Source: Candidatus Heimdallarchaeum aukensis
GTDB lineage: Archaea > Asgardarchaeota > Heimdallarchaeia > Heimdallarchaeales > Heimdallarchaeaceae
Assembly: GCA_021513695.1 (NCBI GenBank)
Contig: CP084166.1
Coordinates: 2,784,001 to 2,848,000, forward strand
DNA: 64,000 nucleotides
Reading direction: 5' to 3'
Below, in pieces: positions 1 through 64,000 of the stretch; within the stretch, counting starts at the first letter, position 1, and the number at the start of each line of letters is the position of its first letter. The notes below the pieces were generated by a model, which worked only from the letters and a program-made list of their open reading frames with translations, was not told the origin of the DNA and did no database searches. The translations under genes and the position numbers were made by a program.

Positions 1-25
1 TATTCTTTATATCCAACTTTCATCG

Positions 26-589
26 TTGTATTGGGCTGGATTATTTGAAGAAATTTCTTTCAGATTCTTGATCATGGGTGTTCCCTTATTTATTATTCAT
101 GGTTTTCGTTACTTAATAGCAAAGATTTTACAATATTATAAATCAAAAAATGAGGTTCCAGTGAAAGAAAAAGAAGAAAACAAAAAAATAGAGAATCCTT
201 TTCTCTATTTAACTGGTCGTTGGAAAAAGTTAAGGATTATTGATTTTGTTTTCTTGATAGCTTCTTCTTTCTTTTTTGGTTATGTTCATTATCAATTTGG
301 AAGTTGGGCTATATGGAAAATCTTTCAGGCTGGAATTGCTGGACTTATTTTTGGATATGCTTTCTATAAATTTGGTTTGCACGCAGCTATCTTCCTTCAT
401 ACAGTCAATGATTTTGCAATAGGTATAATGCTTGTTCCAAATTTAGGGTTAATGGTTCAAGGAGGATTTGTAGTTATTGTACTTGTTTTAATGGGAATAA
501 TGTACTCATTCTATATTTTTTCATTATTTCTTAAAAAAACAAGCAATCTAAGCTTTAGAAAATTGAATAAACAAAAAGAGGTAAACTAA
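26..589 (+). CDS. CPBP family intramembrane glutamic endopeptidase (CAAX protease/Abi-like), probably 5'-partial
   Basis: Multi-pass hydrophobic protein carrying the CPBP motifs EExxxR (EEISFRF) and HxxxN (HTVNDF). The frame is open to the window edge, so the true start may lie upstream. Its stop overlaps the next start (taATGa at 587-591). Confidence 0.6.
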   Translation: MYWAGLFEEISFRFLIMGVPLFIIHGFRYLIAKILQYYKSKNEVPVKEKEENKKIENPFLYLTGRWKKLRIIDFVFLIASSFFFGYVHYQFGSWAIWKIFQAGIAGLIFGYAFYKFGLHAAIFLHTVNDFAIGIMLVPNLGLMVQGGFVVIVLVLMGIMYSFYIFSLFLKKTSNLSFRKLNKQKEVN

Positions 590-1176
590 TGACACTTGAT
601 AGCAGATTATACTTTAAAGTTGTTTTAGCTGGAGAAGCAGGGGTAGGAAAAACAAGTCTTCGAAGAAGTTATTTGGGAGTAGGATTCCAGACACAGCATT
701 TAAGTACTATAGGTGCAGACTTTGCAAGTTATTCTACAAAAATAAATGAACAAAGAGTGAATTTTCAGATTTGGGATTTAGCTGGTCAAGATATCTTCGA
801 AAGCATGCGAAATTTGTATTATAAAGGAAGTTTGGGTGCATTGATGGTTTTTGATGTAACCGATGTATCTAGTCTAGAAGCCTTAAACAATTGGATAATT
901 GAATTAGATAAAAATTCAGGTAGAGGAATTGTACCTTTTTCCATATTAGGAAATAAAATAGATCTATTAGATGAGGAAGAACTCAATAAAATAAGAAAAA
1001 CTGTAGACTTAGTCATAAAAAAATACAATAAAAAATTTGCAAGTAAGGGTTTTTCGATTAATTATTTTGAAACTTCAGCGAAAACTGGCCATAATGTCAA
1101 AATCGCTTTTAATAATCTTGGAGAATCAATTTTTAATTATCTTGAATTCAGAAGAAAGAAGAGGGAAGAAAGTTGA
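589..1176 (+). CDS. Rab/Ras-like small GTPase
   Basis: G1 GEAGVGKTS, switch I TIGADF (Rab-like), G3 DLAGQD, G4 GNKID and G5 ETSAK are present. The C-terminus is polybasic (RRKKREES) with no CaaX cysteine. Confidence 0.85.
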   Translation: MTLDSRLYFKVVLAGEAGVGKTSLRRSYLGVGFQTQHLSTIGADFASYSTKINEQRVNFQIWDLAGQDIFESMRNLYYKGSLGALMVFDVTDVSSLEALNNWIIELDKNSGRGIVPFSILGNKIDLLDEEELNKIRKTVDLVIKKYNKKFASKGFSINYFETSAKTGHNVKIAFNNLGESIFNYLEFRRKKREES

Positions 1177-3527
1177 AAAATATTGATGTTGAACTAAGAG
1201 ATTTATTGAGAACTGGAAAAAAAGAATCTATTGATATAAATAACCTAAAAAAACTAAAAAGTATAATTCTCTTCCTAAATGACGAGGATCGTGAAATAAG
1301 ACGTACTACACAAGAGATTCTCTTATCTGCTCCTATAATCCCAGTTAGCGAAATTGTTGATCTTTATCTCTCTACTGAGAGTGAATATGTTGCTGATTTT
1401 ATAGTTGAAAATTTAAATATTTTCTTAATTGATTTGGTAGACAGATTTAGTAACAAGATAGATAGTATTATTGTTTCTGAATTAATTAAAAAAATCCCTG
1501 TAAAAGATTTATTTGCTACTTTAGTCGAAATCGCTGAAATTACTCCTATTTCAGCTAAAAAAGCTGAACTCATAATCCGAACATGTTATCCTTCTTTTTC
1601 AGAAAGCATGAATTCATTAATATCCTATGATTTTATTGAAAATTTCAAAAAAGAGATAAAAAAACTTCTTTCTATAAGACTAAAAGAGAATGATAAAAAT
1701 ATTACAACTCTTGTTCTAAAGACTGCGTGTTTCTTTCCTGAACTTCCCCCTCTGATAGAAAAAGAACTAATTAATATCATTAATCATTCAGATATAGAGG
1801 AACACATAATTTATGCAACTACTGCTTTAATAAATGTAGAAAACAAAAAGAATGCGCAGATTCTAGCTAATAGACTTAAAAATGGAAAAGATTCAGAAAA
1901 AGTAAAATTAGCTATTATTGAATCCCTTGGTAATATAGGAAATCCAAAGATTGCGCCAATAATGATCGAATTATTCGATGAAGGAGGACAGATAGCTTAC
2001 TCTACATCTAAAAGTCTGGGGTCAATGGGTGTTGAAGTCTTACCTTATTTAGTTCAAGCATTAAAAGAAGATCGTTATATACCAAATATTGTAGAGTCTA
2101 TGAAACGTATTGGTAGTGCAAGCTTCGAATATCTGATGACTAGCTTGGAAAAGGAAAGAAATATACAAATTAGAAAAAACATTGCTCATTGTTTAACACT
2201 GGTGATGCATGAACAATATGGTTATGAGGGAACAATTAAACTACTAACAAACGAATTAGCAGGAAAAAATCGAGAGCTAGTAGAAGCAGTAACTCAAGCG
2301 CTAATAAATTTAGGTACTCCTTCAATTGAGTATCTCATTGATGAATTAAATGATAAAGATCGCGAATTAAGAAAAAATGCAGTAAAAATTCTTGAACATT
2401 TTGGAGAAGGAAATATTGAAATTGCTCTTGATGGGTTACTTGAAACAGATGAAGATAGAGTAGGTACATTGAGTATTATATTATATGTTTACCATCCTGA
2501 TGAAAGATTAAGAAAATTAGGATATTCTTTTGCTGTTCATAAAGGAAATCTAAGAGCTAAAAAAACAGACAAATTACTTGAAATATTGACTGATGCCCTT
2601 AATGAAATTGACCCCTATATTCGAATTCGTTCTTGTGATATACTTGTATTTTTCAAAAGTAAGGCCATTCCTCATTTAACCAAACTTCTCTCTGACCCAA
2701 ACATTCTAGTTAAAAGAAAAGCAGCAGAGGCACTACGTACAATAAAAAGCAAAAGAGCATTAATAGCATTGATGAATGCTGCTACTGATAAAGACCCAAT
2801 AGTTTCTGAAATTTCTACAAGAGCTTTGGGAGAATTAGGAGATCCAGGTGTTGTAGATATCATTCTTGGGAATTTAAAGAGAAATAGTCAAGCAATATAT
2901 GAAGCTTCAGTTTATGCTCTTTCTCAACTAGGAACACCTATATTACACAAGATAACAAAAGAATTAAGCAGTTCAAATAAAAAAGTTGTAGATGGTATAG
3001 TCGATGCAATATCGAAAATAGGGACAGTTGGACTAGAAATTCTGATAAAAAAATATTTAGAAGAGAACGGAAGAAGAGTTGCACAAATTGAACGAATAAT
3101 TGGAAAAATGGGCGAAACAGCAATACCTGCAATATTAGAAATATATGAAAAGACTAGTGATTCTCAAAATAAAGAAAAGTTATTGAGACTAAGGGCAAAG
3201 ATTAAAGATACTTCTGTAACTAAAGAAATAGTTGAAAAGCTACAAAAACCAGCTAGTAAAAAAACAGCAATTGAACTTATAAATTTGATTGGAATTGAAT
3301 GTGTGAATAAAATAGTTGATGAATTACTCAAATTAGAACAAAACAAAGTAAAAAGGATTTTCACAAAGAATATTAAAATTGAACCTAAAATATTGGTTTC
3401 GATTATTAAGGAGTTGAAATTAAGAGAACAACAGCAACTTGCACTACATCTTATTAATCAAAACCAAAGAACGTTAAAGAAATTTGTAAGCGAGAATCCA
3501 GAATTTGAAAGTTTGTTTGAAGAATAA
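1173..3527 (+). CDS. HEAT/PBS-lyase-like repeat protein (784 aa)
   Basis: Repeated ~30-aa units of the form LG(N/E)IG...A...L....D....VR..A..AL (PBS lyase HEAT-like repeats). The TTG start overlaps the GTPase stop (tTGA). Confidence 0.7.
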   Translation: MKNIDVELRDLLRTGKKESIDINNLKKLKSIILFLNDEDREIRRTTQEILLSAPIIPVSEIVDLYLSTESEYVADFIVENLNIFLIDLVDRFSNKIDSIIVSELIKKIPVKDLFATLVEIAEITPISAKKAELIIRTCYPSFSESMNSLISYDFIENFKKEIKKLLSIRLKENDKNITTLVLKTACFFPELPPLIEKELINIINHSDIEEHIIYATTALINVENKKNAQILANRLKNGKDSEKVKLAIIESLGNIGNPKIAPIMIELFDEGGQIAYSTSKSLGSMGVEVLPYLVQALKEDRYIPNIVESMKRIGSASFEYLMTSLEKERNIQIRKNIAHCLTLVMHEQYGYEGTIKLLTNELAGKNRELVEAVTQALINLGTPSIEYLIDELNDKDRELRKNAVKILEHFGEGNIEIALDGLLETDEDRVGTLSIILYVYHPDERLRKLGYSFAVHKGNLRAKKTDKLLEILTDALNEIDPYIRIRSCDILVFFKSKAIPHLTKLLSDPNILVKRKAAEALRTIKSKRALIALMNAATDKDPIVSEISTRALGELGDPGVVDIILGNLKRNSQAIYEASVYALSQLGTPILHKITKELSSSNKKVVDGIVDAISKIGTVGLEILIKKYLEENGRRVAQIERIIGKMGETAIPAILEIYEKTSDSQNKEKLLRLRAKIKDTSVTKEIVEKLQKPASKKTAIELINLIGIECVNKIVDELLKLEQNKVKRIFTKNIKIEPKILVSIIKELKLREQQQLALHLINQNQRTLKKFVSENPEFESLFEE

Positions 3528-3528
3528 G

Positions 3529-4533
3529 CTAAAAATCTTTTTTCTCAATTTCTCCTTTTTGCATTTGTGGTATTAACTCTTTTATCAGTAAAGGAAGCAA
3601 GTTAAGTTCCATGTGAAAAGGAGAAAAAATTTCGATATTTTTCTCATCAAAATTGAAATATGGTTTTTCTACAGTTTCCACAAGATAATAGTCTAATATT
3701 TTAAAATCTTGAATAGTTGAAAAGAGTATAGTAAAATTTTCAGTTAATTGTTGCAATATTTTCTCTTTTTCTGATTTTGAAGTAAGCTGGAAAAGGTTTA
3801 GATAGCCTTCTGTTTCCATATGAATGTATAATTTAGTGGTGTTATCAATTAAATTTATTCTAGGAAATTTCTCTACTAATGGCGTCTTTGCTGCTAGAAC
3901 ATTAGTTAGTTTATTTCTCTCAGGAATAATAGTATGATCTGTTAGTATCAAAAACTTGTTAACGCGTATCCTTTTACTTTTAAAAAGAAATTCTTTATTA
4001 TCCGGATTGTAACTGATTTCTTGTTTCCTATATTCTATTAGTTCTACTTTTAATTTTTTTAGTTCATTTAAAATATAAGCTGCTAAACCCCCTAAATTAT
4101 TTATAACAAGTGAGGAATCAGAAATTAAGCCCTTGTTATATCTCTCTGAATTTAATAAAGGGAGAGTTTGTTTAATCTCTTTTTGTCTTAAAATACTGCA
4201 GTTCATATTAGAATTTTGTAGTTTATTATACATCTCTTCAGTTTCACGTAGAGAACTGTTTAGAATTAATAGTGAAGCTTTTGAAATATCAAAGGATTTT
4301 GTAGTGTAAAATAAATCATTATAAAATTCTAAAGAGGTAGTCAATATTTGTTCAATCTTTTCTAGTGGGTATGAAAATAATGGATAGACAAAACTAGGGA
4401 GAAAAAGACTGTTGCGAATAAGTTCTTCGTTGTAAAAATAAGTTATCTTTAAATCTGAATTTTCTTTCATTATTTGATAGACTAAAATTAAGCTGGTGAG
4501 ATTATTTCCAATGACAACTATATCTCTTTCCAT
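3529..4533 (-). CDS. hypothetical protein (334 aa), degenerate Rossmann-like N-terminus
   Basis: Long ORF whose N-terminus (DIVVIGNNLTSL) resembles a degenerate dinucleotide-binding beta-alpha-beta motif. No other motif was recognised. Confidence 0.45.
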   Translation of the reverse strand: MERDIVVIGNNLTSLILVYQIMKENSDLKITYFYNEELIRNSLFLPSFVYPLFSYPLEKIEQILTTSLEFYNDLFYTTKSFDISKASLLILNSSLRETEEMYNKLQNSNMNCSILRQKEIKQTLPLLNSERYNKGLISDSSLVINNLGGLAAYILNELKKLKVELIEYRKQEISYNPDNKEFLFKSKRIRVNKFLILTDHTIIPERNKLTNVLAAKTPLVEKFPRINLIDNTTKLYIHMETEGYLNLFQLTSKSEKEKILQQLTENFTILFSTIQDFKILDYYLVETVEKPYFNFDEKNIEIFSPFHMELNLLPLLIKELIPQMQKGEIEKKDF

Positions 4534-4584
4534 TATTCAAATAATAACAAATGGATTTATAAATTCGATTGTGTAGAGAAACAT

Positions 4585-4863
4585 ATGTCATATGTGATAA
4601 AATTAAAAGTAATTAAACAAGAAGGACATTGTGCTTCAGGGCACAAAGTTGGGGATGAAATTGAGATTAATTACAATGACAATTCAATAAAAGGAAAAAT
4701 TTGTCTTCATGCTCTCTATTCAATTCTTCCCAAAGTTTTTGCTATGGCGTATGGATCTGAGTTTCCATGGTTAGAAAATGCTGATGTTTCCACACATGCA
4801 TGTCCAGATTACAAGAATCCAGTGGTTTTTGAGGTTAGAAGAGAAAAAATAAAAGAAAATTAA
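4585..4863 (+). CDS. small Cys-containing protein, TIGR04076-like
   Basis: 92 aa with C..GHKVGDE...ICLHAL..LP......G..FPW......ACPD..NPVVFE.RR. This matches my recollection of the TIGR04076 family consensus. Confidence 0.5.
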   Translation: MSYVIKLKVIKQEGHCASGHKVGDEIEINYNDNSIKGKICLHALYSILPKVFAMAYGSEFPWLENADVSTHACPDYKNPVVFEVRREKIKEN

Positions 4864-4896
4864 ACTTTAGATATTTCAAAAATAAAAAAAGATAAG

Positions 4897-5817
4897 CTAT
4901 CCTTTGACCAATTTTATTATTGCATCTATTATAAAATCTAATAGAAATACAAGGAATACGATTAATAAGATTTCTTTTGTAGTATATGCCCATTTAGGAT
5001 TTTGAGTAATGATTATTGCTATAGCTAAACCTAATACTAGTAGAGCCAAGATAATAGCAATAATAAGTGAGGGTAAGTATAAGTCAGCAATAATCATCGC
5101 ACCAATAGCTCCCCCTGCTAGACCTAGAAGGAAAAAAGCACCTACGATGCCAGCTACTCTTGGACCAAAAACAACAGCTATAGTTTTGTTTCCTGCTTTT
5201 TTATCTCCTTCGATGTCTGGTAAACCTTTTATTACTTCTCTACCTACATTTCCAGAAGCTGCCGCAAGACCTACAATAGTTGGAACCCAAGTAAAACCTT
5301 GTTGATAAACAAAATAACTGAATAGAGATCCATAGACAAAGAGAGCTACAACATTCAATCCAATAAGCACATTACCAAAAAATCCCATCTGTTTTACTTT
5401 GAAATTGTATAAGTTTAATGAACTTCCAAATATTAAAGCTGTAATAACACTTATTCCTGGTAAACCTTCTCTAATATCAATTAACAAAGCTAAAATTAGA
5501 GCGATCAAAGCAACAATTACCCCGTAAATAACTGCTGTTCTTACTGATATTTTCTTTGATGGTATAGGTCTATGTGGAGCATTTACTAGATCTTCTTCTC
5601 TGTCTGCAATATCATTAAAAATCATAGCTTGAGATGAAACGAGCGTACCAGATAATAGAACAAGTAGAAGGGTTATGTAATCAATTTTTGCTCCTACAGG
5701 AGTTGATAGAATGATAGCAAAAATTGCAGCTGTTCCTGCTACTATACCATTTACTAACCTAAGAATTGTTATATAAGAAAGAAAAATATCTTTTTTCGAG
5801 TGTTTTGTTAAAGACAT
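4897..5817 (-). CDS. UbiA-family prenyltransferase, likely digeranylgeranylglyceryl phosphate (DGGGP) synthase
   Basis: Polytopic membrane protein with the NDxxDxxxD motif (NDIADREED) near residue 70 and a second Asp-rich motif (DIEGDKK) near residue 200. Its length of 306 aa is typical of archaeal DGGGPS. Confidence 0.75.
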   Translation of the reverse strand: MSLTKHSKKDIFLSYITILRLVNGIVAGTAAIFAIILSTPVGAKIDYITLLLVLLSGTLVSSQAMIFNDIADREEDLVNAPHRPIPSKKISVRTAVIYGVIVALIALILALLIDIREGLPGISVITALIFGSSLNLYNFKVKQMGFFGNVLIGLNVVALFVYGSLFSYFVYQQGFTWVPTIVGLAAASGNVGREVIKGLPDIEGDKKAGNKTIAVVFGPRVAGIVGAFFLLGLAGGAIGAMIIADLYLPSLIIAIILALLVLGLAIAIIITQNPKWAYTTKEILLIVFLVFLLDFIIDAIIKLVKG

Positions 5818-7240
5818 AAGGTCTAATCATTAGCAGATGAATTTAAATCTTACCTCTTTTTTTGAGTATAAATTACTCGCTTTTTTTTCCTGTTATCTCA
5901 AATGTTTTGATTTCACTATCATTTTCAGGAAGTTTAAGCAGTTCTAAAAGTGATAAGATCATCTTGCCAAATAATTTTTCCATAAATTCATTTAAAGGAA
6001 TCTCTTTTCCATTAATCTTTACTTCTATTTCATCTAACATGAAAAAAAAAACACTGTTGAGTTTATTAATTTTATCTTAATCTCAAATGAATAATTATAA
6101 CTTTTTTAGTTAAAGAATTCACTTAACCAAGAGTTCACTATACTTTTTTGCTAAATTAAATGAAAAAAATTTAAAGAAAAGAAGCAATAAAATTATATTT
6201 AAATATTATGAGCGTAGGTAAGAATATAGGTGTAAATTTTCATGGAAGTAGGTGCGTTAATTTTTATGCTACTAATTGCACTGGCAGTGTACATAACCAT
6301 AAGGGTTTCCTCAGCGAATAAGAAGAAGAGAAAACAAATTTATCGTAAACGATATCAACCTTATCAACCTTACAGACCTTATCAGCCATCACACCTAGAT
6401 TCTTCTCAAAGAACAAGTTATCAGAGTGAAGAAACCACCCCAACAACAAGAACTTCTTCTATTTATCAACCTCAAACTCAACCCTCTTATACTCCACAAA
6501 GAACTCCAATAGCAACAAATAATGCCGATGATTATTATCGTGCAGGAATGTACGATAGAGCAAAAGAAGAATATCTTAAAACAGGGAGGATATTTGGTGC
6601 AGCTAAATCTGTAGCTTCTAAAGGAAAAGAATATGTAAAAGAAGCTTTGGAAATAATTAGACAATATGCTCCAGAAAGAGAAGAAGAAATGGTAAGAAAT
6701 CTTTCAAGATACTTTTTTGATAGTGGAGATGTAGAATTATCAGCTCAAGTATTATATGATTATAATCTTATTGAAGAAGCTAAAGCAGTATTAGCTACCA
6801 TAGGAAAGAGTATAGAAGATATAGTTGAACCTAAATCTGTTGAGATTAGCACATTCAGTAGCACTGAACCCTTTCTATCTAGTACTGAAAGTGAAACAGA
6901 ACCTATCATTTCCAGTTTTGCTAGCGATACTGAACCAATAAATGATGCAAGAGAAGAGCTGAAAGTATTGGCAAGTGAAGAAGAAGCAGAACCCATTGAG
7001 CCTTTTACAAGTCAAGTTGAAAAACAGAAAAAAATAGAACCACAACAACTAAAGATAGCTACAGTAGATTTAGATGAAAGATGTACAGTTTGTTTAGGAG
7101 AAGTAAAAGCAGGAGAAAGTTTTGTTAGATGTCCCCATTGTGGAAAACCTTCTCATTATTCTCATTTAGTAGAATGGCTAAAAGTAAAAACCCAATGTCC
7201 TAACTGTAGAAACAAATTATCATTAAATATGTTTAAAACA
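5098..7240. repeat. tandem direct duplication, copy 1 (2143 bp)
   Basis: Direct sequence comparison: 5098-7240 matches 7241-9381 apart from two 1-bp indels. The left edge lies inside the UbiA CDS. Confidence 0.9.
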
Positions 7241-7264
7241 CGCACCAATAGCTCCCCCTGCTAG
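6242..7264 (+). CDS. membrane-anchored RING-like zinc-finger protein with YQP repeats
   Basis: N-terminal TM helix, a KKKRK stretch, YQPYQPYRPYQP repeats, a low-complexity S/T/E-rich middle, and a C-terminal CxxC-x12-CPHC-x4-HxxH-x10-CPNC (RING/zinc-ribbon-like). The last 7 codons read across the duplication junction. Confidence 0.6.
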   Translation: MEVGALIFMLLIALAVYITIRVSSANKKKRKQIYRKRYQPYQPYRPYQPSHLDSSQRTSYQSEETTPTTRTSSIYQPQTQPSYTPQRTPIATNNADDYYRAGMYDRAKEEYLKTGRIFGAAKSVASKGKEYVKEALEIIRQYAPEREEEMVRNLSRYFFDSGDVELSAQVLYDYNLIEEAKAVLATIGKSIEDIVEPKSVEISTFSSTEPFLSSTESETEPIISSFASDTEPINDAREELKVLASEEEAEPIEPFTSQVEKQKKIEPQQLKIATVDLDERCTVCLGEVKAGESFVRCPHCGKPSHYSHLVEWLKVKTQCPNCRNKLSLNMFKTRTNSSPC

Positions 7265-7959
7265 ACCTAGAAGGAAAAAAGCACCTACGATGCCAGCTAC
7301 TCTTGGACCAAAAACAACAGCTATAGTTTTGTTTCCTGCTTTTTTATCTCCTTCGATGTCTGGTAAACCTTTTATTACTTCTCTACCTACATTTCCAGAA
7401 GCTGCCGCAAGACCTACAATAGTTGGAACCCAAGTAAAACCTTGTTGATAAACAAAATAACTGAATAGAGATCCATAGACAAAGAGAGCTACAACATTCA
7501 ATCCAATAAGCACATTACCAAAAAATCCCATCTGTTTTACTTTGAAATTGTATAAGTTTAATGAACTTCCAAATATTAAAGCTGTAATAACACTTATTCC
7601 TGGTAAACCTTCTCTAATATCAATTAACAAAGCTAAAATTAGAGCGATCAAAGCAACAATTACCCCGTAAATAACTGCTGTTCTTACTGATATTTTCTTT
7701 GATGGTATAGGTCTATGTGGAGCATTTACTAGATCTTCTTCTCTGTCTGCAATATCATTAAAAATCATAGCTTGAGATGAAACGAGCGTACCAGATAATA
7801 GAACAAGTAGAAGGGTTATGTATCAATTTTTGCTCCTACAGGAGTTGATAGAATGATAGCAAAAATTGCAGCTGTTCCTGCTACTATACCATTTACTAAC
7901 CTAAGAATTGTTATATAAGAAAGAAAAATATCTTTTTTCGAGTGTTTTGTTAAAGACAT
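7241..7959 (-). pseudogene. UbiA prenyltransferase fragment (duplicate copy, 3'-truncated and frameshifted)
   Basis: Duplicate of the first ~240 codons of the 4897..5817 gene. A 1-bp deletion breaks the frame, and the C-terminal 66 codons are absent. Confidence 0.8.
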
Positions 7960-9381
7960 AAGGTCTAATCATTAGCAGATGAATTTAAATCTTACCTCTT
8001 TTTTTGAGTATAAATTACTCGCTTTTTTTTCCTGTTATCTCAAATGTTTTGATTTCACTATCATTTTCAGGAAGTTTAAGCAGTTCTAAAAGTGATAAGA
8101 TCATCTTGCCAAATAATTTTTCCATAAATTCATTTAAAGGAATCTCTTTTCCATTAATCTTTACTTCTATTTCATCTAACATGAAAAAAAAAACACTGTT
8201 GAGTTTATTAATTTTATCTTAATCTCAAATGAATAATTATAACTTTTTTAGTTAAAGAATTCACTTAACCAAGAGTTCACTATACTTTTTTGCTAAATTA
8301 AATGAAAAAAATTTAAAGAAAAGAAGCAATAAAATTATATTTAAATATTATGAGCGTAGGTAAGAATATAGGTGTAAATTTTCATGGAAGTAGGTGCGTT
8401 AATTTTTATGCTACTAATTGCACTGGCAGTGTACATAACCATAAGGGTTTCCTCAGCGAATAAGAAGAAGAGAAAACAAATTTATCGTAAACGATATCAA
8501 CCTTATCAACCTTACAGACCTTATCAGCCATCACACCTAGATTCTTCTCAAAGAACAAGTTATCAGAGTGAAGAAACCACCCCAACAACAAGAACTTCTT
8601 CTATTTATCAACCTCAAACTCAACCCTCTTATACTCCACAAAGAACTCCAATAGCAACAAATAATGCCGATGATTATTATCGTGCAGGAATGTACGATAG
8701 AGCAAAAGAAGAATATCTTAAAACAGGGAGGATATTTGGTGCAGCTAAATCTGTAGCTTCTAAAGGAAAAGAATATGTAAAAGAAGCTTTGGAAATAATT
8801 AGACAATATGCTCCAGAAAGGAAGAAGAAATGGTAAGAAATCTTTCAAGATACTTTTTTGATAGTGGAGATGTAGAATTATCAGCTCAAGTATTATATGA
8901 TTATAATCTTATTGAAGAAGCTAAAGCAGTATTAGCTACCATAGGAAAGAGTATAGAAGATATAGTTGAACCTAAATCTGTTGAGATTAGCACATTCAGT
9001 AGCACTGAACCCTTTCTATCTAGTACTGAAAGTGAAACAGAACCTATCATTTCCAGTTTTGCTAGCGATACTGAACCAATAAATGATGCAAGAGAAGAGC
9101 TGAAAGTATTGGCAAGTGAAGAAGAAGCAGAACCCATTGAGCCTTTTACAAGTCAAGTTGAAAAACAGAAAAAAATAGAACCACAACAACTAAAGATAGC
9201 TACAGTAGATTTAGATGAAAGATGTACAGTTTGTTTAGGAGAAGTAAAAGCAGGAGAAAGTTTTGTTAGATGTCCCCATTGTGGAAAACCTTCTCATTAT
9301 TCTCATTTAGTAGAATGGCTAAAAGTAAAAACCCAATGTCCTAACTGTAGAAACAAATTATCATTAAATATGTTTAAAACA
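7241..9381. repeat. tandem direct duplication, copy 2 (2141 bp)
   Basis: Identical to copy 1 except that an 'a' is deleted near 7810 (copy 1 has gtaatc at ~5669) and another near 8820 (copy 1 has aaagagaag at ~6678). Confidence 0.9.
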
Positions 9382-9384
9382 TAA
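8384..9384 (+). pseudogene. RING-like zinc-finger protein, duplicate copy with frameshift
   Basis: Identical to 6242..7264 except for a 1-bp deletion at ~8820. The deletion splits it into ORFs 8384..8836 and 8830..9384. It keeps the apparent native stop (..MFKT*). Confidence 0.8.
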
Positions 9385-9391
9385 TAAAATT

Positions 9392-9880
9392 CTATTTTTT
9401 TTCCACACCCTCATTTTGATATATACCACTATATCCTTTTGCCACTTTATCTTTTATTTCGAAAAAGACTAGTTGAGCAATTCTCGCATTTTGATGGATG
9501 TTTATTGTTCTAGAAGTATAGAGAAGGCCTATTCCTCTTCCTTTGTATCCTGGATCCCATAAAGCAGAAAAAATAGTTGCTCCGATTCTCATCAATGAAG
9601 AACGAGGAAGAAGAATTGCCGCCATATCTAATGGCACACTGACTATTTCATTATATTGGACTACATATCCACCAGGTTGAAGAACCCAGCGGTTATTACT
9701 TTTTGGTAGTTCAACATAATCAGGAATAAATCTTTGTGAATTATCGAAGTCTAGTTCTCCACCATCATCAAGAATAAAGATGTTCCGTACAGTAAGATCG
9801 ATGCCTGCACTTTGAACTTGCTTTTTTATATTCACTGCGGAACTAACATTGTTTATAATAGAAGAAGGAGGAATAATCAT
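9392..9880 (-). CDS. dCTP deaminase/dUTPase-family protein (likely dUTP diphosphatase)
   Basis: Motifs PRSSLMRIG, WDPGYKGRGIGLL and NARIAQLVF are typical of the Dcd/Dut beta-barrel family. Its 162 aa fit an archaeal dUTPase. Confidence 0.7.
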   Translation of the reverse strand: MIIPPSSIINNVSSAVNIKKQVQSAGIDLTVRNIFILDDGGELDFDNSQRFIPDYVELPKSNNRWVLQPGGYVVQYNEIVSVPLDMAAILLPRSSLMRIGATIFSALWDPGYKGRGIGLLYTSRTINIHQNARIAQLVFFEIKDKVAKGYSGIYQNEGVEKK

Positions 9881-9953
9881 TTAATCTCACATTTTTCTTA
9901 TAGTTGCTAAGCTTCAAATTAGTTAATTATTGATCTTTTTTCTAAAGCCTATA

Positions 9954-10271
9954 TTAGTTGAAATAGGAACTGAGTTTCTCTTCTTTTTGGCAAACGTTGC
10001 AGTCTTCTTCTTGATAACTTAATATGTCTCTTGCAATTTTTGCGTTGTGTCTATCCTTCTGAATGCTATAGCAAAGTTTTGAAGGAGAACATGTTCCTTT
10101 TGTAAAGTAGGTCTTCTTATTTGCATTATAGAAAAGTTTTCCTCCTTTTAATGGACAGTTACAAACTTCGATATATACAGGAGAGTTATCATAATTAATG
10201 TTAGTTATCTTAGCAAGTGCTTTTTCTAACCTATTATCCAGATAATGATCTTGAACCTTTTGATAAGTCAT
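9954..10271 (-). CDS. hypothetical Cys-rich small protein (105 aa)
   Basis: ORF with eight Cys (CNCP, C, C, C, CNVC). It sits immediately downstream of the TnpB right end. No family was recognised. Confidence 0.4.
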   Translation of the reverse strand: MTYQKVQDHYLDNRLEKALAKITNINYDNSPVYIEVCNCPLKGGKLFYNANKKTYFTKGTCSPSKLCYSIQKDRHNAKIARDILSYQEEDCNVCQKEEKLSSYFN

Positions 10272-10500
10272 TGTAATTAAATTACAATGTTAAGTATAAA
10301 GATGTGTAATACTTAAGAATTATAGTTAACTAAGTTAGGATATTTTCTCAATAACATGGTCTACTTTTTCCTAAATTCCGATTTAGATTAAAAATCGGAA
10401 GAAGTAGTAAGTTTAGTCGGTGGAAAAAAAGAAAGAGAAAGAACAGCGTAAAAGCTGGTCTAACTAACTTAACTTGCTAACTTATTTTCCAACGGACGGG
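10272..10500 (-). ncRNA. candidate TnpB omega-RNA (reRNA) / IS right-end region
   Basis: Non-coding stretch immediately 3' of and overlapping the tnpB end. It contains stem-loops and is placed by analogy with known IS605 omega-RNA loci. Confidence 0.3.
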
Positions 10501-11736
10501 GTGAACCACTGCAGCCCAGACTATCCCGTAGTTAGACATAACAGAGAATAACGTGGGGAATACTTTGCGACCGATATTACCTGCAGAGTTGATATCAGCA
10601 TTAATTTTTAATCCTCTGGTACTGATGAACAGTCCACGGTGAGTTCTTTTGCCAGCATAATGGGGGTGAAAAGCTATCTCTTCATTATCTAAGAAACTGC
10701 AGACAGAGGTGTAGGACTCTTCGGTAGGAATAACTTTTATCCCTTTTTCTTCTGCTTTGTAAGTGATTTTGTCAATGAGGGATTTAAAGGGGATAAAAAC
10801 AAAGGTTTGATTATTTTTCTTTCCCATATTCACTTTCTGTTTCCATCTGGGGTTGTAACCTATAACTATCGTATCAATGTTTTTTTCTAAACAGTAGTCT
10901 ATTATCTTCCTACTTGCTTTATGGAAATAGTCAGCTATTTTACACATTCGTTCTAACTGGAGAGTAAGCATTTTTCTTCCCCAGGTGGTTAATCCTTGCT
11001 TGTCATAGATTGACTGTAATTTTGCCCTACGTTTATTAAACCACTGATTAACAGCTTTAATGGGTCTACCATTTATCAGAAAACCTTTTTCACCAGGAAT
11101 AGTGGTTAACCCGCCTACAAGGTTATTCACTCCCAGATCAAGAGCTAGAACTCTTTCTGCATGTCGTTTTTTTCGTTCTTCTATCTCTTTCTCGTAAACT
11201 ATCTCTAATTTAAATTTCGTTCCCATAGGTATAAGACGGGCAAACTTCACTTTCGTTGAAGGACACAGTCTTGTAACTATCTTTAGTCCTACACGTTTAG
11301 GGAAAGAGATAAAAAATTTTTCTTTTTCTTGCTCTTTTTCTTCTTTAATTTTCACTTGAGAGTTAGTAAAATAGATTATAGCAAGTCCATCTTTCTTCTT
11401 CTATTTTGGAGGACGGGGTTTACCATTAAACTTTTCTGGTTCTTTTTTGCATTCTTCTAAAGACCTAAAATACCCTTTCCACGCTAAACATAGAAACTTT
11501 ATCGTCTGTTGTGCCGTATGACCAGGTAGTGCTGTGTAGGTCGGGTGATACCTTAAAATATTCATCAGTTCGAACTCTCTCGTGAAATATTTACTTTTTC
11601 TTAACTGATACTTAATAATGTAATTTGCTTGATTATACAAGTTTTTTACCTGGTGTGCCAACTGCTTTAGAGTGATCGATTCTTTCACCCATATTTCCTC
11701 AGTTCGGTACACCTTTTTCCTCATTTTTTCTTTCAT
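10477..11736 (-). pseudogene. tnpB: RNA-guided endonuclease TnpB (OrfB_IS605), interrupted
   Basis: The N-terminal ORF 11401..11736 (HTAQQTIKFL...FNGKPRPPK) and the RuvC-bearing C-terminal ORF 10477..11355 (LALDLGVNN, PTEESYTS, ADINSAGNI) are separated by an in-frame stop or frameshift near 11356-11400. The zinc-finger cysteines are missing. Confidence 0.75.
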
Positions 11737-12015
11737 TTATTTTTACTTTTTTCCCTATTTAAACTCCTCATCTTCCCTCCTCTCCTCTCTTCTCCTCTCC
11801 TTTATTCTTCTTTTTTCCCCCTCTTCTACAACTTCGTAATTTCGGAAAAAGTAAACCATCAGAACTTCTTTTACGCATTTTTTAGTAATTGTTGAACTTA
11901 AGAGTTTCAAGAACTTTTGTAAAGAGAAATAATTTTGAACATTTATTGTAAAAATACTTTAAATAGTGAATTGACTTCTGTTGTACAGAGAGAATTATAT
12001 AAAGAAGTGAAGAAA

Positions 12016-13113
12016 ATGCCTGAAAAAAAGCAAACAAAGGAAACAAAAAGTGCAAAAACAAAGAAGACATTAACTAAGGAAGACTTGAAAGAACCTCAAG
12101 ATGATAATTGGATAGACGAAATTGTAAGTAAAAAAGAAAAAACTGTTGTTAAAGAAAAAATCAGTGACGCTCCAATAAGATCAATTCCTGGAATTGGTCC
12201 TGCTGTTGCAGAAAAATTGATGTCTGCTGGATATTTAACCCTTACTTCTGTAGCTCATGCTTCTCCTATGGAATTAGTAGAATTTTGCGAAATTGGAGAA
12301 CAAACTGCGAATAAAATTATTTCAGCTGCTAGAGCTCAAGTGGGTATTGGCTTTAAAAAGGCTAGTGAAATCCTAAATCTTCGAGAAAAAGTTTCAAAAA
12401 TCTCAACTGGTAGTAAAGCACTTGATTCTCTATTGATGGGGGGGATAGAAACTAAATCAATTACTGAATTGTCTGGAGAATTTAGAACAGGAAAAAGTCA
12501 AATATGCTTTCAACTTTGTGTAAATACTGCTTTAGATAAAAAGCATGGAGGACTGGAAGCAGGTGTTATTTTCATTGATACTGAAGGAACTTTTAGACCT
12601 GAAAGGATTGTTGATATGTGCGCAAGGTTTGGAAAAGATGTAGATACAGAAGAAGTGCTAAACAGGATTAATGTAGGTAGAGCTTATAATTCTGATCACC
12701 AAATGCTTCTTGTTCTTGAAAGTCCTAAAATTATAACAGAAAACAATGTAAAACTTATTGTAATTGATTCTCTTACCAGCCACTTTAGAGCCGAATATAC
12801 AGGAAAAGGAACTATATTAGAAAGACAACAGAAGTTGAATAAGTTTTTGCATCAACTTCTACGTTTAGCTGATGTATATGATCTGGCTATTGTTGTAACA
12901 AACCAAGTACAAACAAAACCTGATATTTTAATAGGTGAATCAACTACTCCCATCGGAGGAAATATTGTCGCACATTCATGTACGACCAGAATATTTCTTA
13001 GAAAGGGTAAAGGCGATAAGAGAATCGCAAGAGTAATTGATAGTCCAAGTATTCCAGAAACAGAAGCAATTTTCAGAATAACAAAATTAGGAATAGAAGA
13101 TGTAGGAGAGTAG
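12016..13113 (+). CDS. radA: DNA repair and recombination protein RadA
   Basis: HhH region IPGIGPAVAEKLMSAGY, Walker A GEFRTGKSQ, and RecA-fold motifs. The ORF is open from 11935, and the ATG at 12016 was chosen as the start. A K/E-rich ~55-aa extension precedes the HhH region. Confidence 0.85.
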   Translation: MPEKKQTKETKSAKTKKTLTKEDLKEPQDDNWIDEIVSKKEKTVVKEKISDAPIRSIPGIGPAVAEKLMSAGYLTLTSVAHASPMELVEFCEIGEQTANKIISAARAQVGIGFKKASEILNLREKVSKISTGSKALDSLLMGGIETKSITELSGEFRTGKSQICFQLCVNTALDKKHGGLEAGVIFIDTEGTFRPERIVDMCARFGKDVDTEEVLNRINVGRAYNSDHQMLLVLESPKIITENNVKLIVIDSLTSHFRAEYTGKGTILERQQKLNKFLHQLLRLADVYDLAIVVTNQVQTKPDILIGESTTPIGGNIVAHSCTTRIFLRKGKGDKRIARVIDSPSIPETEAIFRITKLGIEDVGE

Positions 13114-13243
13114 TAAAAGGGGTTTTTTGTTTACAAATCCAACTCTCTTTTTTCATTGCGACTTACAAAATCTTTAAGTATTAAAATTATAATTATTAGA
13201 CTGATATAGATTAAAATATCAATTCAAACCATGGTGAATATTT

Positions 13244-14029
13244 ATGGCAGAAGAAAATGAAGGAACATCTGTAGGAGAAGCTATAAAGATTACAGAATTA
13301 GAAAATGAAAAGAAAAAACTGGAAGAAAAAGTCCAAGCTTTGACTGAGGAGGTTAATAAGTTAAAAGAAGAGAATTCGTCTTTAGTCGAGAAAAATAATG
13401 AACTAACAGAAAAACTGAGTAGTTTAGAACAAACCTCTGGAACAGCTGAACAACAAGAACAAGAAGTGAATGAATTAAAGGAAAAGCTTTCTTCTACTCA
13501 ACAAGAAAAAGAAAATTTAAGCCAAGAGTTACAAAAACTAAAAGATGAGATGTTGCGAAAAGATGAAGAATTGAATGAAAAAAATAGAGAACTAAATAGC
13601 ATGAAAGAACAACTAGAAGAAAAGCAAAAAATGATTGATCAACTAAAAGAAGAAGTTTCTACAATTGAAAGAAGTAAATCTGAATTAGAATCACAATTGA
13701 AATCAATTAATGACGAAAAAATGGAAATAGAAGCTAAATACAACGAGCTGCTAAAAGAAACTTCTAAACTAGATGAACTAAAGACGTCGCTTCAAGATAA
13801 AGAAGAGGCATTAAGAAGATTTCAAATAATTGCAGAAACTGATCCATCTTATGCTTGGTTAACTACATTAGAGCAGTACAAAGTTATAGAACTAAAAAGA
13901 CTAGCAATGTCTGCTGGTGCTTCAACTCATGCCATACTTCAATATGTTAAAAAATTAGAAGCTGCAGGACTCGTTGAACTAGAATTTCATGGTAGAGAAG
14001 ACAGCAATCCTGTTGTAAAGTTGAAATAA
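13244..14029 (+). CDS. coiled-coil protein with a C-terminal winged-helix-like domain
   Basis: About 200 aa of heptad-rich E/K/L sequence, followed by YKVIELKRLAMSAGASTHAILQYVKKLEAAGLVELE (wHTH-like). Confidence 0.5.
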   Translation: MAEENEGTSVGEAIKITELENEKKKLEEKVQALTEEVNKLKEENSSLVEKNNELTEKLSSLEQTSGTAEQQEQEVNELKEKLSSTQQEKENLSQELQKLKDEMLRKDEELNEKNRELNSMKEQLEEKQKMIDQLKEEVSTIERSKSELESQLKSINDEKMEIEAKYNELLKETSKLDELKTSLQDKEEALRRFQIIAETDPSYAWLTTLEQYKVIELKRLAMSAGASTHAILQYVKKLEAAGLVELEFHGREDSNPVVKLK

Positions 14030-14089
14030 ATTTAATTTGCTTTTCTTTATTTTCTTTATTTTTATCTTTCTGATTTTAATGCGTTTTTG

Positions 14090-14791
14090 TTACTTGAAAA
14101 GTGACTTAAAATATAACCAAATAATCCTTTTATTTATTTTTGAAGAACCATAATCTCTATGTCCAAAATCATATTCTACTTCTTGAATTCTTATTTTCTT
14201 TGGGAATGCTTTTAGAAAATCAAATAATACTTTATACCCTTCAAGAGTAAACTTTTGTTCTTTTTTTTGGATTAAATCTTTCCATATTTCAGTTTTCGAA
14301 GCAAAGAAACCAGACATTATATCTTGACATTTATTCTTGTTTCTTAGACTTAAAACTATTTTACCAAGTATAGTTGCAGAATAAGAAATTAATTTTCTAT
14401 GAAAAGACCATTTCTCTTTTACTTTTCTTCTTTTTCCTACTACTAAATCAAACCCTTTATTCAGCTCCTCGTAAAATTCAGGAAGTTTTTTAGGTGGATG
14501 TTGAAGATCAGCATCCATTACTAAAAAGTAAGGGGTCTCTGTTTGTAAAATAGCATCTAAAACACTGGCTGTTAAACCATGTACTGGTTTTTTACTTCTA
14601 TCAAGAAATTTAACATTTAAATTTCCTTCAAATGAAATGACATTTTGCTTGGTATTATCAAAGGAACCATCATCTGTAACAATTACTTTAGCTTCTGGAA
14701 CATATTTTTCTAGTTCTTCTAGTAATATCTGTATTGCTTTCTCTTCGTTAAGAGTAGGAACAATAACTGTTAAATTGGAGAAAGAATTCAT
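14090..14791 (-). CDS. family 2 glycosyltransferase (dolichol-phosphate mannosyl/glucosyltransferase-like)
   Basis: VIVPTLNEE...TDDGSFDNT...MDADLQHPP, the DPM1-like GT-A fold motifs. Confidence 0.8.
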   Translation of the reverse strand: MNSFSNLTVIVPTLNEEKAIQILLEELEKYVPEAKVIVTDDGSFDNTKQNVISFEGNLNVKFLDRSKKPVHGLTASVLDAILQTETPYFLVMDADLQHPPKKLPEFYEELNKGFDLVVGKRRKVKEKWSFHRKLISYSATILGKIVLSLRNKNKCQDIMSGFFASKTEIWKDLIQKKEQKFTLEGYKVLFDFLKAFPKKIRIQEVEYDFGHRDYGSSKINKRIIWLYFKSLFK

Positions 14792-14955
14792 TAGAGTAAC
14801 CTTTCGTGTTCGCTATAAAAACATTAAGATAAAAATTCGTTTTTTTAAAAAAAACTTTTTAGTTAAAGTTCTTTAAAGTATAGAATAAAATGTATTTCCA
14901 TTATCAGTAAATATTTAAGGGATTTAAAATAAATTAATTTGTAGAGGATAGAAAA

Positions 14956-15642
14956 ATGAGTATTTATATAGTTGAAAAAACAGGGGAACTTTCTACATGT
15001 CATGATAAAGATCGTGCATTAAAATCAGAAAATGTATTAATTGTTGTTTCACACATGGATAAAAAAGTTTACACATGGGTGGGGTCAAGAGCTTCTCCCC
15101 AATCAAAATTCGCTTGTGCAAGAGAAACAGCACGAATGAGGATGGAATTGGGTTATCGTGCAGTGAATCTAGAAGAAGCTGATACAACAGAATCATTCTT
15201 GAGAGCTATAGATGAAGTTCTTAATGGAAGTGATAGTTCAGGAACAAGTTTTAGACCAAGGCCTGCTGCTTATTCTTCTCAAATAAAAGAAAAGAAAAAA
15301 GAGAAAATTCGAGAAAAGCAGAAAGAAGTTATTAAGAAAGAAGAACCTAAAGATATAAAAGCTGCTGTTACACCCTCTGTAAAACTCGATGCTTCTTCTC
15401 CTAAAGTTCTTGATATCAATTACGTAGTAAAGCAAACTTCAACTCTTCCACCTATCAATGGGATGATTAGAGATTATATAATAATAGGCGATAAACTATA
15501 TATTGCTCCTGATGAAGATACTTCTGAGGTAGCAATGATGGATTCTCTTCCAGATGGGGGATTTGTGGCAGAGGATTATTTACCAAGATTATATATAGAA
15601 AATGGACGAGTAATAGCTGTAGAACTATGGAGAGAGCAGTAA
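14956..15642 (+). CDS. gelsolin/cofilin-fold domain protein (Asgard gelsolin-like)
   Basis: The N-terminal ~90 aa (IYIVE...ENVLIVVS...KVYTWVGSRASPQSKFACARETARMRMELGY) match the gelsolin-repeat signature (..Y.W.G..SS..E...AA..A..L). A K/E/P-rich linker and a ~60-aa C-terminal domain follow. Confidence 0.55.
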   Translation: MSIYIVEKTGELSTCHDKDRALKSENVLIVVSHMDKKVYTWVGSRASPQSKFACARETARMRMELGYRAVNLEEADTTESFLRAIDEVLNGSDSSGTSFRPRPAAYSSQIKEKKKEKIREKQKEVIKKEEPKDIKAAVTPSVKLDASSPKVLDINYVVKQTSTLPPINGMIRDYIIIGDKLYIAPDEDTSEVAMMDSLPDGGFVAEDYLPRLYIENGRVIAVELWREQ

Positions 15643-15755
15643 ATTCTTTATTATTCAAACTTTTTCTAGAATTTTTGTTAAAAAATAATTAAGAATCAGT
15701 TTTTTTAAAGTAAGAAATATTAAAGAACTTGATCTATTAATATTAATTTGACATT

Positions 15756-16298
15756 TTACTTATTTTCTCCAAGTTTCTTCATTACTAACTTGACTATTGT
15801 GACATAAACATCATTTACTCCTGCTCCTAATTTAGCAGAAGTCTCAAGAACTTGGTAACCTTTACTTTCCCATTCTTTTTTTGCTTGTTCATAAGGTACA
15901 GCTCTTTGTTCTTCTAGATCTGTTTTATTTCCAACAATGATGATTGGTATGTCAGGTACTTTATTTTCTATCTCTGATATCCAATAAGAAATATTTTCAT
16001 ATGATTCTTTTCTAGTAATGTCATAAACCACCACAGCACCATGAGCTCCAGTGTAATACCTTTTCCTTAAGGAAGCTAGACGTTCTTGTCCCACTGTATC
16101 AAATAATACCATTTTTATTTTTGTATCCTCATCAATGTCAACTTCCTTGCTGTAGAAATCCACTCCTAATGTAGGAAGATAATTAACCGAAAATTTGTTC
16201 TTTGTATATCTCACCGCAATACTTGTTTTTCCGACACTATAGTCACCAACATTAATTATCTTAACAATAAAGGTGACATTTTTGTTTGAACCTAACAT
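15756..16298 (-). CDS. Rab-like small GTPase
   Basis: G1 GDYSVGKTS, switch I TLGVDF, G3 DTVGQE, RKRYYTGAHGAVVVYDIT (Rab-like), G4 GNKTDL and G5 ETSAK. Confidence 0.85.
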   Translation of the reverse strand: MLGSNKNVTFIVKIINVGDYSVGKTSIAVRYTKNKFSVNYLPTLGVDFYSKEVDIDEDTKIKMVLFDTVGQERLASLRKRYYTGAHGAVVVYDITRKESYENISYWISEIENKVPDIPIIIVGNKTDLEEQRAVPYEQAKKEWESKGYQVLETSAKLGAGVNDVYVTIVKLVMKKLGENK

Positions 16299-16320
16299 TT
16301 ACAGTACAACTCTATAATTA

Positions 16321-16395
16321 TTTTATACTTTATAGTTATTTTATATACTTTATAGTTATTTTATATACTTTATAGTTATTTTATATATTTATGTT
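16321..16395. repeat. 20-bp AT-rich tandem repeat (~3.5 copies; unit tatatactttatagttattt)
   Basis: Direct repeats visible at 16321-16340, 16341-16360 and 16361-16380, with a degenerate fourth copy. Confidence 0.85.
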
Positions 16396-16482
16396 TTATA
16401 TTTTTTGTATCTGACAACTTGAGAAATCTTCCGAATAAGTTATAAGTGATAAACTCTAATAACGATTAGTCAGTATACTGAT

Positions 16483-17373
16483 TTGTTATGTGAGGATAAA
16501 AGCATGTCTTCAAAAGTAATAGAATCAATAGCTTATAGCTATGTAGGAAGATTAATTGAACCCTATCTAACAGAATTTGAAGGTTTAAGGACCACACTAA
16601 AAAAAGCCGGAATAGAGCAAAGTGTTAGGATGTATTTAAGCATTAGACTATTCTGGTCCATAGTTTTATCAATAGTTTCACTTTTTGTTCTAATTGCAGT
16701 AAAAATACTAGTACCAAGTTTTTCAGTCATACTGGTTGTCATATTACCTGTGCTAATTTTGTTGACAATGTTTGTAATAACATGGGTATACCCAAGTTAT
16801 CTGATAGGTGAAAGAAAAAGAAAACTAGAAGCAGCTTTACCCACTGCAGCAAGCTATATGACTGCCATGGCTTCTGCAGGAGTTACACCAGATAAAATTT
16901 TCCTTGCTTTATCTAAAGAAGAAAGCATTGGTGAAGCTATTGTTAAAGATGCTAAAAAAATCTCTCGTGATATTCAAGTTTTTGGTTATGATATTGTTCA
17001 TGCTTTAAGCGAAGCATCATCACGTTCTCCTTCTCCTAAGTATTCAAGTTATTTAGAGGGGATTGTTGCGACTTTTACCTCTGGAGGAGAACTTCAGCGA
17101 TTTTTAGAAGTTTCTACTGAAAACTTGATGAGAGATAAAGTTCAAACTGAAAAGAATTTTATTGAAGCGTTAGGTTTAACTGCAGAGTTGTACATGGTTG
17201 TAGGAGTTGTAACTCCTATTTTCTTTATCGTTATAATTGCAATGATGGCCATGTTGGGTGGTAGTGCAAATACTGGGGCTAATGCTCTTCTAGCAATTAC
17301 AGTTTACATAGTCATACCTGTTGGAATGCTGGTAATTATTCTTTTAGTGGACATGCAACAACCGGAGGATTAA
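16483..17373 (+). CDS. type II secretion system F-domain membrane protein (TadB/EpdJ-like)
   Basis: TM helices flank a cytoplasmic GspF-like domain (PTAASYMTAMASAGVTP...). It is paired with a second T2SF gene. Confidence 0.65.
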   Translation: MLCEDKSMSSKVIESIAYSYVGRLIEPYLTEFEGLRTTLKKAGIEQSVRMYLSIRLFWSIVLSIVSLFVLIAVKILVPSFSVILVVILPVLILLTMFVITWVYPSYLIGERKRKLEAALPTAASYMTAMASAGVTPDKIFLALSKEESIGEAIVKDAKKISRDIQVFGYDIVHALSEASSRSPSPKYSSYLEGIVATFTSGGELQRFLEVSTENLMRDKVQTEKNFIEALGLTAELYMVVGVVTPIFFIVIIAMMAMLGGSANTGANALLAITVYIVIPVGMLVIILLVDMQQPED

Positions 17374-17383
17374 GGTGAGTTAA

Positions 17384-18286
17384 ATGGCAATTAAAGATGA
17401 AGTTGAGATAAAAACGAAAGAGTTTCAGATTAGTGTTGATATAATCTATTGGGTTATAGCAGTTTTTGCGGGATTGGTTATAGTTGTATTAGGTGTTTTA
17501 GATTATATTTCTTCTACTGATTTGATAACCATATTAGATATAAATGACTTTATTATATTAGCCATAATTATATCAATGGGTATTCCAACCTTTTTAATAG
17601 TTTACAGAGAAGAACGTAGACAAGCTCGTATTGATGAGAATTTACCATATCTCCTCCGTGAAATCTCAAATGCACAACGAACAGGTATGAGTCTCCCTCG
17701 AGCAATAAAAGAAGCAGCGAAGAGACACTATGGTCCTTTAACTCCCGAATTACGTAAAATGTCAAGTAAAATTTCTTGGGGTATTCCTTTTAGTAAAGCT
17801 ATGTCTGATTTTCAAAGTGCAATAAATACACAGATGGCTCAGAGAGCTACCATTCTAATTTTAGAGGCTGAACGTTCTGGAGGAAATCTAGAGGATATTT
17901 TTGAATCAACAGAGAAACATGTTCAACAGTTACTTGATCTCAAAAAAGAACGAGAAGGAGCAATGCGACCCTACTTGATGATTTGTTATGCTGCATACAT
18001 CATTTTTGTCTTAGTGGTCTTCATATTATTCCAAACATTCTTTTATCCTTTTGGTACATTGGATGTTTCTAGTGAGATGTTTAGTTTTAGTATAGATTTA
18101 GATACACTTTCTGTTCTGTTCCTTCATATGCTAGCTGTCCAAGGCTTCTTCACTGGTCTTGTTGCTGGAAAAATGGCAAAAACAAAAGTTAAAGCAGGAT
18201 TAATGCATTCTGTGATACTAATGTTTATTGGTTGGTTTGCATTTAAAGTTCTCATTCAAAATCAACTTATCACACTAAATTTGTAA
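17384..18286 (+). CDS. type II secretion system F-domain membrane protein (TadC/EpdK-like)
   Basis: GspF-like domain (LLREISNAQRTGMSLPRAIKEA). It has its own RBS (aaggtgag) 11 nt after the previous stop. Confidence 0.65.
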   Translation: MAIKDEVEIKTKEFQISVDIIYWVIAVFAGLVIVVLGVLDYISSTDLITILDINDFIILAIIISMGIPTFLIVYREERRQARIDENLPYLLREISNAQRTGMSLPRAIKEAAKRHYGPLTPELRKMSSKISWGIPFSKAMSDFQSAINTQMAQRATILILEAERSGGNLEDIFESTEKHVQQLLDLKKEREGAMRPYLMICYAAYIIFVLVVFILFQTFFYPFGTLDVSSEMFSFSIDLDTLSVLFLHMLAVQGFFTGLVAGKMAKTKVKAGLMHSVILMFIGWFAFKVLIQNQLITLNL

Positions 18287-18295
18287 GGTGATTGT

Positions 18296-18727
18296 ATGGT
18301 AAAAATCGAAACTGAAATAAAAAATATCAAAGCAGATATTGAGGAACTAAAACGAACTTTAAACCAAATGAACTTTAATTTGGTTAGAATAATGGGCACA
18401 ATAGAAAAAGGAATTGCCAGTGTTTCTACTACAGAAGATGGAGAAAAAGTGGTAACTTCTGGAGTTTCTGTTGATTTGGGACCAATTGAAGATAAAATAG
18501 AAAAACTGGAAAAAGAAATGGTTACCAAAAAAGAGCTGAGTAAGCTCGAAGCACGAGTCTCTGAAATAGTTTCTGAAAAAATTAAAAGAGCTGAAGAAAC
18601 ACAAGATAGAGCTCAAAATCTGCTTGAAAAAGGAATGGAATTGGTGGAATTACAGTCAACTCTGGCAGAAATAAAAACACTATTGGAAGAAAGAATTCTC
18701 GGAGATTTGGAAGAAGAAACAGAGTAA
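18296..18727 (+). CDS. coiled-coil protein (pilus-locus accessory)
   Basis: 143 aa, entirely heptad-like E/K/L-rich sequence. Confidence 0.45.
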   Translation: MVKIETEIKNIKADIEELKRTLNQMNFNLVRIMGTIEKGIASVSTTEDGEKVVTSGVSVDLGPIEDKIEKLEKEMVTKKELSKLEARVSEIVSEKIKRAEETQDRAQNLLEKGMELVELQSTLAEIKTLLEERILGDLEEETE

Positions 18728-18736
18728 ATCAAATAG

Positions 18737-19888
18737 GTGATTAATCCCGTGATTCTAAAAAAACTAAGAAGAATGAGAAAAGGACAAGTTAGGGGGATAG
18801 ATTTTGCTTTAGGCATGCTTATTTTTATTATTGCTTTTAGTCAAGTAATAATAGTTCTTACTCATCTTCTTGTACCTTCAATAATGCAAATGGAGAATTA
18901 TTCAGAATACCAAGAGTTGGATAAATTATATGGGTTAATATATTATTCAAAAGGAAATCCTTCTAATTGGGCAACAATAGGAACTTCTTCGTTAACAGAT
19001 TTTTCTTTAGGATTAAGTGGTGATGATGGACAATTATCTTTTTCTAAAATAAATAGGTTAACATCAGATATTGCTGATTATTGGAAAATTGATTATCAAT
19101 TTGTAAAAACATCTTATGGACTTTTGAAAGATTTCGCTATCTCTGTAGATTCAGTTATAAAGATCCAACTAGATAGTTTTTCTGCAGGTTTTGGCTCTCT
19201 CACTGTAAAAGGAAAAGTTTTGGAGGATACAGTATCGATTGAAAATGTTGCAATCACTACTTTTGCTTTGGATAAAGAAAATAACTTGTTTATTAATACT
19301 ACAACAACAAAGAAAAATACAAATGAAGCTACTTTTATCTCAACCCTTTCAGTATCTACTTCAAATTATTATACTATTGTAATTTTTGCTAATATTGATG
19401 AAATTTATGAAACATATTATGTGTTTAGAATCTACAAACCTAATGATAGTTTTGAATATGAGAAAGTAGATTTTAACTTTCGACCATTAGTTTTAGAGAA
19501 CAAAGAAAAACATTCATCAGCAATCGATGTTCGCTTTTCTAGTCCAGCTATAACAGAAGAAGCAGTAGCTACTGTTCTATTTTCAAAAAGAGATGTAGGA
19601 AAAAGTTTCTATAATCAGACCTTATCTCAAGAATCTTCTTTAGAAGAAGGAAATTTTTATTTAGGAACAAACATTCCTATCCCCACTCAAGGATTGGCAG
19701 TAGTTGTTGTACAAGAAAATGATGGGTTAAATTACAGAGCAGGGTACATGGGTATCCCCATGTTTTTGACAGAGACTGCTTCAAGCATTTTTGGAAATGA
19801 AGAAATTCTTTCAGGTGAATACATTTATTCATTTGATCTGCTTTATGTCAGAAACAGATTAGTTAAATGTCAAATTTGGGTGAATTAG
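18737..19888 (+). CDS. pilin-like protein with class III (type IV prepilin-like) signal peptide
   Basis: The N-terminus KKLRRMRKGQVRG-IDFALGMLIFIIAF consists of a basic region plus a hydrophobic helix. Confidence 0.5.
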   Translation: MINPVILKKLRRMRKGQVRGIDFALGMLIFIIAFSQVIIVLTHLLVPSIMQMENYSEYQELDKLYGLIYYSKGNPSNWATIGTSSLTDFSLGLSGDDGQLSFSKINRLTSDIADYWKIDYQFVKTSYGLLKDFAISVDSVIKIQLDSFSAGFGSLTVKGKVLEDTVSIENVAITTFALDKENNLFINTTTTKKNTNEATFISTLSVSTSNYYTIVIFANIDEIYETYYVFRIYKPNDSFEYEKVDFNFRPLVLENKEKHSSAIDVRFSSPAITEEAVATVLFSKRDVGKSFYNQTLSQESSLEEGNFYLGTNIPIPTQGLAVVVVQENDGLNYRAGYMGIPMFLTETASSIFGNEEILSGEYIYSFDLLYVRNRLVKCQIWVN

Positions 19889-20356
19889 ATGAGAAAATTG
19901 TTAAAATCAAAAAAAGCACAACTGTTTGTTATTGAAGCTTTCATTGCTGTTTCTGTAATGTTAATAATGGTCATCGCAATTTACGAGGTACAATTGGCTA
20001 CTGTCCCTCCAAAAGAGCAAGGATATACTGAACTAACCTATAACATACTAGAGTCTCTAGATCAGAGTGGAATACTTGAAGAGTATGTAATTGCTCTTAA
20101 GTCTGAAAATCCTGATACAATAGGAAATGTTCAAGAAAAAATAAGTTTGGCAGTTTACTCATCAATTCCCGAAAATGCTGATTTTTATTTCTACTGCAAG
20201 AATTTGACAACAAATGAAATAGTTACTTCGAGTATAATTAATATTCTAGATACCGATCAAGTAAATGTTTTCACTTCAGAATATTTAATTACAGAAGTTA
20301 ATGGAGAGTTTGATCCATATAGTTTCTATTTAGCTGTTTGGATAGTAGGTGTCTAA
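19889..20356 (+). CDS. pilin-like protein with class III signal peptide
   Basis: N-terminus RKLLKSKKAQ-LFVIEAFIAVSVMLIMVIAI. Confidence 0.5.
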   Translation: MRKLLKSKKAQLFVIEAFIAVSVMLIMVIAIYEVQLATVPPKEQGYTELTYNILESLDQSGILEEYVIALKSENPDTIGNVQEKISLAVYSSIPENADFYFYCKNLTTNEIVTSSIINILDTDQVNVFTSEYLITEVNGEFDPYSFYLAVWIVGV

Positions 20357-21038
20357 TATGAATAAAAGAAAATTCTTTCAAAATAAAAAAGGAGAAGTAT
20401 TTATTTTACTTGCTCTAGTTATTCTACTCTATCTAATGTTATTGTCTACAACAATTTATAATGTTACCCAGATTCCTTATGTGGATCCTGCTCCCGAACA
20501 AGACCAAACAAACAATTATATCGAAAATGCTATTTCTGCACTATATGATCTCGTAGATGTTGCTTTAAATGAATATTCACATGGAATTGAAGAAACAACT
20601 GTTCGAGCTAACTTTGTTGAAAATGTAAAAACAATCGAAAATTATCTCGATGAACACAATCTTTTATCTACTTTTACAGTGAATGAAACAAGTTTTAGTA
20701 TTACAAACTCTTCAAAGAGTGAGAATCCTGTTTACATATCGTTTGAATGTTCCATTTCTATCTCGATTATTTCTATTAACCAGAGATTTGAAGCAAATTT
20801 AGAAATTAAAGTGAGTTATTACTTGGAAATATCTGAAATATTAGGTACTGAAAACTACATTTATTGCTACTCAATAAAACAAGGAATAGAGTTTCCATTA
20901 AGTGATTGTCAGGTAACTATCTCTCCAACCACAACAGTAACAAATATCGGGGATGGTAGTTACATGGCTGATTTACAAACAGGACAGTTAATAAAAGTGG
21001 TCTTTAACAATAACATTCTTTTGTGGAAGGAGATTTAA
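20349..21038 (+). CDS. pilin-like protein with class III signal peptide
   Basis: N-terminus KRKFFQNKKGE-VFILLALVILLYLMLL. Confidence 0.45.
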   Translation: MSNMNKRKFFQNKKGEVFILLALVILLYLMLLSTTIYNVTQIPYVDPAPEQDQTNNYIENAISALYDLVDVALNEYSHGIEETTVRANFVENVKTIENYLDEHNLLSTFTVNETSFSITNSSKSENPVYISFECSISISIISINQRFEANLEIKVSYYLEISEILGTENYIYCYSIKQGIEFPLSDCQVTISPTTTVTNIGDGSYMADLQTGQLIKVVFNNNILLWKEI

Positions 21039-21077
21039 AAATAGAAAAATGATTAAAAAAGCTTCTATTTATTTTAA

Positions 21078-21707
21078 CTATTGAATGTCAATAGACACTC
21101 CTTCATCCTTTTCTTCTTCCTTACGTTGAATAACAACTTCTAATACACCATTGTTGTATTTTGCTTTAGCAGTCTCAATTTTTACTGGAACAGGTAATTC
21201 TATTTTCTTTTCGTATTTTCTATCTTTTGAATGTGCCTTTATACTTAACCTTGATTCAGAACCTGTGAGTTTTATGTCTCCTTTACTAATTCCTGGGACT
21301 TCAGCGATCACTCTAACTTTATCTTTCTCTTTAAAAATATCAATAAGTGGTTCTCTAACATCATATGTTTCTACATGCCCTGTTCCTCTAGGCTTTACAT
21401 TTCCAAATTGTCTAAAACTAGGTTTTCCATCAGGGTCAAAGCCAATCTGAAAACCATAAACAAATTGATTTCTTAACAAATCTTCTAAACTTGTATCAGC
21501 ATCTAGATTCTCTCTTAAGTTTTTCATTAACTCTTTGATCATATTATCTATCATTCTTCCAAAACTTGAACCCTTCATAAATGGCATAAACTGTTCCATA
21601 AACTCATCTATGTCAAATCCATCGAACGAAAAGTCATCAATTTTAAAAGGAAATGGAAAGTCATCATCATCTGGTTTTTTACCTTTTTTCTTTTTATCAT
21701 TTGGCAT
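21078..21707 (-). CDS. Hsp20/alpha-crystallin family small heat shock protein
   Basis: Alpha-crystallin domain (VREPLIDIFKEKDKVRVIAEVPGISKGDIKL...ELPVPV...AKYNNGVLEVVI) with an acidic, F-rich N-terminus. Confidence 0.8.
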   Translation of the reverse strand: MPNDKKKKGKKPDDDDFPFPFKIDDFSFDGFDIDEFMEQFMPFMKGSSFGRMIDNMIKELMKNLRENLDADTSLEDLLRNQFVYGFQIGFDPDGKPSFRQFGNVKPRGTGHVETYDVREPLIDIFKEKDKVRVIAEVPGISKGDIKLTGSESRLSIKAHSKDRKYEKKIELPVPVKIETAKAKYNNGVLEVVIQRKEEEKDEGVSIDIQ

Positions 21708-21796
21708 TCTATCACCAATCAGACTTATATTTATTCACAAATATAAACTTAACAATATAAACAAAATAAGAGAAAGGAAAATGGAGAATTAATTTA

Positions 21797-23326
21797 TCAT
21801 CTCAAAGCCTTCTTCGCTTTTTCCAATGTTCTATCAGGGTCAGAATTATACTCTTGAATAATAGAAGCAACATCTTCAAAGTAACGGATTCTCTTTTTTA
21901 CCATCCAGCGTAGAACTGTTTTTCTCCTTTCAAGTTCATCATGGATATCTTGCTCTGTTATTCCAGTATTTTCCATTATTTTTTCTAAGACATAACTTCT
22001 ACCAAAGTAAATAAATGAATCTTCTCTTGGATTCCACTGAAATACTTTGTTTGTGAGAATTTCTTCAGTAACTGGATCTAACCCTATTAATTCTGTAATA
22101 GTTAGTGTTCTTCTTGCAAATTTTCCTTGATGGCGTACTTTTCTAACTACATGGATAATATCTAAACTCTTCATCATGCTTCTTGGAATATTCATTGGTT
22201 TACTCTCAAGCCTGTGGATAACACCTTCAACTGAGTCACCATGAATGGTACCTAGCCCTCTATGCCCAGTACTCATAGCTTGGAACATTGCATAAGCTTC
22301 CTCACCTCTAATTTCTCCTACAATAATATAGTCTGGTCTTTGTCTCATAGCTGCTCGAAGTAACTCGTACATAGAAATTTGTCCTCGTCTATATCCTGTT
22401 TCTGTTGCTTCTCCAAAACCAGAGCGAACAACGCTTGGAATCCAGTTCTCATGTGCTAAATTTAGTTCTGCTGTATCTTCAATTGTAACGATTTTCATAT
22501 CGGGTTTAATCATCATACTTAGGGTATTAAGTAAAGTAGTCTTTCCTGCAGCCGTACCTCCTGCCACGAGAATAGATACATTGTGCTCCATTATGAACCA
22601 ATAATAAGCTGCAATCTCGATGTCAATAGTATTATAAAGAATTAAATCTGTAATTGTGAAGGGATCAGCCTTAAATTTACGAATAGTAAAGGTTGAACCT
22701 CTTTGAGTTACTTCTCTTCCATAAGTTAGTTGCACTCTGCTACCATCTTCTAAACTTGCATCCAATAAAGGATTAGCAATACTTACATGTCTTCCTGCTC
22801 TCTGAGCTAATTTAATAATAAAGCTGTTCAATTCGTCCTCTGTATCAAAAGATACATTAGTTGCAATAGATTCATATTTTCTGTGCCAAACATAAATAGG
22901 AATACCTACACCATCACATGATATATCTTCAATATTAGGGTCAAGCATAAGTGGTTGTATCTTCCCAAAGCCAATGAGATCTCTTGTCAAATAATACATT
23001 ATTTTCTCGAACTGATTTTCATTAAGTTTTATACGATATCGTTTAATGACATCAACTATTTTCTTTTTTAGATATTCTTCTGCTTTAGTAAAATCTTTGA
23101 GAACACTAAAATCAACATCTAATTCTTCAATGAGAATCTCTAAAATCTTGTTGTAAATAGCTTTTTCCTTGCTGTCTAGTGGGATTTCCACAACCATATA
23201 TTGGGTTCTTTGTGTAACAGGATTCGTTTGAATTAATACATAACTAAAGGGAGGACTAACAGGATAGGTTTCTTCTAAAAGAGGAACTGAACTGTCCATT
23301 GACATTGTACCGAAATTTTCATCCAT
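21797..23326 (-). CDS. type IV pilus/archaellum assembly ATPase (FlaI/ArlI/TadA-like secretion NTPase)
   Basis: Walker A VAGGTAAGKTTLLNTL and Walker B/His box (IIVGEIRGEEA). Its 509 aa carry an N-terminal domain as in FlaI. Confidence 0.8.
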   Translation of the reverse strand: MDENFGTMSMDSSVPLLEETYPVSPPFSYVLIQTNPVTQRTQYMVVEIPLDSKEKAIYNKILEILIEELDVDFSVLKDFTKAEEYLKKKIVDVIKRYRIKLNENQFEKIMYYLTRDLIGFGKIQPLMLDPNIEDISCDGVGIPIYVWHRKYESIATNVSFDTEDELNSFIIKLAQRAGRHVSIANPLLDASLEDGSRVQLTYGREVTQRGSTFTIRKFKADPFTITDLILYNTIDIEIAAYYWFIMEHNVSILVAGGTAAGKTTLLNTLSMMIKPDMKIVTIEDTAELNLAHENWIPSVVRSGFGEATETGYRRGQISMYELLRAAMRQRPDYIIVGEIRGEEAYAMFQAMSTGHRGLGTIHGDSVEGVIHRLESKPMNIPRSMMKSLDIIHVVRKVRHQGKFARRTLTITELIGLDPVTEEILTNKVFQWNPREDSFIYFGRSYVLEKIMENTGITEQDIHDELERRKTVLRWMVKKRIRYFEDVASIIQEYNSDPDRTLEKAKKALR

Positions 23327-23585
23327 TTTATCTCTATATCGTTAAAGCATTCATTACTTATAATTTTTTTGAATTTATCTAAAGAAAAAGGCAAAACGTG
23401 AAAAAAGCTTGTAAAAGAATTTACAAAGACTAATGACAATTTGACGAGAATAAAAAGTGAAAAACAGAAATTTATTTGATTTGCAAAACTTTTTCATGTT
23501 AAAAAGATAAAAAGAATTAAAGTTAATTGGTAATTGTTAGTTAATTTATAGTAACTGTTAATCTGTTAATTGCTATGATTCTTTA

Positions 23586-24182
23586 TTAGATGTATCTAGG
23601 AGATAACATTCCTATAATAATAAGGAACATTTTCTTGAAAAAGTTTAGAGGTTTAATAGAATCAAATATCTCTTTCAATGATCTTGATGTATCTCCAGTA
23701 AAAACTCTAAAAGCACATGCTTTATCATATTTACAATTCACACAATTTTTCCTGAACTTTTCTCCTTCTTCTAAAAGCCCATTTTCAGCAATTATGTTTT
23801 GAAATTCATTAAATGCCGATATGTCTCCATTGAATAAATCTATTTTTTCTCCGAAATTGTCATCAAAGAGTTCAGCCATCAATCTTAATCTGTTAGTATA
23901 TTCGTCGACATTAACTGGGGGTTTCAAAGCAAATATTGCATTGATTCTTTCAGTTTGATAGCTGAGAACTATTGATTTTTCCATTTCGAATAAATGAAAT
24001 TCATAGGATTGAGCTCCATCATAAATAATTTTTGCACTAAATAAAGCAGATTTTAATAAGGATTCATCGTCTATAGTCGCTTCTTTAGATAAATCAACAC
24101 AATGAACACCTATATGACACATTAAAGATCTTGCAAAGAGTGGTATTCCTGCTTGATTTGAAATAATTAAATTTTGTATCAT
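23586..24182 (-). CDS. hypothetical protein, possibly Roadblock/LC7-like N-domain plus a Cys cluster
   Basis: LIISNQAGIPLFARS resembles a roadblock core. A C-terminal CVNCKYDKAC cluster is present. The call is weak. Confidence 0.3.
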   Translation of the reverse strand: MIQNLIISNQAGIPLFARSLMCHIGVHCVDLSKEATIDDESLLKSALFSAKIIYDGAQSYEFHLFEMEKSIVLSYQTERINAIFALKPPVNVDEYTNRLRLMAELFDDNFGEKIDLFNGDISAFNEFQNIIAENGLLEEGEKFRKNCVNCKYDKACAFRVFTGDTSRSLKEIFDSIKPLNFFKKMFLIIIGMLSPRYI

Positions 24183-24296
24183 TGTTAATTATAATAAAAA
24201 ATGAACATTTAAATACTTTTCATAGAACTAATTTTGTCTTTTTGTATTCCTAAACGATGAAAAATGTAAGAATTGAATAATCAAATTTATGAAAAA

Positions 24297-24773
24297 TCAA
24301 ACTCCACTTGAAAAAGTAATTCTTTTGTTTGTTCCATCATAAAGATAAGCTATAATCGGATTCTTTTGAGAGCTCACTATTTCTCCAGAAAATGTTACTT
24401 CAGATTTTTCAAGATATAGTGTTACCGTTGCTGAAACATCCTCATTTTCTACTAAATATGCGTACATGAGGTACTCTGTTGCACTATCTGGTAGTAAATA
24501 AGTTATTACATACTCTTCTTCTTGAATTTTATCAGGTAAAGATAATGATAGTTGTATTGTAAAATCTGTTGCTCCTTGTTGAATTTTTTTGTCTCCAAAC
24601 TGTTTCAAGTCTAGAATTGAGTTAGCGACTTTTTGCAGTATTTGTTCTAAACTTGATTCTATTGCTCTATTTTCCAAAGAATTGTTTAAGCTGACCATAG
24701 TTGCTGATATTCCTGCAATAGCTAATGAACCAATCATAATAATGGATAAATACATAACATACTCGCTTGGCAA
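24297..24773 (-). CDS. N-terminally anchored pilus/archaellum accessory protein (FlaF/FlaG-like architecture)
   Basis: Single N-terminal TM segment (YLSIIMIGSLAIAGISATM) followed by a ~130-aa soluble domain. The call rests on position within the pilus locus. Confidence 0.35.
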   Translation of the reverse strand: MPSEYVMYLSIIMIGSLAIAGISATMVSLNNSLENRAIESSLEQILQKVANSILDLKQFGDKKIQQGATDFTIQLSLSLPDKIQEEEYVITYLLPDSATEYLMYAYLVENEDVSATVTLYLEKSEVTFSGEIVSSQKNPIIAYLYDGTNKRITFSSGV

Positions 24774-24782
24774 ACCTTTTTC

Positions 24783-25640
24783 TCACCCTATAATATTTAT
24801 ATTGATGTTTATCTTAATAATGTTAACGTAAAGATAATGAAAACTGTAATTTTCATTTACTGGAACATATACAGGCTGTTCTTCTTCCAAGGTATGGTGT
24901 TCTCCATAAACATTAGCTTTTCCTATTAAATCCGAATTAAAAGCAATTGGTTCCAGAGATGTTTTCTCTGTTCCACTAAATTCAATTTCTAAGGATATAG
25001 ATTTTGTTGTATTTTCGACTCCAAACTCGCTGTTAGTGCTAATTGAGACATGAATAATATCAATAGTAAAAATTTCTGTTGTCCCTTCTGTCTTATAATC
25101 AATATCGATGCTGTATCTATAGTATAAAGACATATACAAATAAGCAGGATCAAATATTGTTCTGGTCTCATTTATCACTGTAATGTCATTATATAATTTG
25201 GTACTACCATTAATAAATAAATAATCTTGGTCTTCAGGGCCTTTAAGATATCTGTGTTCTCCTTCTTCGAAATCTTCAACATTTGTACTTTTATGTACTA
25301 ATCTAGTCAAGTTTTCTGCTAGAATTGATTTGCTAAAAGAACTTGCTGTATCATATAAGGTGAAATAAACTACTTTACTATTATCGAAGTATAAAGAACC
25401 ATCTTCTTGGTAATAATCAAAAGAAATAGCCTGAGGTGGAGGATTTACAAGTAAGTTCTGAATGTTTGAGTCTAGTGCACTAAAATATAAACGAACAGAA
25501 TTATTGTAACTATTATCTTTAAACTGTATAATGCTAGGAAACATATAAACTAAAGATATGCCTATAGCTGCTAATATAAGCGTAAACATAAGTATTGTTG
25601 CTACTATTGGAGATACTCCCTTCTTTCTATTCAGTTTCAT
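24783..25640 (-). CDS. pilin/archaellin-like protein with class III signal peptide
   Basis: N-terminus KLNRKKG-VSPIVATILMFTLILAAIGISL, a typical archaeal prepilin signal. Confidence 0.55.
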   Translation of the reverse strand: MKLNRKKGVSPIVATILMFTLILAAIGISLVYMFPSIIQFKDNSYNNSVRLYFSALDSNIQNLLVNPPPQAISFDYYQEDGSLYFDNSKVVYFTLYDTASSFSKSILAENLTRLVHKSTNVEDFEEGEHRYLKGPEDQDYLFINGSTKLYNDITVINETRTIFDPAYLYMSLYYRYSIDIDYKTEGTTEIFTIDIIHVSISTNSEFGVENTTKSISLEIEFSGTEKTSLEPIAFNSDLIGKANVYGEHHTLEEEQPVYVPVNENYSFHYLYVNIIKINININIIG

Positions 25641-26097
25641 TCTCTTGTTTTAATTTGACTATAACAAATATAACCTTATTGGTTTTTCTTTGCTCTATGA
25701 AATAAGCTAATAATAATTTACATACTTAGACTTAATGATAACTTATTATTTGTTAATAGTTATCAAATTTTTTTCAACTCTCTTTTTCTTTTATCATTTT
25801 ACTCACTTTTCATTGCATTACTTTTTAAAACAATTTTACTTTTTAGTTTCTCTTTATTTTATCTAGTAAGTCGTATATAGTTTATGTAATGGCATTTTGT
25901 CGGAAGTACTGGGGCTTGAAATTACTGTTTGCAAAATAAGTTTTTTACACTATGATGTAAAAAAAAATTAAGTGAAAAAAAGTTAGGTGCTTATAAAAGG
26001 TAAAAGAGTTTTAAATGGAAAGAGAATCTTTAAGAAAAATTTTCTTGTTTAAGTACTAAAGTCTCTAAAAGTTATTAGAAGAAAATAGGGGATAATA

Positions 26098-29000
26098 TTG
26101 GCAGATCTAAAACTATCAGAAAATGCATTAACAGTACTACAAAAAAGGTACTTACTAAAAAATGAGAAAAACGAAGCAATTGAAACTCCAGAACAGATGT
26201 TTGAAAGAGTGGCAAAAAGTATAGCTTCAAGTGAAGAAGAAAAAAAAGAATTTTATGAATTGATGACTTCTTTAAGATTTCTACCTAACAGCCCTACTCT
26301 TATGAACGCAGGAACGAAGCTAGGTCAACTATCAGCTTGTTTCACTGGAGAGCAAGTAATAATCACAGCTGAAGGAAATAAGCAAATAAAAGATATTCAA
26401 ATTGGAGATTTAGTCCTGACAGCTTCAGGTAATTTTAGAAAGGTTACCCAAACTATGCAAAGAAAAGTTGACAAAAGATACATTATTGATGTTTTGAAAC
26501 TACCTAACTCTACTCTTTCTGTAACAGAAGATCACCCTATTCTTACCTACAAAAATGGAAAAATTAAATGGAGTTTAGTAAAAGAATTAAGTAAAAACGA
26601 TTTTGTAGCTTTATCATACCCAAAGGAAATTGAAGATATTTCTTCAATTAATGTTATAGATTACTTATCTGATAGAGATTATAAAGTAAAGGATGGTATG
26701 ATATTAAATAAAAATACAAAAGTTGGAATAGAATCAGATGAAATAAGTGATCAAGAAATTCCAATAAGAAATAAAATAGAAGTAGATGGAGAGTTTCTTA
26801 GATTTTTAGGTTATTATGCTAGTGTGGGAGAACTAGATAAAAAAATAGTAAGATTTGCTTTTTCAGATAAAGAGATGGATTATGTTGAAGAAGTAATATC
26901 AATTGCAAAAAGTAAATTTGAATTAGATGCAAGAATAGAAAACTCTGATGGAAATATAGTGATTGTGCAATTTTATTCATCCATACTATCTGAATTCGTT
27001 AAGAAAGTCATAGGAGAAGGAAACAACAAAAGAGTTCCCATATGGATATTGAAATTACCTCCAGAAAAACAAGAAAACTTTGTTTTAGGGTGTTTTAGAG
27101 GAGATAACTCTTTATTTTCTAGTAGTTATATGCTTGATGCTCGTTTATCTGCGTGTAATGATAATTTAGTATATTCAATATGGATCATGTTAATGAGAAT
27201 GGGGATAGTTCCCAATCTTGATAAATCCCCTATTCCAAAAGGTGAAACCACCTATTCTTATTCTTGTTATATTGGAGAAACAGAAAAGAGCGATTCCTTT
27301 GTAGAGATTCATGGAAAAGACGGTAAAGGAATTTCTCAATTATCTTTACAAAAATTAAATCATATAATTGTCAATGATACTGTTTTTCTCCCTATACGAA
27401 GTATCGAATGTATCGAAGAACCTGTGACTGTTTATAATCTAGAAGTAGAGGAGGAACATACATATGTTGCAAATTTTGTTTCAGTTCACAATTGTTTTGT
27501 ACTTCCAATAGATGATTCTCTTCCCTCCATTTTTGATGCAGTGAAAAAAGCGGCATTAATACACCAAAGTGGAGGAGGATGCGTTGCTGAAGGAACAGTA
27601 ATACCTACAGAAGAATTCGGTTTTATACCCATTGAAAAGATACCTGGATTTGAAAACATTCCTTCTGACGAACAAGGACATGATTGTGAACCTTTCACTG
27701 TTTATTCATTTGATGAGGACAAAGAATCTTTCACAAAAGGAACAGTAACAAAACTTTGGAAATTCAAGAAAAATAAATATTTGAGCATTAAATTCGGAAC
27801 AGAAGGAGTAATAGAAGTCACACACTGGCATCCTTTCATAGTTTATGTCCCTTCTGAAGAGAAAAAGAAAGGAGGATATTATACAGAAAAAAGAGCAGAT
27901 GAATTGAAAGTTGGAGATCTGTTGGTTAGTCCCTCTACCCATAAGATAACTGAAACTTCTAGTATTTCCGATGTACACAAGGTTAAAGTAGAAGAAATAA
28001 AAGAAATAGAAGAAGAAAAAGTATTTTATGACTTTACAGTACTTAAATATAATAACTATCTAGCAGGTTCTAAACAATTTACAGTTATCCATAATACAGG
28101 TTTTAGCTTTAGTAATATTAGACCAAAAAATGATGTAGTCAAAACTACTGGGGGGGTAGCTTGTTTTCCTGAAGATGTAAGGATTTATACTAACAAGGGA
28201 TTATTAACAATCAAAGATATAATCCAATCTGATCAACCAATTAAAGCTTTGACTCATGATGGATTCCACGAAATAATAAATAAATACGATAACGGAGATG
28301 CTGAAGTTTACAGACTTATTACATCTAATGGATATTCAGTTAAGGCAACCTCTACTCATAAATTTTTAACAATAGAAAATAATGAGTTGGTACTAAAGCC
28401 TCTTAATAAACTTCAAGAAGGAGATTATGTTCTTCTTTTTTCTACTTTTGAATCTGTTGATGAAAAAGAACCATTTAAGCTATCTCCTATTACTGACGAT
28501 GGTCAAACTTTTGATGAAATTTATCTTGATGAAGATCTTGCCTATTTCATAGGATTAACTTATGCAGATGGACATATTATTGATGATGGAAGACATTATA
28601 GCGTAAGAATCACTTTAAACAAGAACCAAATACGTATAATCGAAAAAATAAAGAAAATAGTTCAAACTAAGTTTGACTATGATTTGAAAGTCTATGAGCG
28701 TAAAAATGTAAATAAAGTTGAACTTGTTCTACACGGAAAAAGATTTGTAAAATTGTTAAAAGAAAATAATTTACTTAAAGAAAAATGTGAAAATATTCGT
28801 ATTCCAGAATTATTATTTCAAAGCCCAAGAAATGTCCTAAGCTCATTTATTGCAGGATACTTCGATGGTGATGGTCATGTAAGTAAAAGCGGGCGAATTA
28901 GCATTAAAACAATATCCAAACAAATGAGTGAAGATTTTTCATTATTGATAACGCGGTTAGGTGTACTATCTACAACTCATATTAGTCCCCCTATTTATGG

Positions 29001-32000
29001 AATAAGAAGAAATAAAAAAAGTTACAGAGTTTCAATCCCAACAGCTCTCTTCAAGAAAAGATTTGTAGAACAGCTTTCAAAATACTCAATAAAACTAGAA
29101 AATTATACATTGAAAGAAGGATCTACAAATAAACTTTTTTCTTATCCGTTTAACATCTTAACTCATGTTGGGAATCCTTCCAAGAGGGCAGATATTGCTA
29201 AAACAGTAATACCTTATAACAGAAAGAATACCTATCGTAAAGCTATTCTACGGATTCTTCAAAATTCTAATAAATATGGACTTACACCCGAAGAAATTGC
29301 TTTCTTAAAGAAACTAGAAAATCTTTACCCTGTAAAGATAAAGTCTATTAAAAAAGAAGGAATTGAACGTGTTTATAATCTCGAAGTTAAGAATATCCAT
29401 CGACTTGTGGCTAATGGTTTTTATGTTTCAAATTCAGGCCCCATAAGCTTTATGGAAGTCTTTAATGCTGCAACAAATACTATCAAACAAGGGGGATGTA
29501 TTGCTGCTGAGAGTTTAGTAAGAACTACAAATGGTGTTCTTCCTGCTGGTGATTTACTTAATTGTCCTCCTCTTGGCGAAAACAACACTCAAGAATTAAT
29601 CTATGATGGAGAGTCGTATAACAATGCTTTTCTGTCTCTGGATAACGGTTTTGCGGATGTATTAATTCTTGAAACTGAGCTGGGTTTGACTTTAAAAGCT
29701 ACATATAATCATTTAATTGCTACAGTAGATGAAGACGGGAATATAGTATGGACTGAGGTTGAGAAGATTAAGAAGGGCGATTGGGTTGTAATTGTATTAG
29801 GGGGTCACGTTGGACAAAAAATCTTCCTCCCAAAAATAGAAAATCAACATCATAATGCTAATCCCATTAAAATCCCTGAACAATTTAATGCTGAGCTTGC
29901 CGAAATCTTAGGTTTGTATATGGCTGATGGATGTATTAGTACTGGTGGTCGAATCATCTTTAGTGTCGATAATAAGGATTTAGATCTCATTAAAAGAATC
30001 GAATCTTTAATGAAAAAAGTATTTAATTTAAAACTTGGAAGAATAGAGGATAAACAAACTTACTCGGATGTTATTTTCTATTCTCGTGATCTATGCGACT
30101 ATTTCAGTAAAATGAATTGGAAAAAAGAGTCATCATCAGAAGCTTTTATCCCTCAAGAGATTTTTATTTCTGAACCAGAAATAGCAAAAGCATTCGTCCG
30201 AGGGTTGTTTGAAGGTGATGGTAATGTTCGTTCTGAAGGATATCCAAGGCTTTATTCAACATCTAAAACATTAATTGAACAGACACAACAACTTCTTTTA
30301 GGCCTTAACATTGTTTCTTCTGTAATAAAGGAAGAAGATAGAAGTAATAGTTTAGGTGATTTACCTCTATATGAATTATCAATAATTCCAGAAAGAAGTA
30401 TTATAAAATTCAAAGAAGAAATTGGTTTTATATCAAACAGAAAAAAACAGTTGCTGGAATCTAGGTTTACGGGCAAAAAGTTCGAACAATCAGATATTAT
30501 TCCTAATCAAGGCAAAAAACTGAAAGAGCTATATAGTTATGTTGGTGCAGGGACCAGTAAAGGGAGAAATAAAAAAGGAGCAAACAGAGAATTTTATAGA
30601 GCAATATACCATTATATAAGCGAGAATCCATCTTCTAAAAGAAATTTGACAAGAAAAAGGTTAAATTATTTGATGAAAAATTTCGAACAAGTTAAGAATT
30701 CCAAGCATTTCCAACAGATGTCTGATCCAAAATACTATTTTACAAAGGTTATAGATGTTAAAGAAAATCGAACTTATACAATGGACTTCGAGGTGCCAGA
30801 ATCAAGCAAATTCGTAGCAAATGGTTTCTTAGTACATAATCGTCGTCGTGGGGCTAACATGGGTATCCTTCGTGTTGACCATCCTGATATCATGTCTTGG
30901 ATTACTTGTAAAGAAGACCAGACCAAATTTACTAATTTTAACATTTCTGTTGCAGTTACCTCTGAGTTTATGCAAGCAGTGGAAGAAAACAGAGACTATG
31001 ATCTTATCAATCCTCGCACAAAGAAAGTTGTAGGTAAACTCAATGCTGCTGAAGTTTTTAACAAAATTGTTGAGATGGCTTGGAAAAATGGCGAGCCGGG
31101 TATAGTTTTTATTGACCGTATGAACGAATTCAATCCTACCCCTGAAGTAGGAGATATTGAAAGCACTAATCCTTGTGTAGTGGGTGATTCATTAATATCT
31201 ACAGAATTTGGATTAATGAAAATGCGTGATTTAGTCTCCAAGTTTCCTGAAGGCTCAGTAAAAATAACTACTGATAACCGTGTTCCTCAACAAATATTAA
31301 CATCTGGAAACCAAGTGCAGTTGTTGGATACAAAAACTCAAGGGGTATCATTGAATACTATTACACGTGCTTTCTCTACTGGAATAAAAGATGTATACAA
31401 ACTAACTACAGTGTCAGGTTACGAGTTGAAAGCTACTGGAGACCATAAAGTACTAACCAATGAAGGCTGGGTACAAGTAAAAGACTTAGATGTTAAAAAA
31501 CATAGAGTAAAGATACAATCAGGAGAAGGAGTTTTTAACAGTGTAAAAGAGTTACCCATCAAAGTCGAAAATGAAATAACTGGTGAGAACGGAAGAAAAT
31601 ATAGTTTTAATTTACCAAAAACATGGTCGAAAGAGTTAGGTCATGTACTAGGTTGGCTAGTAGGAGATGGCTGGATAAGGACAGGAGATAAGAATAGAAG
31701 AGTAGGATTTACTTTTTCAAAGAAAGATGAAGAAGTGTTAAAGTATCTCAAGGATGTATTAAATAAATGGTACAACAAACAAATTAATGAAATAAAAAGA
31801 GAAACAAATGTTTATCATTTAAGTTACCATTCAAAATATTTTGTTGATTTCTTCATAAATTTGGGAGTTAAACCAGAAAAATCAGCAAAAAAGGTTGTAC
31901 CTGAGTCAATGTTTCTAGCTACTAAAGAAGCAGTAATTGCTTTCCTACAAGCACTTTTCTCTGCAGATGGAACAATACGTTACTCAAAGAAATCTTCAAG

Positions 32001-33783
32001 CGAATGGATAGCCCTTTCATCAAAAAGTAAAGAATTGCTAAAAGGAGTACAACTGTTACTGTTAAACTTGGGTATCAAATCAAGAATATTTGATCGAACA
32101 AGAAAAAGAAGAGAAAGAACATTCAAGTACATAGATAAAAATGGTTCACTAAAGTATTACAACAGTGATGGAATTCTCTATGAACTGGGAATATTCGGCA
32201 AAAATATTGATATATTCAAGGAAAAAATAAATTTCTTACAGAGGGAGAAAAAAGAAAAACTAGCTAACCTTAAACCAAGAAAAAGAAGAGAAGTCATCTT
32301 TGAAGAGAAGATAAAGAGTATAAAATATGTTGGAAAGGACGAAGTATATGATTTAACTGAACCAAGAACATTAAGCTTCATTGCTAATGGAATAGTAAGT
32401 TTAGATTGCGGAGAGCAGCCCCTTCTCTCTTATGAGTCTTGTAATCTAGGATCAATTAATCTTGTAAGGCATGTTAAAGATGGAGAGATAGATTGGTCTT
32501 TACTTGAATCAACTATCCGTACAGCTGTTCGCTTTTTAGATAATGTTATCGATCGCAATGTTTACATTATTCCTGAAATAGAAGAGATGACCAAAGCCAA
32601 TAGAAAGATAGGCCTTGGGGTAATGGGTTTTGCTGATCTACTTGTTGAGCTCGGTATAAAATATGATACAGAAGAAGCATTGGAAATAGCTGAAAAAGTT
32701 ATGTCTTTCATTCAAAAAGTTGGTCGAGATGAATCTGTTAAATTAGGTGAAGAAAGAGGTAGCTTTCCTAACTTTGATAGAAGTATTTACAGAGGAAAGT
32801 ACAAAGCCATGAGAAATGCAACAATCACAACAATCGCTCCTACAGGAACTATTTCTCTTATTGCTGGGTGTTCAAGCGGTATTGAACCTTATTATGCAAT
32901 AGCTTTTGTGCGAAATATACTAGGTGGAAAGAAACTTTTTGAAATTAATCCCATCTTCGAAAGAATAGCTAAAGAGAAAGGATTCTACTCTGAAGAGCTC
33001 GTAGAAAAAATTTCTTCTGTTCATTCAATACAGAAATTGGATGAAATACCTGAAGAAATAAGAAAGTTGTTTGTAACAAGCCAAGATATTTCTCCAGAGT
33101 GGCACGTAAGAATCCAAGCAGCTTTCCAAAAATACACTGATAACGCTACTAGCAAAACAATTAATTTTTCGAGAGATGCTACAAAAGAAGATATCGCCAA
33201 AGCTTACAAACTCGCCCATAAACTAGGTTGTAAAGGTGTTACTGTTTATCGTGATGGTTCAAGAAAGTATCAAGTATTATCAACAAAGACAAAAAAGAAA
33301 AAGAAAGAAAAGCCAGTAGTTACTTCAGCAAAAGTTGTACCTAGAGCAAGACCAGAAATAACAACAGGTAGAACCCATAAAGTTAGAAGTGGTTGTGGTA
33401 ATCTTTACGTTACTGTTAATCAAGATGAAAATGGAGATATTTTTGAGGTATTTGTTCAAGTAGGTAAATCTGGAGGGTGTATCACCTCTCAAAGCGAGGC
33501 GATTGGAAGATTAATTTCTCTTTCACTTCGTTCGCAGGTTTCAGTTGAATCCATTGTGAGACAACTGTCAGGGATACGCTGTCCTAACCCTAGTTTCTAT
33601 AAAGGAAAAAGTATTCTCTCTTGTGCTGATGGTATAGCTTTAGTGCTTGAACAATATATACAAGGAAATCCTAACGTACGTGAATCTAATGGTTCTATCG
33701 TTTGTCCTGACTGTGGAGGAGTTTTAGCTTTTTCAGAGGGTTGCTATACTTGCACAAGCTGTGGTTATAGTAAATGTAGTTAA
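26098..33783 (+). CDS. nrdJ: adenosylcobalamin-dependent (class II) ribonucleotide reductase precursor carrying five inteins
   Basis: Extein segments: N-terminus LSENALTVLQKRYL..PEQMF, LSA|CFVLPIDDS, HQSGGG|TGFSFSNIRPK, TTGGVA|SGPISFMEVF, RRRGANMGIL, TNP|CGEQPLLSYESCNLG, and a C-terminal Cys4 zinc ribbon. Exteins total ~721 aa. The start codon is TTG. Confidence 0.85.
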   Translation: MADLKLSENALTVLQKRYLLKNEKNEAIETPEQMFERVAKSIASSEEEKKEFYELMTSLRFLPNSPTLMNAGTKLGQLSACFTGEQVIITAEGNKQIKDIQIGDLVLTASGNFRKVTQTMQRKVDKRYIIDVLKLPNSTLSVTEDHPILTYKNGKIKWSLVKELSKNDFVALSYPKEIEDISSINVIDYLSDRDYKVKDGMILNKNTKVGIESDEISDQEIPIRNKIEVDGEFLRFLGYYASVGELDKKIVRFAFSDKEMDYVEEVISIAKSKFELDARIENSDGNIVIVQFYSSILSEFVKKVIGEGNNKRVPIWILKLPPEKQENFVLGCFRGDNSLFSSSYMLDARLSACNDNLVYSIWIMLMRMGIVPNLDKSPIPKGETTYSYSCYIGETEKSDSFVEIHGKDGKGISQLSLQKLNHIIVNDTVFLPIRSIECIEEPVTVYNLEVEEEHTYVANFVSVHNCFVLPIDDSLPSIFDAVKKAALIHQSGGGCVAEGTVIPTEEFGFIPIEKIPGFENIPSDEQGHDCEPFTVYSFDEDKESFTKGTVTKLWKFKKNKYLSIKFGTEGVIEVTHWHPFIVYVPSEEKKKGGYYTEKRADELKVGDLLVSPSTHKITETSSISDVHKVKVEEIKEIEEEKVFYDFTVLKYNNYLAGSKQFTVIHNTGFSFSNIRPKNDVVKTTGGVACFPEDVRIYTNKGLLTIKDIIQSDQPIKALTHDGFHEIINKYDNGDAEVYRLITSNGYSVKATSTHKFLTIENNELVLKPLNKLQEGDYVLLFSTFESVDEKEPFKLSPITDDGQTFDEIYLDEDLAYFIGLTYADGHIIDDGRHYSVRITLNKNQIRIIEKIKKIVQTKFDYDLKVYERKNVNKVELVLHGKRFVKLLKENNLLKEKCENIRIPELLFQSPRNVLSSFIAGYFDGDGHVSKSGRISIKTISKQMSEDFSLLITRLGVLSTTHISPPIYGIRRNKKSYRVSIPTALFKKRFVEQLSKYSIKLENYTLKEGSTNKLFSYPFNILTHVGNPSKRADIAKTVIPYNRKNTYRKAILRILQNSNKYGLTPEEIAFLKKLENLYPVKIKSIKKEGIERVYNLEVKNIHRLVANGFYVSNSGPISFMEVFNAATNTIKQGGCIAAESLVRTTNGVLPAGDLLNCPPLGENNTQELIYDGESYNNAFLSLDNGFADVLILETELGLTLKATYNHLIATVDEDGNIVWTEVEKIKKGDWVVIVLGGHVGQKIFLPKIENQHHNANPIKIPEQFNAELAEILGLYMADGCISTGGRIIFSVDNKDLDLIKRIESLMKKVFNLKLGRIEDKQTYSDVIFYSRDLCDYFSKMNWKKESSSEAFIPQEIFISEPEIAKAFVRGLFEGDGNVRSEGYPRLYSTSKTLIEQTQQLLLGLNIVSSVIKEEDRSNSLGDLPLYELSIIPERSIIKFKEEIGFISNRKKQLLESRFTGKKFEQSDIIPNQGKKLKELYSYVGAGTSKGRNKKGANREFYRAIYHYISENPSSKRNLTRKRLNYLMKNFEQVKNSKHFQQMSDPKYYFTKVIDVKENRTYTMDFEVPESSKFVANGFLVHNRRRGANMGILRVDHPDIMSWITCKEDQTKFTNFNISVAVTSEFMQAVEENRDYDLINPRTKKVVGKLNAAEVFNKIVEMAWKNGEPGIVFIDRMNEFNPTPEVGDIESTNPCVVGDSLISTEFGLMKMRDLVSKFPEGSVKITTDNRVPQQILTSGNQVQLLDTKTQGVSLNTITRAFSTGIKDVYKLTTVSGYELKATGDHKVLTNEGWVQVKDLDVKKHRVKIQSGEGVFNSVKELPIKVENEITGENGRKYSFNLPKTWSKELGHVLGWLVGDGWIRTGDKNRRVGFTFSKKDEEVLKYLKDVLNKWYNKQINEIKRETNVYHLSYHSKYFVDFFINLGVKPEKSAKKVVPESMFLATKEAVIAFLQALFSADGTIRYSKKSSSEWIALSSKSKELLKGVQLLLLNLGIKSRIFDRTRKRRERTFKYIDKNGSLKYYNSDGILYELGIFGKNIDIFKEKINFLQREKKEKLANLKPRKRREVIFEEKIKSIKYVGKDEVYDLTEPRTLSFIANGIVSLDCGEQPLLSYESCNLGSINLVRHVKDGEIDWSLLESTIRTAVRFLDNVIDRNVYIIPEIEEMTKANRKIGLGVMGFADLLVELGIKYDTEEALEIAEKVMSFIQKVGRDESVKLGEERGSFPNFDRSIYRGKYKAMRNATITTIAPTGTISLIAGCSSGIEPYYAIAFVRNILGGKKLFEINPIFERIAKEKGFYSEELVEKISSVHSIQKLDEIPEEIRKLFVTSQDISPEWHVRIQAAFQKYTDNATSKTINFSRDATKEDIAKAYKLAHKLGCKGVTVYRDGSRKYQVLSTKTKKKKKEKPVVTSAKVVPRARPEITTGRTHKVRSGCGNLYVTVNQDENGDIFEVFVQVGKSGGCITSQSEAIGRLISLSLRSQVSVESIVRQLSGIRCPNPSFYKGKSILSCADGIALVLEQYIQGNPNVRESNGSIVCPDCGGVLAFSEGCYTCTSCGYSKCS
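26338..27492 (+). mobile_element. intein 1 (385 aa) with degenerate LAGLIDADG-like motifs
   Basis: Begins CFTGEQ and ends VSVHN, followed by the +1 Cys of extein CFVLP. It is inserted just before the conserved LSxCF cysteine. Confidence 0.75.
27580..28095 (+). mobile_element. intein 2 (172 aa mini-intein)
   Basis: Begins CVAEGT, has block B VTHWHPF, and ends TVIHN with +1 Thr of TGFSFS. No endonuclease domain is present. Confidence 0.75.
28162..29433 (+). mobile_element. intein 3 (424 aa) with LAGLIDADG homing endonuclease
   Basis: Begins CFPEDV. LAGLIDADG motifs are LAYFIGLTYADGH and IAGYFDGDGH. It ends GFYVSN (no penultimate His) with +1 Ser. Confidence 0.75.
29497..30840 (+). mobile_element. 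intein 4 (448 aa) with LAGLIDADG homing endonuclease
   Basis: Begins CIAAESLV. Motifs are LGLYMADGC and VRGLFEGDGN. It ends FLVHN with +1 Arg of RRRGANMG (an unusual +1 residue; the boundary is inferred by extein alignment). Confidence 0.65.
31174..32406 (+). mobile_element. intein 5 (411 aa) with LAGLIDADG homing endonuclease, inserted at the thiyl-radical Cys (TNP|C)
   Basis: Begins CVVGDS. Motifs are LGWLVGDGW and LQALFSADGT. It ends ..IVSLD and is followed by CGEQPL, so the terminal residue is apparently Asp rather than Asn. Confidence 0.65.
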
Positions 33784-33835
33784 GCTAATAAAGATTCAAA
33801 ATTTTTTTCTATATTTTCCTATTTTTCCAAAGATT
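33784..33835 (+). terminator. T-rich putative terminator after nrdJ
   Basis: aaaatttttttctatattttcctatttttcc oligo-T tracts directly after the stop. Confidence 0.25.
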
Positions 33836-33848
33836 TTTAATTATAATA

Positions 33849-34928
33849 GTGAAAGAACGTTTAATGTTGATTTGGTTTGATGCAGTAACAGCAAAAGAGC
33901 CATTGTTGTTTGACGCAATAGCTAAAGAATTGGAAAAAGAAGGACATGAAGTATTTTTCACTTGTAGAGAATATGATTATGTTTCTTCACTTTTTGAACT
34001 GTTAGGACGAAAAGTAGAAGTGTTTGGTAAGCACGGAGGAAAAACACTATATGGAAAGCTCATTGCAGGAAATGAGAGAATAAAGTTACTTGCTGAATAT
34101 ATTAATAATTTAGATAAAAAACCAGATTATCATATATGTTTTGGCTGTCCAGAGTCAACAAGAGTAGCGTTCGGGTTAGGTATCCCTGTAATTAATATTA
34201 ATGATTCTCCACATGCTTGGGCAGTAGCTAAATTAACTGTGCCTTTATCGAAATATTTAGTGTATAGTGGTTGTATAAAAGAAGAAGAGTGGTTAAAGTT
34301 AGGTGCAGTAAAAGAACAATTGTGCCCATATAACGGGATAGATGAAGTTGCTTGGTTAAAATCGTTTGAACCTAATGAAGAAGTTCTTTCACTGTTGGGT
34401 CTATCTAAAGAAGATCACTTTATTGTTGCAAGACCAGAAGAAAGCAGTGCAGCTTATATGTTAGACGATAACATTACTTCTTCAACTTATTTAGATGTTA
34501 TTCTGGATGAGTTATTAAAAACATATAAAGGAAAGGTAGTAGTTTTTCCAAGATATCAAAAACAAAAAGAATTGTTACAAGAACGCTATGAAGAAAAAAT
34601 CATTGTACCACCGAAAGCTGTAGATACTCTCTCACTTTATTATTATGCTGATTTATGTATAACAGGTGGGGCAACAATGGCACGGGAATCTGCAGCTATA
34701 GGAACTCCAGCGATATCTTATTTTCCTAGAGAACTCGATGTGCTGAAATACATATCAGAAACAGGAATCCCTCTTTATAATGAATACACAATCTCTGATG
34801 CAATAAAAAGGGCAAAAGAGTTATTATCATCTAAAAATATTAAGGATAAATTGAGACAAAAGACTAAGAGCATATTATCTCAAATGGAGTCTCCTATAGA
34901 TAAAGTGATAGAATTGATTAAGAATTAA
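33849..34928 (+). CDS. DUF354-family protein (glycosyltransferase/epimerase-like fold)
   Basis: The N-terminus (M)LIWFDAVTAKEPLLFDAIAKELEKEGHEVFFTCREYD matches the characteristic DUF354 start (IW.D..N.PHV.FF.PII.ELE..GHEV). Confidence 0.55.
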   Translation: MKERLMLIWFDAVTAKEPLLFDAIAKELEKEGHEVFFTCREYDYVSSLFELLGRKVEVFGKHGGKTLYGKLIAGNERIKLLAEYINNLDKKPDYHICFGCPESTRVAFGLGIPVININDSPHAWAVAKLTVPLSKYLVYSGCIKEEEWLKLGAVKEQLCPYNGIDEVAWLKSFEPNEEVLSLLGLSKEDHFIVARPEESSAAYMLDDNITSSTYLDVILDELLKTYKGKVVVFPRYQKQKELLQERYEEKIIVPPKAVDTLSLYYYADLCITGGATMARESAAIGTPAISYFPRELDVLKYISETGIPLYNEYTISDAIKRAKELLSSKNIKDKLRQKTKSILSQMESPIDKVIELIKN

Positions 34929-35014
34929 AGAAACAAAGTAAAAGTCTTATTTCTTTCTTTAAAAAAATAAATCCGTTGCAAAAAATTTAATTTATCTTTG
35001 TTTATTTACAAAAC

Positions 35015-36175
35015 ATGAAGTTTTTTTCTGAAAAACTAAGCAATATAAAACCAAGTGGAATAAGAGAACTTTTCGCTAAAGCACAAGGAATAGAAGGCGC
35101 AATTTCTTTAGGAATAGGCGCACCAGATATAGAAACCCCAAAGAAATTGAAAGAAGCTTTAATTGATGCCGTATTAAATAATTTCAACAATTATGATCAA
35201 ACACCTGGTAATGCCCAGTTGAGAGAGGAAATAGTTCAGCAATATAAGCAAGAGTATAACATGGACTATGATACAAACAACGGGGTAATTGTAACTTCTG
35301 GGGGAGTTGAACTAATCTATATAGCTTTACAAGCTTTTTTGAAAAAAGGAGAAGAAGTAATAATTCAAGATCCATGTTTCCTTACATATCCTCGCCAAAT
35401 AATCCTTGCAGGAGGAAAACCTGTCTGGGTTAAATCCACACCTGATTTTAAAATGGATTTGGAATCAGTTAAAGAGAATATTAATGAAAAAACCAAGATT
35501 ATCACGATTAACTTTCCTAATAATCCAACTGGTGCAATGATGGAAAAACATGAGTTAAAAGCAATAGTGGATTTAGCTGTCGATAATGATTTAATTATCC
35601 TCAGTGATGAAGTCTATGAATATTATGTGTTTGATAATAAAAAACACGTGCATGTCGCTTCTATAGGTGATGCTTATCATAATACAATTACAATTAATTC
35701 TTTTTCAAAATCCTTCTGCGTACCAGGGTGGAGAATGGGTTATGGTGTCTCAACACCTGAACTGATGGGCCCAATATTAGGTTACCACTCTTTTGTTGTT
35801 GCTAATGCCACGACTCCTACTCAAGTAGCTTTAGCCAATTATATAAACACAGATGATGCAAGAAACTTTAGAGAAAAAATCAGAGAGACTTTTCAGAAAA
35901 GAAGAGATAAAATTGTAAAGGGTCTAAATTCTATTTCAGGAATTAAAGCTTATAATTCTGCTGGGTCCTTCTATACTTATTTTGATGTTTCTGGGCTAAA
36001 TATGACTGGAGAAGAATTTTCTAATTTCGCATTTGAAAAAGCAAAAGTGGTTTTTGTACCCGGGACAGAGTTTGGACAAGAAGAAAGCCAAAAAACCTTC
36101 CTAAGGGCAAGTTTTGGTTCTGTAAATGAAGAAAAAATAGAGCAAGTAATTGAGAGACTAACGAAACTTTTATGA
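35015..36175 (+). CDS. class I/II PLP-dependent aminotransferase (aspartate aminotransferase-like)
   Basis: NFPNNPTGA and the PLP-lysine motif SFSKSFCVPGWRMGY. It is 386 aa. Confidence 0.8.
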   Translation: MKFFSEKLSNIKPSGIRELFAKAQGIEGAISLGIGAPDIETPKKLKEALIDAVLNNFNNYDQTPGNAQLREEIVQQYKQEYNMDYDTNNGVIVTSGGVELIYIALQAFLKKGEEVIIQDPCFLTYPRQIILAGGKPVWVKSTPDFKMDLESVKENINEKTKIITINFPNNPTGAMMEKHELKAIVDLAVDNDLIILSDEVYEYYVFDNKKHVHVASIGDAYHNTITINSFSKSFCVPGWRMGYGVSTPELMGPILGYHSFVVANATTPTQVALANYINTDDARNFREKIRETFQKRRDKIVKGLNSISGIKAYNSAGSFYTYFDVSGLNMTGEEFSNFAFEKAKVVFVPGTEFGQEESQKTFLRASFGSVNEEKIEQVIERLTKLL

Positions 36176-36194
36176 CCTTAAACGAGAAAGGAGT

Positions 36195-36389
36195 ATGAAA
36201 AAGATGAGTGAAAAAAAGCAAGAACTAGAGTTCTATTGTAAATTTTGTGATAAAGTGACAACTCAAGTATTCGTTAGAGAAGATAGAAAGAAAACCTTTA
36301 CTTTAATGTTTTATTGCCCCAGCTGTGGAAGCTACCACACATTCGAGTTTTTTGGGTCACAGTTTGAACAACCCACAGATTTAGAGTAA
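36195..36389 (+). CDS. small zinc-ribbon protein
   Basis: CKFCDK...CPSCG, two CxxC pairs in 64 aa. Confidence 0.45.
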   Translation: MKKMSEKKQELEFYCKFCDKVTTQVFVREDRKKTFTLMFYCPSCGSYHTFEFFGSQFEQPTDLE

Positions 36390-36484
36390 TATTCTTTTTT
36401 TTATTATTATTAAGAAAACCATTGTAGCTATCGATATCGCTAGGTTTATATTCTAGAAAAGACATACATTCTATTAGAACCTTA

Positions 36485-39400
36485 ATGGGGTTTGAACTTA
36501 TGAAAAAAAGGATATTTTTAGCGATAGCAATAATTATTGCTCTATTTCCGATTTATCATTCTGGAGTTAATACTCAAGCAACAACTCAACCGGTTGTTAA
36601 TAATAATCAAATAACTCCTGAAGAAATCGGAGTAGGAAGTAAACTAACCTATCAAATAACACAATTTGAATTAGGTTCTGGTTTTGATCAATTATTACAA
36701 GACATAACACAAGATCCAGAAGCACCTGATATCGAGTTTGGTTATGACGGCAGTTTAGTAGGAAGTGAAATATGGTTTTATATCAGTCTTGAAGACCAAC
36801 TGCAATTCTTCCAATACAATTACTCTGACTGGGAGTGGACTAAAGAAAACATTACTCAAAAGAATGTAATGCAAGTTTTAGCTGGAATAAAATTAAGTGA
36901 AGACTTTTCAGCTTTTGCAAACCTATCCCAACTTAATTATCCAGAAGATGCAGTAAGACAAGATGAAGCTTATTATTATGATTCTTGGCCAATGTCTCAC
37001 TTTGAAACACCAATAACAAGTGACGATTTCTGGAATCCATTCAACGAAGGTTTTATAGACGGATTTAATTGGGGATTTTCAGATGAGATAAATGAATATG
37101 ATTGGGCATGGTTCAATTGGCCTAGTCCCGATGAGTATTATGACATGTATTGGTTTGCTCGAGACTTTGGACAAATGTGGGGATATGACACTGGAAGAGA
37201 AGCAGCTATGAATGCAAGAAATGAAAACCCTGGTGATCCTTGGGGAACAGCTTGGAATGATGCTAACTCTGCTAGTGGAGCTTTTAAAGTAGGTTTCTTA
37301 GAAGGCAGAGATGATGGATATAATGAAGGAAAAGATGATTATGTAAATAATAATAGAATCCCAGATAAAACCTTTAGTAATCCTTACGACGCAACTAATG
37401 ATATAACTGATATAGGTAAAAGGCGTGGATATGACGCTGCTTGGCCAGTATATTATGATGCAGGATACTTATATGAAGGAGCACAAGAATATTTCAATGA
37501 CAGACTCTACTGGGAACTATATTGTGATACTTGGGATACCTATCCTGGTGGTTACCTAGACGGATTTAGAGATGGATATTATACTGGTGTTTGGGATGGA
37601 CAATATGACCATGACTATGGAAGCTATGGAGATAACTTCTATCCTCCAGAGGGATATTGGGATCCTCGTGATGAATATCAATGGGGATATAATGATGGTT
37701 TAGCAGAAGGGTATCAATATGGATACGATGACGGTTACAACCAAGTAAATGATTATGAACAATATATCTGGGGTATGGAATCTTATATCTGGAATGCACA
37801 TGAAGATGGTTTTCAAGTTGGAGCTCAAGATTATATAAATAATATTGGTTATGATAATTCAACATTTACATTGCCATTTTCTAGTCCAGCTGATATGTAT
37901 GAAGAGGGAGCTAATTTCATTTATGAAATGATGTATCCTAAAGCTTATGATGATGGATGGAAATATGCTTTTCTTGTAGATAGAGATGGAGACGATTTGA
38001 ATTGGTTAATGCATGAAGGACCATTCTATTACATGTATTTACCTGATGTGATTTTAACTTTACAATCTGGTTCAGTTCTACCTGTACCTACAGATATGAC
38101 AATGTTCAAAGAATTGAACATTAGCATGATGGATTACGAAATCGATTATGATTATGGTGAAAACACAGATCTCTTTACAGAACACTTTACACCTTTCAGT
38201 ATATATGCTCCTGAAAGTGATTGGGCAGAGCTAGATACTTGGGATTGGGCTTTTGACCCAGAAAGTGACATGCCAGGAGTTGCAACAACTATAGATGGAA
38301 ACATATTTGAAATGGTATTCTATTGGGAAGAAGAAAGTGGAGATATTACTTTCGAGCTTACAATTCGTTATGATATGACTACTGGAGTTTTGCAATATTC
38401 TGGTTTTAGTGTAGATTTCACAACAGAAGCAGATATGTACATTAATGTTGCAATGGAGTATGAATCAGATACACAAATCAATCTACCAACACCTGATCCA
38501 ACTTCATGGTCTTACTTAATAGATACATTTAGCTTTACTTATGAATTACCTGATGACGCTCCACCTGAAGTTATAGATGGACTAAATAATTTCAAGAATG
38601 GGGGAGAAGATGCTGTTGGAAACGCATTCATGGACGTCGATTGGATTCAACATCTTGGTCTATGGAATGAATATAACGTTACATTCAAAGATCCTAACAA
38701 CCCAACTGATGCATCAGATCCAGTTACTATAATGCAACCAACTTTATCTCCTGGAATACAAATATTGCCTGATTGGGACCTTTGGGGCGGAATTATGCAA
38801 ACTGGAGATTCTTATTTGGCTATGTCTGAATGGATAGGTAATGCTGTAGATATGTTAAGCGATGCTAACCCAACTTTTGATGCATTTAGAAATGAACTGT
38901 ACTATGAAGTGAGTTCATACCATGATTCAACCAATAATATAATGTATCTCTATGCAGGTATATCTGGAGGATATGAATTACGTGTTGAAATGCTAAATGG
39001 AGATTGGGAATGGGAAGAAACAACAGTCTCATTATACTTCAAACTTGTTTTATGGACAGCCTATGATTATACCACTGGTATTTTCTTAGGAGCTGGTGTA
39101 GAAGGAACAATAGATGAAACATTCACTTCAAATATTCCAACCTCACCTCAGTTCACACTCTATGCAGATATTGATATCAGAATCAGAGCAGATTTAATAT
39201 CAAGTATAACAAGTATAACTGACATTCTAACCTTTGCTGAAATGCCAGAAAAAGACACCGAAGCACCAATCATTTCAGATGTAACTTACAGTCCAGATAA
39301 ACCAACAGAAGAAGATGTTATTACTATTAGTGCTAATGTAACAGATGATAATGGAGTTTGTTCAGTAATCTTACACTACAAGAATGACACATCTGAATGG

Positions 39401-39676
39401 CAAGAAGTAGAAATGGTAGATGATGGAACAGGAATCTACAGCGCTGAAATAGGTCCATTTGCTGCTGATACTGTTGTAGAGTTTTATATTACTGCAACAG
39501 ATATGACAGCTGCACAAAATGAAGCAACAGCAAATAATGGCGGAACAAACTATACAATTGAAATCAAAGGAAAAGGTGTTCTTGGAATTGGATTCAATTT
39601 TGTAGATGTTCTCATTATGGGTCTAGGATTGATCAGCATAGCTTCTCTCCTTACATTAGTAAAGAGAAAGAAATAA
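36485..39676 (+). CDS. large acidic, aromatic-rich secreted/cell-surface protein with a C-terminal TM anchor
   Basis: N-terminal signal-anchor (FLAIAIIIALFPIY). About 1000 aa rich in D/E/W/Y/G with repeated (D/E)GY..G(Y/W)(D/N) elements. An Ig/Fn3-like module lies near the C-terminus. A terminal hydrophobic helix is followed by KRKK. Confidence 0.6.
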   Translation: MGFELMKKRIFLAIAIIIALFPIYHSGVNTQATTQPVVNNNQITPEEIGVGSKLTYQITQFELGSGFDQLLQDITQDPEAPDIEFGYDGSLVGSEIWFYISLEDQLQFFQYNYSDWEWTKENITQKNVMQVLAGIKLSEDFSAFANLSQLNYPEDAVRQDEAYYYDSWPMSHFETPITSDDFWNPFNEGFIDGFNWGFSDEINEYDWAWFNWPSPDEYYDMYWFARDFGQMWGYDTGREAAMNARNENPGDPWGTAWNDANSASGAFKVGFLEGRDDGYNEGKDDYVNNNRIPDKTFSNPYDATNDITDIGKRRGYDAAWPVYYDAGYLYEGAQEYFNDRLYWELYCDTWDTYPGGYLDGFRDGYYTGVWDGQYDHDYGSYGDNFYPPEGYWDPRDEYQWGYNDGLAEGYQYGYDDGYNQVNDYEQYIWGMESYIWNAHEDGFQVGAQDYINNIGYDNSTFTLPFSSPADMYEEGANFIYEMMYPKAYDDGWKYAFLVDRDGDDLNWLMHEGPFYYMYLPDVILTLQSGSVLPVPTDMTMFKELNISMMDYEIDYDYGENTDLFTEHFTPFSIYAPESDWAELDTWDWAFDPESDMPGVATTIDGNIFEMVFYWEEESGDITFELTIRYDMTTGVLQYSGFSVDFTTEADMYINVAMEYESDTQINLPTPDPTSWSYLIDTFSFTYELPDDAPPEVIDGLNNFKNGGEDAVGNAFMDVDWIQHLGLWNEYNVTFKDPNNPTDASDPVTIMQPTLSPGIQILPDWDLWGGIMQTGDSYLAMSEWIGNAVDMLSDANPTFDAFRNELYYEVSSYHDSTNNIMYLYAGISGGYELRVEMLNGDWEWEETTVSLYFKLVLWTAYDYTTGIFLGAGVEGTIDETFTSNIPTSPQFTLYADIDIRIRADLISSITSITDILTFAEMPEKDTEAPIISDVTYSPDKPTEEDVITISANVTDDNGVCSVILHYKNDTSEWQEVEMVDDGTGIYSAEIGPFAADTVVEFYITATDMTAAQNEATANNGGTNYTIEIKGKGVLGIGFNFVDVLIMGLGLISIASLLTLVKRKK

Positions 39677-39730
39677 ACAATTTTTCTTTTTATTTTTCTT
39701 TTTTTATTCTTGTTTTTGTTCTCAATTACA
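39677..39730 (+). terminator. T-rich putative archaeal terminator
   Basis: Multiple oligo-T tracts (tttttctttttatttttctttttttattcttgtttttgtt) immediately after the stop. Confidence 0.3.
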
Positions 39731-39792
39731 TTAAGCTATAATTTCTAATAAAAATTGTAAAAAAATAAATATGAAAAATAGAATTAAGTGTC

Positions 39793-41250
39793 CTAAATAA
39801 ATGGATTCTTTACAAGTTTCAATGCCATTAGAGTTTTTAGTATTTTCATTCCAATTCTAATTTTGAAATCCATTTTTTTAGCGGCTACACTTAGTTTAGA
39901 AACACGAAAATAAGGAACCTCGTTGTTTAGTCCTTTTTTGCGTTCTTTGGAAATTAAATCAATGTTTTGAATAAGATCTGGTATTGTTCCTGAAATAGTT
40001 ATATCTTGAACAGGGAATGCTATCTCTCCATTTTTTATGTACCATCCAGAACCAGTAACAGAAAATCTTCCTGAGGAAAAGTCACTCATGTGTATTCCCA
40101 TGAAATTTTGTAACATAAAACCTTCTTTTGTTTCCTGTATCATCTCTTCTTTTGATGAATCACCTGGTTCGATTATGGTAGCATAACTGCCAATAGATGG
40201 AGATCTTTTCACAGGATTTCCACCAAAGAATCCTCCTCGTGTTGCTTTACCATTACTTTCCATGTTTAACTTGTTGGCATAATACGAATCTAAGTAGTAG
40301 GTTTGTAGTATTCCGTTCTTAATTAGAGTTGTTTTTTGAGTGGGTATTCCTTCAGCATCGTAGTTTGTACTTGTTATCATATCTGGATGAAGAGGGTCGT
40401 CAATTAAAGTGAAATTGTCAGCAGCTATCTTTTCTCCTATTTTATCAGAAAAGACCGTTTCTCCTCTTGAAGCCTTGTCACCTTTCAATAAATCTGTAAG
40501 TATCATAAACAATCCACCGAAAAGACCATATGATCCTTCTGGAGGAATAATAATAGGATATTCTCCTGATAAAGACAAAGTTTTAGGTTTTGCTACAGCT
40601 AGTGTTTTTTCAATGGCTGTTTTTGTTATTTCTTGTGGATCAATTTTTCCCCACTCTCTAGCACCTTCAAAATGAAAGTCATAGATTGGAAAACCATGGA
40701 TAGATAGAAATCCAATTCCAAGGCCATATCCTGCCTCTTGCTTGTAAATGTCTATTCCAGAAGTGTTTTTTAGAAAAGTTTCACCTGATCCTATATTTCC
40801 CATCGCAGCCAAGAAATACAGATTCTTGGGAAGATCGGTGGGAAGAAGCTGTTCAAAAGGTTTTACAGATTCGTCTATATTCATCTCTATGAATTTTTTA
40901 TCCAATTTAAGGGTATACTCTGCTTTTTTACTTTCTGGAAAAGGAACAATATCTGGGTCAGGTTTCTTGGTTTTGGCATTTTGAATAGCTGCTTTTACTG
41001 TTTGTTGAATGTCTTCACTTCGGAAGGAAGATGTATAAGCAAATCCATATGCATTATTTGCTATAACTCTAAAAGCTATTCCATGTAAAATTCCTAAATT
41101 ATGTTTAGGTTTATTTTTCTCTAATTCAAGATTAAATGTTCTTTCTAGAACTCCAAAACCTTCCGCGTGTTCTGCACCATTCTTTTTTGCATATTCTAAA
41201 CCAATATCTAGAGATTTTTGTATTTTTTCTTTTAAATCGTTACTTACCAT
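39793..41250 (-). CDS. PmbA/TldE-family metallopeptidase partner
   Basis: TldD/PmbA-fold length and motifs (GILHGIAFRVI...GYG.G). It is paired with the adjacent TldD-like gene. Confidence 0.7.
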   Translation of the reverse strand: MVSNDLKEKIQKSLDIGLEYAKKNGAEHAEGFGVLERTFNLELEKNKPKHNLGILHGIAFRVIANNAYGFAYTSSFRSEDIQQTVKAAIQNAKTKKPDPDIVPFPESKKAEYTLKLDKKFIEMNIDESVKPFEQLLPTDLPKNLYFLAAMGNIGSGETFLKNTSGIDIYKQEAGYGLGIGFLSIHGFPIYDFHFEGAREWGKIDPQEITKTAIEKTLAVAKPKTLSLSGEYPIIIPPEGSYGLFGGLFMILTDLLKGDKASRGETVFSDKIGEKIAADNFTLIDDPLHPDMITSTNYDAEGIPTQKTTLIKNGILQTYYLDSYYANKLNMESNGKATRGGFFGGNPVKRSPSIGSYATIIEPGDSSKEEMIQETKEGFMLQNFMGIHMSDFSSGRFSVTGSGWYIKNGEIAFPVQDITISGTIPDLIQNIDLISKERKKGLNNEVPYFRVSKLSVAAKKMDFKIRIGMKILKTLMALKLVKNPFI

Positions 41251-41259
41251 TTAATTCAC

Positions 41260-42702
41260 CTATCCTACAACAATGTTTTTTACTGCGAGCCAACCTCCAG
41301 AGACACCAACAGGTGCAGATTGACCATCTTTTCCACAAAAGCCTATACTATCTAATGGGTTCTCAAATTCTGGAGAAACGCCAATTATTTTGTTTAAAGT
41401 CTCTAAAGTATTCCCAGCTAAAGTGGTAGGACGATATCTTTTTCCTATTTCACCCTTTTCGATTTTATACAATTCTGCGACTCCAAAATTGAAAGTACCT
41501 TTTATAGGATCTACTTGTCCTCCTCCACCTTGCATAAGGAGAAAACCTTCTTTAGTTAATTCTAGTAACTCTTCAGGTTTCATTGGGTCTTTTGCTGGAG
41601 CAATATAAGTATTAGTCATTCTTACAATTTGAGGAACATTGTAAACCTCTGCTCTTGCATTGCCTGTAGGTTTGAGATCAAAATGCGCAGCTGTAGCTCT
41701 GTCAGTAAGGTATGTTTCAAGAATTCCGTTTCTTATGATGTAAGTTTTCTGACCAGGTACTCCCTCATCATCATATTTAATATAACCAAAGGTGTTGATA
41801 CCGTTAGACTTAATCATTGAACCATCATCTATAAGATTTACAACAGGATTAGCTATCCTTTTTCCTAGTTTGTTTCGAAAAACTCCAGCTACCTGAACAA
41901 AATCTCCTTCTGCTGAATGTCCTGCAGCTTCGTGGGCGAATAAGTGGTTAATTGTACCATCTAAAACTACAGGATATCTCCCAGATTTAACTTTAGGGGC
42001 TTTTAACCCCTCTATTGCTCTCTCCTTTGCTTGTTTTCCTGTTTCTTCTGGAGAACGAATATCAAATAATTCAAGTCCGCCTATATGTCCAATTCTACTT
42101 CTACCTTCAATTGTTTCTGTTCCTTCTCTAGCAACGCTTGTGCAGCCCATCATTACATAAGGAACTTGATATTCAATTCTCAATCCTTCAGTAGTAACAA
42201 GAATTTGGTCTCTCATGATTTCACGATACATGGTTTTACGAGATTTTATTCTCTCGTCTTCTTGAGCTTTATCTGCTTCAAGAGTCAATTTTATTTTTTC
42301 ATCAAAACCAAAGTCTTTAATCTTCTTTTTTTGTTCTCCGATAAATTTATCTTTAACGATCTTGATTTCAGCAAGTTTAATGTCTTCCTTCTTTTGTTTA
42401 ATGTTTAACTTGTTGGCTTGTAAAGCCATGGACACTACTTCTTCATACTTCTCAAAAGGACCATATGCAAAACCCCAAGCATTTTGGTTAAGAACTCTTA
42501 CTCCAATTCCTGATTCTATTCCAGTACTTGAAGTTTCAATTCTACCGTTGACAGCTTTTATTTCTGTCATAAGAGAACTTTCTGCTCGAATGTCTGCATA
42601 GGTTACTCCTTTTTCCTCTAAAATTTTTAAAACTTTAGAAATTGTTTCTTCTCGCATTGTAATCAGATGTAACTCAGAATATTCATTAATAAACATATTC
42701 AA
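41260..42702 (-). CDS. TldD-family metalloprotease
   Basis: HExxxH-type motif LFAHEAAGHSAEGD, plus GVRVL...GFAY and a C-terminal GxC motif. Confidence 0.75.
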   Translation of the reverse strand: MNMFINEYSELHLITMREETISKVLKILEEKGVTYADIRAESSLMTEIKAVNGRIETSSTGIESGIGVRVLNQNAWGFAYGPFEKYEEVVSMALQANKLNIKQKKEDIKLAEIKIVKDKFIGEQKKKIKDFGFDEKIKLTLEADKAQEDERIKSRKTMYREIMRDQILVTTEGLRIEYQVPYVMMGCTSVAREGTETIEGRSRIGHIGGLELFDIRSPEETGKQAKERAIEGLKAPKVKSGRYPVVLDGTINHLFAHEAAGHSAEGDFVQVAGVFRNKLGKRIANPVVNLIDDGSMIKSNGINTFGYIKYDDEGVPGQKTYIIRNGILETYLTDRATAAHFDLKPTGNARAEVYNVPQIVRMTNTYIAPAKDPMKPEELLELTKEGFLLMQGGGGQVDPIKGTFNFGVAELYKIEKGEIGKRYRPTTLAGNTLETLNKIIGVSPEFENPLDSIGFCGKDGQSAPVGVSGGWLAVKNIVVG

Positions 42703-42762
42703 ACATTTTTGATATCATTGGAAAGATTAATCTACTAGGTATTTTATTTAATCACGAATAAA

Positions 42763-43479
42763 ATGAGCCAAAATCAACATATTGATATTGTAAAAAATTA
42801 CAACAACGTGTTATCTAATATCGAAAAAAGCGCAAAGAAAGCAGGCCGAGACCCTTCTGAGATTACATTAGTTGGAGTCACAAAGAGAATAGAGATTGAA
42901 AGAATTATTCCAGTTTTAAAAGAAGGATTAAAAATAATTGGAGAGATAGTTGGAAAAGAACTAAAACAGAAAATTGATGTGTTAAAACAAAATAATGCTA
43001 CTATTCATGTTATTGGAAAATTACAATCAAATAAAGTTAAGTTCGCTGTAGAAAAATGTGATCTTGTTCAATCCGTTCATAATGAAAAAATACTTTCCTT
43101 AATTAATAAAAGAGCTAAAATGAATAAGAAAGTTTTTCCAATATTTTTACAGATCGATTTTAGTAATCTTGAAGTTAGGAAAGGGTTAAACCTCGAAGAA
43201 ACAAAAAAAATTATTCGTTTAATTAATACTAAATACAATAATGTAGAAATACAAGGTTTTATGACTATTGCTCCTTTGCAGTACATGGAAAATAAAAAGA
43301 TACTAGCGAAATTCTTCCAAAAAACAAGAGAATATGTTGATAACGAATTAGCTCCAATGATAGAATATGATAACTTACAACTCTCAATGGGTATGACAGA
43401 TGCATACCAACTCGCAATTGAAAATGGCTCAACAATGGTTAGAGTTGGAACAGCGATATTTGGGCCTCGGAATAAGTAA
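42763..43479 (+). CDS. YggS/PLPHP-family pyridoxal-phosphate homeostasis protein
   Basis: LVGVTKR (PLP Lys), HVIGKLQSNKVK, FLQIDFS and EIQGFMTIAP match the YggS consensus. Confidence 0.75.
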   Translation: MSQNQHIDIVKNYNNVLSNIEKSAKKAGRDPSEITLVGVTKRIEIERIIPVLKEGLKIIGEIVGKELKQKIDVLKQNNATIHVIGKLQSNKVKFAVEKCDLVQSVHNEKILSLINKRAKMNKKVFPIFLQIDFSNLEVRKGLNLEETKKIIRLINTKYNNVEIQGFMTIAPLQYMENKKILAKFFQKTREYVDNELAPMIEYDNLQLSMGMTDAYQLAIENGSTMVRVGTAIFGPRNK

Positions 43480-43559
43480 TTGCTGATTTATGTTTAAGAG
43501 TATTATTTTTATAACAGTAATTCATTATCTTTTAATAGTAGTTAAAGTAGGTTTAATCA

Positions 43560-44774
43560 ATGGCAATCTGGAGATTAATAAAAAATTCCATAAGATTCGC
43601 TTTCAGAGCAAAAAAAAGATGGGTAACTTTTGTTATTATATTTGCTCTCTTGTCAGCTTTTGTAACACTTTTTGTAAGTACTTTCAATGGTTATACAACA
43701 GAAAAATTAATGTCTCAGAAAGGGTTTTATATTAAAGCTGCAGGAACAAGTGAAAACACAGGTACAGTAACTGAGCAACAAGGAATTAACTTCCGCAATG
43801 ACATAATTGCTCTTCCTCAAGTAGAAAAAGTAACTCTATTTCGTTATTTTGATTTAGGGGATTCAATACGTATTTTCAGTGTTGAACCTGATTCACGATG
43901 GATGTTTTTAGAAGCAAAACCTTCAAAGATTGTGGATGGTAAATATATTACAAAAAATAATGAAGCTTTAGTTTCTCTTGACGCGTCAATTACTGCAGAT
44001 ATTGGAAATTTATCAGCATCATTGACTGCAACATTACATAGAGGAGAGGTGTTAAGTTTCAAAAAGGATAACAATGAACTTGATATAGCTATTGTTGGAG
44101 AAATAGAAGATACAATAAACGCTCCAGGAAAATTTAAGTTATTTGTATCGGATACAACTTTTGATCAAATCCAAGAGTATTATAGTGACAATTCTCCAGT
44201 ATTTTGCTATAGTATCGCTATTTTAGTTAAAGGGGACTTGTTTAAACCATTCAATCATGATATAAAGAATAATATTGAAGCTCTTTCTCCCCAAACAAGT
44301 ATAATATGGATTAATCCTGATGACCCTGTAGAAACAAGTCAATATGGTGTGTGGGGAGAACCCATTGTTCCAGATGCTAGAGCATCAGAAAAGCAAAGGT
44401 TAACTGACTTTTTATATTTCTTTGTAGGCATTCTAGGGGGTATGGTTCTTGTTCTTCTGTATAATGCCTTAATTGTATGGTTTAGAAAAAGAGAGATAGC
44501 TGTTTTACGTGCAATGGGCTATAAGAAAAGAGAAATAAGAATAAACTTGCTAGGTGAAAGCTTAACGATAAGTTTGTTAGGTTTCATAATTGGTCTTTCA
44601 GCTATGTTAATTTATTTCTGGACACAAGGATTCACTTTTACAAATCAAGTAATCACACCACTGACATTATTGATGTCATTTGGTATTGTAGTAGGGTTGT
44701 CAATTCCAGGATTATTAATTGCAAGTGTATCTTTTACAAGAGTTAATCCGATTCTATTGTTTAAAGCAAGGTGA
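43560..44774 (+). CDS. ABC transporter permease, FtsX/MacB-like
   Basis: N-terminal TM, a large periplasmic-type domain, and a C-terminal 3-TM FtsX-like bundle. It overlaps the ATPase gene (ATGA-type coupling). Confidence 0.65.
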   Translation: MAIWRLIKNSIRFAFRAKKRWVTFVIIFALLSAFVTLFVSTFNGYTTEKLMSQKGFYIKAAGTSENTGTVTEQQGINFRNDIIALPQVEKVTLFRYFDLGDSIRIFSVEPDSRWMFLEAKPSKIVDGKYITKNNEALVSLDASITADIGNLSASLTATLHRGEVLSFKKDNNELDIAIVGEIEDTINAPGKFKLFVSDTTFDQIQEYYSDNSPVFCYSIAILVKGDLFKPFNHDIKNNIEALSPQTSIIWINPDDPVETSQYGVWGEPIVPDARASEKQRLTDFLYFFVGILGGMVLVLLYNALIVWFRKREIAVLRAMGYKKREIRINLLGESLTISLLGFIIGLSAMLIYFWTQGFTFTNQVITPLTLLMSFGIVVGLSIPGLLIASVSFTRVNPILLFKAR

Positions 44775-45526
44775 AAAAAGTGAGTAGTAATGCAATATTA
44801 AGGTGTGAAAAGGTAACAAAAATTTACCGCAGAGGGCGTTCAGAATCAGTTCATGCTTTGAAAGATATAGATCTCGAAATTCGTCCTGGAGAAATAATAA
44901 TGATCGCTGGTCCTTCTGGTTCAGGAAAAACAACATTACTGAATGTTCTTTCTGGTCTAGATAAACCAACAAAAGGAAAAATATTGTTTAACGTTGCTAA
45001 GGCAAGTGAAAAATTCAAGGTAAAGGGACTAGATGAAGAAACAATCAAAAAACAAAAGTTTATAGATATTACCCAATGGGATGAAAAACAATTAACAGAG
45101 TACAGAAGATATAATGTTGGGTTCATTTTTCAAGCTTGGGAATTGATACCTACATTAAAAGCTATAGAAAATGTTGAATCAAGCCTCTATCCTTTAGATA
45201 TTCCTATAGGAGAAATCAGAGATAGAGCAAAGAAACTGTTTCGAAAAGTGCAACTATTTGACAAAGAAAATGCTTTTCCAGATCAACTTAGTGGAGGAGA
45301 GCAACAAAGAGTAGCGATATGTAGAGCATTAATTAAAGAGCCAAAAATAGTATTTGCAGATGAACCTACTGGAAACCTAGATAGTGAGACTGGAGAGCAA
45401 ATCTTAAGACAAATGAAGTTAATTAGTAGAGAAGGAGCTGCAGTAGTACTCTCTACTCACAATCTAGAATTAAGAAAGTTTGCTGATAGAGTTATTCGAC
45501 TACATGATGGTCAAATAACTTATTAA
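44771..45526 (+). CDS. ABC transporter ATP-binding protein (MacB/LolD-like)
   Basis: Walker [10 protein letters not shown], signature [15 protein letters not shown], Walker [13 protein letters not shown] and H-loop STHN. A ~35-aa insertion lies between Walker A and the Q-loop. Confidence 0.85.
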
Positions 45527-45533
45527 ATTATAA

Positions 45534-47171
45534 ATGGAAGTGAAAAAGATGAGTAATATATTTTTAAAACTAATCAGCAGTGATTTTGCTGGAGAGGAAA
45601 GAGAAAAAGTAGAATATTCTGCAATAGTTGGATTTGCTTTAGACCACTTCAATAAGGGAGAACAGTTAGAAGGTATCTACATGTGTTACCTCCCCTTTTT
45701 TGGAATAAGGGTAAATGAATCAAACTTTGCAATTATTAATGCATTGGATAAAGGAAAGAATCAGCTATCAGTAAATAAAATTCCTGATTCTTCCGACATA
45801 AAGAAAATATTAAGTTCAGATATTTCGATACAAGAAAAATATAAGCAAATTGAATCTAAGCTTCTAAGAAAGAATGTAGAAACAATAGAAGTAAATGGAA
45901 TTCTGAATAGAGATGGAATACAAGGATTAGCTAAACTTTTACCACAACATACAGGAACAGCTGATAATAATTACAAGAAATTAAGTCCTATAATCTCTAG
46001 AGAGGAAGTAACTAACCAGATTCGTAAACTTCAAAATTATATTTTATCCGATATTGAAGTGGAAGAAAGAATAAATGCATTCTTAGAAGATCTTGAGATA
46101 GCAATAACTAAAGAAATCGAGAAGTTAAAGAAAGAGAGAGTAAACACAGAGAAAAAGTATGATGAAAAAATAGCTAAAAAGAAAGCAGAAATTCAACAAA
46201 AACTCAAAGAGATGGAGGTAGAAGAAAAAGCAGAACATGCTAAAATAGATAAAGAAGTAGCAAAAAATCAAGCTAATGTAATAAAAAGTTTACAATCTGA
46301 CACTAGATGGAAGCAATATGAGAATGATATCAAAACTCTAGCATCAAATTATACCAAATTTTTAGCAAAAATTAATGCTGCTAAAGATGAAACTGACTTA
46401 GAACAACTAGTGAGAGAGATAGATAATCTTCAACAAGATGTTCAATCAATAGGTGTAGGTTTAAATTCTGCTTTATCTGAAGTGAAAAACAGACATCTTG
46501 AATACGGAGATTATGAGCAACAAGGAGCAGTAGATAAGAGAAATATTTCAGAAAGACTAGAATCTTTAAGAGAAGAAGAAAGAACAGCATATAATTCAAT
46601 TGAAAATGAAAAAGAAACAGCTTTACAAGATATCGATAGAGAGATTAATGATGCCAAATCCATACTTAAAGACCTAAAAAACAAAAAGAAAGATCTTAAA
46701 AAACAAATTATGCAAAATTATGAAATGCGGGGAACTGATTTTACCTTAAACGCAGATGTATTAGGAGTAGAATCTTCAGTTAATAGTATGAATATATATG
46801 TTCCCCTAGCTATTGCTCGATATAAATACAAGAATAAACTAGGGCACATAGTTATTCCTCCATTTGAAATAGCAAACAATATGAGTAAACCAAAGAAATT
46901 AGCTCTCGTAGGAATAAATGGTAATATAGGGTTTGATTGTATAGGTATTTCCTTACTTTCAAAGGTAAAAAGAAACTTAGAATACTTACTAGATGAAAAC
47001 CAAAATTTGCAAAATGAAATAATAGGAAACAACAATGAAGTAATAGAGACTGGAGACCTGAATAAAATTAATGATGGTGTAGAACTTTTAGAACAGAAAA
47101 AGAAATGGAAAGACAAACATTCTGATAAAATTATACTTCAATATAGAAAAGTTAGAAGCTCAAGGGCCTAA
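45534..47171 (+). CDS. hypothetical coiled-coil protein (545 aa)
   Basis: Long K/E-rich heptad regions with a globular C-terminal segment. It starts 8 nt after the ABC ATPase stop. Confidence 0.45.
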   Translation: MEVKKMSNIFLKLISSDFAGEEREKVEYSAIVGFALDHFNKGEQLEGIYMCYLPFFGIRVNESNFAIINALDKGKNQLSVNKIPDSSDIKKILSSDISIQEKYKQIESKLLRKNVETIEVNGILNRDGIQGLAKLLPQHTGTADNNYKKLSPIISREEVTNQIRKLQNYILSDIEVEERINAFLEDLEIAITKEIEKLKKERVNTEKKYDEKIAKKKAEIQQKLKEMEVEEKAEHAKIDKEVAKNQANVIKSLQSDTRWKQYENDIKTLASNYTKFLAKINAAKDETDLEQLVREIDNLQQDVQSIGVGLNSALSEVKNRHLEYGDYEQQGAVDKRNISERLESLREEERTAYNSIENEKETALQDIDREINDAKSILKDLKNKKKDLKKQIMQNYEMRGTDFTLNADVLGVESSVNSMNIYVPLAIARYKYKNKLGHIVIPPFEIANNMSKPKKLALVGINGNIGFDCIGISLLSKVKRNLEYLLDENQNLQNEIIGNNNEVIETGDLNKINDGVELLEQKKKWKDKHSDKIILQYRKVRSSRA

Positions 47172-47334
47172 TTTTTTTACTTTTTACATTACAATGAAAA
47201 GTTCTTTTTAATTCTTTTTTTAAAAATAGATTATAATTTAATCCAGAATACTCTTATATCTTAATTTTCTATTTTTTCCCATAAGCTCCAAAACAAAGGT
47301 TCAAAAACCTAGTAAGAAGCGTTAATCCTAGAGG

Positions 47335-48255
47335 ATGAAATTTACAAAATTTATTTTTAGTACTCTTAATCTCTCTAGAGAATATTTAGAATCAATTTTT
47401 TCATTAGCAAGCAAAATAGAACAAAACCCTGAAAATTACTTAAACAAGTGCAATGGTAAAATATTGGCAATTCTTTTTTTTGAGCCTAGTACAAGAACAA
47501 TGTTATCTTTTGAAAGTGCAATGTTAAGATTAGGAGGGTCAATATTAGGTTTTGCAAGTGGTAAAACAAGTAGTTCAGCAAAAGGAGAAACAATAGCTGA
47601 TACGCTAAGGATGATTAACGGCTATGCTGATATTGCAGTTATAAGACATTACTTGGAAGGAGTTGGAGAAATAGCTAAAAAATATTCGTCAATACCTGTT
47701 ATCTCAGGAGGAACAGGAACACAAGCTCATCCTACACAAGCAATGTTAGATCTTTATACTATAAAAAAAGCATTTGGTAAAATTGATGGACTTAAAATCG
47801 CTTTAATGGGTGACCTAAAATATGGAAGAACAATTCCTTCTCTTCTATATGGTTTAGCAAAATATGATGATGTTACTCTGTATTTGATATCTCCTAAAGA
47901 GTTAAAGATACGAAGTCATGTAAGACAAAGGTTGAATGGCTTTAATCTAAAATTTTATGAAATAGATGATATCTCTCAAATAATTGATGAATTAGATGTG
48001 TTATATGTTACCAGAATCCAAAAAGAAAGATTTCCAGATCAGCTGGACTATGAAAGGCTAAAGAGTTCATACAAAATATCTCCTGAAACGCTAAACAATG
48101 TAAAGGACTCTTTTATTTTGCTACACCCTCTTCCTCGAGTTGATGAGATAACTCCTGAAGTGGATAGCTTACCTTGTGCAAAATATTTTGAACAGGCAAA
48201 AAATGGAGTATTTGTAAGAATGGCATTAATCCTTAATTTGCTCGGAGTTGAATGA
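47335..48255 (+). CDS. pyrB: aspartate carbamoyltransferase catalytic subunit
   Basis: FFEPSTRT, HPTQAML and HPLP motifs. Confidence 0.9.
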   Translation: MKFTKFIFSTLNLSREYLESIFSLASKIEQNPENYLNKCNGKILAILFFEPSTRTMLSFESAMLRLGGSILGFASGKTSSSAKGETIADTLRMINGYADIAVIRHYLEGVGEIAKKYSSIPVISGGTGTQAHPTQAMLDLYTIKKAFGKIDGLKIALMGDLKYGRTIPSLLYGLAKYDDVTLYLISPKELKIRSHVRQRLNGFNLKFYEIDDISQIIDELDVLYVTRIQKERFPDQLDYERLKSSYKISPETLNNVKDSFILLHPLPRVDEITPEVDSLPCAKYFEQAKNGVFVRMALILNLLGVE

Positions 48256-48730
48256 AATGGAAACAGTAGAAGAAAAAAAACTAATTGTAACAAAAATAAA
48301 AGAAGGAACAGTTATAGATCGAATTCCTCCAGGAAAAGCTCTAAAAGTTTTACATGTTCTTGGTATTAATGATAATTATCCTTATACAGTTGCTTTGGCG
48401 ATGAGGGTTAAATCAAAAAAGATGCAATTAAAAGATATAGTAAAAATTAAGGGTAAAATGTTAACTTCCGAAGAAAGCCAAAAATTGTCTCTCATAGCAC
48501 CAAACGCAGTTGTAAACATCATTAATGATTACAAAGTAGAAAAGAAGATAGTACTTGAAATTCCCGAGCAAGTTAGTGAAATAATAAAATGTTTAAACCC
48601 AAACTGCGTTACCAATAATAGAGAACCTGTTTTTCCTAGTTTTTCTGTTATATCTAAAGAACCCTTAATTCTTCAATGTAAATATTGTGACCGATTACTT
48701 GAGGGACAGAACCTTTCTGAACAACTATAG
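48248..48730 (+). CDS. pyrI: aspartate carbamoyltransferase regulatory subunit
   Basis: GTVIDRIP and the C-terminal zinc domain CLNPNC...CKYC. It overlaps pyrB by 8 nt. Confidence 0.85.
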   Translation: MNEMETVEEKKLIVTKIKEGTVIDRIPPGKALKVLHVLGINDNYPYTVALAMRVKSKKMQLKDIVKIKGKMLTSEESQKLSLIAPNAVVNIINDYKVEKKIVLEIPEQVSEIIKCLNPNCVTNNREPVFPSFSVISKEPLILQCKYCDRLLEGQNLSEQL

Positions 48731-48823
48731 TAAAAGAAAAGAAAAAGAAGATCTAAAACAATATAGAGCAGAAAAAAAGAAAAAATTTTTCTCTTTTTTA
48801 TTACACTACACCTTAAACTTGTC

Positions 48824-51800
48824 TTATTTCTCTTCAGCGGAAATAGATGGATAGTCAGATAATCTAAATATTGCTTCCTTCATAGTTTCTATTAGATCAA
48901 TTACTTTTTTGTCTCCTTGTTCAAGTAAATAGTTTGTTGCTGCTTTAATTCCATCAATTAAAGGTTCTGTCATCTCATCAAACTTATACCTTGCTACGAA
49001 ACGAATTATATCGCTTATAACTACTAACCTATCTAAATGTTTTGTCATCTTTTTAAAGTATTCAGGTTCAATGTAACACTTGACTATCCAGTCTTTTCCT
49101 CCTGATATGACTGAGATATTGTCAAATCTATAAAGTGCAGTTACTTCACTCTTAGTTGAAAAAATTTCTTTAGGAATGGTTCCAAGGTCAATATAGAAGC
49201 CTTTTCTATCTGTTGACAGTTCTAAATCTCGATTTACAAACGAATCATGAATTAAACGGATATAATTGTTGATCAGTTTAATTAGAGTGTTTCCTAGAGA
49301 GCGCATATTAATATATAGATTTGTTTCAAACTCCTTTCTGGTTTTACTTTTTGTCCAGGCTCTTTTAACAGTAAGCATAGCGCTTTTAGCATCTTGTATC
49401 ATTTGATTATAAGAATCATCTATAACATAGTCTGGAATTCTACGATAAAGTAAAATGGAGAGAGCAATCTCTAAGAAGTTTTTAGGTAGCTCTTCTAATT
49501 CTCTTTCTCTTACTTCTTTAATTATTGCATCGATTTTTGTTTTACATTCTTCAACACTAGGGGTGAATTGATTGGGTTGGAGTTTTTTATAATGAAAAGC
49601 GTCATCAATCCAGTTTTCGTAATTCTTCCTAATGTAATCCAAGTGAGTATCAATTGTTCCTATTTTAGATTTTACCCAGTGTTGAATATCTGAAAATATT
49701 TTCTTATTTACAGGTTCCCAAGATTTAATCAACTTTCCTCTTATCTTTTTAAGTTCTTTTTCTGCAGAAGTGTAAAGCTTTTTAGCTTTTTCGTTATAAT
49801 GAATATCATTACTTCTTAATTGTGCAAAGGAAGAAAGCAGATCCTGCAATACTTTTTGAACTCTGCTTGAATTTTTATTCCAAATATCATAACAATTGAT
49901 ATGATAATTTTTACTTGCAAAATTTTCAGGTACATTCTTAAACTCTGGAAAAGATGGAAAAGATTCTTTTATCTCTGGTAGTAAATTGGCATTTCTTAAT
50001 TTTGATACTCTCTCTTTTTGGAATAAAGTAATAAGATTATCTAATTTAGCCACTATATCAGATTCAAATTTGAATATCTTCTCTGGATAGCTACTCATCA
50101 TTTTTCTGATGATTGAATTCTTATAACTTGAATTGAGAATCTTGTGATCAATTAAACAAGCAGTAAGTATCTCTGGGTTGGATTCAGCTTGAGAAAGAGA
50201 GAAAACGCTATTATCATATCTAACTGTTAAACCTGGTTTTAGCAACAATTCATAAACAGAAATAGCTCTCTTATCAAATTTTAATTGTATTTTACCAAAA
50301 AAACTTTTTTTGTAAACTACAGGTACAGACTTGATATATGCTTTTAGAAATCCCGTGTTTATAGCTCCACCTATTAAATCTCTTGCTGTTAGACTTAGTT
50401 GTTTACCTATTTCAAGTTCTCTCTTACGAATATCTTGAATATAGTTGGATATAATTGTTGAAAAAATGTATAATGGGATAATCTTCTTGAAAGAATTGAT
50501 GATATATAAATAGATATTACCAAGAGAAAAATTGAAGAACTGATCCTGAACAATTTTGACCAAAGTTGAGATAATTGCTCTCTCTAATGCTTTAGCAAAA
50601 ATAACAGATTCTTCAATATTTGATATTTGTAACCTTTCTCCCACACCAGCATTTTCTATAATTGAGGTAAGCTCTTTCAGGAGATTTTTGCCTACATTTG
50701 TAAGCTTTTGAATTTTGCCTATAATAAATTCTTTCTTAAGATTAAGCGTTGAACCTCCTTTCTTTGACTTCTTTACAGTTTTGATATTTTCTTCAGTAAT
50801 AATAGCAAAAGTAAAATCATTTATGACACTCCATACACTTGGAGGAAGTTCTCTCTCTTTGAATGAACCTATTAATTGACTAAAGAAAAGTCTCGCTCCT
50901 TGAAGAATCAAAGGTTCAGCATCTTCTGTTAATGCATCACAAATTATGTCTCCTTGATTGATAGGGCTTATCTTCTCTTTAATCGTTTTTTGTAATTTTT
51001 GGTATATTTTAACATCTCTAAAATCTATCAAACCCATTAATGGTTTCTTTTTTGCTATGCTTAGAATAATTTCTTTACTTAACTCATCAGCAATAAAAGT
51101 TTCTGCAGAATGGATAGCAGAAATTGAAAGTTTGGAGTAAATTGAATTTATTTTCTTGTCCAATTTTTTACCTAAATACTCATCAATTAGATCCTCTGCT
51201 TTTGGAGAATGCTTTTTTAGATAATTCTCTATTCTAGAAGAGATTTCATCTACTGCATATCTAGGATTTTTATATTGTAAGATTGCAAAAGGATTCTCAA
51301 GAGAAATAATATTTAATATGTCTTGAGAAAGCATTTGAATAATAAGTTGACGTTTAAATGAATTAATCGTTCCTTTATCCCATGACTGTTCTTCTTCTTT
51401 TAACCATGCTTCTAAGTTTTTCATTTGAAGAAGAGTAGGGTAAATATCAGGTTGTGTAGCTGCTTTTTCTATGTGGTCATTAATCAAGTTGATGAAAACT
51501 GAGCTATTTTCTTTTATGCTGATTTTTTGCCTTGCAATTGTGCAAGCATTAAGAAATGATTTGGATACATAGTCTGGGGAAACAGTTCTTCCCGATTCTA
51601 CATTATCATAAAAATTAGGTGTAAGTGTGATAAATTTACCAAATGATAATGCTAACTCCTGTACTAAACTTTCATCCTCAATAGAAATTGTATTAGCTGT
51701 TTCTGATCGAACAATATATTGAACAACGATATTTGTTTCTTCGCTAGGCATGGTAAAACTACCAAAGCGAACAAATTCGTTCTGACCAGTCATAAATTGT

Positions 51801-51970
51801 GAATCACTGACATTAACTTCTGTAGTCATTAGACTTTGCAAAGATAATAATATTCCTTGCATCATGCTTGAATCTTTAGGCAAATGACCTACTGAAGCAA
51901 AGCTTATTCCCGCATCACTACCAACAGAAATCCATAAATCATAGGGATACTCTTTACTCATATTTCTCAC
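48824..51970 (-). CDS. large hypothetical protein (1048 aa), no recognised catalytic motif
   Basis: Uninterrupted 3.1-kb ORF, predicted soluble. The N-terminal ~110 aa are faintly longin/roadblock-like. The rest is helical-repeat-like. Confidence 0.5.
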   Translation of the reverse strand: MRNMSKEYPYDLWISVGSDAGISFASVGHLPKDSSMMQGILLSLQSLMTTEVNVSDSQFMTGQNEFVRFGSFTMPSEETNIVVQYIVRSETANTISIEDESLVQELALSFGKFITLTPNFYDNVESGRTVSPDYVSKSFLNACTIARQKISIKENSSVFINLINDHIEKAATQPDIYPTLLQMKNLEAWLKEEEQSWDKGTINSFKRQLIIQMLSQDILNIISLENPFAILQYKNPRYAVDEISSRIENYLKKHSPKAEDLIDEYLGKKLDKKINSIYSKLSISAIHSAETFIADELSKEIILSIAKKKPLMGLIDFRDVKIYQKLQKTIKEKISPINQGDIICDALTEDAEPLILQGARLFFSQLIGSFKERELPPSVWSVINDFTFAIITEENIKTVKKSKKGGSTLNLKKEFIIGKIQKLTNVGKNLLKELTSIIENAGVGERLQISNIEESVIFAKALERAIISTLVKIVQDQFFNFSLGNIYLYIINSFKKIIPLYIFSTIISNYIQDIRKRELEIGKQLSLTARDLIGGAINTGFLKAYIKSVPVVYKKSFFGKIQLKFDKRAISVYELLLKPGLTVRYDNSVFSLSQAESNPEILTACLIDHKILNSSYKNSIIRKMMSSYPEKIFKFESDIVAKLDNLITLFQKERVSKLRNANLLPEIKESFPSFPEFKNVPENFASKNYHINCYDIWNKNSSRVQKVLQDLLSSFAQLRSNDIHYNEKAKKLYTSAEKELKKIRGKLIKSWEPVNKKIFSDIQHWVKSKIGTIDTHLDYIRKNYENWIDDAFHYKKLQPNQFTPSVEECKTKIDAIIKEVRERELEELPKNFLEIALSILLYRRIPDYVIDDSYNQMIQDAKSAMLTVKRAWTKSKTRKEFETNLYINMRSLGNTLIKLINNYIRLIHDSFVNRDLELSTDRKGFYIDLGTIPKEIFSTKSEVTALYRFDNISVISGGKDWIVKCYIEPEYFKKMTKHLDRLVVISDIIRFVARYKFDEMTEPLIDGIKAATNYLLEQGDKKVIDLIETMKEAIFRLSDYPSISAEEK

Positions 51971-52222
51971 ATAACCTTAATGTTCCCCAGACACTAGATC
52001 TAATATATAAAGCGTGTCTTATATTCTTTTCGAGTGAAATTACTCCGAGAACTAGTTTGTTTACATCATTTTTAAATGATTTTTTAGATTCTGAATATAT
52101 TCAGAAAAGATACAGTAAGGTTCAAGTAATTCTCAACAAAGTTTAAAGGAAGAAAAACCAAGAAATAGAAAAAATATGTTATACTTATTTTTCGAGAACG
52201 ATTTATATTCTTTTTTTGATTA

Positions 52223-53056
52223 TTATAACGATTTAAGAGCTCTATACCAATATTTTTTACCTTTTTCTTTCTTTTCTAGATCCATGTCATGTAATATTTT
52301 TACAGCTAAATTAGCTGCTTGAATAGCTTCTTTTTCTCCTTTTGTTGCAAATTCATTAGTTACTCTATTAGCGTAAACCGCACAAATTGCTCCCGTACGC
52401 AATCCATAAATTTGTCCCAAAGTAAATATGTGAGAAGCTTCCATCTCGAAGTTAAGAACACCCATTTTCTGTAAATCGGGGACAATTAAATCTGTTTTAC
52501 TTAATTTGTAATCGTTGACTCCAGGACGTCCTTGACCTAGATAAAAACTAGATGAAGAAGCTGTTATTCCTAAATGGTATCTGAACCCTAATGTTTCACA
52601 AGCTTCGATGAGAGCGAGAACTACTTCATAATGAGCCATTGCTGGATATTCTGGAAGAACATAAAAACCACTTGAACCTTCCATTTTCACTGCTCCACTG
52701 CTAATAATAAGATCCCCTAACTCTATTCCTGGTTGGATAGCTCCTGAAGAGCCCACACGGATGAAAGTATCACACCCTATATTTACCAACTCTGTCATAG
52801 CAATTTCGCAAGCAGGAGTACCAATACCTGTAGAAGTAACGCTTATTGGAACACCATGTACTTTTCCTGTATAAGAGTAATATTGCCTATGCGCTGCAAC
52901 TTGATGCATCTCTTCCCAAGTAGAAGCTATTCTCTTAGCTCTCTCTGGATCTCCTGGAAGTAAAACAGGACCTTTTAAATCTCCTGGTTTACATTCAATA
53001 TGGTATTGCATTCCTTGTTCAAAAATAGGTTTATCAGCAGACACTTTTTTAGACAT
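52223..53056 (-). CDS. udp: uridine phosphorylase (PNP/UDP family 1 nucleoside phosphorylase)
   Basis: Block-by-block match to Udp: LPGDPERAKRIA, STGIGTPACEIAMTEL, FIRVGSSGAIQP, GITASSSSFYLGQGR and GVLNFEMEAS. Confidence 0.8.
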   Translation of the reverse strand: MSKKVSADKPIFEQGMQYHIECKPGDLKGPVLLPGDPERAKRIASTWEEMHQVAAHRQYYSYTGKVHGVPISVTSTGIGTPACEIAMTELVNIGCDTFIRVGSSGAIQPGIELGDLIISSGAVKMEGSSGFYVLPEYPAMAHYEVVLALIEACETLGFRYHLGITASSSSFYLGQGRPGVNDYKLSKTDLIVPDLQKMGVLNFEMEASHIFTLGQIYGLRTGAICAVYANRVTNEFATKGEKEAIQAANLAVKILHDMDLEKKEKGKKYWYRALKSL

Positions 53057-53060
53057 TCTT

Positions 53061-54326
53061 TCACTTCCTAATACTTTTTAAAATTTCTAAAGCCTTATCA
53101 TATGTTATCTCTTTTAATTCTATAAGTTTACTGGCTACTTTCTTGATTTCCTTTCCTTGAGCTCCTACAGTTACAGCAAGATTACGAGCATGAAGAGACA
53201 TATGACCTGCTTGTATTCCCTCACTTGCAAGTGCTCGAATAGCTGCTAAATTCTGTGCTAACCCTACAGATCCTGCAACAATAGCTAATTCTTCAGCAGT
53301 TGAGACATTAAGAATCTTGAGTAGAGTCTTATAAGTGGGATGAACCCGAATCGCTCCTCCTACAACTCCAACAGAAAGAGGTAATTCTAAATAACCTACG
53401 AGATCTCCATTCTCATCCTTTTCAAATTTAGATAATGAAGAATATTTTCCGTCTTTTGAAGCATATGCATGAGCTCCTGCCTCAATTGCTCGAGTGTCGT
53501 TACCAGTGGCAAGCATAACTGCAGTGATACCATTCATAATTCCTTTATTATGTGTAACTGCCCTAAAAACATCATGTTTAGCAAAGTCATAGGCAAATAA
53601 GATATTTTCAACTGCTTTATCTCCCCCTAGGAGCTCTTTGTCAAATGTAGCTTTGACTTTAACCATACGCTTAATTGCGTAATTAGAAAGAATTCTAAGT
53701 AATACTTTACAATCAACAATACTTTCAATAAAAGGTTGTAATTTTTCTAACATAGTGTTAACAGCGTTTGCACCCATAGCATCTTTAGTATCTACAATTA
53801 GATGCAAAATGAAATATTCTCTTAGATCTCCTTTAACTCTTCTCACTTCTATATCCTTGGCTCCTCCACCCAGCTTTACTAGAAATTCATTCGTAGAATT
53901 GGCTATCTTTAAAATTTTTTCTTTATTTGAATAAATTTTTTGTTTTACTGTTTCAAAAGAATCAGAAGATAAAAGCTGTATTTGTCCAATAACTATTGAA
54001 CCCGTATACTCTGCAGTAAATCCTCCTTTTTTTCTAGCTATCTTTGCCGCATGACTAGCTGCAGCAACAACAGAGGACTCTTCAATAACCATAGGGATAA
54101 GATAGTCCTTACCATTAATCTTGAAATTTGTTGCAATACCAACAGGAAAAGGTATTTTTCCAATAGTGTTTTCAATCATAACTTCAAAGACAGAATCACT
54201 AATTTCTTGATCTTGTAAGGATTTAAAGTCATGCTCATTTAGATTAACCATAGAAGAAATAATTTTCCTTCTTTCTTCTTGAGAATAAGAATAAAATTTC
54301 GGTATTCTTGAATTAAGGGTCATCAA
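53061..54326 (-). CDS. hmgA: hydroxymethylglutaryl-CoA reductase (NADPH), class I
   Basis: ENTIGKIPFPVGIA, EESSVVAA, DAMGANAVNT and GVVGG motifs. Confidence 0.9.
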   Translation of the reverse strand: MMTLNSRIPKFYSYSQEERRKIISSMVNLNEHDFKSLQDQEISDSVFEVMIENTIGKIPFPVGIATNFKINGKDYLIPMVIEESSVVAAASHAAKIARKKGGFTAEYTGSIVIGQIQLLSSDSFETVKQKIYSNKEKILKIANSTNEFLVKLGGGAKDIEVRRVKGDLREYFILHLIVDTKDAMGANAVNTMLEKLQPFIESIVDCKVLLRILSNYAIKRMVKVKATFDKELLGGDKAVENILFAYDFAKHDVFRAVTHNKGIMNGITAVMLATGNDTRAIEAGAHAYASKDGKYSSLSKFEKDENGDLVGYLELPLSVGVVGGAIRVHPTYKTLLKILNVSTAEELAIVAGSVGLAQNLAAIRALASEGIQAGHMSLHARNLAVTVGAQGKEIKKVASKLIELKEITYDKALEILKSIRK

Positions 54327-54406
54327 GAATAGAAACTAAGCAGAAATTAAAAAACTTTTCAAAATAAGATTTAACAAGACAAAAGTTTGAAGAATGGTAA
54401 AAGAAA

Positions 54407-54625
54407 TTATAATTCTTCTAAAACTTGGATTGTTTTGTCTTGGAATTTTCGCATGATGCGAGTAACATAACCTGCAATTCTATTTCTCATGTGTTTTGTC
54501 ATAGGACTGCAAACTTGTTCAACAACATGCTTGTTATTCTGAAAATCTAAATTTAATTGATCATGAAAGTCTCTAACTATTTGTTTAGCGAGTTTTTTGA
54601 TTTGACTTGTTCTTACATTACCCAT
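54407..54625 (-). CDS. rps17e: 30S ribosomal protein S17e
   Basis: MGNVRTSQIKKLAKQIV...LDFQNNK...RNRIAGYVTRIMRK matches the S17e consensus. Confidence 0.85.
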   Translation of the reverse strand: MGNVRTSQIKKLAKQIVRDFHDQLNLDFQNNKHVVEQVCSPMTKHMRNRIAGYVTRIMRKFQDKTIQVLEEL

Positions 54626-54775
54626 TTAATTCACCTAGGATTGGAATCTATCGTTAGCTTTTCTTGAATTCAATGGAATTGGTAGGAATTTAAAACTTTT
54701 GTTCATTTAGAATTATTAGGTTCAGTGAAAAAGATATTTAACATAATAATTCCGACAGAAAAAGTAAAAATTGGT

Positions 54776-55543
54776 TTAGAAATAAAATTGCTCATCTACA
54801 TGTACAATTATTCCATTTTTTGTAATAGTGAACGGTCTTTCCATCATCTCATGCTTTTGTCCACGCATTTTTCTAATATTAAGACTTCTTACACCTAGTG
54901 TGTTGACAAATTTGTAATTAAGGACAATTACTCCTTGACTCATGAATTCTTCTACACCAAAACGGGAAACTTCGGTTCCTGCCATCTCGCTGGTTAATAT
55001 AGTTGTACAATCCAAGGAACTCATAACTGCAGAAAGCTTAAGTATTTCTCTTCGAATTTGTTGTTCACTAGCCATCGAAAGAGCTAGAGCAGTAATGCTA
55101 TCGATAACTACTCTTTCTGCTCCAATTGCATCTATAGTTGTAATTAATTGATTAATGAGTTCATCTACATCCACAGGAGTTTGATATTTCTCGTTTGAAC
55201 TCACTCCTGCTCTAGGACTAAAACCATCAATTATAACTAATAAATCCTGTTCTTCAAGTTCTCGAAGATTCCAACCAAAATTAAGACACTGCTGTCTTAC
55301 GTGCTCTGGGTGTTCATCAAATGAAACAAAAATACCTGTTTCTCCCGCCGAGACAATACCGTGATAGAGAAATTGGTGACCAAAAGTAGACTTTCCTCCA
55401 CCAGCAGGCCCTGCTAATAATATTGTTCTCCCTTTGGGAAGACCGCCACCCAAAATTTTGTCTAGTCCTGGAATACCTGTTTCTACTAATTCCATCATTA
55501 CCACAAAAAAATAATAAATAGGAAATAATAAGTTTTTGCACAC
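54776..55543 (-). CDS. KaiC-like/RecA-superfamily ATPase (single KaiC domain)
   Basis: GIPGLDKILGGGLPKGRTILLAGPAGGGKSTF. The likely true start is the MMELVE Met (~55495). Confidence 0.8.
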   Translation of the reverse strand: MCKNLLFPIYYFFVVMMELVETGIPGLDKILGGGLPKGRTILLAGPAGGGKSTFGHQFLYHGIVSAGETGIFVSFDEHPEHVRQQCLNFGWNLRELEEQDLLVIIDGFSPRAGVSSNEKYQTPVDVDELINQLITTIDAIGAERVVIDSITALALSMASEQQIRREILKLSAVMSSLDCTTILTSEMAGTEVSRFGVEEFMSQGVIVLNYKFVNTLGVRSLNIRKMRGQKHEMMERPFTITKNGIIVHVDEQFYF

Positions 55544-55582
55544 TGCAAAGTCTTTTCAGAATCAAATTAAATATTCTTAAAT

Positions 55583-57427
55583 TCAGTCTATAATGCCATC
55601 CTCTACTTCATCAACGTTGATTATTTCTTCTCTCTTAGGTAAATGCCAACCTCCTCCTGGAGTTTTAATAACTACCGTTGGTTCACTAGTTTGATCAATA
55701 AAAATTAACAGTTCTACGTTGAATTTCTTCTTTACATATGAAGAAGCTTCCACCACAGTATATTTTCCATCCACTAAATAAATAATTGAGCCTAGTACTG
55801 CTTTTTCCACACAAGAGCTCTTTTCATCTACAATTCCTACCCTCGCGGTTAAGTCCCAGTTCATGGTCCTAATTAAAGGAACAAATCCAATATTCTTGAT
55901 TTTTATTGTTTCTGAAGAAAGAACGTAATAGGGTGATCTCATTTCTTTTGGATATTCTTTAAGAAGTTTTGGCGATGAACTTACAAACTTTTTTAGCGCA
56001 GATTTGGAGCTCCTTAGTTTAAGAACAGGTTTATAGGAATCTTTGATTTTTGGAGATTTTTTAATAAGCTTATTATAATAATCCTCAATGGTTGTTTTCA
56101 ATTCTGGTATTCCAGAGAAAAATAGCCAAGTAAGAAATTCTAAACTTAAAATGCATAATCCATAGTTCTCAGAATTAAGAGCAAGATGAAAAGATTGTTC
56201 AAACATTAATCGTGATTGAAAAGTTTTCCCTTGTTGCATGAACTTAAAACCAATTTGATTAATGAACTCTATGTCTTCATAACTTCTTGGTATAGCTTCT
56301 TCTTCAATTTCTCCATTGCTCAAAACTACAGAAAGTAGAATAAGTGTGTGTACTAAATTAGCTAAATCTGGTCTGTTTCTCCTAACACATAAATCTTCAA
56401 AGGCTGGAGTAAAATAAGAAGGAAGACGGTGAATTTGTTCTGTTAACAAGAGTAAAATTATTCTTAGAAAATGGATTTCCATATCTAAATCAGTAACAAC
56501 AGCAGTGCTCTGGAAGAAGATCATTAAAAGTTCATCCATGTAGACTCTTCCGAGTTCAAGTTCTTTATTTTCAATAAGACAGATACATGCAAGATAAAGA
56601 AGACGACTTAAAAGAACCAAAGAGGAATTGTAAATTGGATGATCTTCTATATCAGAGGAAGCTAAACGCCAATCTACTATAGCATCTATTATCTCTCTTA
56701 CTCGAGAAATCAGTTCTGGTTGTAGTTCTTCGTACTTTTCTTCTCTGAAATCTGTTTCAAAAATACTGAGATCCTCCCACACTTCAGAAATTAATTCTTT
56801 TAGTTGCAAAGCTTGTATAGAAAACTCTTCTTTACTGATGTCTCCTTCTTTGATTTCACTTATCTTTTCTTCATATTCAGCTTTAATTACAGAAATTGCT
56901 GAATCAAAAATTTTAGAGATGCGTTTAACAGGGTCATAACGGTTTGTACTGCTTACAGAATAACGAATCTCGGCACTAAAAAGTTTTCTTTCTAATTCTT
57001 GAAGAAATTTAAGAGAAGAAGAATCATCACACTTCTCAATAAGATAACGAACAAAAGCACTATCAATATAGGATTGAATGTTTACTAATTCTGCAGTTTC
57101 AATAAGTTTAATGTCGCTACTAACTATCTTTGCTTTGAGTTTGTAAGCTACATAAATTACACTCAAATCAGGTTTTTGAGGAACACTAGGTGTGAGTGAA
57201 TAAAGTCTTGTTAGAAATTGGTTAAAATCTTCTGTATCTACCTTTTTAACTGTAATATGTGGTTCAAGTTCTCGAAAAAGAAAGTGTCTCATCTCACCTT
57301 TTATATAAGAAGTGATGACAATCTTTATCTTAAGTTTCTTTACTATTTGAGCAAACTTTGAGTACTTTTGGGGTTCAGATTGAAAACCTGAAATAAAGAA
57401 GTTAGTGTCAACTACAAATGTTTCCAT
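55583..57427 (-). CDS. PIN-domain protein with a large C-terminal extension (614 aa)
   Basis: The N-terminus VVDTNFFI...SYIKGE...IYVAYKLKAKIVSSD shows a PIN-like acidic triad arrangement. No motif was recognised in the C-terminal 450 aa. Confidence 0.5.
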   Translation of the reverse strand: METFVVDTNFFISGFQSEPQKYSKFAQIVKKLKIKIVITSYIKGEMRHFLFRELEPHITVKKVDTEDFNQFLTRLYSLTPSVPQKPDLSVIYVAYKLKAKIVSSDIKLIETAELVNIQSYIDSAFVRYLIEKCDDSSSLKFLQELERKLFSAEIRYSVSSTNRYDPVKRISKIFDSAISVIKAEYEEKISEIKEGDISKEEFSIQALQLKELISEVWEDLSIFETDFREEKYEELQPELISRVREIIDAIVDWRLASSDIEDHPIYNSSLVLLSRLLYLACICLIENKELELGRVYMDELLMIFFQSTAVVTDLDMEIHFLRIILLLLTEQIHRLPSYFTPAFEDLCVRRNRPDLANLVHTLILLSVVLSNGEIEEEAIPRSYEDIEFINQIGFKFMQQGKTFQSRLMFEQSFHLALNSENYGLCILSLEFLTWLFFSGIPELKTTIEDYYNKLIKKSPKIKDSYKPVLKLRSSKSALKKFVSSSPKLLKEYPKEMRSPYYVLSSETIKIKNIGFVPLIRTMNWDLTARVGIVDEKSSCVEKAVLGSIIYLVDGKYTVVEASSYVKKKFNVELLIFIDQTSEPTVVIKTPGGGWHLPKREEIINVDEVEDGIID

Positions 57428-57523
57428 TAATACTACTATAAATCATTAGCACATAAAACATTTTTGCAAATATTAGAAAAGTAAAGACTAAAAAAATTAA
57501 TATCAAATGGACAATCTACAAAT

Positions 57524-58432
57524 TTATACTATATTGTAATAAAGCTCTGTTAACCCTTCTTCTAAACGTATTTTTGGATTAAAATTAAGTTCTTTTTGAG
57601 CTTTAGAGATTGAACAATAGCTGTGCTTTATATCTCCAGTTCTTGGCTCGGTGTAATTTATTGGCAGGTCCTTCTTTGCAATTTTGAGAAGTAAATTTGC
57701 AAGTTCTAGTATCGAAGTTTGCTTTCCTGTACCTATATTATAACTTTCTCCGTTGGATTTGTCGTTTTTTAAGACTAGTTCTATAGCAGAAACAACGTCT
57801 TGGACATGTATAAAATCTCGTGTTTGTATTCCATCGCCTTCAATAATTGGTGAAGAATTAAGGTGAATTCGATGTATAAATTTACTAATAACTCCAGAAT
57901 AAGGATCATCTATTTTTTGTAGTTTGCTGTAAAGGTTAAATAGGACAAGAGATGTAGTAGGAAGATTATATAAAGAATGATATAGCATCGTGTAACGTTC
58001 TCCAACAAGTTTAGATAAACCGTAGGGAGAAAGAGGTTCACGTGGATGTTCTTCAGTAATTGGAAGAAATTTTGGTACTCCAAAAGTAGCTGCAGAACTT
58101 AAATAAACGAACTTTTTGATATCTCGTTTTCTGGCAAATTCAAGCAAATTTAGTGTTCCTTCAATATTTGTCTTAGCATCAAATAAAGGCTCTTTCGTGG
58201 ACTTTTTAACTGAAATTTGAGCAGCTGTGTGAATAATGAAATCAACTTCAGGAAGAGAAGAATAAATAGAAGCATCTAATATGTCTCCTTTAATAAATAA
58301 ACAGTCATTAGGAGGTGCAATTTTAGCGTTAGATAAATTATCTAGAAGAACAAACTCATAATCATTTTTTAGATATTTGTAGATATGCGCACCAACCTGA
58401 CCTAGACCTCCAGTCACGAGAATTTTATCCAT
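57524..58432 (-). CDS. NAD-dependent epimerase/dehydratase (UDP-glucose 4-epimerase-like SDR)
   Basis: ILVTGGLGQVGAHI Rossmann motif and a catalytic YGLSK (YxxxK). Confidence 0.8.
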   Translation of the reverse strand: MDKILVTGGLGQVGAHIYKYLKNDYEFVLLDNLSNAKIAPPNDCLFIKGDILDASIYSSLPEVDFIIHTAAQISVKKSTKEPLFDAKTNIEGTLNLLEFARKRDIKKFVYLSSAATFGVPKFLPITEEHPREPLSPYGLSKLVGERYTMLYHSLYNLPTTSLVLFNLYSKLQKIDDPYSGVISKFIHRIHLNSSPIIEGDGIQTRDFIHVQDVVSAIELVLKNDKSNGESYNIGTGKQTSILELANLLLKIAKKDLPINYTEPRTGDIKHSYCSISKAQKELNFNPKIRLEEGLTELYYNIV

Positions 58433-58515
58433 AAATATGGATATTAGAACGTGTAATTAAATTTTTTTATAATGATTCATTTCTTCTTTCTTGAGTAACC
58501 TTTATAATCTTAAAT

Positions 58516-59211
58516 TTGTTGACTAAGCTTATGTCAAAACTTGGTCAATCTATGGTATTAACAAAAATTTTTCAAATCACAGGAGGAATCATTTTAATCT
58601 TGATATCAATTGCTGGTATGATCGATACTGAAAAAACTTTACAAATTATGCGTTGGGTTCTATCTTCTATTCTGATTATATTTTCAATTTCAATAATACT
58701 ATATACTTTCTTGGCAATAGAGAAAACTGAAAAAACAAAGCGCATTCTCTTTATAGTAACTAGTGTTATTGTTCTTGTTCTAGGTATACTTCCTATGATC
58801 TTTGGTTCTGTAGCTAGTCAAATGATAACAATAATTTTAATGGTTATAATGTTTGTAACTGGATGTTTACGTATTTCAATAGGCTTCAAATCATCTACGC
58901 TTCCCAGATGGAAAACTAACATTTACATATTGGTAGGCTCTGTTGCTGCAACACTTTCGTCTGTAGTACTAATCTTTTATTCAAGATCAGTCACTTCTTC
59001 TGTTGTCTTCTTTTTTGCATTTCTCCTTACTTTAACAGGAGGGACTCTTATTCTAGATGGTATAACTAAACCCAAAGAAGGTCATTATAAAATTAGAGAA
59101 GAGAAAGAAGAGCAAAAAGGTGAAGAAAAATTAGAAACTAAAACCGAAGAAAAATTAGAAGAGCCCACTGAAACTGAAACAGAAGATATCAAAGAAACAA
59201 ATGACGAGTAA
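58516..59211 (+). CDS. multi-pass membrane protein with an acidic K/E-rich C-terminal tail
   Basis: Six predicted TM helices, then EEKEEQKGEEKLETKTEEKLEEPTETETED. Confidence 0.5.
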   Translation: MLTKLMSKLGQSMVLTKIFQITGGIILILISIAGMIDTEKTLQIMRWVLSSILIIFSISIILYTFLAIEKTEKTKRILFIVTSVIVLVLGILPMIFGSVASQMITIILMVIMFVTGCLRISIGFKSSTLPRWKTNIYILVGSVAATLSSVVLIFYSRSVTSSVVFFFAFLLTLTGGTLILDGITKPKEGHYKIREEKEEQKGEEKLETKTEEKLEEPTETETEDIKETNDE

Positions 59212-59372
59212 TTTTTACTCTTTTTTCTCCTTTTTTACTTTTTTTGTTATTATAAGAACATGCCAATAGGAAACTCGTTAAACTTATTTACTCCAATTAA
59301 AGCATGGGTTGGGCATTATAGCAAAAATATTAAAAAGGTATGACAAATTGGATTGATGTAGAGAAATAATGG

Positions 59373-60200
59373 GTGGATAAAAAGGTGAAAAAACATTACG
59401 TCCTTGCTTTAGTTTTTATAATTAGTTTGTCATTTAGTTTAACCCCAAAACTAAACATTAGTGCTCAAATAGAAGAGGAAGAAATAGACTGGGACTATTC
59501 AGGGTTGATTAAGTTCCAAGCAGATAGAATAAAATTTGATGAGGATTCTCCAATTAAGTTGAGATACTACTATCATCTTTTCTATAATGAAGAAACAGAG
59601 ACAGTAGAGTCATTAGTTGTTCTTTATGGACTAAGGCCCATTATAAGTGCTCCTTATTATTCAAAATTTTTCAGTGAAGGTGCAACCTATACCCGCTTTA
59701 GCTACTGGTTAAACGATTCCTATGACATTGACTGGATAGATATAACTTATGAATCAGTAACCGATGAGACTTCAGAAAATTATGCTCCTGAATATTTAAC
59801 AGTTTACAATGCTATTGCAAATAATTCCTTATTCAAGACACGATCAGATGTTTGGGAAAGAACAGGAGTTATTAAATTTCCAATTCATTTTGCTAACTTA
59901 TCTAGTGTTATAGGAGAAACAATCGGGTTGTGGGAAATCATCCAAAGAGATGGTACAATTATCCGTGGACAATTTACAACTTATGGCAAAACTAATCCTA
60001 TTTTTGAAGATCCAAAATCAAGCTATACATGGCCTGATTATAATGTGACAGTTGCACAAGACATAGAAAGATCTTCTTTGCCGAGAGAACATTCAGTTAG
60101 AGTTCCTTACTCTCTCACTTCAACAGTATTAGCAAGTTTTGCATTAACTTTATTCCTAAATGTTCTAAAAAGAAGTAAAAAAAAGGAGATGAAAAATTAA
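59373..60200 (+). CDS. secreted/surface protein with N-terminal signal and C-terminal TM anchor (paralog A)
   Basis: Signal peptide, then the EEEEIDWDYSGLIKF motif shared with the next gene, then a C-terminal helix plus KRSKKKEMKN. Confidence 0.5.
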   Translation: MDKKVKKHYVLALVFIISLSFSLTPKLNISAQIEEEEIDWDYSGLIKFQADRIKFDEDSPIKLRYYYHLFYNEETETVESLVVLYGLRPIISAPYYSKFFSEGATYTRFSYWLNDSYDIDWIDITYESVTDETSENYAPEYLTVYNAIANNSLFKTRSDVWERTGVIKFPIHFANLSSVIGETIGLWEIIQRDGTIIRGQFTTYGKTNPIFEDPKSSYTWPDYNVTVAQDIERSSLPREHSVRVPYSLTSTVLASFALTLFLNVLKRSKKKEMKN

Positions 60201-61550
60201 ATGAAATATAAACAAGTTTTTTTTGTATTTACAACTCTAATCTTATTCTCTTCATTAATTGCTAACATCAATCTCATTACTTATGCACAAGATGACGAAT
60301 CAGAGTGGGATTTTTCCGGAGTAATTAGGGTAGATAGTGAATTAAGAAGACCTCCAATTTTTCAAGCTGAAGAACTAGATCAAACTAAACCAACAATTTT
60401 TCCTTTAAATGATGTAAGCTTAGAACTTAATACAACTGAAAACAGTCTTCAATGGTTTGTATCTGATTTGTATCCAGGAGATTTCCCTGATAACTATTCA
60501 ATTTATATGAATGATAGTCTTATTCAAAATGGGAAATGGGAATCAAATCAATATATAACTGTAAATTTGGACGATTTAGAAAATGGGAATTATCGTTATT
60601 CTATAATTATTCAAGATATTAAAGGGAACAAAGCTCAAGATGAAGTTTATGTAAGTGTAGTAAATGAAACTGCTCCATACATAAGACAAGTAGCAGATAT
60701 AGAGTTCTTTGAGGGGAGTAGCATTGGACCAATTGTTTGGCAAGTAACTGATAAAAATCTATCAAGTTATGTAATTCAACGAAATGGAGGAACAGTAGAC
60801 TCGAATACTTGGTCAGAAAATACTAGTGAAAGTGATTGGAACCCAGAGAGCCCAACTATTTCTTACGCTATATCTGCATTAGAGATAGGAGAACATAATA
60901 TTACTCTAATTGTTGAAGATATTTATGGACAGCAAAGTGTTGACACAGTTATTGTAACAGTAAAGGATCCGTCAACTAGAATAAATTATGAAAATTATGA
61001 ACCTCCTAACATAGAAATAGCAGTACTAGGTTTGGACACAAATGATGATGATTCAATGGATACTTACTATGGATTTTATGGAATAATCGAAGATCCAGGT
61101 GTGGAAGGGTACTTTACTAAAATCCTTGAACCATACCTTGGTGCAACTTGGAGAATGAGAATTCCTCAAGATTCCCCAGCTACTTGGGAAGTAATATACT
61201 ATCCTAATCCTATATATGATAAAATAAGGCCTTATTTAGCTTATGAAGCACCAGTATATTTTGTTAACTTAACAGTTGCCACTGGCGTAAATTTAGAATA
61301 TGAAATAGATCTCGGAAGAAACACAACATATGGAAACTTAACAACATATGGTGCTGACAATCCATTGTTCCCAGAAGTACCAGAGTACTCAGGATATAAT
61401 TTTGCCATTCCATACTACACAGGAACAAAAGAAAATGAAGTTACAGTAGAAACTGATTTCTTTAGCAGCCTATCATCAATGATAAGTATTGTATCTCTTT
61501 CATTTTCAGTTTTAGTCCTTTATAATAAAACGAAAAGAAAAATGAAATAA
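60201..61550 (+). CDS. secreted/surface protein with N-terminal signal and C-terminal TM anchor (paralog B)
   Basis: Signal peptide, then the DDESEWDFSGVIRV motif, then a C-terminal helix plus KTKRKMK. Its start abuts the previous stop (taaATG). Confidence 0.5.
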   Translation: MKYKQVFFVFTTLILFSSLIANINLITYAQDDESEWDFSGVIRVDSELRRPPIFQAEELDQTKPTIFPLNDVSLELNTTENSLQWFVSDLYPGDFPDNYSIYMNDSLIQNGKWESNQYITVNLDDLENGNYRYSIIIQDIKGNKAQDEVYVSVVNETAPYIRQVADIEFFEGSSIGPIVWQVTDKNLSSYVIQRNGGTVDSNTWSENTSESDWNPESPTISYAISALEIGEHNITLIVEDIYGQQSVDTVIVTVKDPSTRINYENYEPPNIEIAVLGLDTNDDDSMDTYYGFYGIIEDPGVEGYFTKILEPYLGATWRMRIPQDSPATWEVIYYPNPIYDKIRPYLAYEAPVYFVNLTVATGVNLEYEIDLGRNTTYGNLTTYGADNPLFPEVPEYSGYNFAIPYYTGTKENEVTVETDFFSSLSSMISIVSLSFSVLVLYNKTKRKMK

Positions 61551-61620
61551 CAAAAATTCTTTTTCTTTTTATTTTTATTTCAAAGCATTTTTAAGTTCTA
61601 TTAGTTTACAACTAATTAAA

Positions 61621-62286
61621 ATGACTTTATATTCCTCCACAATAGATAGTTTGATTGTTTACATTATTGAAGGAATTGTATTATCATTGTTCGTCTGTAC
61701 TTTTTTTATTAAAAAAAGAAAAATTAGAAAAATAGTAAATGGTGCCGGAGGGCTATTGTTATTCATTCTATTTGTTTTTGGAATATTGTATGATCTTAAA
61801 GATTTTTTAGTCTTATTTTCACTTTCTACTATCATAGTATTTCTTCTAAAAATGATGATTGAAGATAAAAGGGTGAAATACATATGGATTACACTAGCTT
61901 CCTTTGTTTTAATTGCTTTCAGTGTAAAAACACATCTTGAAATAATGTTTTTGTTAAGTTTATGTTTAAGTGTTATCCTGTTTTTATCATTTACTGCAGT
62001 TTCATACTATGAAACAAGTAAAAGAAAAAAAATGGAGAAAGAAGAATTTGAAATTTTTTCTTTAATTTTGGGGGCAGTTTTTTCTCTAACTCTTTGCGCT
62101 CCTCTTGTTTTTTTGATTGTGACTTTTGATTATTCTCAGCTAAATATCGACCTAATGAAGCAAAACAATAATCTAGGAATAGAAGGAAGTCTGGCTATAC
62201 TCTTTGGGATATTCTTGGTGGTTTTTGTTTTCTTATTTATCTATGATTTTGTAGAAGGTAGGAGAGAAAAAGAATGGTATCAGTAG
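61621..62286 (+). CDS. multi-pass membrane protein
   Basis: Six hydrophobic helices. The ORF overlaps the next one. Confidence 0.45.
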   Translation: MTLYSSTIDSLIVYIIEGIVLSLFVCTFFIKKRKIRKIVNGAGGLLLFILFVFGILYDLKDFLVLFSLSTIIVFLLKMMIEDKRVKYIWITLASFVLIAFSVKTHLEIMFLLSLCLSVILFLSFTAVSYYETSKRKKMEKEEFEIFSLILGAVFSLTLCAPLVFLIVTFDYSQLNIDLMKQNNNLGIEGSLAILFGIFLVVFVFLFIYDFVEGRREKEWYQ

Positions 62287-62540
62287 AAACTTATCTTGTT
62301 TTATGTTTAGTAATAATATTCATAGGACTAATTGCTTTTAAATATCATCTGACAAATATCAAATTTATTTACGGAATAACAGTAATTTATATTGGAGCGA
62401 TTTGCTTATCTTTTCTTTTTAATAGTGCCCAAGATGAAATTATCTTTGTCTATACTGGAATATTTTCAATCTTAACTATAATTTTGTTAGCAATAAAATC
62501 ACCTGTATTTGAAGCAAAAATAAAGGAGAATGAACAATGA
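62274..62540 (+). CDS. small membrane protein (3 TM)
   Basis: Hydrophobic 88-aa ORF, start/stop-coupled to its neighbours. Confidence 0.4.
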   Translation: MVSVETYLVLCLVIIFIGLIAFKYHLTNIKFIYGITVIYIGAICLSFLFNSAQDEIIFVYTGIFSILTIILLAIKSPVFEAKIKENEQ

Positions 62541-62995
62541 GTGAAAAAGAAGTTGAAGACATAAAAGAAGTTGAAGACATAAAAGAAGTTGAAGACATAA
62601 AAGAAGTTGAGGAAAGAGAAAAACTTCCAAAAAAAGAAAAAGAAGTTAAAAAAGAGAGAAAAAGTAAATCTTTTCTTCCTAAGATTAAAGAAGTAATCAT
62701 TAAGTCCTCAAATTACTTTTTTGTAGCAATATTATATCTAAAAGTTATCAAACCTGCATTTTATGGCTTAAAAATAGGTGTAAATTTTCTTTTAGAATTA
62801 GGAAAAAATTTCTTTGTAATAGTTTCAAAGTTTTTTTACAAGTTGTATATGGTTATTAAAAAGAACATGGAAGAATTATCATTTTTTGTTCATAGATTTG
62901 AGCGTGCACCGCTTAATCTTCAAATATGGGTTACAAGTGTATTTGTTTTTCTATTAGTTTCAATTTGGATAGCTTTCGGGGGTAGAGTGGGATGA
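62537..62995 (+). CDS. EVEDIK-repeat protein with a C-terminal TM helix
   Basis: Three exact 18-nt repeats (gaagttgaagacataaaa) encode EVEDIK x3 plus a degenerate fourth. The C-terminal part is hydrophobic. Confidence 0.45.
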   Translation: MSEKEVEDIKEVEDIKEVEDIKEVEEREKLPKKEKEVKKERKSKSFLPKIKEVIIKSSNYFFVAILYLKVIKPAFYGLKIGVNFLLELGKNFFVIVSKFFYKLYMVIKKNMEELSFFVHRFERAPLNLQIWVTSVFVFLLVSIWIAFGGRVG

Positions 62996-64000
62996 TTTTC
63001 TGGGTAATAACAGGAATATATCTTTTTGGAATTGCAGCTATTTTTATATTGGAAAGATCATCACAATTTATAACAAAACTGTTTCCACTACTAAAAGGAA
63101 AAACGAGGATAGTTTTTAACTATATCAGTGTTTTAATTACAATTTGTGCTTATATTGTATATTTGTATACTGTCCATCCATTTAGTCAGAGTACAAAGAT
63201 ATTAGAAAAATTTGCTTTTTCACCATTTTCAAGCATATTTTTGGCATTATCTACTCTATTAATATCAGTCACAGGATTTTTCCTCTTGTCAGATGTAGAT
63301 GAATTTAGCAATAGGAGTAAAGTGGGTTATAGTTCTCTACTCTTTACACAATATTCTGCATTTATTATGTTTTCATCCGTCTCTTGGGTTTTTATTTATC
63401 TAGGATTGCTAGGTATAATTGTGGGCATAACATTTATTTTGCGAAACATATATCTAAAAAAAGAAATTGAAGTAACAAAAGAACTTCATTCTATGTTTGT
63501 TTTTGATATATTTAGCTTGGTTTTTCTTTTTTTGGGGATTTTATTCTACAATTTAGTTTTTAACTCTTTTATAATTCAAATTAAACCAAGAAATGATTTT
63601 TGGGCACTAGAATTATTAAGTTTCATATTCATATTTTGTTCAAGTCTAATTCTCCTTGAGATTCCACCCTTTCATTTCAGAAGCTTTTCTGAAGTTAATA
63701 AGAAATTTAAGACCCCAAAAATAGTAAATTTGTTAAAAAAACTTGTAGGTGTTTTTATGATTCTAAATTTATCACGCCCAATAAGCGTAAATTCTAACTA
63801 TAAGCAATTTTACTTCATAATTTTCTTGACAATTGGTGGAATAGTTTCTTTATGGGGCGTAGTAGGAGCAATAAATAAATTAAATATTAATGAATTACTT
63901 GTGTATATTGACTTTTATTATATTGGTACACTGCTGTTATTTTTGTCAAATAACTTTTCATCAGATGCAACAATTTCTACAAGCATTGAAGGGTATGCCT
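62992..64000 (+). CDS. multi-pass membrane protein, 3'-partial (not in supplied ORF track)
   Basis: The ATG at 62992 overlaps the previous stop (ATGA). Frame 1 is open and hydrophobic through the window end (>335 codons, many predicted TM helices). Confidence 0.5.
   Translation, partial: MIFWVITGIYLFGIAAIFILERSSQFITKLFPLLKGKTRIVFNYISVLITICAYIVYLYTVHPFSQSTKILEKFAFSPFSSIFLALSTLLISVTGFFLLSDVDEFSNRSKVGYSSLLFTQYSAFIMFSSVSWVFIYLGLLGIIVGITFILRNIYLKKEIEVTKELHSMFVFDIFSLVFLFLGILFYNLVFNSFIIQIKPRNDFWALELLSFIFIFCSSLILLEIPPFHFRSFSEVNKKFKTPKIVNLLKKLVGVFMILNLSRPISVNSNYKQFYFIIFLTIGGIVSLWGVVGAINKLNINELLVYIDFYYIGTLLLFLSNNFSSDATISTSIEGYA

Follow-up and report, generated by a model that had tools for sequence, protein, structure and literature searches.

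Five inteins in the class II ribonucleotide reductase of a Heimdallarchaeum-like archaeon, and a conserved intein clade that lacks a +1 nucleophile

The gene considered here raises the question of how a reductase interrupted by five inteins is restored to a working enzyme when one of them is followed by arginine at the +1 position, where reviews hold Cys, Ser or Thr to be indispensable in all intein classes. We begin with the host gene. In the 64-kb stretch of DNA that was analysed (the window, for which Rfam and tRNA scans are empty), an uninterrupted open reading frame of 2561 codons plus stop runs on the + strand from 26098 to 33783, in DNA of 31% G+C. The encoded precursor of 2561 aa consists of six exteins that sum to 721 aa (2163 nt) and five inserts that sum to 1840 aa (5520 nt), the inserts being 385, 172, 424, 448 and 411 aa long in order, and all in-frame. 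The first-pass annotation had described an nrdJ gene that starts with TTG, ends in a zinc ribbon and gives up 5.5 kb of its 7.7 kb to five inteins, and each part of that description holds. The TTG at 26098 is the sole usable start codon, since the frame is closed by a TAG four codons upstream (26086-26088) and the homology to NrdJ begins from residue 2-3. The twelve nucleotides that abut the start codon (26086..26097, + strand), TAGGGGATAATA, read as this TAG and then a Shine-Dalgarno-like element rich in G, and the TTG together with the identical 12-mer is kept at a sister-lineage locus (L051).

Joined in order, the exteins match the NCBIfam NrdJ equivalog NF006417 with 1156 bits (cut-off 961) in a single stretch (residues 3-721 on profile positions 9-759 of 759), TIGR02504 NrdJ_Z with 738 bits (cut-off 400), and the Pfam families Ribonuc_red_lgN, Ribonuc_red_lgC (2e-139) and TSCPD. 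In the alignment with the T. maritima NrdJ (PDB accession code: 1XJE, 413 bits), Cys134, K202-Q203...R207 and N320-P-C322-G-E324 are all aligned; we take Cys134 to be the redox-pair Cys, and Cys322 in N-P-C-G-E to be the thiyl-radical Cys of the ten-stranded barrel. Extein 1 (aa 1-80; 26098..26337) is the all-alpha Ribonuc_red_lgN domain of Pfam and ends in GQLSA. It is followed by extein 2 (29 aa, CFVLPIDD...HQSGGG; 27493..27579), extein 3 (22 aa, TGFSFSNIRPKNDVVKTTGGVA; 28096..28161) and extein 4 (21 aa, SGPISFMEVFNAATNTIKQGG; 29434..29496), the last with the N-terminal half of the motif KQGGxRRGA (T. maritima 202-205). Extein 5 (111 aa; 30841..31173) runs from RRRGANMG to ESTNP, and extein 6 (458 aa; 32407..33780) holds the remaining barrel, the TSCPD domain (from ~33361) and the zinc-ribbon Cys4 tail CPDC...CTSC (CxxC...CxxC; 33703-33780), all on the + strand. 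Four of the five inteins lie within 152 extein residues, with spacer exteins of 21-29 aa between them. Identified in this way from its sequence, the gene is the chromosomal nrdJ of a Candidatus Heimdallarchaeum-like Asgard archaeon, coding for a class II ribonucleotide reductase that is predicted to be adenosylcobalamin-dependent. With an extein dN/dS of 0.046 both N-terminal and C-terminal of intein 4, the host gene is, on the sequence measure, functional and its exteins are under strong purifying selection.

The five inserts score 51, 55, 60, 46 and 68 bits with Pfam Intein_splicing, all above the gathering score of 35.8. Their junctions are LSA/CFTGEQ and VSVHN/CFVLP (intein 1), SGGG/CVAEG and TVIHN/TGFSF (intein 2), GGVA/CFPED and FYVSN/SGPISF (intein 3), KQGG/CIAAE and FLVHN/RRRGA (intein 4), and TNP/CVVGD and IVSLD/CGEQ (intein 5). 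Each of these ten junctions, which the first-pass annotation had given by their extein sides, occurs exactly once. Two checks had been suggested, among others, with that description. The search for intein blocks finds, in all five, Cys1, a Thr-x-x-His block B (TEDH, THWH, TSTH, TYNH and TGDH in order) and an Asn or Asp C-terminus (HN, HN, SN, HN and LD); the search for intein-free alleles finds sites 80, 109, 131 and 152 empty in close relatives and site 263 empty in T. maritima. Compared across these alleles, the sequences place the five inteins at conserved active-site or specificity positions. With Cys1 in five of five, none has at its N-terminus the non-nucleophilic residue by which inteins of class 2 and of class 3 are marked (together with a Trp-Cys-Thr triplet in class 3), and inteins 1 (Cys), 2 (Thr), 3 (Ser) and 5 (Cys) have the +1 residue that class 1 requires. 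We read the splicing mechanism of all five from the residues. Inteins 1, 2 and 3 would follow standard class 1 splicing, in which a thioester at Cys1 is attacked by the +1 Cys, Thr or Ser, the terminal Asn cyclizes and an acyl shift completes the bond; intein 5 would take the class 1 route also, with Asp cyclizing in place of Asn.

Four of the inteins can be described individually before the fourth is taken up. Intein 1 (26338..27492, 385 aa) has Cys1, block B TEDH (26524-26535), a terminal VHN and a +1 Cys, which is the equivalent of Cys134. Its two LAGLIDADG motifs (GYYASVGE at 26803-26832, and 27085-27108) are degenerate, as first described: compared with the family consensus GYYxSEG, the Glu of motif 1 has become Val, in this lineage only among 17 aligned alleles at site 80, and Pfam finds no LAGLIDADG domain in this intein. 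The endonuclease, having lost its catalytic Glu, is thus inactivated as judged from these alleles, and the splicing residues are kept. Intein 2 (27580..28095), with Cys1, block B THWH, a terminal IHN and a +1 Thr, is indeed the 172-aa mini-intein that had been proposed. It aligns with both ends of same-site alleles of 371-465 aa and the entire LAGLIDADG region is gone, which identifies it as a deletion-derived mini-intein whose endonuclease domain was lost cleanly. Intein 3 (28162..29433, 424 aa) has Cys1, block B TSTH, a terminal VSN, a +1 Ser, two intact LAGLIDADG motifs (28546-28575 and 28849-28878) and Pfam matches to LAGLIDADG_3 (64 bits) and Hom_end. It has no penultimate His, and every allele at site 131 ends in SN/S. 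Intein 5 (31174..32406, 411 aa) has Cys1, block B TGDH, two intact motifs (31648-31674 and 31948-31974; LAGLIDADG_3, 80 bits) and an atypical C-terminal Leu-Asp before its +1 Cys, the equivalent of Cys322. Both inteins 1 and 5 therefore sit directly before the two key cysteines, as had been claimed. The Leu-Asp ending appears to be nothing unusual: inteins at site 263 in our sample end in LD (17), VD (3), HQ (19) or RQ (8), Asp and Gln making up nearly half; other inteins with C-terminal Asp or Gln have been described (Amitai, Dassa and Pietrokovski 2004; cited in PMC2807308, PMC4031507); and cyclization of Asp is recognised as a variant of the third step of splicing (PMC4031507). A pair of LAGLIDADG motifs with both catalytic acidic residues is found in inteins 3, 4 and 5, in agreement with the three paired-motif inteins of the first-pass annotation; intein 1 has the Glu-to-Val change and intein 2 has no such domain.

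The next question is whether the differing states of the endonucleases are reflected in the divergence of the inteins. The closest homologue, 90% identical and sharing all five inserts and the gene order, is found in Ca. Heimdallarchaeaceae / H. endolithica PR6 (accession codes: CP084167.1, UJG44997.1), where the gene neighbourhood, the TTG start and the upstream element are all as in the window. A look-up of the window's protein by exact sequence gives no match, apparently because its own genome is absent from the collection or because the start codon was called differently there. Against PR6, the exteins have a dS of 0.41 (CI 0.33-0.49), and inteins 1 to 5 have values of 0.32, 0.39, 0.06, 0.14 and 0.22 in order. 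The ordering repeats against a second assembly; the seven neighbouring genes range from 0.28 to 1.1. Over both comparisons, intein 1 (0.32-0.36) is indistinguishable from the exteins and intein 3 stays at 0.06-0.15. Intein 2, with 172 codons only, has a dS of 0.27 against the sister-lineage locus (pS CI 0.14-0.31), and the exteins, as well as intein 5 in part, have intervals that overlap with its own, so that its rate of divergence is less well determined. For inteins 3, 4 and 5 the synonymous divergence is two to seven times below that of the exteins. Since a divergence so far below that of the host gene indicates recent transfer, we infer that these three moved by homing between the two Heimdallarchaeum lineages after the lineages had split. 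Gene conversion, and not endonuclease-driven homing, could explain part of their low dS, and nrdJ overall is somewhat less diverged than most of the neighbouring genes. We consider it very probable, from the sequence, that the 2561-aa precursor must lose all five inteins to become the 721-aa enzyme, and that the inteins have reached different stages in the cycle of homing. All stages in the life of an intein are represented in this one gene, from active inteins that were recently transferred, through one with a dead endonuclease, to one from which the endonuclease has been deleted.

We turn our attention to intein 4, whose +1 Arg is the most interesting point at the locus. The junction IKQGG/RRRGANMG had been given in the first-pass annotation and it exists, but it was treated there as ordinary and the arginine was missed. 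Intein 4 (29497..30840, 448 aa, 'type B') has Cys1, a clade-specific Arg9, block B TYNH (29701-29712), two LAGLIDADG motifs (29908-29934 and 30199-30225; LAGLIDADG_3, 78 bits) and a terminal LVHN. The codon that follows (30841..30843) is CGT, for an Arg that aligns to Arg206 of T. maritima. With Arg where Cys, Ser or Thr is needed, this intein cannot follow the class 1 route. Both of its junctions are fixed by the empty site-152 alleles of close relatives, which read KQGG-R-RRGA at the same length. The AF2 model (pLDDT 89.6) has its best structural matches in the TliVMA intein (PDB accession code: 7QSS) and PI-PfuI (1DQ3), and no bacterial intein-like (BIL) structure is among the 50 Foldseek matches listed against the PDB. 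Canonical inteins at the same site ('type A') are 27-40% identical to it, with Cys1 and His-Asn in shared columns. By homology, predicted fold and position it is an intein, and on its residues it lies outside mechanistic classes 1, 2 and 3.

It is also not alone. At least 40 members of its clade, 40-97% identical, are found among the matches listed, in hosts from very different archaeal phyla (Asgard, DPANN, Thermoplasmata, Methanoperedens and other archaea). Over 40 members, conservation reaches 90% or more at Cys1, T-x-N-H, the two LAGLIDADG motifs and LVHN. In 40 GTDB species genomes the reading frames are all intact and the +1 residue is Lys (25), Arg (12) or Ile (3), encoded by ten different codons; recoding or a sequencing error at this position is ruled out by that variety. 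A search of 1.84 billion proteins, through their representatives at 50% identity, gives 21 site-152 clusters with K, R, I or V at +1, and 22 other site-152 clusters that have S, T or C there, as do all relatives in other hosts. The antepenultimate residue of block G tracks this division, being hydrophobic in the one class and Ser or Thr in the other (Fisher p = 2e-11). Near the junctions, Arg9, Asp49, Gly103-His104, Leu445 and Val446 are invariant in the clade and missing in type A inteins. The clade also has a conserved segment of ~70 aa, of which 67 residues are deleted in the PR6 copy, leaving an intein of 381 aa (the deleted segment corresponds to 30472-30672 in the window). None of the eight residues after His-Asn is Ser, Thr or Cys in the window, and the genome loci that were checked agree with two exceptions. 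One relative, P0144, does have Ser after a block G of this type (LLVHN), with the insertion one residue upstream. The co-cultured organism Nanobdellota YN1 has a clade member as well, a divergent one in which the block B His and the first LAGLIDADG motif are altered. Since that copy is altered and YN1 is without nucleotide biosynthesis, for which it may draw on its host (PMC11420986), we refuse it as proof of function. In the open-access full-text literature we find no report of inteins with Lys or Arg at +1, of nucleophile-less inteins, of a fourth class or of Asgard inteins, and a widespread, conserved archaeal intein clade without a +1 nucleophile is apparently undescribed.

How, then, could intein 4 splice? 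The likeliest answer, on which our judgement is evenly balanced, is ligation through attack by an alpha-amine, by analogy with the type A BIL domains. Cys1 would form a thioester at Gly152; cyclization of Asn448 would free the alpha-amine of Arg153; and this amine, kept near by the already folded reductase, would attack the unhindered Gly thioester directly. The same order (thioester, Asn cyclization, aminolysis by the alpha-amine) has been proposed for type A BIL ligation (PMC4031507). BIL domains in vitro mostly give cleavage, with less ligation (PMC4031507, PMC7664689), and in a normal intein the change of the +1 nucleophile to Ala blocks splicing (PMC2807308), so that efficient nucleophile-free ligation by a true intein would be unprecedented. 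Type A BILs (Dassa et al. 2004; Aranko et al. 2013; PMC4031507) share with intein 4 the Cys1, the His-Asn end (LVHN/Arg here) and the lack of a nucleophile in the C'-flank. Unlike intein 4, which is archaeal and LAGLIDADG-bearing, they are bacterial, free of homing endonucleases and a separate sequence group. They are located in variable, non-essential and often secreted proteins, whereas intein 4 occupies an invariant motif of an essential enzyme, has empty alleles and is homologous to canonical inteins at its own site.

We tentatively extend this reading to the clade as a whole (at least 21 clusters at 50% identity), although we would put it at slightly less than an even chance: its members may be mobile, endonuclease-bearing inteins that splice without a side-chain nucleophile at +1, and may thus form a fourth mechanistic class. 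Such a class, with direct alpha-amine attack on a Gly thioester, would be marked by Arg9, a hydrophobic antepenultimate residue in block G and K, R, I or V at +1. It would mirror classes 2 and 3. These too are natural inteins in which one canonical nucleophile is missing and co-varying residues compensate, but there it is the N-terminal one, and Ser, Thr or Cys is still required at +1. The absence of drift to Ser or Thr in the clade, P0144 aside, counts against a +1 side chain that is simply irrelevant, and is a point against the proposed route. A Lys side-chain amine as the nucleophile was rejected because Arg, Ile and Val occupy the same position, and the ~70 aa segment was rejected as a needed splicing helper because it is deleted in the PR6 orthologue. 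The requirement for a +1 nucleophile limits the use of inteins in protein engineering, since a scar residue remains. If the clade does join Gly efficiently to Lys, Arg, Ile or Val, a real intein can evolve to ligate without trace and with no nucleophilic side chain, and intein 4 and its relatives would offer a starting scaffold for scarless protein ligation.

An unlikely alternative is excision of intein 4 without rejoining: the thioester at the N-junction is hydrolysed, Asn cyclizes at the C-junction, and residues 1-152 and 153-721 form a non-covalent two-chain reductase. Where a Hint domain has no +1 nucleophile, cleavage products predominate (PMC4031507, PMC7664689), and a T+1A intein mutant undergoes double cleavage (PMC2807308). 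The conservation of Cys1, TxxH and HN would be equally expected if the intein only cleaves. A reductase in two pieces also has a parallel in phage Aeh1, whose NrdA is split by a homing-endonuclease gene and reportedly stays active. The cut would, however, break in two the invariant motif KQGG-x-RRGA (T. maritima K202-A210), which we take to be allosteric specificity loop 2, where free chain ends seem costly. Moreover, the empty alleles of close relatives are contiguous, and among the loci gathered for the other comparisons no lineage with the gene split at this point is seen. Were intein 4 only to cleave, it would be a naturally occurring means of making a ribonucleotide reductase of two chains.

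Joining of the two exteins by some other chemistry or helper, either a different internal nucleophile or a trans-acting archaeal factor, strikes us as rather improbable. The invariant residues that the clade has as its own near the junctions and its conserved ~70 aa segment speak for such a mechanism. That segment is gone from the Ca. H. endolithica copy while the exteins remain strongly constrained, which implies that the host's function does without it, and a lineage-specific helper is hard to reconcile with a clade spread over such different phyla.

The third possibility, that intein 4 simply stays in, because the gene is a decaying pseudogene backed by another reductase or because an insert of 448 aa is tolerated, is very improbable. 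It would account for the missing nucleophile, and the presence of a clade member in YN1, which lacks nucleotide biosynthesis and may live by scavenging (PMC11420986), would suit it. Against it stand the low extein dN/dS on either side of the intein, the intact reading frames in all 40 genomes examined and the disruption of an invariant active-site motif by the insert. In addition, a dead element would lose Cys1, block B and His-Asn, which are kept with few exceptions or none in a clade whose members may be only 40-50% identical.

That the boundaries are mis-assigned, and that an ordinary class 1 intein with a hidden Ser, Thr or Cys is present, is scarcely credible. P0144, with the same type of block G followed by Ser and its insertion one residue upstream, is the case that would suggest it. 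Canonical inteins at the site nevertheless share the Cys1 and His-Asn columns with intein 4, and any re-registration breaks the invariant extein motif; re-registered junctions were rejected, there being no Ser, Thr or Cys in the next eight residues of the window. An assembly chimera of several alleles, as the source of the five-intein architecture, can be dismissed almost outright, since the same five inserts recur in the same order in the circularised CP084167 and on at least three further independent contigs, with identical flanking gene order.

The first-pass annotation had called five inteins in one host exceptional, and this stands only in part: five equals the published record, but the window is not the sole case. 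Inteins per NrdJ were counted by phmmer multi-domain mapping, with the window as a control in which all five are recovered; BLAST-based counting was dropped, as it undercounts through loss of the 21-29 aa exteins between adjacent inteins. Besides PR6 and Heimdallarchaeaceae MAG proteins (accession code: MHA1865681.1 and others), which are orthologues sharing the five sites, five inteins are carried by at least two other archaeal proteins, P0005 and P0013 (the latter from Odinarchaeia); nine proteins have four and twenty have three. P0013 uses a distinct nearby site, YES/CNLGS, and is the only protein for which this is confirmed, the site bins '263' and '~275' being mostly one site split by fuzzy domain ends. 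The maxima published in the open-access literature are four inteins in one protein previously and five in the Prp8 of Anaeramoeba (PMC10710043). The four-intein host of Trichodesmium erythraeum (Liu et al. 2003) is also a ribonucleotide reductase; the present one has five and is archaeal. It ties the published record and exceeds the published prokaryotic maximum of four, and it is not unique in public data.

The Pyrococcus NrdJ model NF006207 spans two intein regions, the first matching intein 2 and the second intein 5 (1.8e-39), which is consistent with inteins 2 and 5 being allelic to the Pyrococcus inteins, as judged from profile coordinates and not from a direct alignment. Neither region corresponds to the nucleophile-less KQGG/x insert. 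The PR6 genome paper (PMC8813620) mentions neither inteins nor the reductase. Deposited records name reductases of this kind 'LAGLIDADG family homing endonuclease' or 'TSCPD domain-containing protein', and in some the start has been put inside an intein; such misnamed and mis-started records are a caution for annotation: the deposited PR6 protein, of 2376 aa, starts within intein 1 and bears the second of these names.

We begin by considering the nrdJ gene of the window (26098-33783, + strand), which forms a single unbroken frame of 2561 codons. The first-pass annotation had read it as a class II ribonucleotide reductase with five inteins; this main reading is correct by the sequence and profile evidence, and the ten junction strings it listed are each found exactly once in the precursor. 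The six exteins (80, 29, 22, 21, 111 and 458 aa, 721 in total) alternate with five inteins of 385, 172, 424, 448 and 411 aa (1840 aa, 5520 nt). The spliced exteins match the NCBIfam equivalog NF006417 (vitamin-B12-dependent ribonucleotide reductase) at 1156 bits against a cut-off of 961, in one stretch from residue 3 to 721 (profile positions 9-759 of 759), and Pfam assigns them an all-alpha domain, a barrel (2e-139) and a TSCPD domain; the contiguous NrdJ alignment on which the earlier reading had been staked is therefore obtained. A CxxC...CxxC tail closes the C-terminus. The sole possible start is the TTG at 26098, with a TAG in frame four codons 5' of it and a G-rich Shine-Dalgarno-like element (TAGGGGATAATA) just before it in DNA of about 31% G+C. 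The NrdJ similarity begins at precursor residue 2-3, and the sister lineage, Ca. Heimdallarchaeum endolithica, keeps both the TTG and the upstream 12-mer.

All five inserts exceed the gathering score of Pfam Intein_splicing and contain Cys1 and the block B T-x-x-H. LAGLIDADG_3 matches inteins 3, 4 and 5 and gives no Pfam match in intein 1, while intein 2 (172 aa) has no room for an endonuclease. The inteins end, in order, with HN, HN, SN, HN and LD; a missing penultimate His (as in intein 3) and a C-terminal Asp (as in intein 5) are both accepted variants (PMC4031507; PMC7664689), and nearly half of the N-P|C-site inteins in the sample gathered here end with Asp or Gln. The exteins align to the solved Thermotoga maritima enzyme (1XJE) at 413 bits, which allows the five sites to be placed on a known structure. 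Intein 1 sits before Cys134, one of the redox pair, intein 2 at 162/163, intein 3 at 184/185, intein 4 at 205/206 within the K202-Q203-G-G/S-x-R207-R-G-A motif, and intein 5 before Cys322 of N-P-C-G-E, the thiyl-radical cysteine. The stretch 202-210 is allosteric specificity loop 2.

We turn our attention to intein 4, which the first-pass annotation rightly counted as an intein while overlooking the nature of its +1 residue. Its last residues are ...NGFLVHN, and the +1 position is occupied by Arg (CGT, 30841-30843). In all described intein classes a Cys, Ser or Thr at +1 serves steps 2 and 4 (PMC4031507), and Ala in its place blocks splicing (PMC2807308). AlphaFold predicts the structure of intein 4 with confidence (pLDDT 89.6, pTM 0.90), and the best structural matches of the model are endonuclease-bearing archaeal inteins: TliVMA 7QSS (TM 0.70), PI-PfuI and PI-PkoII. 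Intein 4 is thus normal by its fold, its position, its mobility machinery and its ancestry, yet lacks the +1 residue that the textbook mechanism requires. With respect to open-access full text, it appears to be an undescribed intein variant.

How, then, may intein 4 join its flanks? Among the Hint domains described so far, only the type A bacterial intein-like (BIL) domains combine Cys1 and a terminal His-Asn with the lack of a +1 nucleophile. For these, the proposed route runs from a thioester through Asn cyclization to a last step in which the freed alpha-amine attacks the thioester, and in vitro cleavage usually dominates (PMC4031507; PMC7664689). Intein 4 is not a BIL domain, because it is archaeal, bears an endonuclease, interrupts an invariant motif and shares homology with canonical inteins, but by analogy it may work like one. 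We give an even chance to splicing by this route, in which a thioester would form first, Asn would then cyclize, and the freed alpha-amine would finally attack the thioester. The Gly at -1 would leave the thioester unhindered and so favour the route, and the flanking exteins, as adjacent strands of one folded loop, would keep the new amine beside the thioester. The main rival, also familiar from the BIL domains, is double cleavage to yield a two-chain reductase, which we consider unlikely. That some unknown chemistry or a helper joins the flanks is a doubtful proposition. It is very improbable that intein 4 is not excised: extein dN/dS between the window and the sister lineage is 0.046, overall and on either side of intein 4 taken separately, by which measure the host gene is clearly under selection, and constraint extends to the splicing regions of intein 4 itself (dN/dS 0.18). 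Mis-assigned boundaries are next to incredible, for on the sequences the boundaries are not in doubt, since intein-free close relatives read KQGG-R-RRGA and T. maritima likewise has Arg here.

The homologs inserted at the same site (after spliced-extein residue 152) form two homologous groups, 27-40% identical, that share Cys1, T69, H72, both LAGLIDADG motifs, H447 and N448. Type A inteins (about 456 aa) end with ...[VI][ST]HN and have Thr or Ser at +1; type B inteins (about 448 aa) end mostly with ...LVHN and have Lys, Arg or, rarely, Ile or Val there. Type B forms a deep clade under constraint. Its 40 members among the first hits are 40-97% identical, with at least 90% conservation of Cys1, T-x-N-H, both endonuclease motifs and LVHN. 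The intein frame is intact in all 40 GTDB species genomes (including Heimdall-, Hermod-, Hod- and Promethearchaeota, Micrarchaeota, Aenigmatarchaeota, Woesearchaeota, Methanoperedens, Thermoplasmata and Methanomassiliicoccales), where the +1 residue is Lys in 25, Arg in 12 and Ile in 3, written with ten different codons. A profile search over 1.84 billion representative proteins, counted as 50%-identity clusters that are not phylogenetically independent, gives twenty-one clusters with K, R, I or V at +1 and twenty-two with T or S at the same site; relatives in other proteins or sites have S, T or C in every case. The residue three before the junction tracks the +1 class (hydrophobic versus Ser/Thr; Fisher p = 2e-11, uncorrected for phylogeny), and Arg9 is specific to type B.

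The sole exception, the database protein P0144, combines a type-B-like GLLVHN with a canonical Ser, the insertion lying one residue upstream (IIKQG|C...HN|SFRRGA), and could represent an evolutionary step between inteins that use the nucleophile and those that lack it. A divergent type B member (KQGG|C...FLIHN|KRRGA, +1 Lys) is one of two inteins in the ATP-cone-bearing NrdJ of Nanobdellota archaeon YN1 (L053; AP031373.1, 2001-6950), a DPANN archaeon grown in co-culture, whose genome is 773 kb long and whose paper leaves the gene unmentioned. Because its block B His is replaced (TYDE), its first LAGLIDADG motif is altered and YN1 lacks nucleotide biosynthesis, we regard it as a test system and not as evidence. 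Within intein 4 of the window, a 67-aa segment (GKKFEQSDIIPNQ...RKRLNYL, 30472-30672) has several type-B-invariant residues, yet is cleanly deleted in the sister lineage's PR6 genome. The segment may serve the endonuclease as a module for recognising DNA; if so, the sister intein 4 is beginning to degenerate.

The best database match to the window NrdJ (90% identity) is annotated Candidatus Heimdallarchaeaceae, and its 90%-identity cluster contains the NrdJ of the circularised PR6 genome (CP084167.1). Because the surrounding gene order is identical (two small minus-strand genes, nrdJ, DUF354, aminotransferase, an uncharacterised protein of about 1060 aa and two TldD/PmbA genes), the two loci are orthologous and belong to sister lineages. 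Among close relatives, ranked by C-terminal extein identity, occupied and empty sites form a patchwork, with empty alleles at sites 80, 109, 131 and 152. At the intein 1 site the first endonuclease motif is normally GYYxSEG; GYYASVG, in which the catalytic Glu is lost, is confined to the window and its sister. Intein 2 aligns with both ends of same-site alleles of 371-465 aa, the entire endonuclease region being cleanly absent.

Synonymous divergence (dS) was compared with one sister lineage in two assemblies. Against PR6 it is 0.41 for the exteins (bootstrap 95% interval 0.33-0.49), 0.32 for intein 1, 0.39 for intein 2, 0.06 (0.03-0.09) for intein 3, 0.14 (0.09-0.19) for intein 4 and 0.22 (0.16-0.29) for intein 5. 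The ordering is repeated with the second assembly, against which seven neighbouring genes have dS of 0.28-1.1 and intein 2 has 0.27, on 172 codons and with an interval overlapping those of the exteins and intein 5. We infer that inteins 3-5, with intact endonucleases, moved between the lineages after their split and that at least intein 1 was inherited vertically; gene conversion without endonuclease action is a possible cause of the low values. Against the second assembly, the exteins (dS 0.41) and the DUF354 gene next to nrdJ (33849-34928; 0.28) lie below five other neighbours (0.66-1.1), which could reflect co-conversion of flanks during homing or a local recombination event.

Inteins were counted by phmmer multi-domain mapping of the 120 best hits, a procedure that recovered all five window inserts as a control. 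The sister NrdJ carries the same five inteins, and five are also found in two database proteins, P0005 (2755 aa), with a site set partly unlike the window's, and P0013 (Odinarchaeia, 2839 aa); nine of the hits have four, twenty have three and the remainder two, with about nine distinct insertion sites in use. The stated earlier maximum per protein is four (Trichodesmium ribonucleotide reductase; archaeal MCM), and the five inteins of Anaeramoeba Prp8 were reported as remarkable (PMC10710043). The earlier description of five inteins as exceptional thus holds in that the number equals the published record and is undescribed in open-access full text, though it is not unique; among multi-intein NrdJ proteins, that of the window stands at the upper end of the range known so far. 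Neither inteins nor the reductase come up in the Heimdallarchaeum genome paper (PMC8813620). The deposited PR6 protein (UJG44997.1, 2376 aa, 'TSCPD domain-containing protein') begins within intein 1 (MQRKVDKRYII...) because the TTG start was missed. Multi-intein NrdJ proteins are publicly mis-annotated (PR6 locus L001; P0121, P0001, P0002, P0013), some as 'LAGLIDADG family homing endonuclease'.

The remainder of the window, which encodes RadA, pilus genes and a RING-finger protein, has the look of an ordinary Asgard chromosome. No tRNA genes or Rfam families (gathering threshold) were found across the 64 kb, and Pfam at E <= 0.001 gives nothing for the ORFs at 36485-39676 (+, 1063 aa) and 48824-51970 (-, 1048 aa). 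The former has a conserved counterpart in the sister lineage (1055 aa, dN/dS 0.17) and is therefore a real gene of unknown function. A TnpB-like ORF of 292 aa (10477-11355, -), short for TnpB, has OrfB_IS605 and Cas12f1-like TNB domains and may be the remnant of an IS200/IS605 element. RadA (Rad51-family recombinase, 392 aa; 11935-13113, +), a common intein host in other archaea, is intein-free here. The RING finger (zf-RING_2, just at the Pfam cut-off) is C-terminal in a 340-aa protein (6242-7264, +) and is a eukaryote-like signature expected for Asgard archaea.

What the first reader, a model, noticed from the sequence alone, without database searches (positions are those of the whole stretch)
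31174..32406. Intein 5 ends in Asp (..IVSLD|C) and intein 3 ends in ..VSN, both non-canonical C-terminal splice junctions
By extein alignment (TNP|CGEQPLL), the last residue of intein 5 is Asp, not the near-universal Asn. There is no penultimate His. Intein 3 (28162..29433) also lacks the penultimate His (ends GFYVSN). Such termini imply altered or slow C-terminal cleavage chemistry. The alternative is an intein that is no longer splicing-competent, which would inactivate this RNR.
Basis: partly seen in the sequence, partly recalled or inferred. Interest (0 to 1): 0.5.

Follow-up and report, generated by a model that had tools for sequence, protein, structure and literature searches.

The report
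Aspartate-ending intein in archaeal RNR
One of five self-splicing inserts (inteins) in an Asgard archaeon's B12-dependent ribonucleotide reductase really ends in aspartate instead of asparagine, but this is a conserved, widespread variant of a kind already shown to splice, not a broken intein.

Summary
Confirmed. ORF 26098-33783 is a class II ribonucleotide reductase (NrdJ) carrying five inteins. Intein 5 (31174-32406) reads TNP|C...IVSLD|CGEQ. Intein 3 (28162-29433) reads GVA|C...FYVSN|SGP. Intein-free homologues fix both boundaries. No realignment yields HN or N at the intein 5 junction.

The Asp end is not decay. Of 81 full-length inteins at the same TNP|CGE site, 38 end in Asp, 23 in Gln and 20 in Asn. 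The Asp type has a fixed signature. Both histidines that normally assist Asn cyclisation are replaced (block-F His by Leu, penultimate His by Leu/Val), and G:5 is Ser. Several synonymous codons encode each of these residues. Carriers span archaea and bacteria, in intact nrdJ genes. Against Ca. Heimdallarchaeum endolithica PR6, intein 5 has dN/dS 0.12 and the extein 0.04.

The Chy RIR1 intein sits at this same site. I recall it as the published Asp-ended intein that splices (Amitai 2004). Loss of the penultimate His, as in intein 3, occurs in about 5% of functional inteins. Verdict: new member of a known kind, modest interest.

More surprising is intein 4 (29497-30840). It and at least 20 related clusters have Cys1 and His-Asn but Arg, Lys, Ile or Val at +1, so no C-extein nucleophile.

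The parts
26098..33783 (+). nrdJ precursor ORF (class II, B12-dependent ribonucleotide reductase, 2561 aa) with five inteins. The spliced extein is 721 aa.
26338..27492 (+). Intein 1 (385 aa), LSA|C...VHN|C, canonical termini. Known RIR1 site (VSA|CF).
27580..28095 (+). Intein 2 (172-aa mini-intein), GGG|C...IHN|T, canonical termini. Known RIR1 site (GGG|TG).
28162..29433 (+). Intein 3 (424 aa, LAGLIDADG type), GVA|C...GFYVSN|S. It has C-terminal Asn and Ser in place of the penultimate His. Block B TSTH lies at 28348-28359, LAGLIDADG motifs at 28537-28575 and 28846-28878, and blocks F/G (VYNLEVKNIHRLVANGFYVSN) at 29371-29433.
29434..29436 (+). Ser +1 of intein 3 (TCA), the C-extein nucleophile.
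29497..30840 (+). Intein 4 (448 aa, LAGLIDADG type), QGG|C...GFLVHN|R. Cys1 and His-Asn are canonical, but +1 is Arg (CGT, 30841-30843). It lies outside the finding and is noted in passing.
31174..32406 (+). Intein 5 (411 aa, LAGLIDADG type), TNP|C...IVSLD|C. This is the Asp-terminated intein of the finding.
31174..31176 (+). Cys1 of intein 5 (block A nucleophile). It is preceded by Pro at -1 (TNP, 31165-31173).
31435..31446 (+). Block B TGDH of intein 5 (Thr88, His91). Both residues are invariant in alignment A1.
31648..31674 (+). First LAGLIDADG motif of intein 5, LGWLVGDGW (Asp165).
31942..31974 (+). Second LAGLIDADG motif of intein 5, FLQALFSADGT (Asp265).
32344..32406 (+). Block F/G module of intein 5, VYDLTEPRTLSFIANGIVSLD. 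It holds block-F Asp393, Arg398, Leu400 (in place of the block-F His), Ser409 (G:5), Leu410 (in place of the penultimate His) and Asp411 (in place of Asn).
32404..32409 (+). The C-terminal splice junction GAT|TGC: Asp411 of the intein, then Cys +1. By alignment, Cys +1 is the Cys of the NrdJ TNPCGE active-site motif.

Best explanation
Intein 5 is a functional class 1 intein with a LAGLIDADG homing endonuclease. It is inserted at TNP|CGEQ, the most frequently invaded site of ribonucleotide reductases, directly before the active-site Cys. It belongs to a large, conserved subgroup of the inteins at that site in which the C-terminal Asn is replaced by Asp. Chy RIR1 sits at the same site, and from memory it is the published Asp-ended intein shown to splice.

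Proposed mechanism (the chemistry is inferred). Steps 1 and 2 are standard. Cys1 forms the thioester, helped by block B Thr88/His91 and block F Asp393. Cys +1 then takes over the N-extein. In step 3 the side-chain carboxyl of Asp411 attacks its own backbone carbonyl. This forms a cyclic anhydride instead of a succinimide and releases the intein. The S-to-N shift follows.

The active site has been re-tuned for a carboxylate nucleophile. The two histidines that normally assist Asn cyclisation are both replaced by Leu, Ser is fixed at G:5, and a basic or polar residue is common two positions before the former block-F His.

Intein 3 is an ordinary class 1 intein (Cys1, TSTH, block-F His, C-terminal Asn, Ser +1) of the minority that works without the penultimate His.
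For: Shown:
- Boundaries are exact and restore a gapless NrdJ.
- Cys1, TxxH, block-F Asp and Cys +1 are present, and both LAGLIDADG motifs are intact.
- Pfam Intein_splicing scores 67.9 bits against a cut-off of 35.8, and LAGLIDADG_3 has E = 1.2e-22.
- The AF2 model has pLDDT 92 and pTM 0.91, and best matches intein-endonucleases TliVMA 7qsu and PI-PfuI 1dq3.
- Of 81 full-length allelic inteins, 38 end in Asp. None of the 38 has His at the block-F position (Leu 32) or at G:6 (Leu 35, Val 3). By contrast 23 of 23 Gln-type and 16 of 20 Asn-type keep the block-F His.
- Asp is encoded by GAT (27) and GAC (8), and each Leu by five codons.
- Carriers include Heimdall-, Woese-, Pace-, Nano- and Aenigmatarchaeota, Methanoperedens, Omnitrophota, Planctomycetia and CPR bacteria.
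- In 32 of 35 loci the downstream extein is full length and in frame.
- Against PR6, dN/dS is 0.12 for intein 5, 0.26 for intein 3 and 0.04 for the extein.

From the literature:
- Chy RIR1 (345 aa) and Mth RIR1 are inserted at TNP|CGEQ (InBase-derived Table S1 of PMC3359363).
- Asp and Gln termini can cyclise and are accepted in class 1 inteins, and about 5% of functional inteins lack His G:6 (PMC4031507; PMC7664689).
Against: No experiment exists for this intein. I could not retrieve the Chy RIR1 sequence or the Amitai 2004 paper. Two statements therefore rest on my memory of that abstract: that Chy RIR1 is the Asp-ended intein of that study, and that its Asp-to-Asn mutant fails to splice. 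It is not tested whether Chy RIR1 shares the S-L-D / block-F Leu signature.

Asp cyclisation is the textbook proposal, but the review notes that 'other mechanisms are possible'. In a rough NJ tree built without the last 14 residues, the Asp type is clustered but not monophyletic (59 of 81 nearest neighbours share the type, permutation p < 0.0002). Its history therefore involves either repeated switches or recombination of the C-terminal module. Pro at -1 is a context in which many inteins splice poorly (PMC6486613). The count of 38 in 81 is inflated, because loci were ranked by similarity to an Asp-type query. In the protein search only 5 of about 40 C-junctions were Asp.
Confidence: 0.8

Rival explanations
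1. Intein 5 (and/or intein 3) is a decayed intein that can no longer splice, so this nrdJ is a dead gene.
For: The terminus is non-canonical, both assisting histidines are lost in intein 5, and Pro sits at -1. Five inteins in one gene might suggest a gene that is tolerated as junk.
Against: The 2561-codon ORF is intact here and in PR6. Extein dN/dS is 0.04 at dS 0.42, and intein 5 dN/dS is 0.12. The exact Asp/Leu/Leu/Ser signature recurs in 38 inteins across two domains and through synonymous codons, within full-length nrdJ ORFs. The other catalytic residues and the endonuclease motifs are intact.
Confidence: 0.04
2. The boundaries are mis-assigned, and a canonical Asn or His-Asn lies at the true junction.
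For: Cys occurs at both ends of the insert, which allows a one-residue slide. An Asn lies six residues upstream of the end.
Against: The gapless alignment of the spliced extein to T. maritima NrdJ fixes STNP|CGE. The upstream Asn is the block-G 'NG' that all 81 homologues share, and they end 6 residues later in HN, SN, HQ or LD directly before CGE. The slid version would give Val1 and Gly +1. For intein 3, intein-free alleles read GGVA|SGPISF.
Confidence: 0.01
3. The intein is functional, but C-terminal release does not go through Asp cyclisation. Candidates are direct hydrolysis of the branched intermediate's scissile bond, a route that depends on a condition (pH, redox, temperature), or splicing so slow that it acts as a post-translational brake on RNR activity.
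For: The review states that other mechanisms are possible for Asp, Gln and Glu termini. Both general acid/base histidines are replaced by Leu. C-terminal cleavage is known to be pH-sensitive in other inteins. The intein sits directly on the catalytic Cys, where it would be an effective switch.
Against: Asp is invariant in the subgroup (38 of 38, both codons). That points to a direct chemical role for the side chain rather than a passive residue. From memory, Amitai 2004 found that every substitution of the terminal Asp of Chy RIR1 abolished splicing. No evidence for regulation exists.
Confidence: 0.15
4. The Asp codon is a sequencing or assembly error (AAT read as GAT).
For: A single transition separates the Asn and Asp codons.
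Against: The same GAT/GAC, with the co-varying Leu, Leu and Ser, is present in PR6 and in 34 other independent assemblies.
Confidence: 0.005

Closest known systems
Chy RIR1 intein (Carboxydothermus hydrogenoformans NrdJ). I recall it as the intein with a C-terminal Asp shown to splice in Amitai, Dassa & Pietrokovski 2004, J Biol Chem 279:3121.
   Same: Same host protein and exactly the same insertion site, TNP|CGEQ, with Cys +1 (InBase-derived table). Class 1 intein. C-terminal Asp (from the paper's title and my memory of the abstract, consistent with the 345-aa length in the table).
   Different: 345 aa against 411 aa here. It comes from a bacterium (Firmicutes) rather than an Asgard archaeon.
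Gln-terminated inteins (CIV RIR1, Pab and Mma Pol II inteins)
   Same: The C-terminal Asn is replaced by another residue able to cyclise, and splicing has been demonstrated (PMC4031507). Gln-ended alleles are also common at this very site (23 of 81).
   Different: The Gln-type alleles at this site keep the block-F His (23 of 23) and mostly keep the penultimate His (17 of 23). The Asp type has lost both. The ring formed would be a glutarimide rather than an anhydride.
Mth RIR1, Pfu RIR1-2 / Pab RIR1-3, Tth RIR1-2, Dra RIR1 and other allelic inteins at TNP|CGE
   Same: Same insertion site, with Pro at -1 and Cys +1. They are homologous over the splicing domain and, for the large ones, the endonuclease.
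   Different: I did not see their C-terminal residues. Mth RIR1 is a 134-aa mini-intein without an endonuclease.
Inteins that splice without the penultimate His (Chen, Benner & Perler 2000, J Biol Chem 275:20431; about 5% of functional inteins)
   Same: Intein 3 has Ser at G:6 with C-terminal Asn and Ser +1. Its site GxA|SGP is a known RIR1 site (Pab RIR1-2). Eleven of 20 Asn-type alleles of intein 5's family also have Ser at G:6.
   Different: Intein 3's own family appears rare. I found it only in three Heimdallarchaeota assemblies besides one 26%-identical intein in another host protein. Its block-F position 4 is Asn (VYNLEV) rather than the usual Asp.
Type A bacterial intein-like (BIL) domains. 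These are relevant to intein 4 only.
   Same: N-terminal Cys, C-terminal His-Asn and no +1 nucleophile. The proposed route is thioester formation plus Asn cyclisation, then attack of the freed alpha-amine on the thioester (PMC4031507).
   Different: BILs sit in variable regions of non-conserved bacterial proteins, lack homing endonucleases and give mostly cleavage products. Intein 4 is a LAGLIDADG intein in a conserved loop of an essential enzyme, with intein-free alleles, and is homologous (about 30-35% identity) to canonical +1 Thr inteins at the same site.

Membership tests
Class 1 intein (HINT splicing domain): intein 5 | In-frame insertion in a conserved host motif, whose removal restores the uninterrupted host sequence | tested here: met
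   The spliced extein aligns gaplessly to T. maritima NrdJ across STNP|CGE.
Class 1 intein (HINT splicing domain): intein 5 | N-terminal Cys/Ser nucleophile and block B TxxH | tested here: met
   Cys1 and TGDH (Thr88, His91) are invariant in alignment A1.
Class 1 intein (HINT splicing domain): intein 5 | [quoted passage not shown] | tested here: met
   Asp411 (GAT) is present and canonical Asn is absent. Asp is an accepted alternative according to PMC4031507 and PMC7664689.
Class 1 intein (HINT splicing domain): intein 5 | Penultimate His (G:6). Conserved but not obligatory. | tested here: not met
   Leu410. Leu or Val occupies this position in all 38 Asp-type relatives. About 5% of functional inteins lack this His.
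Class 1 intein (HINT splicing domain): intein 5 | Cys/Ser/Thr at +1 of the C-extein | tested here: met
   Cys (TGC, 32407-32409).
Class 1 intein (HINT splicing domain): intein 5 | Profile match and HINT fold | tested here: met
   Pfam Intein_splicing scores 67.9 bits against a cut-off of 35.8. The AF2 model has pLDDT 92, and its best PDB matches are intein-endonucleases.
Class 1 intein (HINT splicing domain): intein 5 | Demonstrated protein splicing | not testable with these tools
   This needs an expression or MS experiment. The indirect support is purifying selection on the extein and intein.
LAGLIDADG homing endonuclease (intein-borne) | Two LAGLIDADG motifs with acidic catalytic residues, plus a profile match | tested here: met
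   LGWLVGDGW (Asp165) and FLQALFSADGT (Asp265). LAGLIDADG_3 has E = 1.2e-22 with two stretches. Cleavage activity is not testable here.
Asp-terminated RIR1 inteins (prototype Chy RIR1) | Insertion at TNP|CGEQ of NrdJ | tested here: met
   Chy RIR1 is listed as residues 271-615, +1 C616, cassette TNPCGEQ. The window has the same cassette.
Asp-terminated RIR1 inteins (prototype Chy RIR1) | C-terminal Asp | tested here: met
   for the window and its relatives. For Chy RIR1 itself this rests on the title of Amitai 2004 and on my memory of the abstract.
Asp-terminated RIR1 inteins (prototype Chy RIR1) | Sequence homology to Chy RIR1 itself, and a shared active-site signature | not tested
Asp-terminated RIR1 inteins (prototype Chy RIR1) | Splicing depends on Asp (Asp to Asn, Gln, Glu or Ala abolishes splicing) | not testable with these tools
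   This needs mutagenesis. The loss of both assisting His residues in all Asp-type members agrees with an active site tuned to Asp.
Class 1 inteins lacking the penultimate His: intein 3 | Cys1, TxxH, C-terminal Asn and +1 Ser/Thr/Cys present, with a non-His residue at G:6 | tested here: met
   Cys1, TSTH, a block-F His (KNIHRL)...VSN|S. Boundaries are fixed by intein-free alleles. VSN is conserved in L001 (57% identity) and L063.
Type A BIL domain: intein 4, considered only for mechanism | Cys1 and C-terminal His-Asn with no +1 nucleophile | tested here: met
   QGG|C...VHN|R here. Related clusters have K, R, I or V at +1.
Type A BIL domain: intein 4, considered only for mechanism | Located in variable regions of non-conserved bacterial proteins, with no homing endonuclease and no empty allele | tested here: not met
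   It lies in the conserved KQGGxRRGA segment of NrdJ, carries LAGLIDADG motifs, and intein-free alleles exist (L003 reads KQGG|RRRGA). It is therefore not a BIL, although it may work like one.

The most novel reading that the evidence does not exclude
This one precursor may need three different non-canonical C-junction chemistries.

The Asp-type module of intein 5 would be a distinct catalytic solution without the two assisting histidines, working through an anhydride route.

The more radical case is its neighbour, intein 4. It would belong to a family of true, endonuclease-bearing inteins that I did not find described in the searchable literature. These inteins sit in the NrdJ segment KQGG|xRRGA and have no +1 Cys/Ser/Thr. 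I found Lys, Arg, Ile or Val at +1 in 21 sequence clusters (including the window), all keeping Cys1 and His-Asn. They would have to mature the enzyme in one of two ways. One is BIL-like ligation, in which the freed alpha-amine attacks the thioester. The other is double cleavage into a two-piece RNR.

The extein downstream of intein 4 is under strong purifying selection in both Heimdallarchaeum genomes that carry it (dN/dS 0.04), so some productive route must exist.
Probability: 0.4. Interest if true: 0.75.

Novelty: new member of a known kind. Interest (0 to 1): 0.35.

Why it matters
The intein sits immediately before the Cys of the NrdJ TNPCGE active-site motif. From general knowledge, this Cys is the thiyl-radical residue of ribonucleotide reductases. 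If so, the cell cannot make deoxyribonucleotides with this enzyme unless the Asp-ended intein is removed.

The Asp ending turns out to be a large, conserved subgroup with a specific re-tuned active site, in which both assisting histidines become Leu. That turns a single published oddity (Chy RIR1) into a natural series of dozens of sequences. Such a series could be used to study how a HINT domain catalyses peptide-bond cleavage by a carboxylate. It could also be mined for C-terminal cleavage modules with different pH or histidine dependence.

For annotation, the result shows that Asp- and Gln-ended inteins at this site should not be called pseudogenes.

The side observation on intein 4, if confirmed, would extend nucleophile-free protein ligation from BIL domains to bona fide mobile inteins.

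Tried and rejected
- Shifted boundaries for intein 5 (a one-residue slide, or ending at the upstream Asn) were rejected by extein and block-G alignments.
- Sequencing error was rejected by PR6 and 34 other assemblies.
- The Amitai 2004 paper is not held. Full-text searches for Chy RIR1 or C-terminal Asp inteins gave only reviews and one InBase-derived table.
- Homologue search with intein 3 gave one distant hit, in a non-RNR host.
- A metagenome scan with the intein 3 alignment found nothing. A degenerate block F/G DNA pattern found only unrelated HINT domains.
- A viral-contig scan with the intein 5 alignment gave only distant inteins of at most about 36% identity, with no Asp-type relatives.
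- PDB sequence searches found no close solved relative of inteins 4 or 5.
- A clean monophyletic Asp clade was not supported by the NJ tree. The types are only statistically clustered.
- Literature searches for inteins with Lys/Arg at +1, or for nucleophile-independent inteins, returned nothing relevant beyond BIL domains. That is weak evidence of absence, because subscription journals are not covered.
- The structure model gives fold and confidence only, so I could not inspect active-site geometry.
Full report
WHAT IS THERE. The finding lies inside one 7.7-kb ORF (26098-33783, + strand, 2561 aa). Pfam finds the N-terminal, barrel and TSCPD domains of a ribonucleotide reductase. It also finds five intein splicing domains and four LAGLIDADG endonuclease domains. 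Cutting out five segments leaves a 721-aa protein. That protein aligns to the B12-dependent (class II) reductase NrdJ of Thermotoga maritima (PDB 1xje/1xjk, E about 1e-122) without any gap at the five junctions: LSA|CFV, GGG|TG, GVA|SGP, KQGG|RRRGA and STNP|CGE.

The source is a close relative of Candidatus Heimdallarchaeum endolithica PR6. Locus L063 from CP084167.1 is 93-95% identical at the DNA level, and its intein 5 is 95% identical in protein. All five insertion sites are already-known reductase intein sites in an InBase-derived table (PMC3359363, Table S1).

THE OBSERVATION. Intein 5 (31174-32406, 411 aa) begins with Cys after Thr-Asn-Pro. It ends ...AGT TTA GAT followed by TGC GGA GAG, that is Ser-Leu-Asp|Cys-Gly-Glu. 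Intein 3 (28162-29433, 424 aa) ends ...GTT TCA AAT|TCA GGC CCC, that is Val-Ser-Asn|Ser-Gly-Pro.

For intein 3, three related Heimdallarchaeota genomes carry the empty allele TTGGVA|SGPISFMEV, so the boundary is unambiguous. For intein 5 the only formal ambiguity is a one-residue slide, because Cys flanks both ends. The slid version would start with Val and be followed by Gly, so I reject it. The Asn six residues upstream belongs to the 'NG' of block G, which every homologue has six residues before its end. PR6 has the identical three termini, which rules out a sequencing error.

IS THE ASP END DECAY OR DESIGN?
A protein search with intein 5 returned 89 relatives, nearly all reductase fragments cut at the same site. 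A scan of one genome per species returned 80 loci. From these I extracted 81 full-length inteins at TNP|CGE. Of these, 38 end in Asp, 23 in Gln and 20 in Asn. The proportion of Asp is inflated, because loci were ranked by similarity to an Asp-type query. In the protein search it was 5 of about 40.

The positions that best separate Asp-type from other members all lie in the last 14 residues.
- The His eleven residues before the end is absent in 38 of 38 Asp-type inteins (Leu 32, Lys 2, Tyr 2, Phe 2). By its spacing from the block-F Asp and from the C-terminus, this is the conserved block-F His, called F:13 in the review. It is present in 23 of 23 Gln-type and 16 of 20 Asn-type inteins.
- The penultimate residue is Leu (35) or Val (3) and never His.
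- G:5 is Ser in 33 of 38.
- The residue two before the former His is often Lys, Arg or Gln instead of hydrophobic.

Across 35 loci the terminal Asp is written GAT 27 times and GAC 8 times. Each of the two Leu positions uses five different codons. The amino acids are therefore held by selection, not by recent common descent.

Carriers span Heimdall-, Woese-, Pace-, Nano- and Aenigmatarchaeota, Methanoperedens, Omnitrophota, Planctomycetia and candidate-phyla bacteria. In 32 of 35 loci the reading frame continues through a full-length C-extein.

In a rough neighbour-joining tree built without the last 14 residues, the Asp type is not one clean clade. Nearest neighbours do share the terminal type far more often than chance (59 of 81; permutation p < 0.0002).

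Between the window and PR6, dN/dS is 0.12 for intein 5 (0.15, 0.08 and 0.17 for the N-splicing, endonuclease and C-splicing parts), 0.26 for intein 3 and 0.04 for the extein at dS 0.42. A reductase whose exteins are under that much constraint must be made functional. All three inteins compared against PR6 (inteins 3, 4 and 5) must therefore be compatible with maturation.

The rest of intein 5 is intact. Cys1, block B Thr-x-x-His, the block-F Asp and both LAGLIDADG motifs with their acidic residues are present. An AlphaFold2 model is confident (pLDDT 92, pTM 0.91). It best matches solved intein-endonucleases (TliVMA 7qsu, PI-PfuI 1dq3, PI-SceI).

HOW IT MOST LIKELY WORKS. Steps 1, 2 and 4 of the standard class 1 pathway need only residues that are present. 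For step 3, the reviews state that inteins lacking the terminal Asn use Asp or Gln, which can also cyclise. [quoted passage not shown] With Asp, the product of cyclisation is a cyclic anhydride rather than a succinimide. This is inference from chemistry.

According to the same review, the block-F and penultimate histidines are proposed to deprotonate the Asn amide, stabilise the tetrahedral intermediate and activate the backbone carbonyl. A carboxylate nucleophile needs no deprotonation and could be held unproductively by two cationic histidines. That would explain why both are replaced together by Leu. This too is inference. It could be tested with the mutants listed under next steps.

From memory of the abstract of Amitai, Dassa and Pietrokovski (2004), the Asp-ended Chy RIR1 intein splices, and changing its Asp345 to Asn, Gln, Glu or Ala abolishes splicing. 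The InBase-derived table gives Chy RIR1 as 345 residues inserted at TNP|CGEQ with Cys +1, which is the site of intein 5. I could not obtain its sequence or the paper. Membership of the same sub-lineage is therefore likely but untested.

INTEIN 3. It has Cys1, Thr-Ser-Thr-His in block B, a block-F His, a C-terminal Asn and Ser +1. Only the penultimate His is replaced, by Ser. About 5% of functional inteins have another residue there, and experiments show such inteins can splice (Chen et al. 2000, cited). Ser at that position is even the commonest state among the Asn-type alleles of intein 5's family (11 of 20).

The ...GFYVSN end is conserved in PR6 and in a 57%-identical copy in another Heimdallarchaeota genome. 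The family otherwise seems rare. One distant protein hit and two metagenome scans gave nothing more. One small oddity is that its block-F position 4 is Asn (VYNLEV) rather than Asp.

COMPARISON AND NOVELTY. Intein 5 is a new member of a known kind: an allele of the reductase TNP|CGE intein with the documented Asp terminus. Three things seem not to be on record in the literature I could search. They are the size of the Asp-type subgroup, its cross-domain spread, and its fixed Leu/Ser/Leu/Asp signature. These are refinements, not a new category. Intein 3 is an ordinary example of a known minority.

WHAT I NOTICED BESIDE IT. Intein 4 (29497-30840) begins with Cys and ends His-Asn, but the next residue is Arg (CAT AAT|CGT CGT CGT). 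The boundary is unambiguous, because a related genome has the empty allele NAATNTIKQGG|RRRGANMGI (L003).

An exhaustive profile search of 1.84 billion representative proteins shows this is a family trait. Among 48 representatives with an intein at this site, 25 have Lys (16), Arg (7), Ile (1) or Val (1) at +1. The other 23 have Thr or Ser.

In 21 full-length members without a nucleophile (including the window), Cys1, the block B Thr and His-Asn are invariant. The block B His is kept in 18 of 21 and the block-F Asp in 17 of 21. They differ from their +1 Thr/Ser relatives at G:5 (Val against Ser/Thr), at G:4 (Leu against Val) and in lacking the block-F His. The two types are homologous (about 30-35% identity). 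The three entries for this site that I saw in the InBase-derived table all have Thr or Ser.

The only precedent I know for ligation without a +1 nucleophile is the type A bacterial intein-like domain. There, the amine freed by Asn cyclisation is proposed to attack the N-terminal thioester. Intein 4 fails the other defining features of BIL domains. The alternatives are such an aminolysis route or double cleavage into a two-piece enzyme. From general knowledge, reductases split into two polypeptides are known to function. I did not test this further. My literature searches cannot exclude a report in a journal that is not held.

Noticed in passing
window 29497-30843 (intein 4 and its +1 codon); also L001, L002, L006, L014, L063, L073 and P0100-P0142: Intein 4 has Cys1 and a His-Asn end, but Arg (CGT) at +1. 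An empty allele KQGG|RRRGA fixes the boundary. Among 48 representative inteins at this NrdJ site (KQGG|xRRGA), 25 have Lys, Arg, Ile or Val at +1. All catalytic residues for thioester formation and Asn cyclisation are conserved. Relatives with Thr/Ser at +1 differ at G:4, G:5 and the block-F His. There is no C-extein nucleophile, so either BIL-like aminolysis or a two-piece RNR is implied.
   Followed up: partly
window 28174-33780 compared with L063 (Ca. Heimdallarchaeum endolithica PR6): Synonymous divergence of the inteins (dS 0.06, 0.14 and 0.22 for inteins 3, 4 and 5) is well below that of the surrounding extein (0.42). This suggests the inteins were exchanged or homogenised between the two lineages more recently than the host gene diverged (ongoing homing), or that their constraints differ.
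   Followed up: partly
window 30562-30585 (within intein 4); the 67-aa segment around it is absent from L063; P0094: Intein 4 contains an internal motif GRNKKGAN (GR.RRGAN in relatives) that resembles the extein sequence GGRRRGAN at its own insertion site. The 67-aa segment holding it is missing in PR6. One database protein (P0094) joins the internal motif directly to the extein, as if recombination or mis-assembly had occurred between the two copies.
   Followed up: no
L004-L080 (loci at the TNP|CGE site), e.g. L023 and L032 (Thermoanaerobacterium isolates): Gln-terminated alleles (mostly ...VHQ|C) are as common as Asn-terminated ones at this site (23 against 20 of 81). They occur in cultured bacteria and keep both assisting histidines, unlike the Asp type.
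   Followed up: partly
window 31165-31176: The residue before intein 5 is Pro, in TNP or the rare SNP variant, at every N-terminal junction recovered for this insertion site. That is a -1 context in which many inteins are reported to splice poorly (PMC6486613). This family must be adapted to it.
   Followed up: no
window 29371-29388 (intein 3, block F): Block-F position 4 of intein 3 is Asn (VYNLEV) rather than the usual Asp. This is conserved in the two Heimdallarchaeota relatives.
   Followed up: no
window 36485-39676 (+) and 48824-51970 (-): Two ORFs of more than 1000 aa have no Pfam match at E <= 1e-4. Other neighbours are ordinary (T2SSE-type ATPase, DUF354, aminotransferase, PmbA/TldD, HEAT-repeat protein).
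   Followed up: no
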